The notes under the pieces were generated by a model, which worked only from the letters and a program-made list of their open reading frames with translations, was not told the origin of the DNA and did no database searches. Positions 1-64,000 of a DNA stretch of 64,000 nucleotides are shown piece after piece. Origin of the DNA: a virus; the IMG/VR virus record IMGVR_UViG_3300048834_001178, positions 13,033 to 77,032 of that record. One strand, 5' to 3'. The translations under genes were made by a program, and so were the position numbers. Within the stretch, counting starts at the first letter, position 1. The number at the start of each line of letters is the position of its first letter.

Positions 1-66
1 GCGGACACGCTTTTCCGGGGCGTAGCAACGGCGCTGGGGCTGACGGGAACGCCATCCTCAGTCGGC

Positions 67-762
67 ATGGGCAACAGGCTGTGGTGGCTGGGCGACTACG
101 TGCCAGTCGAGGGCGAGCGGTTCCCGGTGTACCTCGCGACAACCCGGGACGCGCAGTCGTTGCTCCGCAGCGCCGGACACATCTCAGCGCTCTCGCAGCG
201 GCCGTTTGTTCTCGTCACGCCCACGCGGGCCGGCGCGAGCGAAGAACTCAACCGTGTTGTCGAGGGGCGGTCATCGGCGTGGATCACGCTCGTCGAATCG
301 CTGACGTGGCAGGGCGAGGGCGTGTTCGAGCCCAAGCCATCGCTCGAGCAAGCGATGGCCACCTTCGCGGGTCGCCACATCAAGGTTGCTGCTGCGCGGT
401 CCGACACACCGAGGTTCGCCACGCCCGCGGGGGCGCGATGGTCCGATGTGCGGATCCGATTCACTGATGCGCACACGGTGTCCGTGAGCGTCAAGACTCA
501 GACCGGGGTCTTTGATTTTGCCTCGATGGGTATGGGCGTGGCCAGAACCCGCAAGCCTGACGTCCAGTGGGCGTTGCTCTACGCGTTCGCCAAGGGCCGG
601 GGAACCCTGGACTGGCGGAGCCCGGAGGCGTCTCCGAAGAACCAGAAACGCCGCGAACGGCTCGCCGAGAAGCTTCAGGCGTTCTTCGGCATCGCCGGCG
701 ACCCGATCCGGATCGAAGGCAACGGTTGGGCGACGCTGTTCCACACCGAGACCGACCACTGA
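67..762 (+). CDS. Conserved hypothetical protein (probably 5'-truncated by window edge); homolog of 54444-55472
   Basis: Shares motifs with the 54444 protein (PxYxx, F(V/I)xxT, SAW, W(S/P)DVxxR, LxAxFxIxxxPI) and sits at the same position upstream of the sigma-like gene. Confidence 0.7.
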   Translation: MGNRLWWLGDYVPVEGERFPVYLATTRDAQSLLRSAGHISALSQRPFVLVTPTRAGASEELNRVVEGRSSAWITLVESLTWQGEGVFEPKPSLEQAMATFAGRHIKVAAARSDTPRFATPAGARWSDVRIRFTDAHTVSVSVKTQTGVFDFASMGMGVARTRKPDVQWALLYAFAKGRGTLDWRSPEASPKNQKRRERLAEKLQAFFGIAGDPIRIEGNGWATLFHTETDH

Positions 763-765
763 CGC

Positions 766-908
766 CATCGACATGTCGATGACGCCCTGGCGGTTTTCTC
801 AAGATTCTTTCCGCTGCCCACGAACGCGCAACCCGCTGATTCTCAGCGGGTTGCTTCGCTTTGTAGGGGAGCCAGCGACCTGAATCTCCCGTCGCCATCG
901 ACAAGTCG
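766..908. promoter_or_regulatory. Paired operator-like sites ATCGACATGTCG (767-778, within perfect 16-bp palindrome 766-781) and ATCGACAAGTCG (897-908), flanking a 12-bp inverted repeat (828-854)
   Basis: Read directly; element 2 has ATCGAAAAGTCG twice at the equivalent positions (55472, 55578). Confidence 0.55.
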
Positions 909-912
909 CCAG

Positions 913-1017
913 TCGGGGACGACAGGCCCGCATCCCACGAAACCGCCCCGGTGAGCTCAACGCCGGACCTGTCGCTCCCCGGGGCCTTCTGGCCATGCCA
1001 GGAAGGTCCGGCCCATG
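913..1017 (+). ncRNA. Structured cis-regulatory leader RNA (pseudoknot/antisense-type switch) over the sigma-gene RBS
   Basis: Stem 945-956/974-985; loop GCCGGACCT (962-970) is complementary to AGGTCCGGC (1004-1012) just before ATG 1015; compensatory changes in the element 2 copy. Confidence 0.6.
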
Positions 1018-1536
1018 TCCACCCGCGCCATCGATCCATCCACCCTCAAGTTCGCCAAGACGCTCGTTCGCATCAAGGCCAAGCAACTCCTCCGCGTCAT
1101 CCGCGACGCCGCGACCGGCAGCCAGCAGGACCTGGAGCAGGATCTCCTGCTGGAGGTGGTTGTCCGCTGGCCCGGCTTTGATCCCAATCGCGGCAACGCC
1201 GAAGCGTTTGTCGAGAGCGTCGTCCGCGCCAAGCTCTGCAAGATGCTCCGCGATGCCAAGCGGGCCAAGCGGGTTCCGGGCCCGACCGTCAGCGCCGACG
1301 GCAGCAACGCGATCGATCCCGCCGACGATCTCCGCGTTCTGTGCATCCGCATGGATGTCGAGACCGTCATCGGCACGCTCGACGCCGTGAAGCGCAGCGT
1401 GTGCGATCAGCTGCTCCGCGAGTCGGTGACCGAGGCCGCGCGCCAGCTTCGCACGCCCCGATCCACGCTGGAGTACGCGGTGAACAGCGTCCGCGATCGC
1501 TTCGAGAAATCAGATGTTGATCAGTATTTCTCGTGA
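1015..1536 (+). CDS. ECF/sigma-70 family RNA polymerase sigma factor-like protein
   Basis: Region-2-like DLEQDLLLEV..RWPGFDPNRGNAEAFV and C-terminal HTH SVTEAARQLRTPRSTL; homolog at 55705. Confidence 0.7.
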   Translation: MSTRAIDPSTLKFAKTLVRIKAKQLLRVIRDAATGSQQDLEQDLLLEVVVRWPGFDPNRGNAEAFVESVVRAKLCKMLRDAKRAKRVPGPTVSADGSNAIDPADDLRVLCIRMDVETVIGTLDAVKRSVCDQLLRESVTEAARQLRTPRSTLEYAVNSVRDRFEKSDVDQYFS

Positions 1537-1548
1537 ACACGCCCCGCG

Positions 1549-1568
1549 ACGGGTTAGGTGCTCTATGG
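1549..1568 (+). promoter_or_regulatory. 20-bp element ACGGGTTAGGTGCTCTATGG, candidate phage promoter (copy 1)
   Basis: Exact repeat at 15875-15894; core GGTTAGGTG also follows the sigma gene in element 2. Confidence 0.6.
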
Positions 1569-1607
1569 CAGCACCGCGTTCCTTGCCGCCCCACCTCGGA
1601 GATCACC

Positions 1608-1940
1608 GTGAACACCACGCCCCGCACTGTCTACCGATTCGAGTTCGTGCACCGCGTCGACATCGACGAGGTCGAGCAGACCCTCGCTCTGTCCATTCTG
1701 GCCGTCGGGTGCCTGCAGGGCGAGGCCGCCGTTCGCCTGGACGCGGGCTACGCCATCGACCGCGACCGCCGCGTGATCGTCGTTGACGGCGACACGGAGA
1801 CCGGGCGGGCGGTGACCCGCGTCTTCACCGGCTTCTGCATCCACGAGTACGGCGACGACGCCTTCAGCGTGCGACGGCCCGGCGACAAGAGCCCGCGCGG
1901 CGGAGCGGCAGCCCAAGTGGCCGCGAGCGCCGTCGCGTGA
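1608..1940 (+). CDS. Conserved hypothetical phage protein; homolog of 56267-56566
   Basis: YRFxF..E(V/I)ExTL..LAVxCLxGxAAVRLDAGYA..VTRVFxGxCxHEYGD shared by both copies; GTG start after GGAGA. Confidence 0.75.
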   Translation: MNTTPRTVYRFEFVHRVDIDEVEQTLALSILAVGCLQGEAAVRLDAGYAIDRDRRVIVVDGDTETGRAVTRVFTGFCIHEYGDDAFSVRRPGDKSPRGGAAAQVAASAVA

Positions 1941-2038
1941 CTCGCTACCTCCCGCTCATCCGCCTTGGCCAGGGCGCGTTCACCCGCGAGATCTGGCCCC
2001 ACGACCTCGATCCCTCACTCCCAAAACACGGAGAACCC

Positions 2039-2863
2039 ATGCCCGTAACCGCAACCGCCAATCCCCACACCCTCATGAACCAGATCAGCAAGGGCCGCAA
2101 GGCCCGCCCCCGCCGCGTCATGTTGTACGGAACACACGGCATTGGCAAGAGCACCTTCGGCGCGATGGCCGAGAAGCCCATCTTCGTTCCGACCGAGGAC
2201 GGCCTGGCCGACATCGACTGCGAGTCGTTCCCGCTGGCCCGCAGCCTCGGCGAAGTCATGGCGGCTCTTGAGTCGCTGTACTCGGGTGACCACGACTACC
2301 GCACCGTCGTCATCGACAGTCTGGACTGGCTCGAGCGCCTGATCTGGACCGAGGTGTGCGCCGACGAGAACGTCGAGAACATCGAGAAGATCGGCTACGC
2401 CAAGGGCTTCTCGTTCGCCATCGACAAGTGGCGTTCGGTGCTCGGCGCGCTCGACGCGCTTCGCAGTGATCGAGGCATGACCGTCGTGCTCATCGCCCAC
2501 GCGAAGATCGAGAAGTTCGAGAACCCCGAGACCGTGCCGTACGACCGCTACTCGCCGCGACTGCACAAGCTCGCGTCCGCGCTTGTGCAGGAGTGGGCCG
2601 ACGAGGTGCTCTTCGCCACATACAAGGTCCACACCGTCAAGGTCGACGAAGGTTTCAACAAGGCCAAGCACAACGGCGTCTCCACCGGCGAGCGGATCAT
2701 CCGCACCGTCGAGCGGCCGGCGCACGTCGCCAAGAACCGGCTGGGTCTGCCCGAGGAGATCCCGCTCGACTACCGCGTCTACGGCGCGTTTGCCCGGGGC
2801 GAGAACCCGTTCGCCGAGGCGTCTGCACCTGCCCCCACCTCCGACACCGCCGGCGCGGCCTGA
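2039..2863 (+). CDS. AAA_24 family ATPase (Sak4-like phage recombination protein); start could be 1937
   Basis: Walker A LYGTHGIGKST, Walker B TVVIDSLDWLE, LIAHA, AKNRLGLP; adjacent to SSB-like gene. Confidence 0.85.
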   Translation: MPVTATANPHTLMNQISKGRKARPRRVMLYGTHGIGKSTFGAMAEKPIFVPTEDGLADIDCESFPLARSLGEVMAALESLYSGDHDYRTVVIDSLDWLERLIWTEVCADENVENIEKIGYAKGFSFAIDKWRSVLGALDALRSDRGMTVVLIAHAKIEKFENPETVPYDRYSPRLHKLASALVQEWADEVLFATYKVHTVKVDEGFNKAKHNGVSTGERIIRTVERPAHVAKNRLGLPEEIPLDYRVYGAFARGENPFAEASAPAPTSDTAGAA

Positions 2864-2922
2864 GCGCCGTTGCCGTTGTCCATCCCTCATCCGTCCATCA
2901 CCACTCGCAAAGGAACTGACTC

Positions 2923-3393
2923 ATGGCCACGCTGAACAACTTCGACGCCAACCAGGTCGACCCGTCCGTCGCGCTCGATCCACTCCCCGCGGGCAAGTAC
3001 CTCGCCGTCATCTCCGAGTCGGAGCTCAAGCCGACGAAGACCGGGGGCGGCAAGTACCTGCAGCTGACCTTCCAGATCATCGACGGCGAGTTCAAGGGCC
3101 GCCTGGTCTGGGCCCGTCTGAACCTCGAGAACAAGAGCGAGATGACGGTCAAGATCGCGCGCGGCGAGCTCTCGGCCATCTGCCGCGCCATCGGCGTGAT
3201 GCAGCCGAAGGACTCGGTCGAGCTGCACAACGTCCCGCTGGAGATCAACGTCGGGCTGAAGAAGCGCGACGACAACGGCGAGTTCACCAACGTCATCAAG
3301 GGCTACGCCAAGAAGGGCGGGAGCGGGTCGCCGGTGAGCGGTCGCGCTCCTGTCGGCGTCGGGCCGGGAGGGACGCCCCCCTGGAAGCGCTAA
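2923..3393 (+). CDS. DUF669 family single-stranded DNA-binding-like protein
   Basis: PLPAGKYLAVI..GKYLQLTFQIIDGEFKGRLVWARLNL, C-terminal PPWKR; AAGGA RBS; homolog at 56588. Confidence 0.85.
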   Translation: MATLNNFDANQVDPSVALDPLPAGKYLAVISESELKPTKTGGGKYLQLTFQIIDGEFKGRLVWARLNLENKSEMTVKIARGELSAICRAIGVMQPKDSVELHNVPLEINVGLKKRDDNGEFTNVIKGYAKKGGSGSPVSGRAPVGVGPGGTPPWKR

Positions 3394-3797
3394 GCCACCC
3401 AAGCCCACATGGTCGTGTCCTCGAGCTCCCGTACCCGCCCAGCGTGAACCACATCTGGCGGCGGATGGGCTCCAGGACCGTGCTGAGCCGCGAAGGGCGG
3501 CGCTACCGCGTACGCGTGTGCGCCGCCCTCGCGGTGATGGCGGGTGGGCGGGTGGTGCGGATGAACGGGCGGCTGGAGGTGCGTGTCACCGTCTGCCCGC
3601 CCGACAACCGCCGACGCGACCTGGACAACGTGCAAAAGGCCCTACTGGACGCGCTGGCCAAGGGCGGGGCGTACCGCGACGACTCGCAGATCGATCGGCT
3701 GGTGGTGGAACGCGGCCCGGTGACGCCGGGCGGCAAGGTGCTGGTGGTGATCGGGCCCATCGCTCACCCGGGATTGGAGACCGAGCATGAGCATTGA
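3381..3797 (+). CDS. rusA: RusA-family Holliday junction resolvase (start uncertain)
   Basis: LPYPPSVNHIWR, PPDNRRRDLDNVQKALLDAL, DDSQIDRL; C-terminal part of track ORF 2583-3797. Confidence 0.85.
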   Translation: MEALSHPSPHGRVLELPYPPSVNHIWRRMGSRTVLSREGRRYRVRVCAALAVMAGGRVVRMNGRLEVRVTVCPPDNRRRDLDNVQKALLDALAKGGAYRDDSQIDRLVVERGPVTPGGKVLVVIGPIAHPGLETEHEH

Positions 3798-4542
3798 AGA
3801 ACTGAGCCTTACGAGCCTCAAGATCAACGGCGGCACGCAGCTGCGGGAAGCGATCTCGGAGGAGACAGTGTCCGAGTACGCCGACGCACTGCGCGATGGC
3901 GCGGTCTTCCCGCCCGTGGTGGTGGTCCGTGACGGCGCGAGTCTGTGGCTGGTCGACGGCTTCCACCGGTTCCACGCCCACCGGCGCTGCGGGCGAGAGA
4001 CGATCGCCGCGGACGTGCGCGAGGGCACGCTGCGCGACGCGGTGCTGCACTCGCTGTCGGCAAACGTCGAGCACGGGCTGCGACGGACCAACGCCGACAA
4101 GCGCAAGGCCGTGCTGACCATGCTGACCAACAAGCTGGTCGCGACGGACGACCGCGGGAACCCGTGGTCCAATCGAGAAGTCGCGCGGAGGTGCAGTGTC
4201 AGTCTTGATCTCGTGAACCGCGTTCGAGACTCACTGAACGAATCGTTCAGTGAGCCAATGCAGACCGACCGCGCGTACACCACCAAGCACGGCACCACCG
4301 CCGTCATGAAGACCCGGAACATTGGTCGCCGTGACGCTGCTGTCCCCAAGCCGCGCGGCGGCCTCGCTCCGACCGCGATGACGCCCGTCCGCGGGCACTC
4401 CACCCCGACCAAGAAGACGGCCATCGAGCTGCCCCACGACCCGCGGTGGGCGGCCCGCAGCCTGCTGAGCACGTTGGGCGCGGCGTTCGTCCGCGCCCTG
4501 ATCCCCGAACTCACCCAATGCCTTGAAGGAGACGCCGAATGA
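3787..4542 (+). CDS. ParB/Srx N-terminal domain protein with HTH
   Basis: FPPVVV..WLVDGFHRFHA..ANVEHGL; WSNREVARRCSVS HTH. Confidence 0.8.
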   Translation: MSIEELSLTSLKINGGTQLREAISEETVSEYADALRDGAVFPPVVVVRDGASLWLVDGFHRFHAHRRCGRETIAADVREGTLRDAVLHSLSANVEHGLRRTNADKRKAVLTMLTNKLVATDDRGNPWSNREVARRCSVSLDLVNRVRDSLNESFSEPMQTDRAYTTKHGTTAVMKTRNIGRRDAAVPKPRGGLAPTAMTPVRGHSTPTKKTAIELPHDPRWAARSLLSTLGAAFVRALIPELTQCLEGDAE

Positions 4543-5438
4543 CCACGATGACCCCGCGATTCACCCTGAACGGTACCGCCGTCGCTGACACCGCTGTCGA
4601 GCGGGCCCGGCGCGCCTCACGCAACGCCACGCTTCCCCCTTCCGGCCCCGGGCCGACGGTCACCCGCGTGCTGGTGACCCCCGCGATGGCGATGGACTGG
4701 CTCGACAACGCCAACACCAGCAACCGCAAGGTCAGCGATGCGCACGTCCAGCGACTCGCCCGCGACATGTCTAGCGGCGAGTGGAAGCTGACGCACGAGG
4801 GCATCGCCTTCGACCCCAGCGGCATCCTGCTCGACGGCCAGCACCGGCTCTGGGCGGTGGTGATGTCCGAGACGTCCGTCGAGATGCACGTGTGGCGCAA
4901 CGTCACCCGCGAGGCGCTGATGGCGATCGACTGCGGGAAGCCCCGCACGCTCTGCGACGTCCTGCGCCTCAGCGGTGGTCACGGTGATGTGGGCACGACC
5001 GACATGGCGGTGCTCCGCGCCATGCTCGGCGGGCTCGCCGGGCCCGTCGCCCTCACGTCCTCCCAGGCGGCCGACGCGCTGGGCAAGCACGCCGCTGCGG
5101 TCAAGTTCGCGGTCGAGGCGCTGCCGCGCGTGCGCGCGATTGCGTGTGCCTCGACCCGGGCCGTCATCGGACGGGCGTACTACTCGTGCGATCACGACCG
5201 GCTCCGCGACTTTGCGCGGATGCTCGGCACGGGCGTGGTGCCCGAGGGCGGGTCTGTGGCCGTGGTGCTGCTCCGCCAGTTCCTGTGCGAGAAGGCGGGA
5301 CACTCGCGGCAGGCCGGGCACGAGCGGTACACCAAGACGCAGCGGGCCCTCGTCGCGTTCCTCAAGGGTGAGCCGATCTCCCGTCTGTACGCGGCGACCC
5401 AAGAGCACTTCCCCCTGCCCGAGGAGGTGGCGCGCTGA
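4539..5438 (+). CDS. ParB-like (DGQHR motif) phage protein
   Basis: NRKVSDAHVQRLARDM..GEW..GIAFD..LLDGQHRLWAVV. Confidence 0.7.
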   Translation: MTTMTPRFTLNGTAVADTAVERARRASRNATLPPSGPGPTVTRVLVTPAMAMDWLDNANTSNRKVSDAHVQRLARDMSSGEWKLTHEGIAFDPSGILLDGQHRLWAVVMSETSVEMHVWRNVTREALMAIDCGKPRTLCDVLRLSGGHGDVGTTDMAVLRAMLGGLAGPVALTSSQAADALGKHAAAVKFAVEALPRVRAIACASTRAVIGRAYYSCDHDRLRDFARMLGTGVVPEGGSVAVVLLRQFLCEKAGHSRQAGHERYTKTQRALVAFLKGEPISRLYAATQEHFPLPEEVAR

Positions 5439-7165
5439 TGATCGCCCCGACGACCTCCGGGCCCCGCATGGAGCTCCGCCCCTACCAGCGCGAAGCGGTG
5501 GACCGGGTCTACGCGCACCTCCGGGAGCGGGATGACAACCCCTGCGTTGTCATCCCGACCGGCGGGGGCAAGACGCCGATCATCGCCACGATCTGCCGCG
5601 ACGCGGTCGGCCAATGGAACGGCCGCGTCGTCATCCTTGCCCACGTCAAGGAGCTGCTCGAGCAGACCGCCGAGAAGCTCCGGCTCATCGCCCCCGACCT
5701 GCCCGTGGGCATCTATTCGGCGGGCCTCAAGCGCAAGGACCTTGGCTACAGCGCCACCGTCGCTGGCATCCAGAGCATCTGGAAGAAGGCGTGCGAACTG
5801 GGCTCCGTCGATCTGATCATCGTCGATGAGGCGCACATGGTCCCCGCCGAGGACGACGGGATCTACCGCCAGTTCATCGCCGACGCCAAGGTGGTCAACC
5901 CCAACGTCCGCGTCATCGGGCTGACCGCCACGCCCTACCGCCTCAAGTCCGGCGCGATCTGCGCCCCCGCCCCCCACAACATCCTCAACCACGTCTGCTA
6001 CGAGGTCGGCGTCCGCGAGCTGATCGTGCAGGGTTTCCTCTCGCCCCTGAAGACCAAGGCGGGCCTGCAGAAGATCAGCACCGACGACCTGCACGTCCGC
6101 GCCGGCGAGTTCGTCGCCAGCGAGGTCGAGGACCTGATGGACGAGGAGGGGCTGGTCGAAGGCGCGTGCGCCGAGATCGCTGCGCACACCAAGGACCGCA
6201 GCGCCACCCTGATCTTCTCTTCGGGTATCCGCCACGGCCAGCACATCGTCGATGTGCTCAAGGCCAAGCACAGCATCGAGTGCGGGTTCGTGACCGGTGA
6301 CACGCCGGACGGAGTGCGTGCGGCGATCCTCGGCAAATTCCGCTCGGGCGAGCTCAAGTACCTCTGCAACGTCAACGTTCTCACCACCGGGTTCGACGCG
6401 CCGCACATCGACTGCGTGGCGCTGGTCCGGCCGACCATGTCGCCCGGCCTGTACTACCAGATGGTGGGCCGGGGCTTCCGGCTCCACCCCGGCAAGAACG
6501 ACTGCCTGGTGCTCGACTTTGGCGGCAACGTGCTCCGGCACGGGCCGGTTGATGCGATCCGCATCGCCACCGACGACCGGGGCGACGGCGAGGCTCCGGC
6601 GAAGGAGTGTCCCAACTGCCAGGCCCTGATCGCGGCGGGCTACCAGACCTGCCCGCAGTGCGGCCACCAGTTCCCCGAGCCGAATCGACAGCAGCACGAG
6701 GCGAAGGCCAGCACCGAGGGCATCCTCTCCGGCCAGACCACGCGCGAAGAGCACCGAGTCAGCGAGACGACGTACCACGTGCACTCCAAGCGCAGCGACC
6801 CGTCCGCGCCGCTGACCATGCGCGTCGAGTACCGAGTCGGCTTCAACCGCTACTTCCGCGAGTGGGTCTGCTTCGACCACACCGGGTACGCGCGGACCAA
6901 GGCCGAAGCCTGGTGGCGGGCACGCTCGGTCGAGCCCGTGCCCGGTAGCACGGAAGAGGCGGTCGAGATGGCCAAGGCCGGGGCGCTCGCCCCGACGCTC
7001 TCGATCACCGTCGAGAAGAAGGCCGGCGACCAGTTCGAGCGTGTCACACAGCACGTGCTCGGCGACAAGCCGCCGCGACTGGACGGCGAAGAAGGCCTGC
7101 CGGACCGGCCGCCGGAGCCCGCGGGCATGACGTACGGCATCCCCGAAGACGAGATCCCCTTCTGA
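5438..7165 (+). CDS. SF2 DEAD/DEAH helicase with C-terminal Zn fingers (RadD/YejH-like phage helicase)
   Basis: LRPYQ, PTGGGKT, IVDEAH, GLTATP, LTTGFDAP, QMVGRGFR, CPNC..CPQC. Confidence 0.92.
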   Translation: MIAPTTSGPRMELRPYQREAVDRVYAHLRERDDNPCVVIPTGGGKTPIIATICRDAVGQWNGRVVILAHVKELLEQTAEKLRLIAPDLPVGIYSAGLKRKDLGYSATVAGIQSIWKKACELGSVDLIIVDEAHMVPAEDDGIYRQFIADAKVVNPNVRVIGLTATPYRLKSGAICAPAPHNILNHVCYEVGVRELIVQGFLSPLKTKAGLQKISTDDLHVRAGEFVASEVEDLMDEEGLVEGACAEIAAHTKDRSATLIFSSGIRHGQHIVDVLKAKHSIECGFVTGDTPDGVRAAILGKFRSGELKYLCNVNVLTTGFDAPHIDCVALVRPTMSPGLYYQMVGRGFRLHPGKNDCLVLDFGGNVLRHGPVDAIRIATDDRGDGEAPAKECPNCQALIAAGYQTCPQCGHQFPEPNRQQHEAKASTEGILSGQTTREEHRVSETTYHVHSKRSDPSAPLTMRVEYRVGFNRYFREWVCFDHTGYARTKAEAWWRARSVEPVPGSTEEAVEMAKAGALAPTLSITVEKKAGDQFERVTQHVLGDKPPRLDGEEGLPDRPPEPAGMTYGIPEDEIPF

Positions 7166-9402
7166 TGAGCGATGGATCCTCCATCCTGCTCGAGTCGGCG
7201 CGCACGTACCTCGCCCGCGGGTACGCGGTCATCCCTGTGCCGGCGCGGAAGAAGATCCCCGTGCTCAAGGGGTGGACGGACCTGCGCCTCGCCGCGAGCG
7301 ATCTGCCGGCGCACTTCAACGGCACCGGCAACATTGGCGTGCTGCTGGGCGAACCGAGCGGCTGGCTCGTTGATGTGGACCTCGACTGCGAGGAGGCGGT
7401 GGCGCTCGCGCCCAAGTTCCTGCCGCCGACGGGCGCGATGTCCGGACGGCCGGGCAAGCCCGCGTCGCACTGGTGGTACATCTGCGCGGGGATCAAGACC
7501 CGCAAGCACCAGGACCCGGTGTCCAAGAAGATGATCGTCGAACTCCGGAGCACCGGGGCTCAGACGGTCGTCGGCCCGAGCATCCATCCCAGCGGAGAGC
7601 CCTACGATCCGCTCGACGGAGAGCCCGCCGTGGTCGACGCTGGCGAACTGGCTGCCGCCGTCGCGGCGCTCGCCGACGCCGTGACCGAAGCCCGGCACGG
7701 GCGCAAGGAAGCGATCGCTTCACAGCCGCGATCACTAGGAAGCGATCGTTTCCTAGCGGGCGACGCCCTGCTCCGCCGCGCCGCGGCGTACCTCGACCGC
7801 ATCCCGCCGGCGATCTCCGGCTCGGGCGGGCACAGTCAGACCTACACGGCCGCGACGGCGATGGTGCACGGGTTCGGCCTCGATCCGGAGGCGGCGTTCT
7901 CGCTGCTGTGGGACCGGTACAACCCGCGGTGCGAGCCGCCGTGGTCGGAGAAGGAACTGCGGCACAAGGTCAGCGATGCCGCGAGCAAGCCGCACGATCG
8001 GCCGCACGGATGGCTGCGCGACGCCGATCGAACCGAGGACCTCGGCGGCGTTGATCTTTCGCGCTTGGTCGTGCGGGCTCGCCCTGCGGTGGTGGATACG
8101 CCGACGCCGCCGCCGCTGGACGACCCGGGCTTGCTCCCGCCAGAGGCACTCCGCGTGCCCGGGTTCGTCGGGGAGGTGATGGACTACTGCCTCGCCACCG
8201 CGCCCTACCCAAGCCAGACGCTGGCGTTCTGCGGAGCCCTAGCTCTCCAGGCGTTTCTCGCGGGCCGTAAGGTCCGTGACCCCGGCGACAACCGCACCAA
8301 CATGTACCTGCTCGGGCTGGCGCACTCGTCCTCGGGCAAGGACTGGCCCCGCAAGATCAACGCCCGCGTGCTCCGGGAGGTCGGCCTCGGCACGGGGCTG
8401 GGCGACCGGCTCGCGTCCGGCGAAGGCGTGCAGGACGCGCTCCGCGGCACGCCGTCGATGCTCTTCCAGACCGACGAGATCGACGGGCTGCTGCAGTCGA
8501 TCAACCGTGCCCGCGACGCGCGGTTCGAATCGATCATGGGCACGCTGCTGACGATGTACTCGGCCTCCAACTCGGTCTTCCCGATGCGCCGCAAGGCCGG
8601 GCAGAGCGAGCCGGGCGTGATCAACCAGCCGTGCCTGGTGCTCTTCGGAACGGCGATCCCGAACCACTACTACGCGGCGCTGTCCGAGCGCATGCTCACC
8701 AACGGCCTGTTCGCACGCATGCTGATCCTGGAATCCGGCCCGCGCGGCCCCGGCCAGGAGCCGACGGTCAGCGACCTGCCCGAGCGCGTGCTCGCGACGG
8801 CCAAGTGGTGGTCGGACCTGCGGCCGGGCCCGGGCAACCTCGCCAACGACCATCCCACGCCGCGCGTCGTGCCGCACACCGACGAAGCCCGGGCGCTGCT
8901 CGTCGAGCTTCGCCGGGCAGCCGAGGACGCGTACGGCGAGGCCGAAGCCGGGCGCGACGCGGTCGCGACCACGGTGTGGGGGCGGGCCAGCGAGCAGACC
9001 CGCAAGCTGGCGCTGCTTTACGCCGTCAGCGAGAACCACGCGGAGCCCGCGATTGGCGTCGAGGCGGTGCGGTGGGCATCGCGGCTCGTCATGCACCAGA
9101 CCAGGCGGATGCTGTTCATGGCCGCCAACCACGCCGCCGAGACGCCGTTCGATGAGCTCGCCCTCCGCGCGATGCGGAAGATCCGCGAAGCGCCGGGCGG
9201 CGCGCTGCCGCACAGCGTGCTTCTCAAGCGGATGAAGATGGACTCCCGCTCGTTCCACGACCTTGTCGACACGCTCGTCCAGCGCGGGGACTTGCTCGTG
9301 GATTCGGAGTCGACGGCGGGCCGGTCGGCGCTGATCTACCGCTTGGCGGAGAAAGAAGGTGAAGGAAGGGTGAAAGAAGAGGGGGCAAAATGCGGGCTGT
9401 AG
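7165..9402 (+). CDS. Bifunctional DNA primase/polymerase (Prim-Pol) with C-terminal DUF3987-like ATPase region
   Basis: NIGVLLGEPSGWLVDVDLD, SHWWY, TVVGPSIHPSG; P-loop-like AHSSSGKD, LFQTDEID, NGLFARMLI. Confidence 0.88.
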   Translation: MSDGSSILLESARTYLARGYAVIPVPARKKIPVLKGWTDLRLAASDLPAHFNGTGNIGVLLGEPSGWLVDVDLDCEEAVALAPKFLPPTGAMSGRPGKPASHWWYICAGIKTRKHQDPVSKKMIVELRSTGAQTVVGPSIHPSGEPYDPLDGEPAVVDAGELAAAVAALADAVTEARHGRKEAIASQPRSLGSDRFLAGDALLRRAAAYLDRIPPAISGSGGHSQTYTAATAMVHGFGLDPEAAFSLLWDRYNPRCEPPWSEKELRHKVSDAASKPHDRPHGWLRDADRTEDLGGVDLSRLVVRARPAVVDTPTPPPLDDPGLLPPEALRVPGFVGEVMDYCLATAPYPSQTLAFCGALALQAFLAGRKVRDPGDNRTNMYLLGLAHSSSGKDWPRKINARVLREVGLGTGLGDRLASGEGVQDALRGTPSMLFQTDEIDGLLQSINRARDARFESIMGTLLTMYSASNSVFPMRRKAGQSEPGVINQPCLVLFGTAIPNHYYAALSERMLTNGLFARMLILESGPRGPGQEPTVSDLPERVLATAKWWSDLRPGPGNLANDHPTPRVVPHTDEARALLVELRRAAEDAYGEAEAGRDAVATTVWGRASEQTRKLALLYAVSENHAEPAIGVEAVRWASRLVMHQTRRMLFMAANHAAETPFDELALRAMRKIREAPGGALPHSVLLKRMKMDSRSFHDLVDTLVQRGDLLVDSESTAGRSALIYRLAEKEGEGRVKEEGAKCGL

Positions 9403-9514
9403 ACACATACACACACTTCTTTCCCTCTTTCACCTTCTTTCCCCCACCCCCGCGTGCGCGTCTGTGTGTGTCTGCGCGAGGGGGGGGTGAAATGGTGAAA
9501 GAAGGTGAAAGAAG
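9351..9514. repeat. Iteron-like direct/inverted GGTGAAAGAAG repeats, candidate replication origin
   Basis: Copies at 9369, 9494, 9504; 9427-9441 is the exact reverse complement of 9497-9511. Confidence 0.55.
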
Positions 9515-9954
9515 CCCCCCGACGAGTTCGCCCATGCAGGTCGTGTGCCAGGCCGCGCCTAGCGGGAGCCTTACAGCCGGAAGCCTACCAAGGGGGAAGC
9601 CTGGGGGGCATGGTTCCTTCCCGCCAGGAAGTGCGTGGCTTGGCCCGCGGGAACAGCCGCGCTTGGCGACAGAGTTTGTTTGGGCCGTCCGAGCGCGGGG
9701 CGGCCCCGTGGCGGGGTTGGTACGCCGCCCCGCCAAGGACGCGACGTGGGCCAACGTGAGCGGACCCGTGGCCAACGGGCGGGGCCAGTAGCGGGCGGGA
9801 ATCGGGGCGTTGAGCGCCCCCGGACGGGACCGTCAGCCCGAGCGAACCAGCCAACCAGCGATCCAGCCATCCCCGGACCCGCCGCATGTGCGGCGGGCCA
9901 CCACGACGCCCCACGCGCTTGCGCTTGCCGCCGCGCGTCCGAACGGAGATCGCT

Positions 9955-11331
9955 GTGAACATCGAGACGCTTCCCATCGACGCGGTCAAGGAATACGACC
10001 GCAACCCCCGCACGATCAGCGACGCCGCCATCGACGCGGTCGCTAAGAGCATCGAGGCCTTTGGCTTCAAGATCCCGATCCTGATCGACGCCGACAACAT
10101 CATCATCGCCGGGCACACGCGACTCCGCGCCGCGCGGAAGCTCGGGCTGAAGGACGTGCCGACGATCCGCGCCGACGACCTCACGCCCGACCAGGTCAAG
10201 GCGCTGCGCATCGCCGACAACAAGGTCGCGTCGCTGACCTCGTGGGACATGGAACTGCTGCCCATCGAACTGGCCGACCTCAAGGGCGTGGACTTCGATC
10301 TCGCGCTGCTGGGCTTCAGCGCCGAGGACCTCGCGGCGATCATGGCTCCCGCCGGCAACGAGGGGCTTGTCGACCCCGACGACGTGCCCGCGCCGCCCGA
10401 CGCCGCGACAACGGTCCCCGGCGACATCTGGGTGCTGGGCAACCACCGCTTGATGTGCGGCGACTCGTCCAAGCCCGAGGACCTGGACCGACTGCTCGAC
10501 GGCCAGCCGATCCATCTGGTCAACACCGATCCGCCGTACAACGTGAAGGTCGAGCCGCGGAGCAACAACGCGATCGCGGCCGGGCTGTCGTCGTTCACGG
10601 CCACGCAGCGCAAGGACGCGAGCGCCGGCGACCAGCAGTCAGCGGACCTGCACCGCTACCCCGAGAAGTCCAAGCCGACGCACAAGAAGCTCCGGGCCAA
10701 GGACCGCCCCCTAGCCAACGATTTCGTCTCCGACCAGGAGTTCGATCGCCTGCTCGCGGCGTGGTTCGGGAACATCGCCCGTCTGCTCATCCCCGGTGGC
10801 GGCTTCTACATCTGGGGCGGCTACGCCAACTGCGCCAACTACCCGCCGGTGCTCAAGGCGATGGAGTTGTACTTCAGCCAGGCGGTGATCTGGATCAAGG
10901 AGCACCCGGTCCTGACGCGCAAGGACTTCATGGGCAACCACGAATGGTGCTTCTACGGCTGGAAGGAGGGCGCTGCACACCGTTTCTTCGGCCCCAACAA
11001 CGTGCCGGACACCTGGAGCATCAAGAAGGTGAACCCGCAGAGCATGGTTCACTTGACGGAGAAGCCCGTCGAGCTCGCGCGGCGGGCGATCGAGTTCTCG
11101 TCGCGGCCGGGCGAGAACGTGCTCGACCTCTTCGGCGGCAGCGGGAGCACGCTCATCGGCGCGGAGATGACGGGGCGGCGGGCGTACCTGATGGAACTCG
11201 ACCCGCTCTACTGCGACGTCATCGTGCAGCGCTGGGAAAAGTTCACGGGCCGCAAGGCGGAGCGACTGCCTGCGAAGGGTGTGGCCGAAGAGAAAGCCGC
11301 GACCCGTGTCGCGGCTGGGAGCAAGGCGTGA
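9955..11331 (+). CDS. ParB-N domain fused to N4/N6 DNA methyltransferase
   Basis: NPRTI..FGFKIPILID..IIAGHTRLRAA; NTDPPYN; HLTEKPVEL; LDLFGGSGST; GTG start after GGAGA. Confidence 0.9.
   Translation: MNIETLPIDAVKEYDRNPRTISDAAIDAVAKSIEAFGFKIPILIDADNIIIAGHTRLRAARKLGLKDVPTIRADDLTPDQVKALRIADNKVASLTSWDMELLPIELADLKGVDFDLALLGFSAEDLAAIMAPAGNEGLVDPDDVPAPPDAATTVPGDIWVLGNHRLMCGDSSKPEDLDRLLDGQPIHLVNTDPPYNVKVEPRSNNAIAAGLSSFTATQRKDASAGDQQSADLHRYPEKSKPTHKKLRAKDRPLANDFVSDQEFDRLLAAWFGNIARLLIPGGGFYIWGGYANCANYPPVLKAMELYFSQAVIWIKEHPVLTRKDFMGNHEWCFYGWKEGAAHRFFGPNNVPDTWSIKKVNPQSMVHLTEKPVELARRAIEFSSRPGENVLDLFGGSGSTLIGAEMTGRRAYLMELDPLYCDVIVQRWEKFTGRKAERLPAKGVAEEKAATRVAAGSKA
11295..11316 (-). terminator. Intrinsic terminator of the leftward cassette
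   Basis: 9-bp perfect stem AGCCGCGAC/GTCGCGGCT followed on the minus strand by a T-rich tail (TTCTCTT). Confidence 0.5.
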
Positions 11332-11339
11332 TGCTCGCC

Positions 11340-11597
11340 TCACTCGTCCAGGGTCGGCAGCGGGCCGTCGACCGCTTCGTCCCATTCGAGGGCGTAGCGC
11401 TCGGCGATGTCCTCGAGGTCATGCTCGGTCAGGTAGTCGGCGGTCTTCCGCTCCTGGCAGGCGGCGACGGCCCTCGCGAGGTCCGTCCATTCCTCGATGG
11501 TGAGCATTTGGTCCTGGCGTGCGCCGACCAGGTGGAGCGCGGCCTGCAGGACGGCTTCGAGTTGCGCTTCGCGGTTTGGGGCGGGCGTCGCGGTCAT
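11340..11597 (-). CDS. Small acidic hypothetical protein; homolog of 63357-63623
   Basis: AVLxAALxLxxARxDQMxTxEEWxxLARAVAxCQ..YLTExDLExIAE shared by both copies. Confidence 0.8.
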   Translation of the reverse strand: MTATPAPNREAQLEAVLQAALHLVGARQDQMLTIEEWTDLARAVAACQERKTADYLTEHDLEDIAERYALEWDEAVDGPLPTLDE

Positions 11598-11600
11598 GGC

Positions 11601-12146
11601 TCAGGCTCCCTTCCCGGCGACGAAGACGCCGCGCTCGTGCTTCTTGAACCTCGCGGCCGTTCCCTTGGCAGCGATCTCGCGGATGATGGCGGCGTAGAGC
11701 GTGGCCTCGGGCGTCTTACCGCCGGGGGAGCGCCACAGGTCCTTGGACTCCATCGCGGCGATCATCTCCTTGGCCCGCATGGGCACCTCGCTCGCGGCGA
11801 GCACCTGTGCGGCAGCGTCGAGGGCGCTGACCCGCTTGGGCTTTGGGGCCTTCGGCGTCTTCGGGGCCTTGGCCGTCTTGGGTGCCTTCTCGCTCTTGGC
11901 CTTCTTCCCCTTGGCAGCCGCATCCACGTTCGCGATGTTGGCCACCTCCTTTTCGCTGGGGACCTCGTGGTCCTGCTTGCCGCCCGCCAACCGGCCGTTG
12001 ATCTCGGCCAGCGCCGCCTTGCGGAGGCGCTCCGTGCTGGAGGCTTTGGCGTCCGGGGCGGCCTTCGCCGCCGCGCGGGCCTTGCGGGCGTCGCCCATCT
12101 CGCGCTGGACCTTGCCCATGTTCTTGATCGTGCCTTTGCGTGCCAT
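11601..12146 (-). CDS. Lys/Ala-rich protein with C-terminal HARE-HTH (winged helix) domain
   Basis: [48 protein letters not shown]; homolog at 63627. Confidence 0.8.
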
Positions 12147-12236
12147 GTCGAACTCCTTCTGTCTCGTGCGGAATCCCGCCGCACGCTGCGGCGGGGAAGC
12201 GTGGTCGTCGCGGTTCCCCGCGAGGCCGCGTGGTGG

Positions 12237-12497
12237 TCACTCGTCGTCCAGGAATCGCTCAACCTCCGGCCGCTCCATCCCGCTTGTGAAGGCGATGATG
12301 TCGATCAGGTCGCTGCGGACCTTGCCGAGGTTGCCCGCGAAGCCCCAGTCGGACGGGTGGGTCTTTGCAACCTGGTCGTGGCGGTTCAACTCCATGTCGA
12401 GGACGTCGAGCAGGCGAGCGATGTCGTTGCGGCGTGCTGCGTAGGTCTCCGCGGCGGTCGGCTCGGGCTTGGTGGTCTGAGGGGTGCGCTTCGTCAT
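12237..12497 (-). CDS. Small hypothetical phage protein
   Basis: AAAGGAG RBS, coding-like codon usage, co-directional with neighbours. Confidence 0.7.
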   Translation of the reverse strand: MTKRTPQTTKPEPTAAETYAARRNDIARLLDVLDMELNRHDQVAKTHPSDWGFAGNLGKVRSDLIDIIAFTSGMERPEVERFLDDE

Positions 12498-12557
12498 GGT
12501 CGTGCTCCTTTGGGTTGGTGGTCTCTCGTGAACAGCGAAGCCCGCGTGTCGCGGGCT

Positions 12558-12911
12558 TCAGGTCGTCGGGCGGTTGTCGCTGGGGCGGTCCCAACTCGTC
12601 GTGTCTTTGGGCTGGCCGACCGCCCGGAGGTAGTCGATCAGTTCGTCAGCGGTCCAGGTATCGCCGTCGATCGCGTCGTGCTCGTTGGGGGCGTCGTCGT
12701 TCTCGCGGTCGATCTCGAAGAGGCGGAAGCCACCGAGCGCTCCGGGGCGTGGTCCCCAGTGGCCGTCGAGGTGGCGTCCGCGACCGGCGGGGACCGTGGC
12801 GATGTTCCAGCAGCGTCCGTCGGGCGTGTGGAGTTCGATCGCGGGGATTCGAAACCCGGCCTTGGCAAGGGTCTTGGTGAGGTCGATCGTGGTCTTCGTG
12901 GTCGCGTCCAT
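12558..12911 (-). CDS. Small hypothetical phage protein (start MDATTK)
   Basis: GGAGA RBS before ATG at 12911; first gene of the leftward cassette. Confidence 0.65.
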   Translation of the reverse strand: MDATTKTTIDLTKTLAKAGFRIPAIELHTPDGRCWNIATVPAGRGRHLDGHWGPRPGALGGFRLFEIDRENDDAPNEHDAIDGDTWTADELIDYLRAVGQPKDTTSWDRPSDNRPTT

Positions 12912-13030
12912 GTTCGTGGTCTCCGTCGCGTGCGGGGGGTTTGTTCTTCCCGCTCGCGTGTGACACACATTGGCCGGCTGATGGGGAACAGGCAAGGCGT
13001 TCGGCCTGCATTTCTCGATGATTCTGCGAC

Positions 13031-13064
13031 ATGTGGGCAACTGCGTCCGCGATGTGGGCAACTG
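13031..13064. repeat. 13-bp direct repeat ATGTGGGCAACTG with 21-bp period, in the divergent intergenic region
   Basis: Copies at 13031-13043 and 13052-13064. Confidence 0.7.
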
Positions 13065-13081
13065 TGCGCGGGAGGTCCGCG

Positions 13082-13342
13082 ATGACTCCCGAACACGCGC
13101 CTAGTTCCGGGCCCCACGGCGCATCGGGACAGGGAACCTCCCGGCTCAACCCCGCCGCGCTTGGCGTCGCGGACGCCGCGCGCGTGCTCTCGCGGATCGG
13201 GGGCAAGCCCGTCACCGAGGAAATGCTCCGTGCCGACATCGACGCGGGCGCGCCGACGAACGCGAACGGCACGATCAACCTCGTGCACTACGCCGCGTGG
13301 CTCGTGAAGGAGATGTCTGTGGGGGGTGCTGGTGGCGATTGA
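13082..13342 (+). CDS. Small winged-HTH protein, probable terminase small subunit-like
   Basis: GGAGG RBS; directly upstream of TerL and similar to the TerL N-terminus. Confidence 0.6.
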   Translation: MTPEHAPSSGPHGASGQGTSRLNPAALGVADAARVLSRIGGKPVTEEMLRADIDAGAPTNANGTINLVHYAAWLVKEMSVGGAGGD

Positions 13343-15617
13343 CCCGCGCCAACTCAAGCCCGGCGAACTCGCGCGGCTGCTCAACAGCACGCCGCTGGGC
13401 GAGGTGATCAGCGAGCGGCAGCTCCATAGGCATCGCACGCGCGCGGGGTTCCGTGTCGCGGCCGACGGCGACGGGGGCAAGGTCGATCTCTTTCGTTACG
13501 TGGCGTGGCTGGTGACGACGCGGCACGAGGCCCTGGCCGAGGCGGCCCGCACGCCCGAGGGGCTCACGGGCTACGAGGCGATGAAGGAGCGGGCCCGGCT
13601 CCGCAACGCCATGCTCTCGCTGTCGGGCCGCGACATCGGCGACCTGCCTCCCGTCGGTGACCCCGCGCGGCGTGCCCGGGCCGCGAAGGACTTCCGGTAC
13701 TTCTGCGAGACGTACTTCGGGCAGACCTTCCATCTCAAGTGGTCCGACGACCACCTCAAGGTCATCGCCAAGATCGAGCAGGCGGTGCTGGACGGCGGGC
13801 TGTTCGCGATGGCGATGCCGCGCGGGTCGGGCAAGACGAGCCTGTGCGAGGTGGCTTGCCTGTGGGCGCTGCTGTACGGGCACCGCGAGTTCGTCGCCCT
13901 CATCGGCTCGGACGAGGAGCACGCGGCGGGGATGCTCGAGTCGATCAAGGCGGAGCTGGAGAACAGCGAAATCCTTGGGGCCGACTTCCCGGAGGTCTGT
14001 CATCCCATCCGCTCCCTCGAAGGCATCCACCAGCGCGCCTCGGGCCAGCTCTACCAGGGCAAGCAAACACACATCGGGTGGACAGCCCGGGAGATCGTGC
14101 TGCCGACCATCCCGGGCTCGGCGGCGTCGGGCGCGATCATCCGCGTCGCCGGGATCACCGGCCGCATCCGGGGCATGAAGCACAAGCGCGTTGACGGCGT
14201 AAGCGTCCGTCCGTCGCTCGTGCTGATCGACGATCCGCAAACCGACGAGAGCGCCCGCTCGCCGTCGCAGTGCGCCACCCGCGAGCGGATCCTCGCCGGC
14301 GCGATCCTGGGCCTGGCCGGCCCGGGCCGGAAGATCGCCGGGCTCATGACGCTGACGGTTGTACGCCCCGACGACCTGGCCGATCGCATCCTCGACCGGG
14401 ACAAGCACCCGCAGTGGCAGGGCGAGCGGACCAAGATGGTGTACTCGTTCCCCGCCGCAGACCGCTTGTGGGCCGAGTACGCCCGGCTGCGAGCCGAGGG
14501 ACTCAAGGCCGACCGGGGCGGAGCGGAGGCGACCGCCTTCTACAAGGCGCATCGCGCTGAGATGGATGCCGGCGCGGTCATCGCCTGGCCCGAGCGGTTC
14601 AACCACGACGAACTCTCCGCTGTGCAGCACGCGATGAACCTGCGGCTGCAGAACGAGGCGGCGTTCTTCGCGGAGTACCAGAACGAGCCGCTCCCGGAGA
14701 TCGAAGTCGCGGACGACCTGCTGAGCGCCGATCAGATCGCCGCCAAGGTGAACGGCCACGCCCGCGGGCTGGTCCCCCTGGCGTGCTCGCACCTGACGAT
14801 GTTCGTGGACGTGCAGGGCAAGGCCCTGTTCTACCTCGTGGCCGCCTGGGAGGACGACTTCACGGGGCACGTCATCGACTACGGCACTGAACCGGACCAG
14901 AAGCAGGCGTACTTCACGCTCCGCGACATCAAGCGGACGCTCGGGGCCGCTTCTCCCCGTGCCGGCGTCGAGGGTGCGATCTACGGCGGGCTTGAGCGTC
15001 TCATCGAACAAACCGTTGCCCGCGAGTGGCGGCGCGACGACGGCGCGATGGTGCGAATCGACCGTTGCTTGATCGACGCCAACTGGGGATCGTCCACGGA
15101 TGTGGTCTACCAGTTCTGCCGCCAGAGCCCGCACGCCAGCGTTCTGACGCCCAGCCACGGCCGCTACGTCGGCGCGAGCAGCCTGCCTTTCAGCGACTAC
15201 AAGCGCAAGCGGGGCGAGCGGGTCGGGCTGAACTGGCGCGTCCCGGTGGTCACCGGCAAACGCGCTGTGCGGCATGTGCTCTTCGACACGAACTTCTGGA
15301 AGTCGTTCGTGCATGCACGGCTGGCGGTGCCCATGGGTGACCCGGGAGGGCTGTCACTGTTCGGCCACAAGCCGGAGCACCACCGCCTGTTGGCGGAACA
15401 CCTGACCAGCGAGTACCGGGTGCGGACCGAGGGACGTGGCCGCACCGTCGACGAGTGGAAGCTCCGCATCGAGGGCCTTGACAACCACTGGCTGGACTGC
15501 CTGGTCGGCTGCGCCGTGGCGGCGTCGATGGAGGGGGCGGTGCTATTCGGGACGGACGCGAAGGTGGTCGCGCGGCCACGGCTGAAGCTCTCGCAATTGA
15601 GGAGAGGCAAGTCGTGA
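13326..15617 (+). CDS. Terminase large subunit (GpA-like C-terminal endonuclease)
   Basis: Walker A MPRGSGKTS, Walker B LVLIDD, nuclease motifs FVDVQ and NHWLDCLVGC; upstream of portal. Confidence 0.88.
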   Translation: MLVAIDPRQLKPGELARLLNSTPLGEVISERQLHRHRTRAGFRVAADGDGGKVDLFRYVAWLVTTRHEALAEAARTPEGLTGYEAMKERARLRNAMLSLSGRDIGDLPPVGDPARRARAAKDFRYFCETYFGQTFHLKWSDDHLKVIAKIEQAVLDGGLFAMAMPRGSGKTSLCEVACLWALLYGHREFVALIGSDEEHAAGMLESIKAELENSEILGADFPEVCHPIRSLEGIHQRASGQLYQGKQTHIGWTAREIVLPTIPGSAASGAIIRVAGITGRIRGMKHKRVDGVSVRPSLVLIDDPQTDESARSPSQCATRERILAGAILGLAGPGRKIAGLMTLTVVRPDDLADRILDRDKHPQWQGERTKMVYSFPAADRLWAEYARLRAEGLKADRGGAEATAFYKAHRAEMDAGAVIAWPERFNHDELSAVQHAMNLRLQNEAAFFAEYQNEPLPEIEVADDLLSADQIAAKVNGHARGLVPLACSHLTMFVDVQGKALFYLVAAWEDDFTGHVIDYGTEPDQKQAYFTLRDIKRTLGAASPRAGVEGAIYGGLERLIEQTVAREWRRDDGAMVRIDRCLIDANWGSSTDVVYQFCRQSPHASVLTPSHGRYVGASSLPFSDYKRKRGERVGLNWRVPVVTGKRAVRHVLFDTNFWKSFVHARLAVPMGDPGGLSLFGHKPEHHRLLAEHLTSEYRVRTEGRGRTVDEWKLRIEGLDNHWLDCLVGCAVAASMEGAVLFGTDAKVVARPRLKLSQLRRGKS

Positions 15618-15802
15618 ACGAGCCTAAGCCATCACCACGACCGAGCGGGGTCCAGGCCAAGGGGCTGGCGTGTCCGAAGTGCGGGTGTCGTCACTTCGAG
15701 GTGCTCTACACCCGTGCGGCGCTTGGAGGCGTGATCCGCCGCCGTCGCGCGTGCCGGAACTGCGGCCGGCGCGTGACGACCACCGAGCGGCTCGGAGCCT
15801 AA
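15614..15802 (+). CDS. Small Zn-ribbon protein (Ogr/Delta- or NrdR-N-like), possible late regulator
   Basis: CPKCG..IRRRRACRNCGRRVTTTER. Confidence 0.7.
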   Translation: MNEPKPSPRPSGVQAKGLACPKCGCRHFEVLYTRAALGGVIRRRRACRNCGRRVTTTERLGA

Positions 15803-15874
15803 GCGAGCCAGCGGGTTCTACCGGTGGAACAACTTCGCGCATTCGGGACACGCAGTTCGGGATCAGAGTGTGCA

Positions 15875-15894
15875 ACGGGTTAGGTGCTCTATGG
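15875..15894 (+). promoter_or_regulatory. 20-bp element ACGGGTTAGGTGCTCTATGG (copy 2), upstream of head/tail operon
   Basis: Identical to 1549-1568. Confidence 0.6.
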
Positions 15895-15905
15895 AGAACT
15901 GCACC

Positions 15906-16112
15906 TTGCCGGAGCCCGCCCCCAACCTCGACCAGGCCATCCGCGACAACGCGTCGCAGCCCGCGAAGGCGTCGGTTGACGGGCAGTCGGTCGAGCAGCA
16001 CCCGCTGAAGGACCAGATCGAGGCCGACCGCTACCTCGCGTCCAAGGACGCCGCGAGGAAGCCCGGCCTCGGCATCAAGTTCGCCAAGATCGTGCCCCCC
16101 GGTTCTGTCTGA
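15906..16112 (+). CDS. gpW-like head-tail joining protein
   Basis: Small protein between terminase and portal; KASVDGQSVEQH..DQIEADRYL; TTG start after GGAGA. Confidence 0.65.
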   Translation: MPEPAPNLDQAIRDNASQPAKASVDGQSVEQHPLKDQIEADRYLASKDAARKPGLGIKFAKIVPPGSV

Positions 16113-16119
16113 CCCATTC

Positions 16120-17688
16120 ATGCTCACAGCCATCGCCAACATCATGAGCCGGGTCGGCCGCGGTACTTCCGCCGCCTCTCCCTCCCCGGCGGCGTCGCGC
16201 CCCCCCGACTCGCACGGACGCGGGTCGCGCGGCGGCCGTCGGTTGGTCGTCGCCAAGTTCGACTCGGCACAGACCACCGCGGACAGCCGCAAGCACTGGG
16301 CGAATGCCGACGGCCTGTCGCCCAACGCCGCGATCAATCCCGAGGTCCGTCGCGTCCTGCGCAACCGGGCCCGCTACGAGGTCGCCAACAACAGCTACGC
16401 CAAAGGCATCGTCCTCACGCTCGCCAATGACACCATTGGCACCGGTCCCCGGCTGCAGATGCTCACCGGCGACGCCGAGGCCAACGCCCGCATCGAGGAC
16501 GCGTTCGAGCAGTGGTCGCGGGCGGTTGACCTGCCCGGCAAGCTCCGCACCATGCGGATGGCCCGCGCCGAGACCGGCGAAGCGTTCGCGCTGCTCGTGA
16601 ACAACCCCGGAGTGCTGTCCCAGGTCTCGCTCGACGTGAAGCTCATCGAGGCGGACCAGGTCTGTTCTCCGCTCATGCGTCGTGGCCGGAGCGATGAGAT
16701 CGACGGCATCCTGCTGGACCAGTGGGGCAACCCTTCCGCGTACCGCGTGCTCAAGCGGCACCCCGGCGACAACAGCGCTCTGCGTGCCCCTGTTGACGAC
16801 CTGCTGGCGTACGACACGCTCCCCGCCGCGTCGGTGGTGCACTACTACCGGGCCGATCGGCCGGGCCAGCTCCGAGGCATCCCCGATATCACGCCGGCGC
16901 TCCCGCTGTTCGCGCAGCTCCGCCGGTACACGCTTGCGACCATCGCGGCTGCCGAGACCGCCGCCAACTTCGCCGCCGTGATCTACACCGACGCGCCGGC
17001 CAACGGCGAGGCCGATCCTCTGGAGCCGATGGACGAAGTCGAGCTCGAGCAGCGACTCGCGACCGTCCTCCCTGGCGGCTGGAAGCTCGGGCAGGTCCAC
17101 GCCGAGCAGCCGACCACGACGTTTGGGGAGTTCAAGCGCGAGATCCTCAACGAGATCGCCCGCTGTCTGAACATGCCGTTCAACGTCGCGGCGGGCAACT
17201 CCTCGGGGTACAACTACGCCAGCGGCCGCCTGGACCACCAGGTGTACTTCAAGAGCATCCGCGTCGAGCAGCACCAGATGCAGCTCGCCGTGCTCGACCG
17301 CATCCTTAAGGCGTGGCTCAACGAGGCGGTGCTGGTCGAGGGGCTGCTCCCGCAGTCACTCCGCACGATCGCACGCACGCTGCCGGAGCACGCGTGGTTC
17401 TGGGATGGCGTCGAGCACGTCGATCCCGCCAAGGAAGCGAGCGCCCAGGCGACGCGCCTGGCCAACCACACCACCACGCTCGCCGTGGAGTTCGCCCGGC
17501 AGGGTCGCGACTGGGAGCAAGAGCTCCGCCAGCGGGCCAAGGAAATCTCGCTCATGAACGAGCTGGGGCTCTCGCCCGCCACCGCGTCACCAGCGACGAG
17601 CACGCCCGCGGAGCCGCCAGCCCCGGCCGACGACGCCGACCCCGCAGACACCGTTGACGAGGAGACCGCCAGTGCCAGTGCCAACTGA
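16120..17688 (+). CDS. Phage portal protein, lambda family
   Basis: LRNRARYEVANNSYAKG, RPGQLRGIP, NYASGRLD, HVDPAKEA, GRDWEQELRQRAKE. Confidence 0.92.
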   Translation: MLTAIANIMSRVGRGTSAASPSPAASRPPDSHGRGSRGGRRLVVAKFDSAQTTADSRKHWANADGLSPNAAINPEVRRVLRNRARYEVANNSYAKGIVLTLANDTIGTGPRLQMLTGDAEANARIEDAFEQWSRAVDLPGKLRTMRMARAETGEAFALLVNNPGVLSQVSLDVKLIEADQVCSPLMRRGRSDEIDGILLDQWGNPSAYRVLKRHPGDNSALRAPVDDLLAYDTLPAASVVHYYRADRPGQLRGIPDITPALPLFAQLRRYTLATIAAAETAANFAAVIYTDAPANGEADPLEPMDEVELEQRLATVLPGGWKLGQVHAEQPTTTFGEFKREILNEIARCLNMPFNVAAGNSSGYNYASGRLDHQVYFKSIRVEQHQMQLAVLDRILKAWLNEAVLVEGLLPQSLRTIARTLPEHAWFWDGVEHVDPAKEASAQATRLANHTTTLAVEFARQGRDWEQELRQRAKEISLMNELGLSPATASPATSTPAEPPAPADDADPADTVDEETASASAN

Positions 17689-17692
17689 TTCC

Positions 17693-19621
17693 ATGAAGAT
17701 CCTCCCCGCGCTCACGTTCACCGCGACGGCGGACATCACTTTCTCCGCCGCGGCGGATGGTCAGAGCGCGCCGCTGCCCCGGTTCAAGATGGTCGCGTAC
17801 ACCGGCGGCGCGATGCGCGTCGCGGGGTGGCGAGCCCCGGTCGTGATCGATCTCGCGGGCCTGGCTGTCCCCTCGCAGGCACGTCCCATCCGCTTCGGGC
17901 ACGACCCGCTCTCGGGCGTCGGCCATACGGACGCGATCCGCGTTGAGGCCGGGCAGCTGGTCGCGACTGGAGTCATCTCCCGCGACACGCCCGCCGCCAA
18001 GGAGGTCGTTGCCTCCAGCCGGAACGGATTCCCTTGGCAGGCCTCCGTCGGCGCGAGCGTCGAGGAGTTCGAGTTCATCAAGGACAACCAGAAGGCGACG
18101 GTCAACGGCCAGGAGATCTCCGGCCCGGTGAACGTCGTCCGCAAGGCCACACTCGGCGAGATCAGTTTCGTGGATCTCGGCGCAGACGGCCGCACCAGCG
18201 CGAGCATCGCCGCGCGTCTTCTCAAGGAGCCCAGCGTCATGGCCGACGATTCCAATCCCATCTCCTCACCGTCCTCGACCCCTGCCGTCACCGGCACCGA
18301 GCAGACGCCCGAGCAGGTTCGTGCCGCGGCGCTCGCCGAGACGGCGCGCATCGAGTCGATCCGCAAGGTCTGCGGCAGCAAGCACACGAGCATCGAGGCC
18401 CAGGCCATCCGCGACAACTGGGATGCCACGCGCACCGAGCTCGAGGTCCTGCGTGCCAGCCGCCCCAAGGCCCCAAGTGGTCCACCCGCGGACTACGGCG
18501 TGACCAGCGAGGTGCTGGAAGCGGCCTGCTTCCAGAGCGCCAAGCTCGAAGGCATCGAGAAGGTTTGTTCGGAGCAGGCGATGGATATTGCCGCCAAGCG
18601 ATTCAAGGGCGGCCTGGGTCTGCAGGAGCTGCTGTTCGAGGCCGCGATCGCCAACGGCTACACGGGCCGCACGTTCCGCGACAGCCGCCGCGTGCTCGAG
18701 GCCGCGTTCGGACGCGGCATCGAGGCGGGCATGACCACCATCGATGTGGGCGGCATCCTCTCCAACGTCGCCAACAAGTTCCTGCTCGAGGGCTTCTTCA
18801 GCGTCGAGCGCGTGTGGCGGAGCATCTGCGCCGTCCGCAACGTCAGCGACTTCAAGACCGTCACCAGCTACCGCCTGGTCGGCAAGGACCAGTACGAGCA
18901 GGTCGCCCCCGGCGGCGAGCTCAAGCAGGGCACGCTCGGCGAGGAGACCTACACCAACAAGGCCGACACCTACGGCCTGATGCTCTCGATCGACCGCCGC
19001 GACATCATCAACGACGATCTCGGCGCGATCACCACGGTCCCCCGCAAGCTCGGCCGTGGCTCGGGCCTGAAGATCAACGACGTCTTCTGGACGGCGTTCA
19101 TGAACAACGCCGCGTTCTTCAGCGCCGGCAACAAGAACTTCATCTCGGGCGCGGACACCGCCCTCGGCATCGACGGCCTTACCAAGGGCGAGGTCGCCTT
19201 CATGGACCTCGTGGACTCCGACGGCAAGCCCACGGGCGTGATGCCAGCGATCCTGCTGGTGCCTACGGCGCTCTCGGCGATGGGCACGCAGCTCTACAAG
19301 AGCGTCGAGCTCCGGGACACGACCGCGAACACCAAGTTTCCCGTCGCCAACCCGCACCAGGGCAAGTTCCGCATCGAGGTCAGCCGCTACCTCTCCAACG
19401 CCCTCTACACGGGCAACTCGGCCAAGGCGTGGTACCTGCTCGCCGACCCCAGCGACCTGCCGGTCATCGAGATGGCGTTCCTCAACGGCCAGGAAGCCCC
19501 GACCGTCGAGACCTCGGACGCGGACTTCAACATGCTCGGCATCCGGATGCGTGGGTACCACGACTTCGGCGTCAACCTGCAGGACCCGCGCGGCGGCGTC
19601 AAGAGCAAGGGCGAGGTGTAA
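17693..19621 (+). CDS. Prohead protease-major capsid fusion protein
   Basis: N-terminal protease-like (AYTGG, IRFGHD, FPWQASVGA, LGEISFVDLGAD); C-terminal capsid-like (VSDFKT, TYGLMLSIDRRDIINDDLGA, YHDFGVNLQDPRGGVK). Confidence 0.88.
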   Translation: MKILPALTFTATADITFSAAADGQSAPLPRFKMVAYTGGAMRVAGWRAPVVIDLAGLAVPSQARPIRFGHDPLSGVGHTDAIRVEAGQLVATGVISRDTPAAKEVVASSRNGFPWQASVGASVEEFEFIKDNQKATVNGQEISGPVNVVRKATLGEISFVDLGADGRTSASIAARLLKEPSVMADDSNPISSPSSTPAVTGTEQTPEQVRAAALAETARIESIRKVCGSKHTSIEAQAIRDNWDATRTELEVLRASRPKAPSGPPADYGVTSEVLEAACFQSAKLEGIEKVCSEQAMDIAAKRFKGGLGLQELLFEAAIANGYTGRTFRDSRRVLEAAFGRGIEAGMTTIDVGGILSNVANKFLLEGFFSVERVWRSICAVRNVSDFKTVTSYRLVGKDQYEQVAPGGELKQGTLGEETYTNKADTYGLMLSIDRRDIINDDLGAITTVPRKLGRGSGLKINDVFWTAFMNNAAFFSAGNKNFISGADTALGIDGLTKGEVAFMDLVDSDGKPTGVMPAILLVPTALSAMGTQLYKSVELRDTTANTKFPVANPHQGKFRIEVSRYLSNALYTGNSAKAWYLLADPSDLPVIEMAFLNGQEAPTVETSDADFNMLGIRMRGYHDFGVNLQDPRGGVKSKGEV

Positions 19622-19750
19622 GCCATGCCCGGGCAGGTCAGCACAGGCGCTGGGGGGCTCGGCGAAGAGCTCCCCGGCGACCTTCAGAGCGGCATCGATC
19701 AGCAATCGGGCATCGACACCGATGGCCCACCAACAGATGGAGGTTCAGGC

Positions 19751-20098
19751 ATGGCTTCAGGACCAGCGAAGTTCGTTCAGGAAGGCGGCTCGATCGACTA
19801 CACCCCCGGCGCTGACGTGCTCGTCGGCGCGGTGGTGGTGCAGGCCGACCTCATCGGCGTCACTCAGGCACCGATCAAGGCGGGCCAGTTGGGATCGCTC
19901 GCCGTCACCGGCGTGTTCGATTTCAACAAAGCGGTCGGCGCTGGCAGCGCCATTCCCATCGGGACGTTGACGTACTGGGACGCCGGGGCACAGGTCGCCA
20001 CCAAGAACGCGGCGGCCGGGGCCAACAAGCTGATCGGCAAGTGCATCAAGGCCACTGTGGACGCGGACACCATCGTTCGCGTGCGCCTGCAGCAATAA
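19751..20098 (+). CDS. DUF2190 family capsid cement/decoration protein
   Basis: FVQEGGSIDYTP..GSLAVTGVFDF..TIVRVRL; GGAGG RBS before ATG 19751. Confidence 0.8.
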   Translation: MASGPAKFVQEGGSIDYTPGADVLVGAVVVQADLIGVTQAPIKAGQLGSLAVTGVFDFNKAVGAGSAIPIGTLTYWDAGAQVATKNAAAGANKLIGKCIKATVDADTIVRVRLQQ

Positions 20099-20107
20099 GG
20101 AGCACCT

Positions 20108-20488
20108 GTGGGCGACCTGCTCGATCGCGGCGCGGCGTTCCTCGACGCCCAGCGTCATCAGCACCTCTCACGCCCGGTCGTCTACCGGCGTGGCACGGAC
20201 GAGAAGGAAGTCCAGGCCACCATCGGCACGACCCAGTTCGAGCAGGCGGACGAGGCTGGACTCATTCACCGGGTGGAGTCGCGGGACTTCCTGGTGCGGG
20301 CCTCGGAACTGGATCTGGGCGCTGGCCCGATCCTCCCGCGGGCGGGCGACCAGGTGCGAGAGACGGTTGGCACGAGCGTGTTCGTGTACGAGGTCAATGC
20401 CCCCGGTGGACAACCGCCCTGGCGCTACAGCGACCCGTACCGCAGGGTTCTTCGGATTCACACCAAGCACATCGGCACGGAGACGTGA
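20108..20488 (+). CDS. Head-tail adaptor/head closure-like protein
   Basis: Position after the capsid genes; ESRDFLV..PRAGDQV; AAGGAG RBS. Confidence 0.65.
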   Translation: MGDLLDRGAAFLDAQRHQHLSRPVVYRRGTDEKEVQATIGTTQFEQADEAGLIHRVESRDFLVRASELDLGAGPILPRAGDQVRETVGTSVFVYEVNAPGGQPPWRYSDPYRRVLRIHTKHIGTET

Positions 20489-20793
20489 TGGCGGACTCAG
20501 GCAACAACTCCAACGGACAGAACGGCAGCGCCCGTTGGGCCGGCGTGGTCGTCACGGTCGTGCTCGCGGCGGGCGCGATGACCATCCAATGGGGCGTGGT
20601 GACCACCAAGCTCCAGCAGGTGGAGAAGCGGCTCGATGAGTTCATCGGCGAGGCCCGCAGCATCCGCGCGCAGTACGCCGAGATGGAGCGCAAAATCTGG
20701 TTCCTCGAGGGCAAGCTCTCCGGGCTGACGTCCAACTCGCCACGCCAGACTGTGCCAACGACCGGAACGCCCATGATCGGCGGTGGCCCGTGA
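20488..20793 (+). CDS. Small membrane protein with one TM helix and coiled coil (holin/spanin-like candidate)
   Basis: WAGVVVTVVLAAGAMTIQWGVV followed by heptad-like segment. Confidence 0.55.
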   Translation: MADSGNNSNGQNGSARWAGVVVTVVLAAGAMTIQWGVVTTKLQQVEKRLDEFIGEARSIRAQYAEMERKIWFLEGKLSGLTSNSPRQTVPTTGTPMIGGGP

Positions 20794-21221
20794 GCACCAT
20801 CGCCGCCCTCGCCGATGCCGTCGCGGCGCACGTGAGCGCCGGGTCCTACGGACAGCCCGTCACGGCCGTCCGGATGTACCAGCCCGCGTTCACGCTGGAG
20901 GACCTCAAGGACCTGCGGGTCTCGGTGGTGCCGCGTACGGTGCAGATGACCCCGGTGACGCGGGACAGCCTGGCCATCGAGTACGTCATCGACGTGGGCG
21001 TGCAGAAGAAGCTCCCCGCCGAAGGGGCGGACGCGGCGATCGATGAGTTGCTCGTGCTGGTCGAGGCGATCGCGGACCACCTGCGGTTCCAAAGACTGCC
21101 GGGCTTCCCCGACGCGGCGTGGGTCGGGATCAACAACGAGCCGGTGGTGTCGAGCGAAGCGCTCGAGCAGCACCGGGTGTTCACCAGCGTGCTGAGCGTC
21201 ACCTACCGGGAGCGGAGGTAG
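20790..21221 (+). CDS. Tail terminator/completion-like protein
   Basis: Size and position before the tail tube gene; IDVGVQKK, FTSVLSVTY. Confidence 0.6.
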   Translation: MSTIAALADAVAAHVSAGSYGQPVTAVRMYQPAFTLEDLKDLRVSVVPRTVQMTPVTRDSLAIEYVIDVGVQKKLPAEGADAAIDELLVLVEAIADHLRFQRLPGFPDAAWVGINNEPVVSSEALEQHRVFTSVLSVTYRERR

Positions 21222-21223
21222 CC

Positions 21224-21481
21224 ATGCGCAACACGATCATCTTCGGTGTGGCAATGACGGACGAGCTCAAGCCGCTGGCGACCCAGAAGACCATCGCCAC
21301 CTTCACGCTCACCGCGTCGCACAAGAACACGCAGGACCTGCTGCTCTCGGACGGGAAGACGGACCCAATCGAGGTCGCCCCGGGCACGCAGTACTACTTC
21401 GAACGGGTCAACCTGGCGGACATTCTGGTCAAGAGCAAGGCGGGCGAGATGGTCTTTGTGGTCGGCCACAGCGCCGAGTGA
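21224..21481 (+). CDS. Hypothetical structural protein
   Basis: GGAGG RBS; in operon. Confidence 0.6.
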   Translation: MRNTIIFGVAMTDELKPLATQKTIATFTLTASHKNTQDLLLSDGKTDPIEVAPGTQYYFERVNLADILVKSKAGEMVFVVGHSAE

Positions 21482-21493
21482 AAGGAGTCAGCG

Positions 21494-21922
21494 ATGGCAA
21501 TCAAGCTCGGCATGGAGGCCGCCCTCAAGTACAAGGTCGGCGGTCAGGGCGGCGCGGGTGCGTGGACGGCGCTCGGCAACACCCGCGACGTGACGCTCAA
21601 CCTCGAGGCGGGCGAGGCGGACGTGACCACCCGCGCCAACAGCGGCTGGCGGGCGACGGTCGCCACGCTCAAGGAGGCGAGCGTCGAGTTCGAGATGGTC
21701 TGGGACACAGCGGACGCCGGGTTCACCGCCATCAAGAACGCGTTCTTCGGCAACGACCCGATCGGATTCCAGATCCTCGATGAGACGAGCGGCCAGGGCC
21801 TGCAGGCGGACTTCTCCATCACGAACTTCTCGCGGAACGAGGCGCTGGAAGAGGCGATCACGGTGTCCGTCACGGCGAAGGTGACGTACTCGGCGACGGC
21901 GCCCTCATGGATCGGCGGCTGA
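21494..21922 (+). CDS. Major tail tube protein
   Basis: RDVTLNLEAGEADVTTR..GWR..LKEASVEFEM..FSITNFSRNE..ITVSVT; AAAGGAG RBS. Confidence 0.8.
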   Translation: MAIKLGMEAALKYKVGGQGGAGAWTALGNTRDVTLNLEAGEADVTTRANSGWRATVATLKEASVEFEMVWDTADAGFTAIKNAFFGNDPIGFQILDETSGQGLQADFSITNFSRNEALEEAITVSVTAKVTYSATAPSWIGG

Positions 21923-21986
21923 GCCCGTCGGATTGCTGTCGGATCTGCGTCGGATTCCTGTCGGTTCCTGATTGACGGAGGCACGG

Positions 21987-22502
21987 ATGCGATCGTTCAA
22001 GGACAACCAGGGGCGGCAGTGGTCGGTGGAGATCAACGTCACCGCCATCAAGCGTGTGCGCGGGCTTACCGGCGAGGACCTGATGCAGGTCATCGAGGGG
22101 ACGCTGATCGAGAAGCTGATCCGCGACCCCGTCCTGCTCTGCGATGTGGTGTACGCAATCTGCAAGCCCGAGGCGGACACCCGCAGCGTCTCCGACGAGG
22201 AGTTCGGCAAGGCGATGGCGGGCGACGCCATCGAGGCCGCGACGACGGCGGTGCTGGAGGAGCTCGTGGGTTTCTGCCCGAGCCCGAGGGACCGGGCCAA
22301 CCTCGGGCGGGTGCTCCAGGCCACGAGCCGCGTGCTGGACAAGGCCCGCGACCTGACGGAGAAGCGGATCCAGACGCTGACCAGCGAGAGCGAGCTGGAC
22401 AAGCTCGTGAACCGGATGGTCCCACCGCTCCAAGAGCCGCAGACGCCTGGAAGTTCATCTACCAGTGTGCCGGAGCCCTTGGCGTCGATCCCGGGCCCCT
22501 GA
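21987..22502 (+). CDS. Tail assembly chaperone (gpG-like)
   Basis: Lies between tail tube and tape measure, overlapped by a -1 frame ORF; GGAGG RBS. Confidence 0.7.
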   Translation: MRSFKDNQGRQWSVEINVTAIKRVRGLTGEDLMQVIEGTLIEKLIRDPVLLCDVVYAICKPEADTRSVSDEEFGKAMAGDAIEAATTAVLEELVGFCPSPRDRANLGRVLQATSRVLDKARDLTEKRIQTLTSESELDKLVNRMVPPLQEPQTPGSSSTSVPEPLASIPGP

Positions 22503-22744
22503 AGCTGCGCGAGCTGGTCGCCATGCTCGACGGTCGACAACGCCACGACTGGTCGATCGCCGCCGCCGTCATGTCCGTGGTGGCCAACACCGCCCGCGAT
22601 CCCAAGCGATCCCGCCTGCTCAAGCCCGCCGACTTCGACCCCTTCAACAAGCCCCAGCGACCCGTCAAGGTTGACGTGTCGGTCCTCAAAGACGTGTTCA
22701 TCGACCGCCGCATGCCGGAGGTCCCCAAGGAGACTCGCGCATGA
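22440..22744 (+). CDS. gpT-like C-terminal extension of the tail chaperone (-1 frame; start approximate)
   Basis: WKFIYQCAGALGVDPGPLKLRELVAM..PADFDPF in the -1 frame, ending with an ATGA overlap into the next gene. Confidence 0.6.
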
Positions 22745-23235
22745 AGAGCCTTTCGACCCGCCACTACGTCTACATCGGTGCTCTGATCCTGCTGGCGCTC
22801 GTGCTTGCGTCGTGCGCCGGCCTCGACCTCGGCGACATCGTCAAGGTCAAGACGCCCAACACGATCCAGCAGACCACCGGCCTGCCATCGACGCTCAGCC
22901 TCAATGAGGCCGAGGTTGAGTACCAGAACTGGTTCAACCTCACGCAGATGACCGGCGCGCAATGGAAAGGCAACATCGAGAAGGCGGGCGAGATCCGCGG
23001 GTTGCTCGGGCAGCTCACGCTCTCGGCCCTCGACACCGTTGGCCCGACCGTCGCGGGCCTGCCCGTGCTCGGACCGGCGCTGCCCGCGCTCACCGGCATC
23101 GTTGGTCTGTTCATCGGGTCCGGCCGTCTCCGCAAGGAGAAGGAGGCGTCGTTCAACAAGGGCCTGGAGAAGGGCAGCACCATCGCCGGCACCGGCGGTG
23201 GTCAGGTCGGGGGCGCTGGGAGCAGCGGCGCATGA
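22741..23235 (+). CDS. Lipoprotein with C-terminal hydrophobic helix (unimolecular spanin-like topology)
   Basis: Lipobox LLALVLAS-C; C-terminal LPVLGPALPALTGIVGLFIG followed by RLRKEK. Confidence 0.6.
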   Translation: MKSLSTRHYVYIGALILLALVLASCAGLDLGDIVKVKTPNTIQQTTGLPSTLSLNEAEVEYQNWFNLTQMTGAQWKGNIEKAGEIRGLLGQLTLSALDTVGPTVAGLPVLGPALPALTGIVGLFIGSGRLRKEKEASFNKGLEKGSTIAGTGGGQVGGAGSSGA

Positions 23236-23678
23236 TCACCATGCGGATCAAGGACATGTTCTTCGACCGCCACGTCGTCATGGCGGCGGTCGACAACGCC
23301 AAGCGGAAGGTGCTCAGCAAGGCCGGCGCGTTCATCCGCACGGCGGCCAAGACGAGCATCCGCAAACGCAAGGGGTCGGCTCCTCCCGGGGCCCCGCCCC
23401 ATTCGCACGAGGGCAGCCTGCGTCGGCTGATCCTCTTCGGGTACGACAAGCCGAACGACTCGGTGGTCGTCGGGCCGGTGGGATTCAAGAAGAGCGAGGC
23501 ACCGAACGTGCTCGAGCACGGCGGCGACACCGTCGTGTTCCGCAGGTTGGGGGGGCGGGGCGGCAAGCTCACCTCGCGGAAGGTCAAGATCGCGCCGCGG
23601 CCGTACATGGCTCCGGCGCTGGAGAAAGAGCGGCCGAAGCTGCCGCTGTTGTGGCGGAACTCCGTCAGGAAGGGCTAA
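23232..23678 (+). CDS. HK97-gp10/gpZ-like tail completion/neck protein
   Basis: Basic protein; SAPPGAPPH..GSLRR..LEHGG..IAPRPYMAPAL. Confidence 0.7.
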   Translation: MITMRIKDMFFDRHVVMAAVDNAKRKVLSKAGAFIRTAAKTSIRKRKGSAPPGAPPHSHEGSLRRLILFGYDKPNDSVVVGPVGFKKSEAPNVLEHGGDTVVFRRLGGRGGKLTSRKVKIAPRPYMAPALEKERPKLPLLWRNSVRKG

Positions 23679-23684
23679 GTCACC

Positions 23685-25679
23685 GTGGCCGACACCCGTG
23701 GCATCCGAGCAGGCCGAGCCTTCGTTGAGCTGGGCGTCAGCGACAAGCTGTCGGCCGGGCTGAAGGCGGCCCAGAAGAAGCTCGAAGCCTTCGGCGCGGG
23801 GCTGCGGTCCATCGGCACCAAGATGGCAGGCATCGGCGTCGCGGCGATCACCGCGCTGCTTGGCACCGCGAAGGCCTTCTCCGACTCCGGCGATGCGCTC
23901 GACAAGATGAGCGCCCGCACGAGCGTGAGTGTCGAGGCCCTCAGCGAGCTCGGTTACGCGGCCGACCTCTCCGGCACGGACATGGAGACGCTGGAGAACG
24001 GCCTCCGCGTCATGCAGAAGACGCTTACGGAGGCGTCGCAAGGCTCCAAGGGGGCGAACGAGGCTCTCGCGCGGCTCGGGCTGACGGTGCAGGACCTGGC
24101 CAAGCTCTCCCCCGACGAGCAGTTCAAGCTCCTGGCCGATCGCATCTCCCGCATCCAGGACCCCGCAGCCCGCGCCGCGATGGCGATGGAACTCTTCGGC
24201 AAGGCGGGGACGAAGCTCCTGCCGCTCATGGCCGACGGAGCAGCGGGCATCAACGAGATGCAGGAGCAGGCCCGCAAACTCGGGCTGACGGTGAGCACGG
24301 AGACGGCCAGGGATGCCGCCGAGCTCAACGACGCGCTGGGCACGCTCTGGAAGGTCCTCAAGCAGGGTGTCTTCACGATTGGCGGGGCGCTCGCACCCAC
24401 CATCAAGGACCTCACAGAGCGGATCACACGCATCGTTGTGAGCGCCACGGCGTGGGTGAAGGCGAACAAGGAAGCGGTGGTCTGGGCGCTCAAAGTCGCG
24501 GCGGCGGTCGCGGTCGCGGGGATTGCCATCGTCGGCCTGGGCTACATCATCTCCGGCATCGGCGCGGCGCTTAGCATCGTGGCCGCCGTCATCGGCGGGA
24601 TCGGGACGGCATTCAGCCTGATCGGGGCCGCCATCGGCGCGATCCTCACGCCCGTCGGCCTGACCATCGCCGCGATCGTGGCGCTGGGCGGCACATTGCT
24701 GGTCGTCACCGGTGCGGGCGGCGAGGCCCTTTCGTGGCTGGCGGAGAAGTTCACCGAGCTGCGTGACTGGGTCGGCAAGGTGGTGGGCGGCATCTCCGAT
24801 GCTCTTGCCGCCGGCGACATCGCACTCGCAGCCGAGATCCTGTGGCTGTCGCTCAAGGTCATCTGGCAGCAGGGTGTGGCGGCGCTCAACAATGCGTGGC
24901 TCGGCGCGAAGGAGTTCTTCGTCTCCACGGCCTACTCGATGTGGTACGGCGCTCTGGCTGCGGCCGAGATCGTGTTCCACGCACTCGAGGTCGCGTGGAT
25001 CGAGACGACCGCCTTCCTGTCAAAGACCTGGACCAACTTCGCCACCGGCTTCCAGATGATCTGGGAGGAGGCGTCGAGCTGGGTCGCCAAGCGGATGCTG
25101 GAGATCCAGGGGCTGTTCGATGACGGGCTGGATGTTGAAGCCGCCAAGAAGGCGGTGGACCAGCAGCTCGAGTCCCGCCTCATCGAACTGGAGAACGCTG
25201 CTCAGCAGTCGGTGACCGCACGCGAGGGGCAGCGCGAACAGCAGCGCCGCGATGCGGCGGCGATGCACGAAGCGACGCTGTCCGCGATCGGCCAGGACTT
25301 CGAGAACGCACAGGAAGCCCTGCGCAAGGACACCGAGGCCGGGTTCGCCGAGTCACAGGCGGCGCTCGACGCCGCGAAACAGAAACTCGCCGCCGCGATC
25401 GAGGAGGCCCGCAAGAAGCGCGAGGCCGCCGACGCGGAGAAGGGACCTGGTCGTCCCCAACGCGACCTCCTCGCGGACTTCGAGGAGCGGCTGTCCGGCC
25501 TCGGGGCGGCCATCGGCAAGGGCATCAGCGTCACCGGGACGTTCAGTGCGGTGGCCGTCTCCGGTCTGGGCACGGGTGGCGACGCCGCCGAGCGCACCGC
25601 CAGCGCCACCGAGCAGACCGCCCGCAACACCAAGCGTCTGCTGGATGCCAGCGTCGACAACGGGCTGCGGTTTGCCTGA
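23685..25679 (+). CDS. Tape measure protein
   Basis: Long Ala/Gly-rich helical protein; LSELGYAA, MELFGKAGTKLLPLM, central hydrophobic stretch. Confidence 0.9.
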   Translation: MADTRGIRAGRAFVELGVSDKLSAGLKAAQKKLEAFGAGLRSIGTKMAGIGVAAITALLGTAKAFSDSGDALDKMSARTSVSVEALSELGYAADLSGTDMETLENGLRVMQKTLTEASQGSKGANEALARLGLTVQDLAKLSPDEQFKLLADRISRIQDPAARAAMAMELFGKAGTKLLPLMADGAAGINEMQEQARKLGLTVSTETARDAAELNDALGTLWKVLKQGVFTIGGALAPTIKDLTERITRIVVSATAWVKANKEAVVWALKVAAAVAVAGIAIVGLGYIISGIGAALSIVAAVIGGIGTAFSLIGAAIGAILTPVGLTIAAIVALGGTLLVVTGAGGEALSWLAEKFTELRDWVGKVVGGISDALAAGDIALAAEILWLSLKVIWQQGVAALNNAWLGAKEFFVSTAYSMWYGALAAAEIVFHALEVAWIETTAFLSKTWTNFATGFQMIWEEASSWVAKRMLEIQGLFDDGLDVEAAKKAVDQQLESRLIELENAAQQSVTAREGQREQQRRDAAAMHEATLSAIGQDFENAQEALRKDTEAGFAESQAALDAAKQKLAAAIEEARKKREAADAEKGPGRPQRDLLADFEERLSGLGAAIGKGISVTGTFSAVAVSGLGTGGDAAERTASATEQTARNTKRLLDASVDNGLRFA

Positions 25680-25708
25680 CCCCATCAGACAGAAGGAGTT
25701 CATCGCTC

Positions 25709-26527
25709 GTGCCGGTCGAGGTGTTTGAGAAGTTCGAGAGCCGCCGCTCCACCAAGGCGAACCAAGCCTCGCAGTCGTCTGCGGAGCTCGGCTACATCGT
25801 GCGCGGCACCGCCGACGACCTCGCGGCCCGCACCGCAGCGCAGGCGGCCTCCCCGGCAACCTACGACACGCTCCCTCGCCAGACCATCCAGATCGAGCCC
25901 ATCGGCCCGCAGCTGTGGGACGTCACTGTCCGCTACAGCCAGAACGCCTCCACCGGCACGAGCACCCCGAGCGAGTCCTCGTTCACCTTCGAGACCGGCG
26001 GCGGGACGCAGCACATCACCCAGAGCCTGCAGACCATGCAGCGCCGCCCCGCCCCCGGCACCACCGCGCCGGACTTCGGCGGAGCGATCGGCGTCACCGC
26101 CGACGGCGTTGAGGGCGTCGACATCACCATCCCGGTCTACCAGTTCTCCGAGACGCACTACTTCACCGATGCCCAGGTCACCGCTTCGTACAAAGGCGCG
26201 ATCTTCTCCTGCACGGGCAAGACCAACGCCGGCTCATTCCGCGGGTTCGCGGCCGGCGAGGTGCTCTTCCTCGGCGCGACGGGCTCCAAGCGCGGCGACG
26301 GCCCGGATGACGACTGGGAGATCACGTTCCGCTTCGCGGCGAGCCCCAACCAGACCAACCTGACCGTCGGTCCCGTCACCGGAATCAACAAGAAAGGCTG
26401 GGAGTACCTGTGGGTCCGCTACGCCGACGCGGAGGACTCGGGCTCGGGCGCGATCATCAAGAAACCCATCGCCGCGTACGTCGAGCGCGTGTACGACCAG
26501 GCCAACTTCGGAGCACTCGGAATCTAA
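25709..26527 (+). CDS. Putative distal tail/baseplate protein
   Basis: Directly after tape measure; beta-rich composition; AAGGAG RBS. Confidence 0.6.
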   Translation: MPVEVFEKFESRRSTKANQASQSSAELGYIVRGTADDLAARTAAQAASPATYDTLPRQTIQIEPIGPQLWDVTVRYSQNASTGTSTPSESSFTFETGGGTQHITQSLQTMQRRPAPGTTAPDFGGAIGVTADGVEGVDITIPVYQFSETHYFTDAQVTASYKGAIFSCTGKTNAGSFRGFAAGEVLFLGATGSKRGDGPDDDWEITFRFAASPNQTNLTVGPVTGINKKGWEYLWVRYADAEDSGSGAIIKKPIAAYVERVYDQANFGALGI

Positions 26528-26530
26528 AGC

Positions 26531-27571
26531 ATGCCCGACGACCTCCGCAAAGTCCGCTCCGGTCAGCCGCTCCGCATCCCCGCGGGCGCGTACAACGCGT
26601 TCGTCGATGCGGCGGTCGATCTGCGCGCGCGACAGGGGCGGGGCCAAGCCGTCGCCGGTCCTCTCGTCGAATCCGCCCAGCGTGGTATCGGCGTGGTGCT
26701 GGTCCGCAACGATTCGGACGAGCTGATCGAGCCGCACCACGCGCTGGCGATCACCGGCGTGCTGGTCGAGCCCGGTGAGGACGATCAGGAGCGAACCTTC
26801 CACAGCCGCACGCCTCTGACGGGCGATGTGGCGACCGAGGTGTCCGACATGCTCGCCTTCGCGGTGGCGCTCCAGCCGATCAAGCCCAATGCCCTCGGTC
26901 CCTGCGTGCTCACCGGCGTGACGACCGCCCGGGTCTACATCACCAATGAGACCGACACCACCTGCGAACTCGCGGCCGACGAGACGGTCCTGGCGAGCAC
27001 GCCCATGAGCGGCATTCCGATCCTGTGGAAGGAGGATGGCACCGGCGAGAAGTGGGCGGTGATCGAACTCGGCCGCCCCTCGCCGGGACGCATTACCGCG
27101 ATCCTCGGCGCGGCCCAGCCGATCCCCACCGAGCGCAACCGCTGGCGCTACCCGTGGGTCGAGGCTCAGATCGACGGCAACCCGGGCAGCCCGGACTACC
27201 TGCGCTACGTGCCGGTCGAGAACGGCCTGACCTCGCAGGCCCCCAGCGGCGGCGAGGACCCCACGCGCCTGGCGATCAACCGCCTCGAGGCCCACCACAT
27301 GAACGACTCCGAGCCCGGCTCGGGGTTCGGCGGCCTGCTGGGGCTGGGCCCGGTGTGCGAGCTCCCGGGCGTGCTCCCCAAGTGCCCGCCCGCGCGATCG
27401 CTCAAGCCCAAGCTCGTGCCGATCCCCGAAGGCGTGTGCGTGCAGATGACTTGCGAGCGCAACAGCCGGGGCAAGCCGGTGTGGGTCTTCGTGGCGATGA
27501 GCTTGATCGAGATCGCCGACCCCGCCGACGAGGACCGCAAGTTCAACCTCTACATCGGAGGTGCTGAATGA
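26531..27571 (+). CDS. Putative tail tip protein
   Basis: In operon after the distal tail gene; no recognisable family motif. Confidence 0.5.
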   Translation: MPDDLRKVRSGQPLRIPAGAYNAFVDAAVDLRARQGRGQAVAGPLVESAQRGIGVVLVRNDSDELIEPHHALAITGVLVEPGEDDQERTFHSRTPLTGDVATEVSDMLAFAVALQPIKPNALGPCVLTGVTTARVYITNETDTTCELAADETVLASTPMSGIPILWKEDGTGEKWAVIELGRPSPGRITAILGAAQPIPTERNRWRYPWVEAQIDGNPGSPDYLRYVPVENGLTSQAPSGGEDPTRLAINRLEAHHMNDSEPGSGFGGLLGLGPVCELPGVLPKCPPARSLKPKLVPIPEGVCVQMTCERNSRGKPVWVFVAMSLIEIADPADEDRKFNLYIGGAE

Positions 27572-28161
27572 CAACGACCACACCGGCACAGGCAACGCCG
27601 CTGGATGCCAAGCGTGCCAAGGAACGGGCCAAGTACCTGGCGCTGGCGAACAAGCCCGGCTCGAAGTACGGCTCGTCCAACCACGGCCAGGCGGCGATCC
27701 CGCTCATCCAGGAGAGCAAGCCGAGGTTCGTGGTGGACTTCGGCTGCGGCCGCAACGACCTTGTCCGCGAGCTGCGGCGCCTCGGCATCGACGGGCTGGG
27801 CGTCGACTTTGCCTTCCCCGAGGCGGACCTCGTGCGCCCCATGCACGCGACCACCCTCCAGGCGGGCATCGCCGACGTGGTGACGAGCTTCGACGCTCTC
27901 GAGCACCTCCTGCCCGAGGATGTTGACCTGACGCTCGCGGAGATGCGCCGCGTCGCGGTGCCGCGCGGACGGTTCATCCTCTCGATCTGCACGCGGCCGA
28001 GCACGACCACCGTCGCCGGAGAAGGTCTGCACCCGACGGTGCGTCCGCGGGACTGGTGGCTCGACCGCATCGCCCGCGTCGGCGTCGCGAGCAAGCCCAG
28101 GGCGGGGTCCCGCTACATCGTCGGGCGGTTCAAAAGTGATGGGGGGTGCTGCGGTGCGTGA
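27568..28161 (+). CDS. Class I SAM-dependent methyltransferase
   Basis: VVDFGCGRN, GVDF, DVVTSFDALEHL. Confidence 0.85.
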   Translation: MTTTTPAQATPLDAKRAKERAKYLALANKPGSKYGSSNHGQAAIPLIQESKPRFVVDFGCGRNDLVRELRRLGIDGLGVDFAFPEADLVRPMHATTLQAGIADVVTSFDALEHLLPEDVDLTLAEMRRVAVPRGRFILSICTRPSTTTVAGEGLHPTVRPRDWWLDRIARVGVASKPRAGSRYIVGRFKSDGGCCGA

Positions 28162-29068
28162 GAACCAGTCCGACATCGCGGCGCTTCAGTCCGGGCTCAA
28201 GGCGCGCAAGCCCGCCCGTGATGGCCTGCGCCTCTACACCGCCCCGCCGACGTTCGAGTCGGTGTCGCTGAGCGGGTTCTACCGGGGCCGGTCCGCGTTC
28301 CTGATGCTCTCCGGTCCGTCGCTCAAGCAGATCGACCTGTCGCTGCTGGACGCCCGCGGCATCGTCACGATGGCCGTCAACAACGCATGGTCCGTGCGGC
28401 GTCCGACGCTCTGGACCTGCGTTGATGACCCCGGGCGCTTCATCGATGTGGGCTGGAAGGACCCGGGCATCCTGAAGTTCGTGCCCACGTGCATGTGGGA
28501 AAAGCGGCTGAAGGTGATGAACCCCGACGGCACGCTCCGCAACAGCGCCTTCAAGGTCCACCAGATGCCCGGCGTGCTGTTCTTCCGGCGCAGCGATCAC
28601 TTCGACCACGAGCGATTCCTCACGGGAGACACGGTCTCATGGGGCAACGACGCGAAGAACCCCGACTCGCTGGGCATCACCGGCAAGCGCTCGGTCATGC
28701 TCGTCGCCCTCCGGCTGCTTTACTACCTCGGCTTCTCGACGGTGTACCTGCTCGGCTGCGACTTCAAGATGGACGCGGAGCGCAAGTACGCCTTCGACGA
28801 GCACCGCGCGACCAACGCGATCCGGCACAACAACGTGCTGTATGACTCGCTGTCGCGCCGGTTCGAGGCGCTCAAGCCCCACTTCGAGAAGCACCGCTTC
28901 CGCGTGGTCAACTGCTCGCCCGGAAGCGCCCTGGAGGTCTTCGAGAAGATGGCCTTTGAGGACGCGGTGAAGGCAGCCGCTTCCGAGTGCGGCAAGCCGA
29001 TCCGCACCGACGGGTGGTACGAGCCCAATCCCAAGGCGAGCGCCCCGCCACAGGAGGCCGCACGATGA
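28154..29068 (+). CDS. MAF/MptE(DUF115)-like nucleotide-sugar transferase fold protein
   Basis: AFLMLSGPSL, TMAVNNAW, ALRLLYYLGFSTVYLLGCDF, VVNCSPGSAL. Confidence 0.65.
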   Translation: MRENQSDIAALQSGLKARKPARDGLRLYTAPPTFESVSLSGFYRGRSAFLMLSGPSLKQIDLSLLDARGIVTMAVNNAWSVRRPTLWTCVDDPGRFIDVGWKDPGILKFVPTCMWEKRLKVMNPDGTLRNSAFKVHQMPGVLFFRRSDHFDHERFLTGDTVSWGNDAKNPDSLGITGKRSVMLVALRLLYYLGFSTVYLLGCDFKMDAERKYAFDEHRATNAIRHNNVLYDSLSRRFEALKPHFEKHRFRVVNCSPGSALEVFEKMAFEDAVKAAASECGKPIRTDGWYEPNPKASAPPQEAAR

Positions 29069-30579
29069 GCGACGGCCCCACGCGGTACTACCTCTACATC
29101 CCCGTCTGGGCGACGGGACGCGCTCCCCAGGGCGGCGGGTCGAGCAACTACTCGACGCCGTCGGGCTCGACACCCGAGAGCACGTACTCGACCCCGACCA
29201 GCACGCCGAGCATGCCGCCGAGCTACTCGACGACGGGCGATGTGATCTACACGACCGGCCCGGGCGGCACGCCCACGCTCACGTTCTACACCACCGGCGC
29301 GTTCACGAGCAACACGCCGGGGACGACGCACACGCCGTCGAGCAGCGGGCCGATGTCATCCAGCGGGATGACCACCGACTCGTCGCAGACGCCGACGAGT
29401 TCGCAGACCCCGTCGAGCACGGGCTCGTCGGGCATGAGCAGTTCCGGTGGCGGGAGTTCCTCGGGGGCGTCGAGTGGCATGTCCTCGGGTGCGAGTTCGG
29501 GGGCGTCGTCGGGCATGTCCACCGGTGGCAGTTCCGGTATGTCCTCGGGCATGTCGTCGGGTGGGTCGTCCGGTGGTTCATCGGGCGGCGGTTCGTCCGG
29601 TGGCGGGTCGTCGGGCGGCGGCGGATCCAGCGGCGGCGGCAGCGGCCCCGGTGGGTCGGGTCCGGGCGGATCCGGGCCTGGCGGCTCGGGGCCGGGTGGT
29701 TCTGGCCCGGGCGGCAGCGGTCCCGGCGGCTCAGGTCCCGGCTCCAACTGCGTGCTCGCGGGCACACCCGTGATGCTGGCCGACGGATCGACTAAGCCCG
29801 TCGAGGCGCTCCAACCGGGCGACCGTGTCGCGGCGCTCGACGTGGCGGGCCTGGACCGCGACGTGCCGTGGCGAGCCCAGTACCAGTGGCTCCGTCCGTG
29901 GGCGGAGGCGGCGCTCACGCCCGTCACGGGCACCGTCGGCAGCGTGAAGATCGGATCGCACGACGGGTTCGTCACCATCAACGGCCGCCTACGCCTGACG
30001 CCCGAGCACCCGGTGCTGCTGAAGCGCAACGAGGAGATCGGCTTCGCGTCGGCGGAGTTCGTGCAGGTCGGCGATGCGCTCGTGCGCCAGGGCCTGAGCG
30101 AGGAACTCGTCGCGTCAGTTGATCGGTCGGGCGAGCGCGTGACGACAGTGGCCGTGCATGTGCCCGGACTCAACGTGTTCCTGGCGGGCGGCGTGTGGAT
30201 TCACAACGACATGCCCGCCACCCAGCAGAGCGGGTCCGGATCGTCGTCGGGTTCGGGGTCGAGTTCAGGCTCCGGGTCCGGGTCGTCGAGCGGGAGCGGC
30301 TCCGGCAGCGGAAAGTCCAGCGGCTCGTCCATGTCGAGCTCGGGGTCCAGTTCTGGGTCGAGTTCCGGCAGTTCGTCAGGCTCATCGAGCGGCAGCGACA
30401 GCGGCTCCGGCCCGCCCGGCTCCGGATCGGGCTCCGGCAGCGTCCAGCAGTCAGTGGCGCTGGGCGAGGGCGCATCGTCCTTCATCGAGGGTGGCATGGA
30501 GGGTGTGCCTCCGGCGAAGTGGCAGCAGAGCGGTTTGGGCAGTCTCAGCAGCGGCATCGAAGAGGAGGCAAAGGCGTGA
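29065..30579 (+). CDS. Ser/Thr/Gly-rich low-complexity protein with central Hint (intein-like) domain
   Basis: Hint 29749-30207: CVLAGTPVMLADG, LTPEHP, WIHN; flanked by SSG and SGPGG repeats. Confidence 0.85.
   Translation: MSDGPTRYYLYIPVWATGRAPQGGGSSNYSTPSGSTPESTYSTPTSTPSMPPSYSTTGDVIYTTGPGGTPTLTFYTTGAFTSNTPGTTHTPSSSGPMSSSGMTTDSSQTPTSSQTPSSTGSSGMSSSGGGSSSGASSGMSSGASSGASSGMSTGGSSGMSSGMSSGGSSGGSSGGGSSGGGSSGGGGSSGGGSGPGGSGPGGSGPGGSGPGGSGPGGSGPGGSGPGSNCVLAGTPVMLADGSTKPVEALQPGDRVAALDVAGLDRDVPWRAQYQWLRPWAEAALTPVTGTVGSVKIGSHDGFVTINGRLRLTPEHPVLLKRNEEIGFASAEFVQVGDALVRQGLSEELVASVDRSGERVTTVAVHVPGLNVFLAGGVWIHNDMPATQQSGSGSSSGSGSSSGSGSGSSSGSGSGSGKSSGSSMSSSGSSSGSSSGSSSGSSSGSDSGSGPPGSGSGSGSVQQSVALGEGASSFIEGGMEGVPPAKWQQSGLGSLSSGIEEEAKA
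29638..29745 (+). repeat. 15-nt coding tandem repeat, about 7 x (GSGPG), synonymously diversified
   Basis: Translation GSGPGGSGPG...; codons differ between units. Confidence 0.8.
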
Positions 30580-31199
30580 TTCCGAAGGTCATCTACACGG
30601 CGGACCTCATTGAGACTCCCGACAAGCAGCGGCTCACGGCGTGGCGGCACGCGTGGCAAACCATGCACCCCGAGTGGGATGTGGTGACGCTCACGCTAGA
30701 CACCAAGCCGCCGATCCTGAACTACGACCAGTGGCAGCAGACCTTCGGGCTCGCCGAGCCCGCGGCGTCCGCCGCACGGCTGAACCTGCTCCGCTACGAA
30801 GTGCTGGCCCGCGAGGGCGGCGTCTTCGTCGATCCGGACCGACTGCCGCTGCGCCCGCTCGACGAACTCGTCGCCGGGGTTGGCGCGTTCTGTTCCACGA
30901 TCGCCAGCCACGGCGCGAGCAGGCCGCACATGCTCTCGCCGTCGGTGCTCGGCGCGACGCGGAATCATCCGATGCTCTGGCACGCGATCCGCGATCTGCC
31001 GCACTCAGTGCTGGTCTATCGCGGTGTGTGGGACCAGAGCGGGCCGGGCTTCCTCACCCGCGTGGTCCGCGACCACGGGCACTTCCGCGACGTGGTGCCG
31101 TTCCACTGGGCGATCTTCGAGCAGGGCGAGGACGCCGCCAAGGCCCACGGCGGCGCGTTCGCCTTCGTGCAGGCGAAGGCTGCGGAGGTGGTGGCGTGA
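30576..31199 (+). CDS. Glycosyltransferase family 32 (DxD, OCH1-like)
   Basis: IPKVIY, NLLRYEVLAREGGVFVDPD, SGPGFLT. Confidence 0.8.
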   Translation: MIPKVIYTADLIETPDKQRLTAWRHAWQTMHPEWDVVTLTLDTKPPILNYDQWQQTFGLAEPAASAARLNLLRYEVLAREGGVFVDPDRLPLRPLDELVAGVGAFCSTIASHGASRPHMLSPSVLGATRNHPMLWHAIRDLPHSVLVYRGVWDQSGPGFLTRVVRDHGHFRDVVPFHWAIFEQGEDAAKAHGGAFAFVQAKAAEVVA

Positions 31200-31900
31200 G
31201 CACGGCCGCACGCACCACCTCAATCCCGCGGGTCCTGCACCAGATCTGGCTGGGCAAGGGCGAAATGCCGCTCAATCAGCGGCGCTGGCGGCGGCGCTTT
31301 GCCGAGATGAACCCGCACTGGGAGATGCGGCTGTGGACCGACGGCAACCTGCCGCCGATCCTCAACCGCAACGCCTGGGACGCCTGCGGCAACGTCGGCG
31401 GCACGCCCGGCTGCGTGATGCGGTCGGACATCCTGCGGCTGGAGGTACTGGCCCGGTTCGGAGGGGTCTATCTCGACACCGACGTGAAGCCGATCCGCCC
31501 GCTCGACGAGATGTGTCCGCCCGAAGTACGAGCGTGGGCTGCCTGCGAGCAACTCGACATCGTGTCCAACGCGGCGATGGGGTTCCCGCCCACCCACCCG
31601 GCGATGTGGCACGCGGTGGCGATGATCGAAGAGTCGTTCTTCGAGCGCCGGTACGTCGGTGATCAGGCGGGGCCGGGCCTGATCGCGCGGGTGGTCACCC
31701 AGTACGACGACGTGGTGCTCTATCCGCCGACGTACTTCCACCCGACGGTCGGAGAGTCGAAGTCCAATCCCGACGCAGCGAGGTTCCTTCTGGGCGCGCA
31801 CCTGTTTGCCGGGACTTGGGTTGAGGCCAATCGATGGCGGTACGCGAGCGCGTGGGACGCCAACGCACTCTCTGAGAATCCGCAAAGTCTCAGCGAATAG
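31196..31900 (+). CDS. Glycosyltransferase family 32 (DxD, OCH1-like)
   Basis: IPRVLHQIWLG, RSDILRLEVLARFGGVYLDTD, AGPGLI, HLFAGTW. Confidence 0.88.
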   Translation: MSTAARTTSIPRVLHQIWLGKGEMPLNQRRWRRRFAEMNPHWEMRLWTDGNLPPILNRNAWDACGNVGGTPGCVMRSDILRLEVLARFGGVYLDTDVKPIRPLDEMCPPEVRAWAACEQLDIVSNAAMGFPPTHPAMWHAVAMIEESFFERRYVGDQAGPGLIARVVTQYDDVVLYPPTYFHPTVGESKSNPDAARFLLGAHLFAGTWVEANRWRYASAWDANALSENPQSLSE

Positions 31901-32100
31901 CACCCCCTGGTGATCGCTGCTGATGCGCCTGTGGCTGGCACAGATCCAAGTCTAGTGAAAAGCAGGCTCGTGGTGCGGAGGGCAAACGACTCCCACGGGC
32001 CTCGCTCAAGCGCTCTACCCTTCAATCCTATCCACTCGGCGGCAGGCATGTTCGCATGCTGATCGGGTTGGTAGTACAATGGCCAGCGAGCATCTCCCGC

Positions 32101-33114
32101 ATGACACCCCCGGCAACCAAGAAACCGCGAGCAAAGACACCCAAGTCATCCCAGACTGGCACTGTTGGCCCCCGATGGCCGACCGTGGCACTGAACCCAG
32201 TTGCCACGCCAGACTCGGCATTCATGAACCGCGAGTTGCGCCGGCACGCATTCTACAGCGACGACCGGACTCTCATCTTCTGTGCGGATGCAGCGAAAGC
32301 GATTGGCTGGCTGGTCTCCGCAGGTGTGACCGTGGATACCACCGTCACTTCACCGCCCTTCTACGGCCAGCGGGACTACGGCGTCGATGGGCAAATCGGT
32401 TTGGAGTTGCACCCGTCAGAGTACCTGTCCCGTCTGGTGTCAGTCTTCCGAAAGTGCCGCGAGGTCTTCAAGGAGACCAGTAGCCTGTGGGTCAATCTTG
32501 GCGATACGTACTGGAGTGGTCGAGGCGAGCACCGCAGTGGAGAGGCCAAACAGGCAGCGAGGCGATTCGGACTTCGACCCCAGGACCGCAAGGGCGATGG
32601 GATTTGGTGCAGGCCGAAGCAACTCCTACTCATCCCACATCGTTTCGCAATCGCCATGCAGGAAGCTGACTGGATCCTCCGCAACGACAATGTGTGGGTC
32701 AAACCCAATCCGGTCCCAGACCAAGTAAGAGATCGCTGCTCGATGGGGCACGAGTATGTTTTTCACTTCGTGACCCAACGGTTCTATTACTACCGTCGCG
32801 ATAGAGTCGGTCGGCCAAACCCAGGCAAATCGCCCTTGCCACCGTTGGACGTTTGGGTGGTTCCGCCGTCCAAAGGTAGTAACGGACATCCTGCTGCGTT
32901 CTCTGCCGACTTGGTTGACCTACCGATCCGTGCGACAACTCCGCCGAATGGCGTGGTATTGGACCCGTTCGCTGGAAGCGGTACAACGGTCTTGCATGCC
33001 CGCAGGCTCGGCTTCCGCGCGATCGGCATCGACATAAAGCCGGAATACTGTAAGGCGATGGCCGCAGCCTGCCAAAAGGACCCACCGATTCTGCTGCCGC
33101 TCTCTGAGAAGTGA
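32101..33114 (+). CDS. N4-cytosine/N6-adenine DNA methyltransferase (beta class); start uncertain
   Basis: VTSPPFYGQRDY, WVNLGDTY, HPAAF, VLDPFAGSGTT. Confidence 0.9.
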   Translation: MTPPATKKPRAKTPKSSQTGTVGPRWPTVALNPVATPDSAFMNRELRRHAFYSDDRTLIFCADAAKAIGWLVSAGVTVDTTVTSPPFYGQRDYGVDGQIGLELHPSEYLSRLVSVFRKCREVFKETSSLWVNLGDTYWSGRGEHRSGEAKQAARRFGLRPQDRKGDGIWCRPKQLLLIPHRFAIAMQEADWILRNDNVWVKPNPVPDQVRDRCSMGHEYVFHFVTQRFYYYRRDRVGRPNPGKSPLPPLDVWVVPPSKGSNGHPAAFSADLVDLPIRATTPPNGVVLDPFAGSGTTVLHARRLGFRAIGIDIKPEYCKAMAAACQKDPPILLPLSEK

Positions 33115-33135
33115 TGCGACTGGAGACAATTGACC

Positions 33136-35154
33136 ATGGGCACGTTTCTCAATGCGGACACTATCAGAATCGCGGTTCGTCGGCTCGGCGACTCGCTCGC
33201 GCAGACGGGAATGCATGATTTCCTCGTGCTCAAGCGCGCTTCGGTGCTCAGCAAGTCACCGAAGGTGGTTCTCTCGGAACGAAACCAGCCATTCATGCAG
33301 GCGATTGAGCAATTGACTTCGTGCAATGAACCATTGGGCGCCGCTCTCGACGCCTCATGGAATCTGCCACCATTCATAAATGTGTTCGGTACGGCTAAGC
33401 ACAGCAAAGGACCGTTCCGTTCCGCCAAGTTCACTTCGAACGGACCGGCTGACACCGTGAGCAAGTCGCGTCCGTGGCAAGCCCTGGTGGAAGTGCACGA
33501 CGAGCGCCCGAGATCCGTTACGTTTCGTCGCGACTATCTACAGCACGCTAAGTCCGTCCTGCTCAAGGCACAGTCACCGAGTGATGAACTCCCGCGACTC
33601 TCCGATGCGGCGATCTGGTTCTTCCGTGCATCCGACATCTCTGCGCTCGCAGCATCGAAGGATCGGAACAGCATTCTCGGTGGCATGGTACGCGCATTCG
33701 TGGATGCCCTGCACCTCACCAAAGAAGAAGTAGCACTCCTCTTTGTTGATGCTAACGCTCTGGACGCGTCGGTCTATCCCGAAGTGCTTACCTCCGACTC
33801 CGTCGCGTCGCCGATCTCGTACCTTACCCTAGGTAGCGTCGAAGCAACTCCCGTGACCGAGACTGCTGGCAAGGTGTCATGGGATCTCGCCGTCTCCCTT
33901 GCCGCCAAAGAGTTCATAATTCTGACGGGCCTCTCGGGCACTGGAAAAACCCGCGGAGCAATCCGGCTCAGCGCGGCAGTTACCGCTGGAGCCGCCCAAC
34001 CGGTCGAGTTGATCCCAGTTGCCGCGGACTGGAACGACTCCCGTCCTCTCCTTGGGTATCGCCATCCATTCGGTCGTACGATAAATGAGGCTGGCCAAAG
34101 CGCCCTGGCAGACACCTACGAGATCACGCCCGCGCTGCGCCTTGTTTTGCGAGCGAGTCACCCGGACAGTGAGCGGATTCCACACTTTCTGATTCTGGAC
34201 GAGATGAACCTCTCGCACGTCGAGCGCTACTTCAGTCCAGTACTTTCCCTTCTCGAAGCGGCGCGAAGCACGTCGAGGGCGAGCACTATCCCGCTGATTC
34301 CAGCAGCCGATACCCAGTTAATCGCTTCGGTGTTGCAGCGTGAGAATCCGAACTCTCTTGAAGCAAAGGCCGCCTCAATCCAAGCCGCACAGGGGGCCGG
34401 GATTGGCATTCCGGGCAATCTGTTCATCGTTGGCACAGTGAATGTGGACGAAACTACCTACATGTTTTCGCCCAAGGTGCTGGACCGTGCCCATGTAATC
34501 GAGGTGGCTTCGATATCGCCGCTCGAGTTTGTGACAGGAACAGGATCCGCCGAGGAGTTGGTTTCGGCATCCGCCGCGCTGGAACTGCTCCAGTGGTCAA
34601 TCGAGCGGCGAGACGAGTCGGAGCGGACAGACGGCGCGGTGGATCTGCTGGAGTCAGTTCATACGGATTCTGGACTAGATCCAGCGGTACTCGATGCCAT
34701 CAAGAATGCTTTGAAGTGCGCGCTCGAAGGATCGCATGTTCTGCTTGGTCCGATCGGCTTCGGCTTGGGATATAGAGTGGTTCGCGAGTGCTTTGACTAC
34801 GTCGCAACGTGCCTTCGACTGGCGGTGATCGCAGAGTGGACTCCAGAGCAGATTCAAGCCGCCTGGCACCATTGGATAGACCGGGCGATTCTGCAGAAAG
34901 TGTTGCCAAAGCTCCACGGCAACCGGCTTCAGTTGACCGGGCCCCTCACTGCCACAATAGCCTTCTTTTCTGGCGGAACGGCCATCACGGAACCTCGCGC
35001 GGCATATCAGATGGCTGGTGGCAATGAGGTGGGCGTAGACGAATCGCTCAAGCTCACCTTCGGTTCGCCTACCGCTCTTCCTCTCTGTATCAAGAAGCTG
35101 TCTCGCATGCTGTGGCGTGTTGAAACCACCGGATACGCGGGGTTTATAGAGTGA
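33136..35154 (+). CDS. mcrB: McrB-family AAA+ GTPase with unknown N-terminal domain
   Basis: ILTGLSGTGKT, ILDEMNLSHVERYFS, GTVNVDETTYMFSPKVLDRA, QKVLPKLHG. Confidence 0.88.
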   Translation: MGTFLNADTIRIAVRRLGDSLAQTGMHDFLVLKRASVLSKSPKVVLSERNQPFMQAIEQLTSCNEPLGAALDASWNLPPFINVFGTAKHSKGPFRSAKFTSNGPADTVSKSRPWQALVEVHDERPRSVTFRRDYLQHAKSVLLKAQSPSDELPRLSDAAIWFFRASDISALAASKDRNSILGGMVRAFVDALHLTKEEVALLFVDANALDASVYPEVLTSDSVASPISYLTLGSVEATPVTETAGKVSWDLAVSLAAKEFIILTGLSGTGKTRGAIRLSAAVTAGAAQPVELIPVAADWNDSRPLLGYRHPFGRTINEAGQSALADTYEITPALRLVLRASHPDSERIPHFLILDEMNLSHVERYFSPVLSLLEAARSTSRASTIPLIPAADTQLIASVLQRENPNSLEAKAASIQAAQGAGIGIPGNLFIVGTVNVDETTYMFSPKVLDRAHVIEVASISPLEFVTGTGSAEELVSASAALELLQWSIERRDESERTDGAVDLLESVHTDSGLDPAVLDAIKNALKCALEGSHVLLGPIGFGLGYRVVRECFDYVATCLRLAVIAEWTPEQIQAAWHHWIDRAILQKVLPKLHGNRLQLTGPLTATIAFFSGGTAITEPRAAYQMAGGNEVGVDESLKLTFGSPTALPLCIKKLSRMLWRVETTGYAGFIE

Positions 35155-37094
35155 CCGCAGTCACGTGCCTTCATCGTGTGCGATTTGGCTGGCCCAACGG
35201 CACGTCTCTTGACATCGAGTGGGCCTCGGGTGATGAGGGCCCGGCTCATCCGCTGTCGGCACTATCTCATTCGATCACGGGTTGGATCGAACGCCTGCCC
35301 GATCAGCTCAGTATTGCGGGTATTCCGGCACTGTCTGTCGATCAGGGGCAGCCATCGAGCCTCTTCGAGCCAGTGCGGCTTCGCGAACAGACCGACTACA
35401 CGTTAGACTTTCGTATTCGCGCGAGTCTTCCAGAGGCCACGACTGCGTGGCAGGCCAATCCGTCGTGGCCGTTGCCTGCTCGGTTCAATGGCGTTTATCG
35501 AACGCAGGCACCTCGTCGGTGGATGGTTGACGGCGAGTTTCTTCGAGTCGGTGGCGCCTTAAACTTCGGGTCATTCGTAGGCGTGGCGCACTTGGAGCTG
35601 CCAGACGGAGCGTGCGTTCCGGTCGAAGTCATCTGTACTAAGATCGGATATGTAGACGACTTTCGAGCATTGCTTGAGCAGGTGGGGCACGAGGTTGTCG
35701 AGCTGCTCTTGACTGTGGGAACTCCCACGGGAATACCGCTTGCGACGTCCGGCGAGCTGAGCGCATCGCCACTCGCATTTTTGTTTCACTTGCGTTCTCT
35801 CCTCGCTTCCCGAGAACTGCCTGATGCGATCGAGTCGATTCTCAGGCGGCCGCATGAGCGCATAGTTGAAGACCGCAAGGAAGCGTTTGTGTGGGAATTC
35901 CGACATCCCGATGTGGCGGCGATGTCCCGTGCGGCTGAGTATCTTCCAGATGTCAGTTTCAGTGCGAGTAGGCCGGTCTGTCTCCCAGTGCCGCTCAGGT
36001 ATCACGGTCGCAGCCGCTCGGTGTCGAGGGACACGCAAGAGAATCGATACGTTAAGGCACTTCTGCAGGATATTGTGAGGCGAGCGGACATCTGTGTTGG
36101 CCAGCTTCGCGAGGCAGGCAGCCTAACAGCCATGCGCGAGCTTGTTAGTCATGTGGATCGCATGCGAGAATGGTTGTCGCGCCCCCTGTGGAGGGAGGTG
36201 GGCCCTTTTAGGCAGATGCCGACAAACTCGCAAGTACTGCAACGTCGATCCGACTATCGACGTGTCTTTGACGCAGACATGCGCTTACACCTTGGACTTA
36301 GATTGCCGTGGCTTCCAACCACAAATGACGCGGATAGCATCTTGGGCGACATGCGGCCGATTGACGTTCTGTATGAATATTGGTGCTTCCTGGTGATTCG
36401 GAGACTTGTGGCGTCGATCTGCGGAGCGACGATCGAGCCCCTGGACAGTCTCCTTGTACGCTCAATGAATGGCCTTAGCCTTCAACTGGTGCGCGGCAAG
36501 CAAAGCAAGACTGTGTTTCGGTTGGCAATCGCAGGGAAGGCTCCATTCCAAGTGGAGCTGTACTTCAATCGGCACTTTGCAGGTGTCGCCGGCGCAGTTG
36601 AGGGAAGGTCTTACTCCGTTGGCTTGCGGCCCGACATCAGCCTTTGTGTGGAACGCATTCAGGCGGGTACGATTGGTGCACGGCACTGGCTTCACTTCGA
36701 CGCAAAGTACCGGCGAGAGATCGATGTGGCGGCATTAGTAAGCGCGACGCAGGAGTCCTCGGGTGGGCCCGAGTCGTGCATAAAGATCGAAGAGACCTAC
36801 AAGCGGGCCGACTTGTACAAGATGCACGCGTACCGTGATGCGATTCTCTCGACTCGAGGCGCGTATGCGCTGTTCCCTTCGCTAGGTGGAGGCGAGGCTC
36901 TGTTTGTCCGAGGTGCATCCATCGCAGGCGCAAAGTTGCCGAGCGTAGGGATGTTCCCATTGAGTCCTGCGCGGGCAGTGGACCAAGAGCAACCCTTGCG
37001 GAGATTTCTATCGGCGGTGTTGTCTCAGATCTCCGATGCGTCGCGAGTGGTTGATGAATACCTTGGCCCATGCCCGCCAATGACCTCAACGTAG
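35151..37094 (+). CDS. McrC-like DUF2357 + PD-(D/E)XK nuclease
   Basis: DTQENRYVK, LYEYWCF, RPDISL..HFDAKYR, DLYKMHAYRDAI; coupled to mcrB. Confidence 0.85.
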   Translation: MTAVTCLHRVRFGWPNGTSLDIEWASGDEGPAHPLSALSHSITGWIERLPDQLSIAGIPALSVDQGQPSSLFEPVRLREQTDYTLDFRIRASLPEATTAWQANPSWPLPARFNGVYRTQAPRRWMVDGEFLRVGGALNFGSFVGVAHLELPDGACVPVEVICTKIGYVDDFRALLEQVGHEVVELLLTVGTPTGIPLATSGELSASPLAFLFHLRSLLASRELPDAIESILRRPHERIVEDRKEAFVWEFRHPDVAAMSRAAEYLPDVSFSASRPVCLPVPLRYHGRSRSVSRDTQENRYVKALLQDIVRRADICVGQLREAGSLTAMRELVSHVDRMREWLSRPLWREVGPFRQMPTNSQVLQRRSDYRRVFDADMRLHLGLRLPWLPTTNDADSILGDMRPIDVLYEYWCFLVIRRLVASICGATIEPLDSLLVRSMNGLSLQLVRGKQSKTVFRLAIAGKAPFQVELYFNRHFAGVAGAVEGRSYSVGLRPDISLCVERIQAGTIGARHWLHFDAKYRREIDVAALVSATQESSGGPESCIKIEETYKRADLYKMHAYRDAILSTRGAYALFPSLGGGEALFVRGASIAGAKLPSVGMFPLSPARAVDQEQPLRRFLSAVLSQISDASRVVDEYLGPCPPMTST

Positions 37095-39028
37095 TCTCGG
37101 CCCTTCGCGATGGCCGTGAGCACACCAGCGGCGTTGCTATGCGGAGACACTTGAAGCACCAGGGTGTCAATCGCGCGAGTCATCGGAATCATGCCCCATC
37201 GCGCGGAAAACCGGTCGGCAACCTCCTGCTGAGTCTCGAACAAATCCTTCGGTCGCCGCAGCCCCTCCTCAAGCTGTCGCTGCAGCAGACGGTCAAAGTC
37301 AAGGCAGACAACAGTCCACCCCTCCAGCCCGCGGCACGATTCGTACTTAACGATTCGAAACTGTTGCACATTCTCAGGAAACGTGTCCCTGTTGGCGGCG
37401 ATCGAGCCGTCCCACACCTGCTCGCCCCATTGCTGAAGGGTTGCTCCGATGCCTGTACTTGTGGAGCCAGAGCTTCCCGTCACACAGAACAGTGCATCGA
37501 CCTGCCGATTGCCGGCAGCCTGATGCTCGCCCATGATCCTGCTGTGCACTTGTTGGGTGTACGGTCCCACCACCACAATCACGCGGCCACCGAGTACCTC
37601 ATCGTTTATCGCCATATCCCACTCAAGGTGGGAAGCAGCAACGAACGCCTCAACAAACGCGCAGATATTTGCCTTGAGACGTAGCGACTTGCGTAGCGGA
37701 ACAATCTGCCGGGATTCGGTCGGGGCGAGCAACGTCCAATCACACCGCCCGTCGCGTCGCACGAGCTGGTCAACTCCATCCGCGACAATGATCCGGTTGG
37801 GTCCGAACAGTGCACCCAGAATGTCCCGCTCTTCTGTCGGCCAATCCTGTGCCTCGTCAATGAGCACGAAGTCCCAGTTGAACAACGACGGATGAGCCTT
37901 CCAAGCCTCCTCCTGCTGAAGCGTCTCTCTGGATTCGCCCGCAAATAGCTCTCGAAGTACCAGCTTCTTCGCTTGAAACTCCTCTGCGGGGAACGGCTCA
38001 CCCTCTTGGATGGGCGGAGCTTCGCCCCAGGCGGACATCAACTCCCAAAAGAATCTCTCGCTGGTACGAATGCTGACCGTAGGGTCGTCGAGATTCTCGC
38101 GAATTCCCATGAGGTGCATTAGACGGCGCAAGTCCGATGCGAGAGCGCGGTTGTACGTGAGGAACAGGACTCGCGCGCCGCGGTCTTCTCTCAGACGGTT
38201 GGCGAGCTGCAGAAGTCGCACGGTCTTCCCCGATCCACCTCGCCCGCGGAAGATCAAGAGCTGGCTTCCCAGCTTCTTCATGTATTCTGGAAGCTCGGGT
38301 TCGACGGTGCGCTTGGTAATGCGCTCGATCTTCTGACGGTCTAGAGGCGACGCCTCGATACGTCGTGTGAAGATGTCAATCGCGTTCTTCACCTCGGTCG
38401 CGGCATCATCGCGACCACAGCGAACAAATGAGTTTTGCCAGGGCTTGTGCAGGTCCCGTTTGATGTCCTCGTGCCGCTGGTTGACGATTGCCCGCAGGAA
38501 GTCCTTGGCGGTCACGTCAGCGCCCAGGATATTGCTTTGAACCTTGGGCAATGCTCGAGCTGGGACGTTCCTCAACCACAGGGCCGAAAGCCAGAAGGGC
38601 GACCGAAAGCCCTGGCGCTCGACATACGTCTTGAGAGAGTGCACCTGCTTGAGAGTCTGGTCTGTGGCACCGTGCCACTCCACCTGCCCGTTCGCTCGAT
38701 TGATGTAACGGACAAGTACTTGATTGCCCTCAAACCGGATGGCCTCTGGAGGGTGGCCTTTGACCTCGATCGCGATGGCGAAGTTGGACAACCGCGCCGG
38801 CCGACTGCGCAGTTCCTCGGCGAGCAGTTCTTCTGGAATGGGGACCACGCCCGTGCAGACCCCGAGGACCAGCAAGTCGGTGTCCTGGACCTGGCAGCCG
38901 GGCGTAAATGCGCCCACCACAATGCGGACGTCTCCGCGTTCTCCGATCAACTCTTCAAGCGCCGGACGAAGAGCGAGCGCGGCCTTGTAGTTGTCGCTGG
39001 AGGTGTCGCCAAAGATCGAGACGCCCAT
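37025..39028 (-). CDS. NERD-like nuclease fused to SF1 (UvrD-like) helicase/ATPase
   Basis: DTDLLVL..IEVKGH..Q; RGRGGSGKT, LTYNRALA, LIDEAQD, RGLEGW, MTRAIDTL. Confidence 0.8.
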   Translation of the reverse strand: MGVSIFGDTSSDNYKAALALRPALEELIGERGDVRIVVGAFTPGCQVQDTDLLVLGVCTGVVPIPEELLAEELRSRPARLSNFAIAIEVKGHPPEAIRFEGNQVLVRYINRANGQVEWHGATDQTLKQVHSLKTYVERQGFRSPFWLSALWLRNVPARALPKVQSNILGADVTAKDFLRAIVNQRHEDIKRDLHKPWQNSFVRCGRDDAATEVKNAIDIFTRRIEASPLDRQKIERITKRTVEPELPEYMKKLGSQLLIFRGRGGSGKTVRLLQLANRLREDRGARVLFLTYNRALASDLRRLMHLMGIRENLDDPTVSIRTSERFFWELMSAWGEAPPIQEGEPFPAEEFQAKKLVLRELFAGESRETLQQEEAWKAHPSLFNWDFVLIDEAQDWPTEERDILGALFGPNRIIVADGVDQLVRRDGRCDWTLLAPTESRQIVPLRKSLRLKANICAFVEAFVAASHLEWDMAINDEVLGGRVIVVVGPYTQQVHSRIMGEHQAAGNRQVDALFCVTGSSGSTSTGIGATLQQWGEQVWDGSIAANRDTFPENVQQFRIVKYESCRGLEGWTVVCLDFDRLLQRQLEEGLRRPKDLFETQQEVADRFSARWGMIPMTRAIDTLVLQVSPHSNAAGVLTAIAKGRDYVEVIGGHGPRYSSTTRDASEI

Positions 39029-39047
39029 GGATGCTCGCCTGTTCCTT

Positions 39048-42000
39048 TCACTGCGCCGCGATGTCTCCGGGACGCCGGCCGACCCGGTACGGATTTACCG
39101 AGCGAACGCCCGGCCCGTACGAAGATCTAGCTGCTTGCAGCACCGGGTGCGACTCGATCCAGAGTGGGTGCGACTCAATGAGGATCACTCCATCCTTCAC
39201 AAACCGCCTTCCGCTGCCCTCGTCCGAAGGAGTGAACCCGAAAGCCCGTGCGGGGCCGGCCAACACGTCACCACCTCCCTCGACCAGGCGCAACCAAGGG
39301 TTTTCGAGTCCTTCACGGATGGGCGTCCTCAGATCAACCGTTGTGGCAGCGCCGTCGCGCAAAATGCGGAGCATGTCGAAGCCCATCCGCCAGTCCAACA
39401 GTCCGTGGTACGGAAGATTGCCATACTCCCGAAGGCATCGGGGGCACGATGCACCGCACCCGCCAGCGTGCTCAGAGGAGACCCACGCCGGCCCGCCGGC
39501 CGGAGAGCCCATTGCCATCTCGAACGCGCACTGCAAGAGGGCCTGAAACTGCTGCGGCTCGCCGAGGCGGGAGCAGTAGCCGGCACCGTTCTCGAGGCAG
39601 TCGCACAAAAAGGCCTGCGCGCGGACGGCGCCCGGCTGGCCATATGTCCGGATACCCACGTCGATCTCACTCGAGCGAATGTCCAGCAGGATGGCGGCCG
39701 CCTTGCGTAACAGGAAGGCGAGGGAGTACCAAGCCGCGCGCCCCTCGGGCCTTCGCGGATCTGCGAGCACACCCTCCGGCCAAGCCCCTATGTCGACGAG
39801 AAGCACGTCAGTGCGCCGACGGTCGAGCAGGGCCAGCCTGTGGCCGGGGCCGATCTGTTGCCCGAAGTTGTGGAACCCCGAGTCGTTGCTGGTTGTGTCA
39901 TCGAACACCGCCCAAGCAGCTCTGCCGTCCTGCTGTACGGGGTTCTGCCAGCGCAGAAGTGTGGAGGGCTGAAAATCAAAGCCACCCGCGCCACCATTGT
40001 CGTTGAGCGTGACAATGCGGTCGCTCACTACGGCCACGTCAGCGTGGGTGCCCGGGATCCTCGTCGTTTGTGGGACAACACTCAACGAGAGCGACGGCTT
40101 GGTCGCTCGGGGAAAGAACTCGAAAAGACCGTCGTAGTCGCGCGGTGAGAAGTTCGAGAAGAAGCCGGTGGGCTCACGGGCATCAATGAACTGGAACTCC
40201 TGCTCACCACAAACGGGGCAGTTCGACTTCGCGGGCGGCGAGCCGGAAGCGGGAGGATCCACTCTTGTGGGTCCGTAGCCCAAGTGTTGGCAGGCCGCAC
40301 AGCGACCGATCGTGACGTTTGGCTCGCCGATAGCCGGCACAAAGCCGGGCTTGGCCATTAGCTGATCTCCGACCGGCACGAGTCGAACAACGCCAGCGGC
40401 AGTGTGTACCCGCTTGTCTTTGACGGTTTCGCTTCCGGGTGCAAACTGCCCAATCGCGATGTCCAGTGCCCGATCGACAGTTCCGTGCTCCGGTGGCCAC
40501 GGCATCGCGCGAGTGGGCAGTTGGGTATGTAGCAGCCGAATCCTGGTTGGAAATCCGAACATGGGTAGCACGCCTGCGTGCGCCAACCGCTCACTCAAGG
40601 CTTCCTGAGTCAAGGTCGGATCCGCGACAAACCCGTCAATGGCAGGCGGCAATTGGCTTTGAACCCAGCTGACTTCGGAATCAAGGAATGAAGACAACTC
40701 GGTCGGCAGGGTGAGCCGCATCCTCGCAGCAAGCACCTCGGCAGCCGACCGCAGTGCGGCTCCGTGTCCAGCCATCCAGGCGATGAGGTCTGCTCTCTCG
40801 CCGGTCCAGTCCGCCGCGTCACCAAACTCACCGTGAACACTCTCGCCAGCGACAGGAGGTTGGCCGGCGCGCGCTGCCCGGAAAGCCTGTCGAAGGCACT
40901 CTTCCGTCAGAACGCGACGGAAAATGGCGCGATTGGTGGGATCGATGAAGGGAGGCGGCGGCCTGTCGCCCGTTATCTTCTCCGCGTGCTCAAAGTAGTA
41001 TGCGTCGTGCGAGCGGCCTCGGCAGAGCGTAACCGCGAGCGAGACTCCAGCACCACGCCTGCCTGCTCTGCCCACACGCTGCTGGTAGTTGAACCGCTCA
41101 GGCGGCATGTTTGCGAGCATGACCGACAAGAGTGCGCCGATGTCAACTCCCGCCTCCATCGTGGTGGTCACGCTAAGTAGGTCGATTCCGTCAACCTGAG
41201 GCAGTTCACCCGGAACAAACACGTCCTGAAACCGGCGTTGGCGGTCGGGCTTGTCTTCCTGGTCTGTTTGGCCACTGAGCTCCTCAGCGTGGAGTCGAAA
41301 TGCTTGGCGACGGTCGTCCGCAAGATATGCGAAATAGTCGCTGGCTGATGGACCGTTGCGAGCTGGCTCCGCCTGCAGCCGGCCTCCGCACTCCACACAG
41401 CGACCATTCCCGCGAGCGAAATAGCCAGACCTGCATTGGCTGCACCGGTTGACGATACCGTCCGTCGGCGGCGTCAGATCAAGCATCAGCTTTTCCGGGT
41501 CGAGACCGGGCTTCTTCTCTGTTGGAAGCGCATCGCCGGGGACTAGCACCTGCGATTGCAGCAGAAGAGCCTCGACGGCAGCGCATTGCGCAGCGTCATT
41601 CATGTACGCGGTGGCCCAGGACTTTGGTCCGCTGGGCAGCCCGGGTGCGGCGTTGCCCTGCTCAAAGTACGCAGCGCCAACGTAGTTGCGGCGGAGAGCG
41701 AGACGCCGGATCACCGATTCGGCACAACCCAGATGCTCGGCACTCTGCCCTGCGATCGACGCGATAGTCACACGGCCGAGCCCCAACCCCTCAAACGTGC
41801 GGGCGCGGTGGGGAAAGAGCACGTACATGATCTCGGCCATGAGACCCCGTCGCATTCTCGTCAGATGCGCATCGAACAGGCCACTATTCTGGCCCCAACG
41901 CTCCCTTGCACGCGGGCCCGACCAATCGAAACACTCGGGCCACGAATAGTCCCGTCTGGACTGTGCGTCGCGCCATGACAGAACGTCGCTGCCGCAACCG

Positions 42001-44840
42001 CCGGGACAGATTCCCATTGCCAACAGACGCTGCCACAGGATCTCGCAGAGCATGTTGATCGGGAACCGAGTCGGATAATTGCGCAACAGAACGCCACCTT
42101 CAGTGCCTGGATCTGAGGCGTCACCGTCGAGCCAATCCCTTAGCTGGTTTGCCGCAACCTGGAACCGTTCGCGAAACAGGTCTCGAAACGGACGGTCAGC
42201 ATCCGATCGCGGCAGATCCAGGGCAGTTGCAAAGGCTGGATTCGCTGCCTTTACAAGTGATCGCCGAGGCTCTTCCTCGCGACACTCAAACCGGACGAAG
42301 GACTCGAGTACGGTCCGGAGCTGCCGCGTGCCGCGCACGAGTTCCCCTCGCACAACATCGCGGAAGTGGTCTTGCTCGATGCCCGCCGAGAGTTTCGCTG
42401 CATCGCCGCGGCTGTCAGAGAACACAACCAGCTTCCGAGCACTCTTGCTGGCGATCTGAGCTGGCAGTTCACGGAGCAATGCCCCTGCAATCACCTGCGC
42501 TGCCTTGCTGAAGCCCGTTCGATGGTTGCGTAGCGGACTCTTCAGCCCGTGCTGGCGTTTGCGGAAGTCCGCATCGCAACGAGGACACTTGTGCGGGAGG
42601 GCTTGTGCCGCGAGAGCGACCTGTCCGCCCCGGGTCGCCTGCCAGAGCCAGGCATTGGCCCCACGGGTGCCGGCTGTGTGGTGCACGTAGCCGCTCCGTT
42701 GATCGAAATTCACCTGTCGCCAACTGCACGCAACACCCTGATTTGTCCAGCCGGTATCGAGCGGGGTCTGATCGCTTGGCCACAGCAACCAATATCGGGC
42801 GTGAGTTTGCTGCTGTGCCGCACGGTCAGGAAGTCCTTCCAAGTCGGGTTCGTCCGCAGTAAGGAAGTCCCGGTCGGCACCATTGACTTGCGTCTTGCGT
42901 CGGTGGCCGCCGAGGAGCACATCACCGCACACTTCACAGACAACGACCTCCAACACGCGGCTCCCGCAGTCCGGACAGGCCAGTGACGGCGCACCGAGCA
43001 GCTTTCCGACCCGGGGACGCTCGGGTCCCCGGAACTCTTGAGGTACGCCTGGGCACGCCGCATTGGTACACGCCCAAAGGTTGCTGAGGTTGTCGAAGAA
43101 GATGTGACCACGGACCGGCTGCAATGATCGACCGGGGTTGGAGGGATCTTCCGCGACCGCAAGCGCAAGCAGTAGTCCACGAAGCGATCGACTTGGCTCA
43201 TCGCGATCGGCTCCATCTCGACGGAGCCGCTGCGCGTCTGTGCCAAAGATCCTGTCGTCCACGCGGAGCACGTCGGTGGCGCGAACATTTGAAAGCGTGC
43301 CGGGAGTCTCGAAGTGTTCGTCGCAGGCCGCACGGAGTGCTTCGTGGGCGCCGATGCTACAGAGCGAGCGACCTAGACGGAGCTTGGCACTTCCAGGTTC
43401 CGGTGATGCGCCGGTTAACTCCACCGCGAGCTGCTCTGCGGCGCGAGTGAGTTCATCGGATTGAACCTCAGGCGGCTCAAGGGTCGCCAATGGATCCGCC
43501 TGTACCCGGTCAGCAAAAGTGGCGAGAGCTTCTGCGGCATGACGCACTCTCGATAGTCCTTCGCGCCGCGGCGAAGTTTGATCAGCAGATATTGGAGCGG
43601 CGAATCGATCCGGATCGCGACCGAAGAAGTGCTCCAGGAATCTGTGGGACTCATCTTCCGTTCCAAGGCTTGCCGAGGTGGCCACGATCCGAAGCTGGTC
43701 CGGCCGCCGCGTAAGCCCGAGCCGCTCAAGGAGCAGACGAATCACATACGCCACTTCTGTTCCCGCCGAACCGCGATATGCATGAAGCTCGTCCACTACG
43801 AGAAAGAACGTATGGTCTGGCGATCGCTCAATCCACATCCGCGTCGCATCCCACATATCGTTCTCTGCTGATCGCATGAGAGCAATATTCAGCATCGAGT
43901 AGTTTGTGATAAGCACGTCCGGCGGCGTCGCCTGCATGTCCCAGCGAGACCAAAGCTCCGCTCCTGCGGCGTCCTGCATGAAGTACCTTAGCTCGGGATC
44001 GAGCTTGCGCGCCTCTCCACGCCGAGCGCGATCGTCATCCTGGGATAGCAGCTGGTCGAGTTGATCGCTCGCGGCAGCCATGCTTCGCAGCCGCGGCCTG
44101 AGCTTGTCAGAGAGTTTTCTGGCCTGACTTGCATCGCCGACGCGGTCGGGGCGTGGACCAGCAACTGGTGTGAGGCCGGTGTAGCGACCGAATGTCACCC
44201 GGTTGCCGCCCCGCGCCGTGTCGAGCCAGCGTCGAGTAGTCGGTGCTTCGAGACACTGGCGGAGCCGACGCAACTGGTCTTCGACCAGAGCATTTAGTGG
44301 ATAGAGGATCATCCCACGGACTGCATGTTGGTCGGCAGCAGCCCGTCCCGTCCGTCCCCACTGTTGCTCCCAGACACCGGCTGAATCAAACCATCGCCGC
44401 GGCGCTGCCTCAGGAGTGCTCGCCCGCCACTGGCGGCTCTCCGCGGCGATGGTCGCCAGCAGTGGCAGAAGGAAGCACTCCGTCTTGCCCGAGCCCGTGC
44501 CGGTCGTGACGACGATGTCCTTGCGCTGGAGGATTACGGCTTCGAGCGATTGCCACTGGTGACGATAAAGCGTCCGACCCTCCCCAAAGATCGGGCTGGC
44601 CAAACCCGCAAGGTCCTGCATGCCCGCACCCAAACGTGCACTTGCCTGGGCAAGCGTAAGGCCCGACGACTCGTAGACCGGCGTCGGTTCCAGCAGCAGC
44701 GGCCGCGATACTGATAGGCGTCCCTGGAGCAAGCGTGCTCGCTCAGCAGCAAGCAGTGGGCTTGAAAGTGGGAAGGCGGACTGAAGATAGAGTTCATAGA
44801 CGCGCTTGAGGCGAAGCGCCGAGCCAACGGCGTCGATCAT
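39048..44840 (-). CDS. Large SF2 helicase with DUF1998 (Druantia DruE-like)
   Basis: [64 protein letters not shown]-terminal [19 protein letters not shown]; ATG at 44840 overlaps the upstream stop. Confidence 0.88.
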
Positions 44841-46198
44841 GACGAGGCCCCCTCTGCAGAGATGTTCTCGAGTGCGACTTCCAGTTTGGGGGCCAACGAG
44901 CGTGCGATGTCGCTCGCAGCAGCGAACAACCTGCCCTTGCCCGGAACCCAGGATGGGAGCTTGCCGGTCGCGAGCACCAACGGACGCTCGTAAACCCTTG
45001 GCCACGGCTGGTCGACCGGAATGATGAAATCGCTGTCGCAACAAAAAGCTCGGAGGCCAGACGATCGCTGTGCCAAGTAGCTCATGCCATACCAGTCACA
45101 ACGCGTCCAAGCACCGGCCCCGTCGCAGTAGGCCCGAACGACGGTGGTGTAGCCATGACGGAAGGTCAGGCGGTAAAGCCCTTCGCCCACCGTCAGTTTG
45201 CCGTTGGACATTTCTGGCCGGACAGTCGCTGCTTGACCTTCAACGGCCAATCTCTCGACGGCCTCAGTCGCGGCAAGATCCGGGTGGTAGCTGTTGCGCA
45301 CGTTTGCGTACCACAGGTCCCAGGTGGGGAAATGGGCAGCGAGTTGCCTGCATGCATCCCCAATCAGTGGAATCTGCACGGCACCGATCGTCACTGACCG
45401 AGTCGCCAACTGCTCAGTGCTCGGTGAGAGCGTCACAATCGTTGGGCCGCCGCGTTGTGGCAGGCGTTCCATGGGCAATACTGCAGCGAGCTGCTCGAGC
45501 AGACGGTTGCAGCGTTGGCCACACAAGAACCAACCACCGCGAACGTCGCCGACGATCACAGGGGGAGTCACCGCCCACCGGTTGCCGTCCGCCGATACCT
45601 CGATGTGCCCGAGGAGTTGAAGGCGTCCAAGCACATCTCCAGTCTTCGTTGAAGCGTCCAGTCCAAGCGAGCGGCAGGCATCAGCGAACTGGGTCCAGGT
45701 GCCTGACACCTGAACCGAGAGCCATGCCAAGAGGCGATCGAACCTGATCGTGACTGCTTGGTTTTCCACCGCTTCGGTCGCCCGAGCCTCTGCATCTCTG
45801 GCAGACTCAACGTCCGCGGGATCGGGTGGCGGCGCTCGCTCGATGTGCAGAATTGGATCCCCGCTGACGAGCGATTCCTGCGTCCAGTTCACGGCCTGCG
45901 CTTCAGGTAAGACCGAGCGGGATACGTCTCCGGGCGAGATGAGCCGAAACCCGAGTCGCTCGACGAACGGCTCTGCATCAAATGGGGGTTCCGGCACGGT
46001 CGCTCCCCCGTGCGGACGTGGATCCGCAAAGCCGATCGCGCAGTAGACGCCATTGCCAGTCCTAACCCGTCCCCAGGATTTCTCCAGACGTATTGAGTCA
46101 ATCTCCTGCAGACATCCGAGGCGGCGCGCAGTCTCTCGAATTCGGGATGGCAGGTCACCACGTTTGGTCAGTTGCCCCACGAGGTACCAGGTACTCAT
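44837..46198 (-). CDS. Hypothetical defence protein (Druantia accessory-like)
   Basis: Translationally coupled to the DUF1998 helicase; [19 protein letters not shown] and [13 protein letters not shown] recall Druantia partner proteins (from memory). Confidence 0.6.
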
Positions 46199-48024
46199 TG
46201 GCCGACCTCCGCTTCAGTGCATGCGGGGGCCGCCTCGCATCTGGGGCCACACAGTCTGAGTGCCTCCGCTCCGCCGGCAATGGATGTCCAGAGTCCGGGG
46301 GACGGTGCTTCGATCGCAAGATCCTTCCATGCGCGCACTACGAGGCGACGCTGACAAAGCTCTCGCTCGTCGCCAGGCTCTCCGGAGAGCCCTTGGAGCA
46401 CATAGAGTCCGGGACGCAGCTCCGTAGGCAGGCGGAACAAATGACCTCGCCTACCCTGCAGCTCTCGAGTGTCTTGGGAAGCAGAACTGTCCAGCGGCGC
46501 AATTCGAAGAATGAGCGGGTCGGCTTCCGTGACGATCGAAATATCGGGTAGACAACCTTCCATGAACGCGCCCCTCTCGTCAGGGGCACGTAGACCCAAC
46601 TCGAATCGGATGGTGTCGCTGGCTTCAGGGGAGAGCCGGAGGTAGAGCTCTGGGTCCACGCCGGCCGGGGCTTCTGAGGGCCATGGGCTAAGGAGTATGC
46701 GGCAACGCCTGTATTCTCGCCAACCAGGCATCGCTTCCGCAATTCCTTGCCAGTCGAAGAATCCAAGATCCTTCAATCGCTGCAGCGACGCAATGACCGC
46801 GTCGGACCGTTGGCTATCCAGTCGGACCACGACCATCACACGTTCATCCGGGTCAGGCTTGCGATCGCTCACGAGGAGCTGGTCGGTTGGTGCGGTGGGA
46901 TCTGGTGCCAAGACCCAGAACTGACGGTCCGGCAAGTCGAGGCTCACAACTCCTGGATAGTTCTCCACTACGTAGCTTGCCGGCGCGAGACTTGGAAGCG
47001 GCTCGCCGATCGGTTGAAACCACTGCGGATCCTCGGAAGCCAACAAATCCCACGAGCGATCATGGATCACTACTCTGCCGCCAGAGTAGTCCCTTCCGCG
47101 CCTCGGACGCGCAGGCCGCAGGCGGTACTCGACGGTGCCGTCGAGCGCGGCCTCTCGAACAAGTCCTGCGGCGACAGTTGGTCGAACTGAGCGCGTATCG
47201 ATACCGGTAGCAATGGCGGATGCGTCTGAGCCGGTCACCGCCAGCGTGTAGACCTCGAAGCACTCCGCAAGGAACGCCTCCCGGAACGCTGCTGGGAATC
47301 GATGGCCTCCAACTCGGTCCCGGCCGAGCACGCGATCGGTGATCCCCTGCCAAAGGTGCGGAGCTCTCTTCACCCGCTGCCTAAGCCAGAAGTCAAACGC
47401 ATCCTGATCGAGAAACGCGGACAACTGCCTAGCTTCGAGCGCGGGTCCCAGCACATGCTCAATCAAGTACACTTTCTCTGATCTGCTAAGCGTTGCCTGA
47501 CTGATGGGGTACATTCGGAACTTCTCGCGTGGACCCTGTCCACGGCGCGCGGTGGGCGCATACCCCTGGGTCAACAACCAAGAATTCCACACTTTCCAGA
47601 GCGGTTCTTCACACTTCTCGCCCGGGGGCATCTTCAGGTCCTGACGATTCTGCGCCGGCTGCGGTCTCAGCGGCCATAACAGCTTCGAGAGCGAGAGGTA
47701 GAACCTGTCATCGCCGGCTGCCCCTCGTTCGCCCGCTGCAAGCACCAGGAAGGCGAGGAACCCGACGCCTAGCGGCCGACCAGACACGTCTACGCCTTCG
47801 ATGGTGCGGACACTGATTCTGCCGTCCACAACGCACCGGTCTCGTACCGCAGCGACGAACTGATCCCGCGCCGATGGACCATCGCAGAGGCCACAGGAGA
47901 CCGCGATCTCAGACAGACGCTCGGCGTCGATGGCGAGAAAGACCGGCTCATCGATCATGCAGCCATCGATCACCGCGGAGATGATCGCGTCGTTCCATCT
48001 GAGGTATTCGTCAGGAGTAGTCAA
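46195..48024 (-). CDS. Hypothetical defence protein (Druantia accessory-like), first gene of the operon
   Basis: TTG start at 48024 after GGAAGG/AGGA; 4-bp overlap with the next gene; YLRWNDAI, YPISQA. Confidence 0.6.
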   Translation of the reverse strand: MTTPDEYLRWNDAIISAVIDGCMIDEPVFLAIDAERLSEIAVSCGLCDGPSARDQFVAAVRDRCVVDGRISVRTIEGVDVSGRPLGVGFLAFLVLAAGERGAAGDDRFYLSLSKLLWPLRPQPAQNRQDLKMPPGEKCEEPLWKVWNSWLLTQGYAPTARRGQGPREKFRMYPISQATLSRSEKVYLIEHVLGPALEARQLSAFLDQDAFDFWLRQRVKRAPHLWQGITDRVLGRDRVGGHRFPAAFREAFLAECFEVYTLAVTGSDASAIATGIDTRSVRPTVAAGLVREAALDGTVEYRLRPARPRRGRDYSGGRVVIHDRSWDLLASEDPQWFQPIGEPLPSLAPASYVVENYPGVVSLDLPDRQFWVLAPDPTAPTDQLLVSDRKPDPDERVMVVVRLDSQRSDAVIASLQRLKDLGFFDWQGIAEAMPGWREYRRCRILLSPWPSEAPAGVDPELYLRLSPEASDTIRFELGLRAPDERGAFMEGCLPDISIVTEADPLILRIAPLDSSASQDTRELQGRRGHLFRLPTELRPGLYVLQGLSGEPGDERELCQRRLVVRAWKDLAIEAPSPGLWTSIAGGAEALRLCGPRCEAAPACTEAEVGQ

Positions 48025-49083
48025 AGTCCTAGTCCTTCCAGACGAACCCGGGTCTGCCGTGGTGCACAAAGGAAGTGGCCATCGGCGATGTGGGAGTTTA
48101 TGGCCTGTTGGGGGGGAGGTGACGCACAGACGATTTCCATTCGCACATCCGAACATCTCCCTTCCGCGACTCCCACGTAATCGTCGCCCACTCTTGTGCC
48201 GCGTCTCGTACTGTGGACAAAGCGGGGGGACCGGCATTGTGCACTCAACATGGCGGTCGACTCCCTCACTTCGCAAAATGGCGCTTCGGGCGGTCGCGAG
48301 CACAGCCTCTTCACGCACAGCTTTCGTGAGAGTCTGCAGGGGAAGCTCGAGGGACTTCTGACACGCCCAACCGTCGCGAAGAGCCGCAGCGTGCGGTGCT
48401 CGTGGTCACGCTGTTTAACCCCGTGCGACAGAAGCCCGTACACGACGAGGTTGTGAGAGCGATGCGGACGTCTCGGTGGTCCACCTTTGATCTTCAGGTC
48501 AGTCCGCGGATTCAGGCTCGGGCACGCGGTTAGTGGTCGATCTTGACGCCCGTGGCCAAGCAGAGCCAAATCTGGCTCGAGAATGCGGTTGCCGAACTGA
48601 TCATCCATCACCAGGCCAGATTTCGATGGCTCCGTTTACCCGGAGATCCTCCGGACCGCTTCCCAAAGCCGCCTCGGACTCTCTCTGGGCAGTCGGAGGC
48701 ACTAACGACTCCCGAAAGCATGCCGAGTTCGAGACACCCATCCGATCGGAGTTTGCAGGGCCCTGCCTTTCCGGCGGGGCCCTCTTTGTTGTCTGGATCG
48801 GCTCGGAACGGCGTGCCCAAGCCGGAGGCGTTGCTCAGACCGAAGTGGCGGTTTCTCGGGGAATTGGGGGGCGTTCGGGCGTCCCAAGAATTGGCCGACG
48901 CAGCGGGATCGATTCTCGGTTCGTGGCGATTGCCGAACCCGTCGGTCGAGACCGCCGACCGTTGGTCTCGCACCGTCCGCCCGGACTCTCGAACTCTCGG
49001 TTTCTCGTGTTGGCGCGGATTCTGGTGAACAGCCCTGTTCCGAGCGCACCCTCGGACCGGCGCGAACTCGGTAGCATGGCCCC

Positions 49084-50211
49084 ATGCCGCTCTATCGAAT
49101 GACCCGCGACGAGATCGCTCAGCTTCCCCCCACGACGTTTGAGGAGCGCCAGCTCCGGGAAACCTCGGATCTACAGCGGCTCATCAGAAGCCATATCGAG
49201 GTCGTTGCGAGCGATCTACTGGTGATCGCCGAGGAGTTCGCCGAGTGGACCGATTCCCGACGGCGCATCGACCTTCTCGCGGTCGATCGCGAGGGTTACC
49301 TGGTGGTCATTGAGCTCAAGCGCGGCGAGGAGGGAGGTCACATGGACCTCCAAGCGATCCGCTACGCGGCCATGGTGTCGAGCATGACCTTTGACAGGGC
49401 GAAGGCTGCGTTCCAGTCGTTTCTGGATCGGCACGATCCGGGTCAGGACGCGGAGGCAAGGCTGCTTGAGTTCCTCCGATGGGATGAGCCGCGGGAAGAG
49501 GAGTTCGGGCGAGATGTACGCATCGTGCTCGTCGCGGCGGATTTCTCGAAGGAAGTCTTGACCTCCGTGCTGTGGCTCAACGAGCGCGACCTTGATATCC
49601 GCTGCGTGCGGCTGAAGCCATACTTGCTCGGCTCCGAGATCGTTCTGGATGTGCAACAGATGGTCCCTCTTCCAGAGGCCGAGGAGTATCAGGTCCGCCT
49701 GCGTGAGAAGGCCATCGTTCAGAGGGAGTCGGCCCGACAAGCCGGGCCCACCGGCTTCTGGTTCATGAACACGGGAGACGGGTCCGGCGAGGGAAGGGCT
49801 TGGGAGGACTGCCAGAGGTACGGATTCATGATGGCAGGCGGCGGTGCACACTGGATCAGCGCGATCAGGAAGTTGAGGGCTGGTGACAAGCTCTTTGCGT
49901 ACCTGAGTGGCCACGGGTATGTCGGCTACGGGGTGGTGACACATGAGGCGGTGCCGCAGGCAGAGTTCGTGCCCACCGGCTTCGAGCAGAAGCTTGTTGA
50001 CCTTCCGGTCGTTGCGCAGACTCAATTGGATCGGCTGCACGATCCGGATCACTGCGACTGGTGTGTCGCCATCAGGTGGATCAAGACGTTGGATCGCGAC
50101 CAAGCGATACTCAAGAGCCGTGCCCGGCGGAGCACGCTCGAGCAGATCCGCAGGCCAGAGTTTGTGAGCGAGCTGCTCCGTGAGTTCGACCCTGAAGGAG
50201 CGACGAGCTAA
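49084..50211 (+). CDS. NucS-like PD-(D/E)XK endonuclease with C-terminal EVE/PUA-like domain
   Basis: RIDLLAVD..VVIELKR..QAIRY; C-terminal WEDCQRYG..LRAGDKLFAY..GYVGYG..IRW. Confidence 0.75.
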   Translation: MPLYRMTRDEIAQLPPTTFEERQLRETSDLQRLIRSHIEVVASDLLVIAEEFAEWTDSRRRIDLLAVDREGYLVVIELKRGEEGGHMDLQAIRYAAMVSSMTFDRAKAAFQSFLDRHDPGQDAEARLLEFLRWDEPREEEFGRDVRIVLVAADFSKEVLTSVLWLNERDLDIRCVRLKPYLLGSEIVLDVQQMVPLPEAEEYQVRLREKAIVQRESARQAGPTGFWFMNTGDGSGEGRAWEDCQRYGFMMAGGGAHWISAIRKLRAGDKLFAYLSGHGYVGYGVVTHEAVPQAEFVPTGFEQKLVDLPVVAQTQLDRLHDPDHCDWCVAIRWIKTLDRDQAILKSRARRSTLEQIRRPEFVSELLREFDPEGATS

Positions 50212-50355
50212 CAGCTCATCGATGGCTCATGATGTTCCACCCGGATCGGCAGGGCGTGCCGCGGACATGCGAGACGCTGAAGTTCGTTAACCAGCCAGTA
50301 TTCCGGTTAGTTGTCCCCTGAAGGCCCCTTGGGTTTGGCCTTCCGAGGACACCAG

Positions 50356-50598
50356 ATGCCATCCCAAGACCTAGCACAGCGCGAGGGCGAAGCGTCCGAG
50401 TCTTCGGCCCGTCGCATGGAACTTGCTTCGCTCTTGGCTGCGGCTCTCCGGCGCTGGCTGGATGGCCCAGGACGAAGCAACCCGCCTTCAACCGAAGCGT
50501 CGCTACACCCTCTTTCTCCGCTTGACGGCGGCGGATGCTCCCCCATCAGTCCGATCGCGAGCCGCTGCGATGGCGGAGCGGAAGGAGGCAACTCGTGA
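50356..50598 (+). CDS. Small hypothetical protein preceding DUF2924
   Basis: GAGGA RBS; ELASLLAAALRR helix; GTGA overlap with the DUF2924 gene. Confidence 0.45.
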   Translation: MPSQDLAQREGEASESSARRMELASLLAAALRRWLDGPGRSNPPSTEASLHPLSPLDGGGCSPISPIASRCDGGAEGGNS

Positions 50599-51119
50599 AG
50601 GTTGATGTCCAAGCGGAGATGCACCGGCTTAACGGCATGAACGGGCCAGCGCTCAAGGCGAAATACCTTGAGGTGTTTGGAGAGGAGAGCCACTCGAACA
50701 ACGCCCAGTATCTGCGGAAGCGGATCATCTGGCAGATTCAGGCCAATGCGATGGGTGGGCTTTCAGAGCGGGCGAGGCTTCGGGCGATGGAACTGGCCGA
50801 CGAGACGTGGCTCAGAACGCGAGCGCACAGGAAGTCCAAGGCCGACCCGGGCCCGGATGCCAACGCTCCGCACGTGGTCATCACCGGTCTCCGCGCCAAT
50901 CCAAGGCCCTCGTCGCCATCCCCCGGCACCGTGCTGGTGCGCGACTATCAGGGACGCCGCATCGTGGTCTCGGTGCTCGCGAAGGGCTTCGAGCACGAGG
51001 GCAAGGTCTACCGCTCACTCTCGGCCGTGGCCAATGCCGTGACCGGGAGCCACTGGAACGGCGCACTCTTCTTTGGACTCAAGCAGAACAAGTCGGCCAA
51101 GTCTGGGAGGGCCACATGA
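50595..51119 (+). CDS. DUF2924 domain protein
   Basis: YLRKRIIWQIQA..GGLS; PGTVLVRDYQG..YRSLSAVANAVTGSHWNGALFFGL. Confidence 0.88.
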   Translation: MKVDVQAEMHRLNGMNGPALKAKYLEVFGEESHSNNAQYLRKRIIWQIQANAMGGLSERARLRAMELADETWLRTRAHRKSKADPGPDANAPHVVITGLRANPRPSSPSPGTVLVRDYQGRRIVVSVLAKGFEHEGKVYRSLSAVANAVTGSHWNGALFFGLKQNKSAKSGRAT

Positions 51120-52720
51120 GCAGAGTCGCCTCGCGTACCGCTCATCGATATTCCTCCGCGCCCGAAGCCGCCTCCCCACCGCCGACGCGCGCCGACGCCA
51201 AGCGGCCCCGGGCGATCAGGTGTGCGATCTACACGAGGAAGTCGAGCGAGGAGGGGCTGGAGCAGGAGTTCAACTCCCTCGACGCCCAGCGTGAAGCCGG
51301 AGAGGCGTACATCACCAGCCAGAAGGCCGAGGGCTGGATCTGCCTGGCCGATCGGTACGACGACGGCGGCTTCACTGGCGGCAACATGGAGCGACCGGGG
51401 GTCAAGCGGCTGATGGAGGATATCGAGGCCGGGCGCATTGATTGCGTCGTGGTCTACAAGGTGGACCGGCTGTCTCGGTCCCTGATGGACTTCGCGAGGA
51501 TGATGTCGCTGTTCGAGACGCACGGGGTGTCGTTTGTTTCCGTCACACAGCAGTTCAACACCACCCACTCGATGGGGCGGCTGACCTTGAACATCCTGCT
51601 CTCGTTCGCCCAGTTTGAGCGAGAGATCATCTCCGAGCGCACTCGCGACAAGATCATGGCTTCCAAGCGCAAGGGCAAGTGGTTCGGAGGCATCAGCCCG
51701 ATGGGGTATCGGAACGAGGGCGGCAAGCTGATCGTGGTCGAGGAGGAGGCGTGTCGCGTCAGGGAGATCTTCGCGATCTACCTGAGGACCGAGTCGCTGG
51801 GGCGTACGGTGGCGGAACTCAAGGAGCGGGGCTGGAAGACGCGGACGCTCGAAACGGCCCGCGGCCGGGCGGTCGGGGGGAGAGAGTTCGAGAAGAGCTT
51901 CGTCTACGCCATGCTGACGAATGTCACCTACATCGGCAGGATCGTGGCTGGCAAGGATCTTGTGGAAGGCCAGCACGAGGCCATCGTGGATGGAGAGGTC
52001 TTTGCACGCGTGCAGGGGCGGCTGGCGGAGAACGCGAGAACGGGCGGAGCCGAAGTCCGGAACGTGGCCGGGGCCGTCCTCAAGGGGCTGATCCGCTGCG
52101 GCGCGTGCGACGCACCGATGCACCACTCGATGACCTCCAAGGACAAGGGGCTGCGGTATCGCTACTACGTCTGCCATCGGGCCAAGACGGAGGGACGACG
52201 CTGCTGCCCTTCCAAGTCGCTGCCCGCTGAGCAGATTGAGCGGTTCGTTCTGGACCACGTGAAGGGGATCGGCAAGGACCGCACTCTCCTGACGCTGGCT
52301 TTCGAGGAGATGCGTCGGCAGGAGAGCGAACGGCTCGCGAGCATGGAAGTTGAGCAGCGGGCCCTTGGCCGCGAGGGCGCGTTCTTGGAGCGGGAGGCCA
52401 CTCGTCTGGCCTCGGATCCGACCAAGGCGGAGCGGCTCGCGGAGGTCTCGATCCGGCTGCACAAGATTGCGGCGCGGCTTGAAGCGATCGCAGCGGAGAT
52501 GAAAGCGGTCCGTGGGAGCATGGCAACACGGGCGGACGCCGAGATGCCAGCCGCCGAGTTCGATCCCATCTGGTCCATGCTGAGTATCCGAGAGCGGTCC
52601 CGGCTGCTGCAGTTGGTCGTGAAGGCGGTCGAGTACGACGGCGGCAGCGGGGAACTTCGGATCACCTTCCACCCCGAGCACGAGTGGCTGGCGGAAGCGG
52701 CCCAGGAGCTGAACGCATGA
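51116..52720 (+). CDS. Large serine recombinase/integrase (resolvase + recombinase + Zn ribbon + coiled coil)
   Basis: CAIYTRKSS, SLDAQRE, DRLSRS, AQFEREIISER, LKGLIRCGAC..YYVC. Confidence 0.93.
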   Translation: MSRVASRTAHRYSSAPEAASPPPTRADAKRPRAIRCAIYTRKSSEEGLEQEFNSLDAQREAGEAYITSQKAEGWICLADRYDDGGFTGGNMERPGVKRLMEDIEAGRIDCVVVYKVDRLSRSLMDFARMMSLFETHGVSFVSVTQQFNTTHSMGRLTLNILLSFAQFEREIISERTRDKIMASKRKGKWFGGISPMGYRNEGGKLIVVEEEACRVREIFAIYLRTESLGRTVAELKERGWKTRTLETARGRAVGGREFEKSFVYAMLTNVTYIGRIVAGKDLVEGQHEAIVDGEVFARVQGRLAENARTGGAEVRNVAGAVLKGLIRCGACDAPMHHSMTSKDKGLRYRYYVCHRAKTEGRRCCPSKSLPAEQIERFVLDHVKGIGKDRTLLTLAFEEMRRQESERLASMEVEQRALGREGAFLEREATRLASDPTKAERLAEVSIRLHKIAARLEAIAAEMKAVRGSMATRADAEMPAAEFDPIWSMLSIRERSRLLQLVVKAVEYDGGSGELRITFHPEHEWLAEAAQELNA

Positions 52721-53112
52721 CGACTGTCTCCTTCAAGGTCCACCTGACGAACGGTCCTGCCGGGAAGCAGGAACTACGGCTCGGCGAGGCACCCCCCAAG
52801 CCAATCCCGGAGGGCCGCGTGCCGCGTGTCAGCCGCCTGATGGCGCTGGCGATCCACTGCGACCGGCTGGTCCGGAGCGGAGAGGTCAGGGACTTTGCCG
52901 AGATAGCCCGCTTGGCCGGGGTCACCCGGGCCAGAATGTCCCAGATCACAAATCTGCTCAACCTCGCGCCGGAGATACAGGAGGAGATTCTCTTCCTTCC
53001 GAGGACGAGGGAGGGGCGGGATGCATTGGGAGAATCCGATCTGCGTGAGCTGCTGGGTGCGGACTTCGAGTGGGCTCGGCAGTTGCAGAAGTGGTCATCG
53101 CTTCGTCCGTGA
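52717..53112 (+). CDS. Small HTH protein associated with the serine recombinase
   Basis: AEIARLAGVTRARMSQITNLLNLAPEIQEEIL; ATGA overlap. Confidence 0.75.
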   Translation: MTTVSFKVHLTNGPAGKQELRLGEAPPKPIPEGRVPRVSRLMALAIHCDRLVRSGEVRDFAEIARLAGVTRARMSQITNLLNLAPEIQEEILFLPRTREGRDALGESDLRELLGADFEWARQLQKWSSLRP

Positions 53113-53305
53113 CCCAATCTTCTTGTAATACAAGAGTCATTCGCGTACGGCCGCATTCGAGGTGGAAGTGGCATGCGAGTAATTACCCAAGCCAGCCGTC
53201 AAGTTTGGCATAATCCTCGCAGCCGTTGGCGCGCCCAACGCGATGTTGGAGCAGTATTCTCGTGTTGACAGGGGTATACACTCAGGCCCAAGGAGGATTC
53301 GCTCC

Positions 53306-54466
53306 ATGGGATCATCAGTGCAGCGCTTCACCCGACCCGAGACGCTCTCGCTCATCTCTCCTTCACTGCTGATGGATTTGCTTCAACGGCATCGAGAGTC
53401 ACTCGGCGAGTGTGGTTTTGCAGTTCCAGTGCAGGGTAAAGCCATCGATCTGGATGCCCTCGCTGCGCTGCTCCAATCCGGGGCTGACAATGTGCCGCTC
53501 GAACTGCTGGATGTGCTGTGGCATGCTCACGAGCTTCGTCATGCCAGAGAGACGGTTCAGTGCGTCGCCCTCGCACATCGAATCGACAGCGCGGCTCTTC
53601 TCGGGATGACCGTTGAAGACATTGTGATCTGGCTCTTTCTCAACCATCCTAAATCGCTGCTTCGAGTTCACGCGGAGCGAGCCTCCAGCCGCAGACACGT
53701 CCTAGTTTGTTTCGCTGGTCGCTATCCGGCGGAGATCCTTTGCAATGCGCCGGTCGAGCCTCGAGTCAATGAGATTGGCATGTTGCTCGACGACGCGTTG
53801 CGTTCACATTGCCGAGGCGCTCGGGTAAGTCAGCATGTATTCAGCCGGAAGTCGCAGATCGAGATCGTGTATGGATTCGGTGGCTCTTTGTCACGGATCG
53901 CGTCGGCGAACAAAGACGCCGTCGATTCGATCACATTTCATCCTCTTGAACATGTGGTTGTTCGTATCGATCGAACGTTGCACCTGTTGCATATCGCAGC
54001 GGAAGTGAAGTGGCTCCGACAGTGCCTACGGCAGGCGGTGGGCAAGGTGTTCTTTGGTGATGAGACACATTTCGGCGATCAGGCGTTGATCTACACACTT
54101 TCACCTCTCCTCCGGGACGGTGCACGTGCCCTTGTGTGCCCAGAGATCCCTGAGATCAAGGCCATTACCCTTATCGAGTTGAAGTACATGCTCCCAGGGT
54201 CGCTGGGACACGTCGTGACACACAACGCCAGTGATTTGCGTGGGCTCCTTGTCAACCTTACAGAAGACGGCGTTCGTGCGCGCGACCTCGTCCATGCAAA
54301 GTTCAAGGTGCAATGTCGCGGAGAGCGAAGAGCCCGCGCTGTGACCGTGTACGAGGGCAACCGCGCGTCGTACTCGAGGGACGATGATCACGACCTCATC
54401 GAACGATGGTTGGCTGGGCGAGGATTCATGGTGGGGAAGCAGCATGCAGGTCGGAAAAGCGCTTGA
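53306..54466 (+). CDS. Conserved hypothetical protein
   Basis: Long ORF with AGGAGG RBS; overlaps the next gene. Confidence 0.7.
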   Translation: MGSSVQRFTRPETLSLISPSLLMDLLQRHRESLGECGFAVPVQGKAIDLDALAALLQSGADNVPLELLDVLWHAHELRHARETVQCVALAHRIDSAALLGMTVEDIVIWLFLNHPKSLLRVHAERASSRRHVLVCFAGRYPAEILCNAPVEPRVNEIGMLLDDALRSHCRGARVSQHVFSRKSQIEIVYGFGGSLSRIASANKDAVDSITFHPLEHVVVRIDRTLHLLHIAAEVKWLRQCLRQAVGKVFFGDETHFGDQALIYTLSPLLRDGARALVCPEIPEIKAITLIELKYMLPGSLGHVVTHNASDLRGLLVNLTEDGVRARDLVHAKFKVQCRGERRARAVTVYEGNRASYSRDDDHDLIERWLAGRGFMVGKQHAGRKSA

Positions 54467-55472
54467 GCAGTTGGGCAGCTGGACAGCCAGAAAGTGCGAG
54501 TGGCGGCACCTGTTGGGTGACGAGTTCGAGGACGTATGTCAATTGCTTCTTCCGGAGCCGGAACTCGCATCGGTTATTCGGCTGCCAGGGCGACGCGAGT
54601 GGCTTCAGGTCGTCTCGCACAGCGACGAAGAACACGTGGCGATTGATCCCGACGAGCCGGAGCCAATCCCTATTGCCCGTGATGACTTGCTTCTATGGAC
54701 GCTTCCAAGCGAGCGGATCTTGGAGCAGGTGATGGGAGCGGTTCCACTTGCGGGCAGTTTGCACAGGATCCCTGATGCGATCACGGTATGGAGAACCGGG
54801 GAGTTGCGCCGGGACGGAAGGAAGATTCCTGCCTACGCATCGCTGGCGATGACGCCGAAGTCGATTGCTTCCGACATCGCGCACATCCGTCAGCTGGCTT
54901 CGGGAGCGTTCATCGTGATGACGCTGCTCGATGATCTACCGCCACTGTCACTGCAGATCATTCAGTCAAAGGCGTCAGCGTGGGTTCGCGTGGATGAGGC
55001 ATTCTCGTGGCAGAGTCCGGGTGTGCTGTGGTGCCGGGATCCCTTCACGGAGCACTTGCCCGATTCGATGCGCCAGCGAGCATCGAGCGCGGACAGATCG
55101 AGCGATCGAGTTTCGATCCCGGTCCCGAAAGAAACTTGCTGGCCTGACGTACAGATGCGCATCGCAGGGACAGACGCAATCACGGTCATCATTCACGGTG
55201 CTTCCGAACAATTGACGCCAGAGCAGTTGGGTCTACTAGACACACGAAGCGGGAGTCCGAAGAAGGCTTGGGTTGAGCTCGGGCGCCTAATTTACGAAGG
55301 CGGATCGCTCAAGGTGGCGGCTGTAGTGGCATCAGGGCGGCAGCGCCAGTTTCAGCACCTTGGGAAAGCGCTGGCGGCGTACTTTCGGATACCTAGCAAA
55401 CCGATCCAATGGAACCGGGGTCAGGTTACTGCTCAGTTCCGCTGTTTGCCCCCCGAAGGCGACAGCGACTAA
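54444..55472 (+). CDS. Conserved hypothetical protein; homolog of 67-762, possible regulator
   Basis: Shared C-terminal motifs and synteny with element 1. Confidence 0.7.
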   Translation: MQVGKALEQLGSWTARKCEWRHLLGDEFEDVCQLLLPEPELASVIRLPGRREWLQVVSHSDEEHVAIDPDEPEPIPIARDDLLLWTLPSERILEQVMGAVPLAGSLHRIPDAITVWRTGELRRDGRKIPAYASLAMTPKSIASDIAHIRQLASGAFIVMTLLDDLPPLSLQIIQSKASAWVRVDEAFSWQSPGVLWCRDPFTEHLPDSMRQRASSADRSSDRVSIPVPKETCWPDVQMRIAGTDAITVIIHGASEQLTPEQLGLLDTRSGSPKKAWVELGRLIYEGGSLKVAAVVASGRQRQFQHLGKALAAYFRIPSKPIQWNRGQVTAQFRCLPPEGDSD

Positions 55473-55589
55473 TCGAAAAGTCGAAACCAGAATTCGATAT
55501 TGTCGAAGATTCCAAGTTGCATAAGTGTCCTATCAGCATGGGCTTACGATACTGAACTCCTACTGCCTCATCGTCAAATCGAAAAGTCG
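55472..55589. promoter_or_regulatory. Paired operator-like sites ATCGAAAAGTCG (55472-55483, 55578-55589)
   Basis: Exact 12-bp repeat at the same location as the element 1 ATCGACAWGTCG pair. Confidence 0.55.
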
Positions 55590-55595
55590 CACAGA

Positions 55596-55707
55596 GCGAG
55601 GATGACGGGCACGGCAAGCGCTGTCATCTTCGCCCCGGGGAACTCATGCCGAGCCCGATGTTCCCCGGGGCTCTTTATGGCCTACGGCCAAAAGGGCTCG
55701 GCACATG
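55596..55707 (+). ncRNA. Structured leader RNA over the sigma-gene RBS (second copy)
   Basis: Perfect 12-bp stem 55632-55643/55660-55671; loop TGCCGAGCCC (55647-55656) complementary to GGGCTCGGCA (55694-55703) before ATG 55705. Confidence 0.6.
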
Positions 55708-56214
55708 GCATTCGACCAGATCCCCCTCCCCACTTCGTTCGCCCAGAAGGTCGCCCGCATCCTTGCGGCCCGGCACGCCCGTCCGGCTTATCGCGAGGAC
55801 TTCGCTGCCGAGATTCTCACCGAGGTCGTCGTTCGCTGGCCGGGTTACGCCGCACAGCGGGGCTCTCCCGAGGCGTACATCGAGGTGGTCTGCCGCAGCA
55901 AGGTGGCCAAACTCGTTCGGGACGGCCGCGCCCAGAAGCGGACCACCGACGCGCCGACGGTCGCGATGGACAGCGTTGACGCCACGGCCGATGCCGCTCC
56001 GTTCCAGCCGTGGGAGATTGGCCACGACGTTGCGGCTGTGCTGGCGATGCTGCCGCCCGAGCTCCGTGCGATGTGCGAGGCCGTGATGCGGGCCGAGTCC
56101 CTCTCGATGGCGGCCCGAGCGGTCGATGAGCCCCGCTCCACGCTGGATTCGAAGCTTGGCCAGCTCCGGCCCCTCTTCGACCGCGCCGGACTCCGGGATT
56201 ATCTCGTGAAGTGA
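55705..56214 (+). CDS. ECF/sigma-70 family sigma factor-like protein
   Basis: EVVVRWPG..RGSPEAYIE; SLSMAARAVDEPRSTL; homolog of 1015-1536. Confidence 0.7.
   Translation: MAFDQIPLPTSFAQKVARILAARHARPAYREDFAAEILTEVVVRWPGYAAQRGSPEAYIEVVCRSKVAKLVRDGRAQKRTTDAPTVAMDSVDATADAAPFQPWEIGHDVAAVLAMLPPELRAMCEAVMRAESLSMAARAVDEPRSTLDSKLGQLRPLFDRAGLRDYLVK

Positions 56215-64000: not shown

Follow-up and report, generated by a model that had tools for sequence, protein, structure and literature searches.

The DNA analysed here, called the window throughout, is a stretch of 64,000 nucleotides that forms part of a 77-kb IMG/VR record. It carries two related elements, el1 and el2, with a common gene order: a large serine recombinase, two ORFs, a leader, a sigma-like gene of about 170 codons, a small ORF, and replication genes that in both cases encode a DUF669 SSB, a helicase and a primase-polymerase. 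Element 1 further carries Sak4, ParB, a methylase and a terminase. Some 20 kb of DNA of lower GC content (about 31000-50000; 0.58-0.63 versus 0.66-0.71 in el1) separate the two, and the record therefore does not consist of two strictly tandem phages, as the original prediction had supposed. The genes and the promoter-like motif on which the analysis centres are as follows.

1015..1536, plus strand: ECF-type sigma factor gene P0001 of el1, 173 aa (Pfam, TIGR02937, fold)
1550..1560, plus strand: CGGGTTAGGTG motif, candidate promoter for the phage sigma factor (motif match)
55705..56214, plus strand: sigma-like gene P0002 of el2, 169 aa, its product 36% identical to P0001

The assignment of the downstream gene to the sigma factors, proposed from the sequence at the outset, holds up. 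Pfam Sigma70_r2 recognizes P0001 with 26.2 bits (cut-off 24) and P0002 with just 16.5 bits, TIGR02937 aligns with residues 16-161 of the sigma at 32 bits, which is below its cut-off, and the AF2 model (pLDDT 76) has as its top Foldseek matches in the PDB exclusively ECF sigmas, over about 165 columns. Judged by the region 2 match, the sub-threshold full-length match and the AlphaFold/Foldseek comparison, P0001 is an ECF-type sigma factor. Three relatives of P0002 are present in the protein database (P0003, P0004 and P0005, with 99%, 71% and 66% identity, respectively).

The motif C(C/G)GGTTAG(G/T)TG occurs at 1550-1560, 15876-15886, 50303-50313 and 56223-56233, with five matches found against 1.9 expected. 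These GGTTAGGTG motifs lie directly 3' of both sigma genes and also ahead of the virion operon and of the el2 recombinase operon, and the sequence is a candidate promoter element that may be read by the phage sigma factor. No CI/Cro-type switch is recognizable in these phages, and the sigma gene appears to be their master switch. Between its recombinase and its sigma leader, each element has two ORFs of about 230-400 aa in the same orientation (1-762 together with 11616-12791 of L096 for the el1 type; 53243-55472 in el2). They have no match in Pfam, PHROGs or NCBIfam and are candidates for a lysogeny or repressor function.

A three-hairpin leader precedes both sigma genes

The 5' leader of the sigma gene, about 110 nt long, has the features of a structured regulatory RNA with three hairpins, H1, H2 and H3. 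In el1 its parts are:

828..864, plus strand: intrinsic terminator of the gene upstream (12-bp stem and T-rich tail)
903..1014, plus strand: conserved leader RNA (hits of covariance model R1; alignments A3 and A6)
916..936, plus strand: H1, weak here (GGGA/TCCC), with 7 bp in relatives; the H1 loop displays site 1
920..931, plus strand: site 1, an imperfect upstream complement of the H2 loop (CGACAGG with CCTGTCG)
945..985, plus strand: H2, with pairs changed on both sides and G·U intermediates among relatives
962..970, plus strand: anti-start-site segment of the H2 loop, GCCGGACCT, complementary to the start region
989..1001, plus strand: H3 (989-993/997-1001), with all five pairs compensated
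1000..1017, plus strand: translation initiation region, comprising the Shine-Dalgarno sequence (SD) AGGAAGG at 1000-1006, the target AGGTCCGGC and the ATG

The corresponding parts of el2 are:

55590..55704, plus strand: leader RNA (R1 81.6 bits; fold z = -4.4)
55598..55631, plus strand: H1, 11 bp (55598-55608/55621-55631), with site 1 in its loop
55606..55616, plus strand: site 1, CGGGCACGGCA, the upstream copy of the target
55632..55671, plus strand: H2, a perfect 12 bp (55632-55643/55660-55671)
55678..55690, plus strand: H3 (55678-55682/55686-55690; fold and sequence)
55694..55707, plus strand: target GGGCTCGGCA and ATG, complementary to the loop

In both elements, H2 is a 12-bp GC-rich hairpin that bears the loop complementary to the start site. 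The el1 stem (945-956/974-985) is paired at 11 of its 12 positions, U952·C978 being the one mismatch, and closes a 17-nt loop in which 962-970 is an exact 9-nt complement of 1004-1012; this target shares the last three bases of the SD and ends 2 nt 5' of the ATG at 1015. In el2 the loop sequence TGCCGAGCCC (55647-55656) is a perfect 10-nt complement of 55694-55703, ending 1 nt 5' of the ATG at 55705. H3 is located between H2 and the target in each case, and the spacing of the complementary sites differs (38.5/42 nt in el1, 40.5/47 nt in el2). An alternative pairing is available upstream: in el1, a helix of 914-926 with 968-981 can form (13 bp, one bulge) and is chosen in the minimum free energy (MFE) fold. 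H3 can likewise be extended to 982-992/998-1009, a form that is able to cover the SD. All four pairings originally described, namely the H2 stem, the complement between loop and pre-ATG segment, H3 and the alternative upstream helix, are thus present in the sequence of both elements; the U952·C978 mismatch in the el1 stem had gone unmentioned, and the positions given for el2 were off by one.

The leader is an island of conservation among phage relatives

About 30 distinct leader sequences were collected from Phycisphaerales MAGs (one Tepidisphaera genome included), IMG/VR contigs and wastewater or activated-sludge assemblies, and covariance model R1 retrieved further diverged leaders from order- and family-level genomes. 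The sigma family itself is present in 96 of the 401 genomes of the host family that were sampled. Relative to el1, the leaders are 83-95% identical, the sigma coding sequences 64-81% and the upstream DNA 30-67%. By this comparison the leader is an island of conservation, better preserved than the coding sequences that flank it. In the roughly 30 relatives the loop and its targets are almost unchanged, even though identity among the sigma proteins falls to about 45%. Further leaders of the el2 type were found neither in IMG/VR nor in the genus-level covariance-model search, and two hits of the model, L141 and L142, were discarded because they fall inside coding sequence.

More distant ECF homologues, at about 30% identity, bear other leaders. 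One such group (L021, L044, L057, L071 and L073, from Planctomycetota genomes and IMG/VR, with sigmas about 30% identical) shares a different conserved leader, in which a long hairpin with GTCGTTGAGGGTGTCGCC...GGCGA is followed by TCGGCACCCAYCGCAC and the SD is enclosed in a hairpin formed locally. In L073, a 9-nt segment located 57 nt upstream is complementary to the start region. A third sigma subgroup from host-family genomes (L164-L172 and L174), whose proteins start MKI..., has its own conserved leader of nested GC hairpins (CGCGGCC...GCGCCTCGGCGC...GGCTGCG) followed by GAAAGAACCA and the ATG. A complement of the start site is not evident in these third-subgroup leaders.

Compensatory changes maintain the pairing of the H2 loop with the start site

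Covariation was counted on the model-guided alignment A6, with slid controls. As predicted from the two elements of the window, the helices covary across homologues, with compensatory and G·U changes in the approximately 30 leaders and far lower values in the slid controls. H2 and H3 have strong backing from such changes in this alignment: five pairs of H2 are changed on both sides, with G·U intermediates, all five pairs of H3 are changed on both sides, and every slid control for either stem is far lower. L139 and L140 have wholly re-paired both stems (GAGCGC/GCGCUC in H2, GCUCG/CGAGC in H3) and kept the loop and targets. For H1, compensatory and G·U changes are found among L055, L145, L010 and el2.

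The helix between the loop and the start site is maintained in the same manner. All three internal substitutions that distinguish el1 from el2 are compensated. L146 and L161, in which the spacer is shorter and the loop is changed, have a perfect 14-bp helix (TCCATGCCGGACCT/AGGTCCGGCATGGA) that extends through the AUG, L125 and L159 have gained one A-U pair, and a C-to-U change in the target of L158 yields a G·U pair. The upstream helix formed with site 1 (CGACAGG/CCTGTCG in el1) is compensated in el2 and in L143 (GACGGG/CCCGUC) and contains a G·U pair in L160. Some leaders depart from the pattern: one mismatch in L011 is uncompensated, the terminal pair is frequently open, L160 lacks H3, and the more distant L143 and L163, which keep the context of H2 or H3, are without a clear complement between loop and start site. 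The loops of L143 and L163 differ as well, and el2 alone combines a re-specified loop with targets to match.

When the downstream segment or the loop was shuffled, a complement of this length arose in 0.03-0.1% of the el1 trials and in 0.35-0.7% of those with el2, figures in which the position of the complement at the ATG is left out. The cognate duplexes have predicted energies of -20.0 and -23.1 kcal/mol and the cross pairs -11.4 and -12.2 kcal/mol, so that cross-pairing between el1 and el2 is 8-12 kcal/mol weaker than cognate pairing. At this locus, evolution has thus maintained the pairing of a hairpin loop with the SD and the start codon of its own mRNA.

These patterns also bear on whether RNA is the relevant molecule at all. 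The repeats are inverted and direct repeats in the DNA too, and operator-like palindromes lie directly upstream, as might be expected of operators, recombination sites or replication sites, or of a chance pattern in GC-rich DNA. However, the G·U-type changes in H1, H2, the target helix and the upstream helix keep RNA pairs and break DNA symmetry, which fixes the plus strand and points to RNA rather than DNA as the level at which pairing is maintained. Added to this, the spacing between sites varies between el1 and el2, each site lies within a hairpin loop, and shuffles rarely reproduce the complements. We consider an explanation at the DNA level or by chance to be very improbable.

Two predicted conformations occlude the start site

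Nested folding yields a second state in which the SD is hidden, made up of the extended H3 together with the pairing of 914-926 and 968-981, and equivalents of the extended H3 exist in el2 and L163. The leader is therefore predicted to have two mutually exclusive conformations, both of which occlude the start site. In the nested ensemble the start region is unpaired with a value of 0.30, as compared with 0.40-0.43 in controls with a shuffled upstream part; accessibility falls just weakly below the controls because pseudoknots are absent from nested folding. A closing helix between the 5' end of the leader and the start region also appears in MFE folds and was not counted, since its register differs by type.

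That both conformations are predicted to be OFF suggests an external activator, as would be expected if the leader responded to a ligand or a protein. It could then be an H-type pseudoknot resembling a riboswitch, or a site recognized by an RNA-binding protein of the phage, with a factor that stabilizes or opens the SD-sequestering fold and with the conserved loop and junction bases as recognition elements. SD-sequestering pseudoknots are typical of the SAM-II and preQ1-II riboswitches, and the loop, site 1 and the 5' block GCCAGTCG are more conserved than pairing would require. On the other hand, el2 swaps most of the "conserved" bases for compensated alternatives, Rfam contains no matching riboswitch, and we know of no precedent for a metabolite input to a phage sigma factor. 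A leader of this kind is accordingly improbable in our estimation.

Several other arrangements were considered for the region. A terminator scan returned a single site, at 828-854 in the gene upstream's terminator, and none at or after H2, and we rejected H2 as an intrinsic terminator or attenuator. The sequences following H2 (CUUCUGG, UCUUUAU, CCCCGCU and CUCGGCC) contain no U-tract. A leader peptide was likewise rejected, since neither the ATG (995) nor the GTG (951) is at a position conserved among relatives. Contigs from RNA libraries (four of six runs; short, depth 2-4, unstranded) cover 862-1014, 753-993 and 906-1027 as well as other phage genes, and at this low depth they reveal no ends and no enrichment at the leader.

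Operator-like palindromes diversify while the RNA loop stays constant

Upstream of the leader lies a pair of operator-like sites:

767..780, plus strand: O1 of el1, a perfect 14-bp palindrome, with a phage-specific copy at the same place in related loci
897..908, plus strand: O2 of el1, the second copy, flush against the conserved leader on its 5' side
55472..55483, plus strand: O1 of el2, an operator-like copy
55578..55589, plus strand: O2 of el2, an operator-like copy

O1 and O2 are 105-135 nt apart and recur at corresponding positions in about 20 related loci, O2 adjoining the leader. They are often perfect palindromes, of 14 bp in el1 and of 16 bp in L139 and L143, and their sequence is phage-specific: at least eight types occur, and the RNA loop meanwhile stays constant. 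Judging from this pattern, O1 and O2 are probably the operators of a repressor and the true carriers of immunity specificity.

This observation is central to how the likeness of the leader to known immunity RNAs should be read. The P4 CI RNA (seqB against seqA and seqC) and the P1 C4 RNA use a looped sequence with upstream and downstream targets for immunity. By analogy, H1-H2 might be released as a stable small RNA through processing or termination and act in trans on the start site and on site 1 of both resident and superinfecting genomes, in which case the differing loops of el1 and el2 would confer heteroimmunity. Much about the leader is compatible with such a scheme. One loop faces an imperfect complement upstream and a perfect, RBS-overlapping complement downstream, which is the topology of P4 seqA-seqB-seqC and of P1 a1b1-a'b'-a2b2; two related prophages with weakly cross-pairing loops reside in one genome; and the 12-bp stem of H2 has the length of an acceptor-plus-T minihelix.

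Other features are hard to reconcile with it. If RNA pairing were the determinant of immunity, the loop would be expected to diversify and the operators would not. What we find is a single loop shared by about 30 phages that have diverged sigmas and at least eight operator types, the opposite of diversifying immunity selection. The proposal that the loop defines immunity groups therefore fits the relatives poorly, and a three-way structural constraint accounts better than a diversifying immunity determinant for a loop that is nearly invariant while operators change. There is, moreover, no conserved CCA-like 3' tail, no U-tract after H2 and, for the el1 loop, no second target elsewhere in the 64-kb window. 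The 10-mer of the el2 loop does have an exact match at 53072; it is within a coding region and was taken as chance. The Rfam C4 model (RF01695) has no match even at E <= 10. We give trans action less weight because about 30 phages with diverged sigmas and re-paired stems have a loop and a pair of targets that are virtually identical, and we regard it as a serious possibility that is nonetheless unlikely. Its more specific form is a shade less likely still: that in these temperate phages of Planctomycetota H1-H2 is cut from the leader and blocks translation of the master sigma in trans, with rare re-specification, as in el2, allowing co-residence.

Discussion

Our analysis points to a translational gate on the sigma gene. 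The reading that we favor, with modest confidence, is that the leader acts as such a gate in which the H2 loop pairs in cis with the SD, the spacer and the AUG, and in which the imperfect upstream copy competes for the loop. The apical loop of H2 would serve as an anti-start-site sequence that pairs with the 3' part of the SD and the spacer, and in some relatives with the AUG too; the resulting H-type pseudoknot would block binding of the 30S subunit and leave the sigma untranslated. A second lock may be provided by the extended H3, in which the start region would instead pair with the base of H2 and the linker. Site 1, an imperfect target copy located within the H1 loop or beside it, may occupy the H2 loop and, as a competitor, set or switch the share of messages that are open. 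Cis and trans action predict identical covariation, and the co-residence of el1 and el2 with weak cross-pairing is compatible with models of either kind. Since sigma-type promoter motifs lie ahead of the replication and virion operons, a gate on sigma translation would also gate lytic development. Taken at face value, the conserved architecture suggests that the leader most likely keeps the lytic programme of the phage off at the level of translation.

The leader has clear parallels among characterized systems. It would work like the known SD-sequestering pseudoknot leaders and is laid out like P4 CI and P1 c4, in front of another type of gene and in another phylum. With the SAM-II and preQ1-II platforms and the leader of T4 gene 32 it shares the pairing of a loop with the SD or start region, which gives an H-type pseudoknot that blocks initiation and is kept by covariation; repression in the present case is predicted from sequence. 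Unlike those leaders, it has an extra upstream decoy of the target and a second, mutually exclusive hairpin that hides the SD, and no ligand or autoregulatory protein is known for it. The resemblance to phage sigma-factor cascades is of a different sort. There, as here, a phage sigma with its own promoter motif ahead of later operons is a developmental master switch, and the difference lies in the structured translational gate on the sigma gene. For a temperate phage, we know of no description of a sigma gene gated in this way.

The layouts with which we compare the leader are those of P4 seqA/seqB/seqC and P1 c4 (Citron & Schuster 1990; Forti et al. 1995; Hartmann et al. 1995) in the passages of PMC2864571 and PMC5499578 that cite this work. 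As in P4 CI, a single recognition sequence is flanked by upstream and downstream complements in the same leader transcript, in el1, el2 and their relatives alike, and what is controlled is entry into the lytic or replicative programme of a temperate element. P4 CI, however, belongs to an enterobacterial satellite and is a processed trans-acting RNA of about 79 nt by which transcription of the replication operon is terminated prematurely. In the present leader, no signal for processing or intrinsic termination is seen at or after H2, the targeted sequence coincides in part with the SD and AUG of a gene for an ECF-type sigma, Planctomycetota are the hosts, and sequence or covariance-model similarity to P4 CI is absent. 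The parallel with c4 of P1 and P7 (RF01695; a1b1 upstream, a2b2 at the icd RBS) extends to a loop whose complements are a site overlapping the RBS and a duplicate of that site further upstream, and to two related elements that differ by compensated changes in loop and targets. In contrast to the present leader, c4 has two loops, is cut out by RNase P as a stable RNA of about 77 nt that acts in trans to confer immunity, and represses the icd-ant antirepressor with Rho polarity. The leader described here has one loop, nearly invariant among relatives, and a sigma gene downstream, and the Rfam model does not match it. Of the proposed kinship with P4 CI and P1 C4, then, the three-site layout stands and the match to the C4 family does not.

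The expectation that no described family would fit was borne out. Rfam 15, C4 included, gave no meaningful match when the whole window was searched at the gathering score and both leaders at E <= 10, and a literature search did not turn up a description of such a leader. Because the motif is well defined (model R1, about 30 sequences and several covarying helices) and has no Rfam family, it can be deposited and is directly testable. Its three-site design offers a compact natural case for comparing control by a cis pseudoknot with control by a trans antisense RNA, and the 8-12 kcal/mol that separate the specificities of el1 and el2 make a possible orthogonal translational switch.

The leader also has implications for the biology of the phages that carry it, which are temperate phages of Phycisphaerales (Planctomycetota), a host phylum whose phage biology is almost unexplored. 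Should the trans-acting reading prove true, it would extend RNA-based phage immunity for the first time beyond Proteobacteria, and for the first time to a sigma factor. As the sigma appears to be the master switch of these phages and they lack a recognizable CI/Cro pair, an RNA lock on its start site would be central to their decision between lysis and lysogeny.

Follow-up and report, generated by a model that had tools for sequence, protein, structure and literature searches.

A probable phage fibre protein with an internal type-A-BIL-like Hint domain, encoded among glycosyltransferase genes in the tail operon of a Phycisphaerae prophage

The window, a stretch of 64,000 nucleotides from IMG/VR record IMGVR_UViG_3300048834_001178 (positions 13,033 to 77,032), derives from a prophage of planctomycete bacteria (Phycisphaerae) and carries a siphovirus-like tail operon, in which the gene for a putative fibre protein with a Hint domain is among the last:

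23685..25679, + strand: tail length tape measure protein (phrog_8462, 1.4e-49)
25709..26527, + strand: T1, directly after the tape measure gene, no family found
26531..27571, + strand: T2, tail-module protein; in related phages, homologues of the first ~185 aa are joined to linker, Hint and Lys motif
27568..28161, + strand: SAM-dependent methyltransferase, its start overlapping the T2 stop (ATGA)
28136..29068, + strand: GTa, CST-I/MptE (Maf)-like transferase, a weak assignment (weak Pfam matches; PHROG sialyltransferase family, 5e-12)
29065..30579, + strand: fibre/Hint protein P0001, 504 aa (ORF call, homologues)
30576..31199, + strand: GTb, GT32-like DXD glycosyltransferase
31196..31900, + strand: GTc, GT32-like DXD glycosyltransferase (Och1 1.4e-7, SetA 3.7e-6, TcdA 2e-4)

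The ATG of the fibre/Hint gene at 29065 lies 7 nt downstream of an AGGAGG and overlaps the preceding stop codon as ATGA, and its own stop overlaps the GTG of the next gene as GTGA, with a GAGGAGG before that GTG. Start/stop overlaps run from T2 through GTc, strong SD sites are seen for the Hint gene, and this gene is translationally coupled to its neighbours. The initial annotation had placed its feature at 29065-30579, which we recover as a reading frame of 504 aa, and it is not a chance ORF, since it comes with an AF2 fold, 905 homologous cluster representatives in HMMER searches, more than 100 syntenic loci and mostly low pN/pS. An opposite-strand ORF (29286-30173) was set aside as an artefact, a by-product of GC-rich low-complexity sequence. 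The synteny from the tape measure gene through T1, T2, the methyltransferase and GTa to the Hint gene is conserved, with GTb and GTc following in the window's clade and in L071 and L090. GTc is the final gene ahead of a drop in GC content at about 31900-32050, the right end of the prophage, where no tRNA was found; a promoter and terminator scan gave nothing better than shuffled sequences. T1, T2 and the fibre arms matched no family in PHROGs, Pfam, NCBIfam or the ESM Atlas. The absence of a signal peptide remarked upon earlier was borne out, as the fibre protein has no compatible hydrophobic segment (N-terminal 10-aa Kyte-Doolittle maximum 0.81) and no TM helix either (19-aa mean maximum 1.49, within the Hint core). 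TM and signal segments were likewise absent from each of six proteins, the enzymes and the fibre among them, so that the target of the enzymes is expected to be cytoplasmic. Glycosyltransferase genes are linked here to, and translationally coupled with, the gene of a Ser/Thr-rich protein, whose virion location and glycans are putative. Within this protein the following features were delineated:

29065..29349, + strand: conserved N-terminal region, aa 1-95, containing the motif RYYLYIPVWATG as well as a stretch rich in Pro/Thr/Ser
29350..29634, + strand: low-complexity spacer of Ser/Gly/Thr/Met, aa 96-190, with disorder predicted
29635..29748, + strand: GPGGS repeat tract, ending in Asn228 (position -1)
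29749..30207, + strand: Hint (type-A-BIL-like) domain, Cys229-Asn381, 153 aa (AF2, Foldseek, profile, Pfam)
29749-29751, + strand: Cys229, N-terminal nucleophile position
29998..30009, + strand: block-B TPEH (LTPEH; T312, H315), invariant in the family
30202..30210, + strand: His380-Asn381 (30202-30207), then Asp382 at +1
30313..30333, + strand: K417-SSGSSM motif (K-S-S-G-S-S-Φ), first Lys after the Hint
30481..30528, + strand: conserved C-tail motif FIEGGMEGVPPAKWQQ, common to T2-fused L071 and L090 and to Hint-less alleles

Residues 229-381 are the sole folded part of the protein (AF2 pLDDT >90) and show the beta-fold of the Hint superfamily. A Foldseek search of the PDB returned 64 matches at E<=1e-3, all of them bacterial intein-like (BIL) domains, inteins or Hedgehog, with the C. 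thermocellum BIL 2lwy as the closest solved fold, the Tetrahymena BIL2 6y75 as the second, and mini-inteins and Hedgehog (1AT0) also among the top matches. At the sequence level a PDB match to a BIL required the family profile (best match 2lwy, 9.5e-7) rather than phmmer with the single Hint sequence, which found noise-level matches alone (designed 'Cake' proteins). Against Pfam the window protein scored E=3.7e-4 and 21.3 bits with Hint_2, below the cut-off of 28.4, and 17.2 bits with Hint, below the cut-off of 29.7; it did not match PT-HINT (PF07591), which is the most frequent Pfam match of its relatives (6/15 at E<=0.01). The initial annotation had described a BIL-type Hint domain between low-complexity arms, and each residue that it cited is in place: the Cys nucleophile, block-B TxxH, the C-terminal His-Asn and, as in type-A BILs, no nucleophile at +1. 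Canonical inteins have C/S/T where this protein has Asp382, the domain contains no homing endonuclease, and in distinction from Hedgehog/Hog proteins the Hint lies inside the protein, ends in His-Asn and is followed by a conserved C-extein of 123 aa. By its fold and catalytic residues the window Hint is a type-A-BIL-like module, for which autoprocessing is predicted. Pfam finds no domain in the last 123 aa, in agreement with the earlier remark that a toxin-like C-terminal domain is lacking.

The first 95 residues are the most constrained portion of the fibre protein (pN/pS about 0.1), and their RYYLYIPVWATG motif recurs in the distant homologues P0006, P0011 and P0014. The GPGGS units, at first put at about seven, comprise six exact ones and a truncated seventh (GPGS), and their synonymous codons are indeed diversified, because the units are only about 72-76% alike in nucleotides despite an identical peptide; the suggested check of repeat length among homologues gave 0-7 units. 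The description 'silk-like' was overstated, as only the pentapeptide motif is shared: spidroin domains are absent, 6-7 units stand in place of the long arrays of flagelliform silk, and Pfam shows no further domain. The initial annotation is partly supported; it had further suggested that the N-arm may be released, or ligated to a sugar, lipid or partner protein. It had overlooked that the gene belongs to a tail operon, that related phages fuse the module to T2, that Hint-less alleles occur naturally and that the C-arm has a universally conserved Lys motif.

A word-indexed search with residues 222-390 yielded one relative alone (P0002), a limit of that method, and the hundreds of relatives came from an exhaustive HMMER search and contig scans; similarly, locus searches with the single proteins P0009 and P0014 gave no loci and an alignment-based search succeeded. 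Conservation was counted over 102 unique homologues, drawn from viral contigs and from prophages of Phycisphaerae. The first Cys, the Thr and His of block B and the penultimate His, on whose conservation the BIL reading had been staked, are invariant in homologues; the terminal Asn381 is kept in at least 90% of sequences, with Thr in one relative. Position +1 hardly ever holds a nucleophile (D 90, T 6, A 3, N 2, Y 1), and in wider homologues Lys is the commonest residue there (55/134 junctions). Across most regions pN/pS is 0.02-0.4 (pS 0.3-0.7), with about 0.27 for the Hint down to 40-50% identity, and it approaches 1 solely in the most divergent pair, L012, where the low-complexity stretches and the C-tail are affected; these values indicate purifying selection on most regions of the gene, the low-complexity arms included, with synonymous sites near saturation. 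All 102 unique Hint-bearing sequences possess K-S-S-G-S-S-Φ or a close variant, whose Lys is the first one past His-Asn in at least 97 of them, at a distance of 5-53 aa, and in the minimal relatives P0012, P0017 and P0031 this motif is the lone conserved feature of the C-extein. The Lys motif points to a protein amine as candidate acceptor, in preference to a sugar or a lipid.

Five related phages (L139, L142, L144, L147 and L149) have Hint-less alleles, in which the N-arm continues directly into the same C-tail motif FIEGGMEGVPPAKWQQ and the Lys motif is missing throughout. This swap also changes the neighbouring sequence, the K-motif arm giving way to a beta-rich segment of ~50 aa, and the insertion site is of low complexity. 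Hint-bearing and Hint-less alleles differ between close phages, with T2 about 74% identical to that of the window. Because such alleles exist, we favour a ligated, contiguous fibre as what would be the working product. In L071, L072, L074, L076, L088 and L090 the linker, Hint and Lys motif are instead fused to the T2 N-domain. This link to T2 rests on viral loci with fused ORFs and on alignment A3; BLASTP of P0009 and P0005 against T2 gave E values of about 0.01, which are suggestive only. The T2 N-domain resembles capsid decoration or cement proteins in fold (VIA Z 8-10) and its C-domain weakly resembles an OB-fold spike or hub (Z 5-6), so head and tail are both conceivable locations for the fibre; T2 is probably a trimer. 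A derivation of the fibre N-terminal strand YYLYIPVW from the T2 N-domain strand YLLWIQP was considered and dropped as too weak.

BIL domains have been recognised for two decades. Type-A BILs, reportedly treated by Amitai in 2003 and Dassa in 2004, with PT-HINT as their Pfam family and 2LWY as a solved example, are the best structural and profile match of the window Hint and resemble it in fold, catalytic residues and a variable, non-essential host protein. Unlike them, it appears to be hosted by a phage fibre instead of a secreted toxin or adhesin, and it has low-complexity Ser/Gly flanks, an obligatory downstream Lys motif, natural domain-less alleles and scores below the Pfam Hint cut-offs. 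Canonical mini-inteins share its size, fold, Cys1 and His-Asn, and their 'empty' alleles may be likened to the Hint-less ones; the window Hint, in contrast, has Asp rather than C/S/T at +1, has no homing endonuclease and lies in low-complexity sequence rather than in the conserved site of an essential enzyme. The Hedgehog thioester can be passed to an outside nucleophile, but Hedgehog lacks C-terminal Asn cleavage and has a sterol-recognition region. A domain that would remove itself from the end of a phage fibre, or from close to it, recalls the self-cleaving C-terminal chaperones of fibres and spikes (phi29 gp12, Peptidase_S74 type). A literature search for phage fibres with Hint or BIL domains returned nothing relevant. 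Among cultured phages, Alcaligenes Afa-NA1, Salmonella Sen-NF and an Erwinia Alexandravirus encode proteins with collagen repeats whose annotation is 'tail' or 'virion structural' and whose C-terminus is a homologous Hint. In Afa-NA1 and the Alexandravirus these Hints, ~30% identical, are terminal, follow the collagen repeats and have tails of 10-13 aa, in contrast to the internal Hint of the window with its conserved 123-aa C-arm.

Based on these observations we consider it probable, as the best explanation of the whole, that the locus encodes a virion fibre, presumably glycosylated, whose type-A-BIL-like module cuts its flanks and may also join them. A temperate siphovirus-like phage of Phycisphaerae would make this fibre ('hair') protein, rich in Ser/Gly/Thr/Pro and for the most part disordered, from its late tail operon alongside four soluble enzymes, one methyltransferase and three glycosyltransferase-like proteins, which probably O-glycosylate and methylate its arms. 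By analogy with the chemistry of type-A BILs (PMC4031507), Cys229 of the Hint, seated between the GPGGS tract and the poly-Ser/Gly C-arm, would convert the Asn228-Cys229 peptide bond into a thioester by an N-to-S acyl shift, and cyclisation of Asn381 would cut the Asn381-Asp382 bond; no branched ester intermediate is expected because the +1 residue is Asp. The flanks may then be released, or joined through attack of an amine on the thioester, giving the contiguous N-arm/C-arm fibre that the Hint-less alleles encode directly. Counted against this explanation are the Pfam scores under the curated thresholds, the weak assignment of GTa, the position of glycosyltransferase genes at a prophage end, which is also a site of lysogenic-conversion genes, the absence of GTb and GTc from many Hint-bearing loci and of the methyltransferase and GTa from the T2-fused forms, and the ambiguous role of T2.

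Phage-encoded glycosyltransferases and a methyltransferase with a virion protein as target are known from actinobacteriophages, whose virions they glycosylate, their reported targets being capsid and tail-tube subunits (Freeman 2023); here a dedicated fibre gene with a Hint lies inside the enzyme cluster. If glycosylation is confirmed, it would extend phage virion glycosylation past actinobacteriophages to Planctomycetota. More generally, this natural BIL family, with over 100 loci and a late phage operon as its well-defined context, comes with its own comparisons in the Hint-less alleles, the T2-fused forms and the strictly co-occurring Lys motif, and makes the question of what BILs are for experimentally tractable; as related phages have the same protein minus the Hint, the role of the domain is directly testable.

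A different and rather unlikely resolution of the thioester is ligation directed to Lys, as in the Tetrahymena BUBL BIL2 (6Y75/6TMM), where a Lys amine resolves it into an isopeptide. The epsilon-amine of Lys417 acting in cis, or a virion-protein Lys acting in trans, would resolve the Asn228 thioester into an isopeptide branch, with the motif as acceptor or docking site. The strict co-occurrence of Lys motif and Hint, its sole conservation in the C-exteins of minimal relatives, the frequency of Lys at +1 in wider homologues and the second rank of BIL2 among fold matches are consistent with this, as is the occurrence of the module on further cargos, namely the T2 N-domain and, in P0007, a NADAR domain. 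However, BIL2 is eukaryotic with ubiquitin-like flanks and 16% identical, Lys417 being only a candidate for its acceptor role; AF2 docks residues 410-425 onto the Hint without confidence (pLDDT 35-40); and it is just as conceivable that the motif serves as a binding peptide, as a site for a protease or as a sequon for glycosylation or methylation. In its doubtful wider form, Hint and Lys motif would constitute a portable phage ligation module that activates an upstream C-terminus as a thioester and hands it on to the motif Lys or a virion Lys, an ATP-independent isopeptide link made at virion assembly. Its upstream cargos might, again tentatively, include the disordered glycosylated arm, the T2 N-domain and the NADAR enzyme, in a bacterial-virus counterpart of BIL-mediated ubiquitin-like conjugation. 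Were the Lys motif the acceptor, the module would amount to a compact ligation tag that works without an enzyme.

It is quite improbable that the genes form a lysogenic-conversion cassette, whose glycosyltransferases remodel the host envelope and whose Hint protein is a host-cell factor instead of a virion part. The extreme right end of the prophage, adjoining the GC drop, is a common site of morons, but the co-oriented genes overlap from the tail genes on, with neither an intergenic gap nor a separate promoter-like site, and the six proteins lack signal peptides and TM segments; furthermore, relatives fuse the Hint module to T2, and cultured lytic phages carry the Hint-ended fibre-like proteins in tail clusters. 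A selfish or decaying mini-intein, inserted as a parasite in a tolerant low-complexity site without a role of its own, would explain the mini-intein size, the intein-like His-Asn and the patchy presence among close phages, but is very unlikely given that there is no homing endonuclease, that the +1 residue is non-nucleophilic throughout, making canonical splicing impossible, that the catalytic residues are invariant and the Hint constrained, and that the module is always accompanied by the conserved Lys motif and is retained in about nine of every ten complete alleles.

The initial annotation had placed a Hint domain, running from a Cys to a terminal His-Asn followed by Asp, between silk-like GPGGS and poly-Ser/Gly tracts, and this observation as a whole is confirmed in the following ORF:

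29065-30579, + strand, Hint protein, 504 aa

The residues and coordinates are all correct: Cys229 is encoded at 29749, LTPEH at 29998-30009 and the His-Asn at 30202-30207, with Asp at the +1 position, i.e. right after the His-Asn. The ATG start at 29065 lies 7 nt downstream of an AGGAGG and overlaps the preceding stop codon as ATGA, while the TGA stop shares bases with the GTG start of the next gene, which is also preceded by a GAGGAGG. The arm N-terminal to the Hint domain (Ser 29%, Gly 29%, Thr 13%, Pro 10%) and the C-terminal arm (Ser 41%, Gly 25%) are both compositionally biased, and neither a signal-peptide-like nor a membrane-helix-like segment was found along the protein. Of the roughly seven GPGGS units said to precede the Cys, six are exact and one is a GPGS; their synonymous codons are diversified as described, the peptide being identical and the DNA only about three-quarters identical. 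The proposed analogy to silk holds for the presence of the GPGGS motif, with a likeness that is only motif-deep.

The Hint domain of this protein matches Pfam Hint_2 below the cut-off (E=3.7e-4). In the AF2 model built with a family alignment, residues 229-381 are the only part that folds (pLDDT >90), and Foldseek recovers as the first match the C. thermocellum bacterial intein-like (BIL) domain 2LWY (TM 0.84 on target), followed by Tetrahymena BIL2, and then by mini-inteins and Hedgehog. A profile of 15 family members likewise retrieved 2LWY as the best match in PDB (9.5e-7), and PT-HINT was the Pfam Hint family most often matched by divergent relatives (6/15). As the domain falls under the curated score of every Pfam Hint family it is best named a new subfamily. 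An exhaustive HMMER search gave 905 related cluster representatives; many of the wider homologs (e.g. P0034, P0046, P0023 and P0140) show tandem Hint arrays with linkers of only 2-3 residues, of the form His-Asn/Lys-Gly/Cys. The catalytic residues, whose conservation in homologs had been raised as a check, are kept in the close subfamily, with C1, T312, H315 and H380 invariant and N381 nearly so. The +1 residue in 102 unique sequences is D in 90, T in 6, A in 3, N in 2 and Y in 1. Type-A BILs are defined by a terminal His-Asn and no nucleophile at +1; they mainly cleave, ligation being possible via attack of the freed amine on the thioester (PMC4031507). The earlier BIL reading is borne out by fold, motifs and conservation, and by analogy the window domain would be expected to work like a type-A BIL.

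The source IMG/VR virus record spans 77 kb, and bases 1 to about 31900 of the window constitute a siphovirus-like prophage (GC 0.67-0.70) encoding a helicase, primase, ParB-methylase, large terminase, portal, protease-capsid fusion, head decoration protein and tape measure. The large terminase ORF (13326-15617) is long (763 aa), and PHROG terminase families match it as two separate halves (97-458 and 462-735). The tape measure gene is followed by T1 and T2, for which no known family was found, a SAM methyltransferase, GTa (a CST-I/Maf-like transferase), the Hint protein, and the GT32-type DXD glycosyltransferases GTb and GTc, the latter related to Och1, SetA and TcdA. From T2 through GTc neighboring genes abut or overlap, and none of their products showed transmembrane segments. 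The order from tape measure to Hint protein is conserved at close loci in viral contigs and in genomes of Phycisphaerae and other Planctomycetota, with GTb and GTc coming next in the clade of the window. Four copies of this module (L025, L027, L050 and L051) reside in the complete Phycisphaeraceae MAG chromosome CP054186.1, and fall in two sequence clades with Hint identities to the window of about 93% and about 78%. The Phycisphaerae phage module also occurs at four loci (L029, L038, L054 and L060) labeled as Cyanobacteria, Acidobacteriota, Vicinamibacteraceae or Nocardioides MAGs, labels that likely stem from binning contamination. Directly after GTc (31900-32060) GC drops from ~0.68 to 0.58, the probable right boundary of the prophage; the 64-kb window yielded no tRNA. 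Beyond the drop lie a gene for an AAA protein and the following:

32056-33114, DNA methylase

We consider it fairly probable that the Hint protein is a virion fiber, probably glycosylated, whose central type-A-BIL-like module would cleave, and possibly ligate, its flanks during assembly. Searching with the T2 alignment uncovered 279 viral loci related to this one. In the set of 80 that was retained, most complete fiber genes contain the Hint domain. It is absent from five (L139, L142, L144, L147 and L149), whose T2 is about 74% identical to that of the window and whose sisters L140 and L146 do possess it. The Hint-less proteins (319-331 aa) keep the N-terminal region and GPGGS tract, followed by a Ser-rich stretch, a beta-rich segment of ~50 aa and the same FIEGG(M/V)EGVPPxxWQ tail as in the window protein. 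As these alleles encode a contiguous polypeptide of N-arm and C-tail, this is a working form of the fiber, which speaks more for the flanks being ligated, or for the two fragments at least cooperating, than for mere disposal of the C-arm. The tail is itself modular: FIEGGxEGVPPxxWQ is found where GTb and GTc follow (the window clade, L071 and L090). Where these genes are missing (L012, L083, L084, L075 and P0002) the protein ends differently, in several cases with G-T-Y-S-(I/L). This pairing might be a sign of functional docking or of linkage alone.

At L071, L072, L074, L076, L088 and L090 the methyltransferase and GTa are absent, and a single ORF joins the first ~185 aa of T2 to poly-Ser/Gly, Hint, a Lys motif and the tail; 15 alignment columns are invariant between T2 and these fused N-domains. 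For T2, encoded at 26531-27571, a model of moderate quality (pLDDT 66) shows an N-domain similar to capsid decoration/cement proteins of phages, to the phi29 head-fiber base and to the self-cleaving chaperone fragment of phi29 gp12 (VIA Z 8-10.4). The likeness of its C-domain to OB-fold spike/hub domains is weak (VIA Z 5-6), with a Z of about 6 for the P2 gpV spike. These likenesses are leads, compatible with a position in head or tail. In the homolog P0007 a NADAR domain (Pfam 5.8e-25) precedes linker, Hint and KSSGSSF, with the Hint terminus being His-Thr instead of His-Asn, which suggests that the linker-Hint-Lys-motif module may carry enzyme cargo.

This Lys motif, K-S-S-G-S-S-(F/M/L/W) or a one-residue variant, lies 5-53 aa past the His-Asn in every Hint-bearing member, stays with the Hint also where a T2 N-domain or NADAR domain precedes it as cargo, and is absent from all five Hint-less alleles. 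It supplies the first Lys after the Hint domain in at least 97 of the 102 unique sequences, minimal relatives end directly after it, and Lys is the commonest +1 residue in the wider homologs (55/134 junctions). Since BIL2, which is among the top fold matches, forms an isopeptide with Lys, Lys417 as a candidate acceptor is by analogy a serious possibility. Nevertheless, the AF2 model gave no confident docking of the motif, and we rate Lys-directed isopeptide ligation as rather unlikely. With Hint-less, fused and Lys-motif variants occurring in nature, the system is unusually amenable to testing.

Its presence and absence among related loci show the Hint domain to be an exchangeable traveling cassette. 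Pairwise pN/pS between clades, at pS 0.3-0.7, was as follows:

N-terminal residues 1-95, about 0.1
GPGGS tract, about 0.12
Hint domain, about 0.27
last 45 residues, about 0.1

The most divergent pair, involving L012, is near neutral in the low-complexity and C-tail regions. Judged from these ratios the whole Hint protein is evidently selected as a protein, a view that fits the codon diversification of the GPGGS units, and the low values in the arms imply that they are not junk linkers. A role of this prophage gene in lysogenic conversion strikes us as improbable, and a functionless selfish insertion of the cassette as equally so.

The proposed virion fiber with a self-processing module also has parallels in cultured phages. 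Alcaligenes phage Afa-NA1, Salmonella phage Sen-NF and Erwinia Alexandravirus encode, in tail-fiber clusters, ~480-aa proteins annotated as 'tail' or 'virion structural', with an N-domain, collagen G-X-Y repeats, a beta domain and a homologous C-terminal Hint domain (C...T(P/H)EH...HN, then 10-13 residues). As these phages, too, possess homologous Hint-ended fiber-like proteins, a terminal self-processing Hint on a phage fiber seems to be a recurrent design, one not described in the literature searched. The tail-fiber cluster of Afa-NA1 (L093) additionally contains a second gene (7619-8845) annotated as 'putative large intein domain protein'.

Follow-up and report, generated by a model that had tools for sequence, protein, structure and literature searches.

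A putative anti-RBS RNA switch in the leader of an ECF-like sigma gene of tandem phage elements related to Planctomycetota prophages

Ribosome-binding sites (RBS) buried by a combination of local and long-range pairing are known from the MS2 maturation-gene leader and from the SAM-II and preQ1-II platforms, and in leaders that sequester the Shine-Dalgarno (SD) sequence, translation could gain a kinetic window from an alternative pairing near the 5' end. The related phages P1 and P7, and likewise P4 and phiR73, carry different recognition sequences with matching targets. In P4, the seqA-CI-seqC arrangement makes a recognition RNA complementary to both an upstream and a downstream site on one transcript (PMC4825925), and c4 of P1 has the same layout of upstream and downstream targets (PMC8198154). 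IsrK of Gifsy-1 is both a small RNA and an mRNA, in which alternative structures decide the translation of a short ORF upstream of a regulator (PMC4825925). For IncI1/IncB repZ (repA), a hairpin loop pairs beside the RBS as a pseudoknot, and a competing Inc antisense RNA decides expression (PMC8053102).

We analyzed a 64,000-nucleotide stretch of DNA, referred to as the window (bases 13033-77032 of a 77-kb IMG/VR virus record), in which two diverged copies of one gene module, named element 1 and element 2, lie ~51.6 kb apart. The replication genes of the two copies share 70-77% DNA identity. In both copies, a serine-integrase operon is followed by two unknown genes, a non-coding gap, a sigma gene and the replication operon, which comprises a DUF669/SSB-like gene, a helicase gene and a PrimPol-DUF3987 gene. 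Relatives of the elements are prophages in Phycisphaerales/Planctomycetota genomes, together with sequences from sludge or freshwater metagenomes. The whole record (77,032 b) is rated 100% complete; it holds one full element and, in tandem with it, the initial ~13.6 kb of a diverged second relative, which extends from ~50.3 kb of the window to its end. The rating is thus probably a matter of record length and does not denote one complete genome.

The gap before each sigma gene holds, from 5' to 3', a site A, a hairpin P2 whose loop presents a site B complementary to A, a hairpin P3 that pairs the SD, and a site C at the RBS that is likewise complementary to B (Table 1). We propose, with a probability of about 45%, that the region 55588-55704 of element 2 is the 5' leader of the sigma mRNA and serves as an RNA switch holding translation initiation off. 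In the best reading of our analysis, the leader would be an RNA-level anti-RBS switch that resembles P1 c4 or P4 CI in its working and stands outside that family.

Like c4 and P4 CI, the leader appears as a structured RNA with an upstream and a downstream complement, the downstream target would control the first gene of a regulatory or lytic operon, and elements 1 and 2 differ in recognition sequence with the targets following, as judged from sequence evidence. Unlike them, it matches the Rfam C4 model in neither sequence nor structure, its host phylum is Planctomycetota rather than Proteobacteria, and it would regulate a sigma factor gene, whereas their targets are an antirepressor or replication genes. 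P4 CI causes premature termination, whereas the leader here targets the SD-AUG spacer, and processing and trans action of the leader are putative. With IsrK the leader shares a terminator-like hairpin, by which one promoter could yield both a short RNA and a read-through mRNA, and two divergent relatives (L113 and L118) also have an upstream ORF (uORF) before the regulator. However, IsrK opens a structure to activate, whereas the loop pairing here covers the RBS, and elements 1 and 2 have no uORF. As in repZ, a hairpin loop pairs next to the RBS of the master gene and another RNA segment competes for that loop. The repZ pseudoknot lies 5' of the SD and is needed for translation, whereas the loop partner in the present leader takes up the spacer and part of the SD, and repression would be expected; the competitor here is the cis site A, there a countertranscript. 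In contrast to the MS2, SAM-II and preQ1-II cases, there is no homology or ligand evidence for the present leader, and those systems lack an allele-specific tripartite A/B/C set. No Rfam family was matched in the window at gathering thresholds, and a search at E <= 1 of 20 loci, including both leader types, returned only two irrelevant weak matches; the leader, absent from Rfam, is a candidate new RNA family.

Table 1. Positions of the leader features and neighboring genes in the window
Feature	Position	Strand	Remarks
Integrase gene, element 2 copy	50807-52720		
407-aa gene	53243-54466		upstream of element 2 leader
362-aa gene	54384-55472		adjoins element 2 leader gap
Distal operator-like repeat ATCGAAAAGTCG	55472-55483	+	overlaps stop of 362-aa gene
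Proximal operator-like repeat	55578-55589	+	exact second copy of ATCGAAAAGTCG; 5' edge of conserved leader
Element 2 hairpin P1	55596-55606/55623-55633	+	10 Watson-Crick pairs and 1 G·U; 16-nt loop; -23.0 kcal/mol
Element 2 site A GGGCACGGCA	55607-55616	+	start of P1 loop; one-mismatch copy of site C
Element 2 hairpin P2	55632-55643/55660-55671	+	12 bp, GC-rich; 16-nt loop L2; -28.1 kcal/mol; followed by UCUUUAUG
Element 2 site B TGCCGAGCCC, putative anti-RBS	55647-55656	+	in loop L2; perfect 10-nt complement of 55694-55703
Element 2 hairpin P3	55670-55697	+	outer GCUCUUU/AAAGGGC, inner UGGCC/GGCCA; -15.9 kcal/mol; sequesters SD purines
Element 2 site C GGGCTCGGCA	55694-55703	+	last SD purines and SD-AUG spacer; ends 1 nt before ATG 55705
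ECF-like sigma gene, element 2	55705-56214	+	169 aa; putative regulated gene
Element 1 operator-like repeats	767-780 and 897-908		
Element 1 counterpart of the leader	920-1017	+	same A/P2/P3/C layout as element 2
Element 1 site A CGACAGGCCCG	920-930	+	
Element 1 hairpin P2	945-956/974-985	+	
Element 1 site B GCCGGACCT	962-970	+	P2 loop
Element 1 hairpin P3	985-993/997-1006	+	CCUUC/GAAGG and UGGC/GCCA
Element 1 site C AGGTCCGGC	1004-1012	+	ATG at 1015

The preliminary description of element 2 had placed a near-copy of the RBS-proximal sequence in the loop of P1 and had called both sequences complementary to the P2 loop. All of these sequence claims hold: site C pairs perfectly over 10 nt and site A with one mismatch. 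Beyond that earlier reading, we found that the SD is independently locked in P3 and that P2 is followed by a U-rich tail. P1 appears in both the MFE and the centroid folds, and it shares its terminal pairs with P2, leaving no linker. Site C shares 4 nt with the 3' arm of P3 and, in both elements, reaches to 1-2 nt before the AUG. With at most one mismatch allowed, the window contains 20 copies of the decamer, both strands counted, and three of them fall inside these 100 nt. Perfect 10-nt complements of the P2 loop are found at 5 of the 64,000 plus-strand positions, and the RBS site ranks within the best 0.08% of all 20-nt windows by duplex energy with the loop. The idea that the RBS is the only loop target was dropped, as several sites elsewhere in the 64-kb window bind as well in silico; thus the non-random feature is position (and conservation), not energy alone.

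Two further explanations of the element 2 leader were rejected. The P2 palindrome as an att site disagrees with the element junction near 50.3 kb, the fixed distance from P2 to the sigma start and the G·U covariation, and a leader peptide disagrees with the lack of a conserved short ORF and with a leader length that varies by 1-5 nt among close relatives. A related metatranscriptome contig differs from the leader only at 55685 (C>T), which falls in the P3 loop. A sigma-70-type promoter was found in neither leader region by a scan whose consensus may not be that of the host; we would place the transcription start of the leader where conservation begins.

Element 1 carries the corresponding leader, and a covariance model (R1) scored the two with E = 5e-27 for element 1 and E = 5e-17 for element 2. 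The loop-RBS helix B:C comprises 9 bp in element 1 and a perfect 10 bp in element 2, and three of its positions changed on both sides between the elements (G-C to A-U, A-U to G-C and U-A to C-G); by a rough estimate, the chance of three such double changes by independent drift is ~0.004. The earlier statement that the recognition sequence differs from that of element 1, making cross-pairing imperfect, is borne out by the duplex energies: the cognate helices reach -20.5 (element 1) and -23.1 kcal/mol (element 2), against -12.2 and -11.4 kcal/mol for the cross-element combinations, so that cognate loop-RBS pairing is ~10 kcal/mol better. It had also been claimed that the second allele provides covariation evidence. 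The three compensatory double changes do keep the B:C helix, but the covariation comes mainly from the element 2 lineage, to which the L168 allele and small extras in L171, L070 and L118 add.

To place the two leaders among their relatives, which come mostly from Phycisphaerales prophages, we collected 24 distinct element-1-type leaders and five more divergent ones (L113, L118, L171, L168 and L103), the divergent ones by a profile search of 401 Phycisphaerae genomes and covariance model R1; two additional relatives, L174 and L117, resemble L168. Alignment A7 contains 29 leaders, namely 27 of the 29 relatives and the window's own two. In A7, 8/11 pairs of P2 changed on both sides with 95% of the cells paired, and 5-6 pairs of P3 changed on both sides with 95-97% of the cells paired and U·G wobbles in 8 sequences; A7 was fitted with a covariance model and leans to the P2/P3 structure used in the fitting, and the MAFFT alignment A5 gives the same trend. 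P2 contains two G·U pairs in L023 and one in L019, where the opposite strand would have A·C mismatches, and this argues that P2 and P3 act as plus-strand RNA.

Across element-1-type loci, mean identity is 87% in the leader, 68% in the sigma coding sequence and 41% in the 130 nt upstream, and conservation begins abruptly just 3' of the proximal operator-like repeat, at CGCCAG. The 3' half of the P2 loop is invariant within an allele, while its 5' half and the P1-P2 junction vary freely. At the P1 position, leaders of the L008 type form a hairpin of 7 bp (GGACGAC/GTCGTCC), whose loop contains site A. The 8-nt tail after P2 contains 5/8 U in element 2, 3/8 in element 1, 3-4/8 in the element-1 types, 6/8 in L168 and in L174, and 8/8 in L117. 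An intrinsic terminator scan returned nothing at P2, its loop limit of 3-8 nt excluding the 16-nt P2 loop, and judging by its tail P2 may also act as an attenuator or terminator.

Homologues of the element 2 type were limited to P0002 and P0003 (66-71% identity), and the element-2-type alignment had no matches among the viral contigs scanned. A P2-like hairpin pattern gave 68 stretches in viral contigs, among which only element-1-type leaders had a loop complementary to the downstream near-start sequence. A search of 151 Phycisphaerae genomes with R1 found only the copy already known from a Tepidisphaera sp. MAG (CP051526.1), an absence of little weight as the first-look filter scores few candidates. 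Within 65 kb of this MAG (2.766-2.830 Mb) lie three sigma-like genes, one of which is preceded by an element-1-type leader; this cluster may be another stack of related elements.

The B:C helix recurs in most of the lineages (Table 2), almost entirely without G·U pairs. It is weakened in L003/L004, where a C·A mismatch breaks one pair, and no loop-RBS pairing was found in L103. In L174/L117, a segment near the leader 5' end (at -130 in L117) pairs with the RBS instead, over 11 bp. The changed allele of element 2 sits beside an allele-1 element, and this single case hints at selection for orthogonality between neighboring alleles. In L113 (1377-1499) and L118 (minus strand, ATG 2126-2124), the AUG of site C opens a uORF of 40-46 codons that overlaps the sigma start out of frame, with a second strong SD hairpin between them, an arrangement that suggests translational coupling.

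Table 2. Pairing of the P2 loop with its own RBS site (B:C) and with site A in the leader lineages
Lineage	B:C helix	A:loop (kcal/mol)	C:loop (kcal/mol)
Element 1	9 bp	-18.8	-20.5
Element 2	10 bp	-20.0 (4+5 bp flanking an A·A mismatch)	-23.1
L008 type	8 bp	-17.4	-16.5
L113	9 bp	-25.6	-20.6
L118	7 bp and terminal U·G	-28.0	-19.3
L171	10 bp; one-sided change adds a pair	-27.3	-23.2
L168	7 bp of different sequence, UCACGCC with GGCGUGA; third allele	-23.8	-17.4
L174/L117	4 bp only		

In seven lineages, no sequence in the 75 nt preceding P2 pairs better with the loop than site A, which lies 27-35 nt before P2 (45 nt in L168), and A and C are near-isoenergetic as partners of the loop. The element-1 types have the invariant CGACAGGCCCG as site A, which pairs with the loop sequence CGGACCUGUCG at 10/11 positions; in L113 and L118, site A repeats the RBS sequence GGUCCGGCA without a mismatch. 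The single mismatch of A in element 2 is central, and A, B and C all changed together in this element. The preliminary description had proposed mutually exclusive loop-loop and loop-RBS pairing. The exclusivity stands, since A and C need overlapping loop nucleotides and A:B and B:C therefore exclude each other. A hairpin loop around A, however, is found only in element 2 and the L008 type, so the loop-loop picture is not general, whereas the competition is.

Sequence comparison establishes P2 and P3 at the RNA level, and it also shows that A, B and C keep their positions and are complementary in an allele-specific way. The switch that we propose on this basis would work as follows. The pyrimidine anti-SD of P3 would pair with the SD and bury the RBS, and the P2 loop (B) would pair with the SD-AUG spacer (C) into a pseudoknot able to stack on P3. 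Its connecting loops of 3 nt, 3 nt and 23 nt, as read from the sequence, look sufficient for an H-type pseudoknot. The B:C pseudoknot would block 30S binding and lower sigma translation. Site A, the near-copy of C, would compete for the same loop nucleotides, giving two exclusive states: B:C, with the RBS locked, and A:B, in which only P3 is left to melt and the B:C block would be relieved. By a rough sum of hairpin and duplex energies, the nested state and the pseudoknotted state differ by only a few kcal/mol. Since the SD is hidden by P3 even without B:C, the RBS would be opened only in part by A:B, and as no linker separates P1 from P2 in element 2, loop-loop kissing would be sterically awkward there. 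The following also counts against the switch: the nested fold is predicted to be very stable without the pseudoknot (-69.1 kcal/mol, z = -3.45), the compensatory changes in B:C stem mainly from one lineage, and the pairing is interrupted in L003/L004, short in L174/L117 and undetected in L103.

The sigma protein has 169-173 aa, and the copies of elements 1 and 2 are 35% identical (E = 2e-30) and clearly homologous. The element 1 protein matches Sigma70_r2 with 26.2 bits (cut-off 24) and TIGR02937 with 32.1 bits, under the cut-off of 42.9, while the element 2 protein reaches 16.5 bits for Sigma70_r2, below the cut-off, and has weak NCBIfam sigma matches; its N-terminus, starting at ATG 55705, aligns with the homologues. 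An 11-mer, CGGGTTAGGTG, occurs exactly just past the element 1 sigma stop (1550-1560) and again before the virion genes (15876-15886), and a one-mismatch copy follows the element 2 sigma gene (56223-56233). This 11-mer may be a promoter element that the phage sigma recognizes. By profile search, 110 of the 401 Phycisphaerae genomes carry the sigma gene. Since a local hairpin takes up the entire SD before 21 of 32 divergent sigma-gene homologues, translational gating seems to be a family trait of this gene.

A second, unrelated-looking leader type was observed ~170 nt upstream of sigma-like genes in Phycisphaerae genomes (L110, L111, L112, L122, L132 and L133). It consists of a long hairpin with GGGUGUCG in an internal loop and the complement CGACACCC ~40 nt before the start, a pairing with G·U variants in L109 and L110, after which a CCUCC...GGAGG hairpin sequesters the SD. 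This type has no Rfam match either.

Upstream of the leaders, pairs of operator-like repeats occupy the same places in other lineages (ATCGACATGTCGAT/ATCGACAAGTCG, ATCGAGTTTTCGAT/ATCGAGTTTTCG and GTGAAAGTTCAC/GTGAAGCTTCG), and such repeats also occur in the upstream regions of L008, L018, L168 and L174, including GTCAC-N7-GTGAC and GTTAC-N7-GTAAC. The distal repeat is often a perfect palindrome, and both copies change together between lineages; judging from this pattern, repressors probably bind them, and immunity groups at the protein level would follow from their sequences. Both elements share the two genes that directly precede the leader, the last ones being 21% identical between the copies. 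The 362-aa and 407-aa genes have no Pfam, PHROG or NCBIfam match and are candidates for the missing repressor or regulator. After the upstream gene of element 1 there is an intrinsic terminator with a 12-bp stem and a UUCGCUUUGU tail (828-864), and a terminator scan between 55472 and 55590 found no equivalent in element 2. With a terminator in element 1 only, the two elements may differ in how far transcription of the integrase operon continues into the leader.

The same complementarities could also serve a trans-acting immunity RNA in the logic of c4, P4 CI and Gifsy-1 IsrK, which we regard as somewhat unlikely. Part of the leader transcripts would end at P2 or be cut around it and leave a stable small RNA, whose loop would pair in trans with A and C and block sigma synthesis. 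Its targets would be the full-length transcripts made by the element itself or by an infecting phage of like type, and tandem prophages with different loop alleles would not respond to the RNA of their neighbor (heteroimmunity). An upstream site, a complementary loop and an RBS site on one transcript reproduce the layout of P4 seqA-CI-seqC (PMC4825925) and P1 c4 (PMC8198154), and the U-rich tail after P2 makes a short, terminated, loop-bearing RNA plausible, although this U-tract is weak in the element-1 types. Allele 1 is kept in L113 and L118, whose sigma genes are very divergent and only weakly related to those of the window (profile E-values 1e-16 to 1e-18), the changed allele lies next to an allele-1 element, and the uORF with the second SD hairpin in L113/L118 resembles c4-icd-ant coupling. 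However, the leader matches neither C4 nor any other Rfam family, and the single RNA-library contig, which may be DNA, covers 55643-55793 and so runs through the P2 3' arm and past the U-rich tail into the gene. Moreover, only 2-3 RNA alleles occur among ~30 lineages against at least 5 specificities of the operator-like repeats, so that the main immunity determinant looks protein-based. It is equally doubtful that Planctomycetota phages independently evolved a self-targeting antisense immunity RNA acting in cis and in trans, with loop alleles as RNA heteroimmunity groups that allow tandem stacking; that the leader hairpin would in such a scheme shut off sigma as the master activator of the replication and virion operons is a comparably tentative proposal.

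A static leader or attenuator is less probable, with P2 as a terminator or stabilizer, P3 setting low constitutive translation, and A/B/C adding tertiary stability without any switching between A and C. The great stability of the nested fold without long-range pairing fits this explanation, as do the terminator-like P2 tails of several lineages and the SD hairpins that are common in the sigma family even where no A/B/C triplet was seen. It leaves unexplained why A and C track B through an allele change, why A keeps a fixed distance and a matched energy, and why free variation in the loop is confined to its 5' half, with an invariant 3' half; the terminator scan is also empty here, although it excludes P2 by design. 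Quite improbable is a DNA-level explanation, in which a DNA-binding protein (such as the repressor or the sigma itself) would recognize A, B and C as one binding site present twice in direct and once in inverted orientation, with the RNA complementarity as a side effect. The near absence of G·U pairs from B:C agrees with it, site C of L174/L117 together with the post-ATG sequence forms GTTAC-N7-GTAAC like the upstream operator-like repeats, and site C of L168 is the inverse of an operator arm of the GTCAC-N7-GTGAC type; as the RBS-proximal sequence resembles the operator-like repeats in L174/L117 and partly in L168, some complementarity there could be DNA-driven. In elements 1 and 2, however, A, B and C are unlike these repeats, B lies exactly in the loop of a hairpin conserved as RNA, and C abuts an RNA hairpin and the SD. 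Measured between centres, the sites also lie at different spacings in the two elements (~41 and ~42 bp in element 1, 40 and 47 bp in element 2), pairing is kept through U·G in L118, and no further copies are present at other promoters of the element. Least of all do we expect a riboswitch in which a small molecule stabilizes the B:C pseudoknot, as in the SAM-II or preQ1-II classes. A conserved structured leader that matches no known family and ends in a pseudoknot containing the SD would suit one, but the conserved unpaired positions are largely explained by A/B/C and change wholesale in element 2, and the P1-P2 junction and the 5' half of the loop vary freely, unlike a ligand pocket.

To our knowledge, almost nothing is known about the lysogeny/lysis decision in temperate Planctomycetota phages. 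No recognizable CI/Cro pair was found in these prophages; in its place they carry an ECF-like sigma gene behind operator-like repeats and a conserved structured leader. If this leader gates sigma translation as an anti-RBS switch, it would be a central part of the phage lysis-lysogeny switch and, if true, would represent an undescribed RNA family defined by a simple A/B/C base-pairing code. The natural alleles would ease swap and compensatory-mutation experiments and may supply orthogonal translational control parts for GC-rich hosts. Structured, unrelated-looking leaders also precede homologous sigma genes in ~1/4 of the Phycisphaerae genomes searched, which suggests a broader layer of RNA control.
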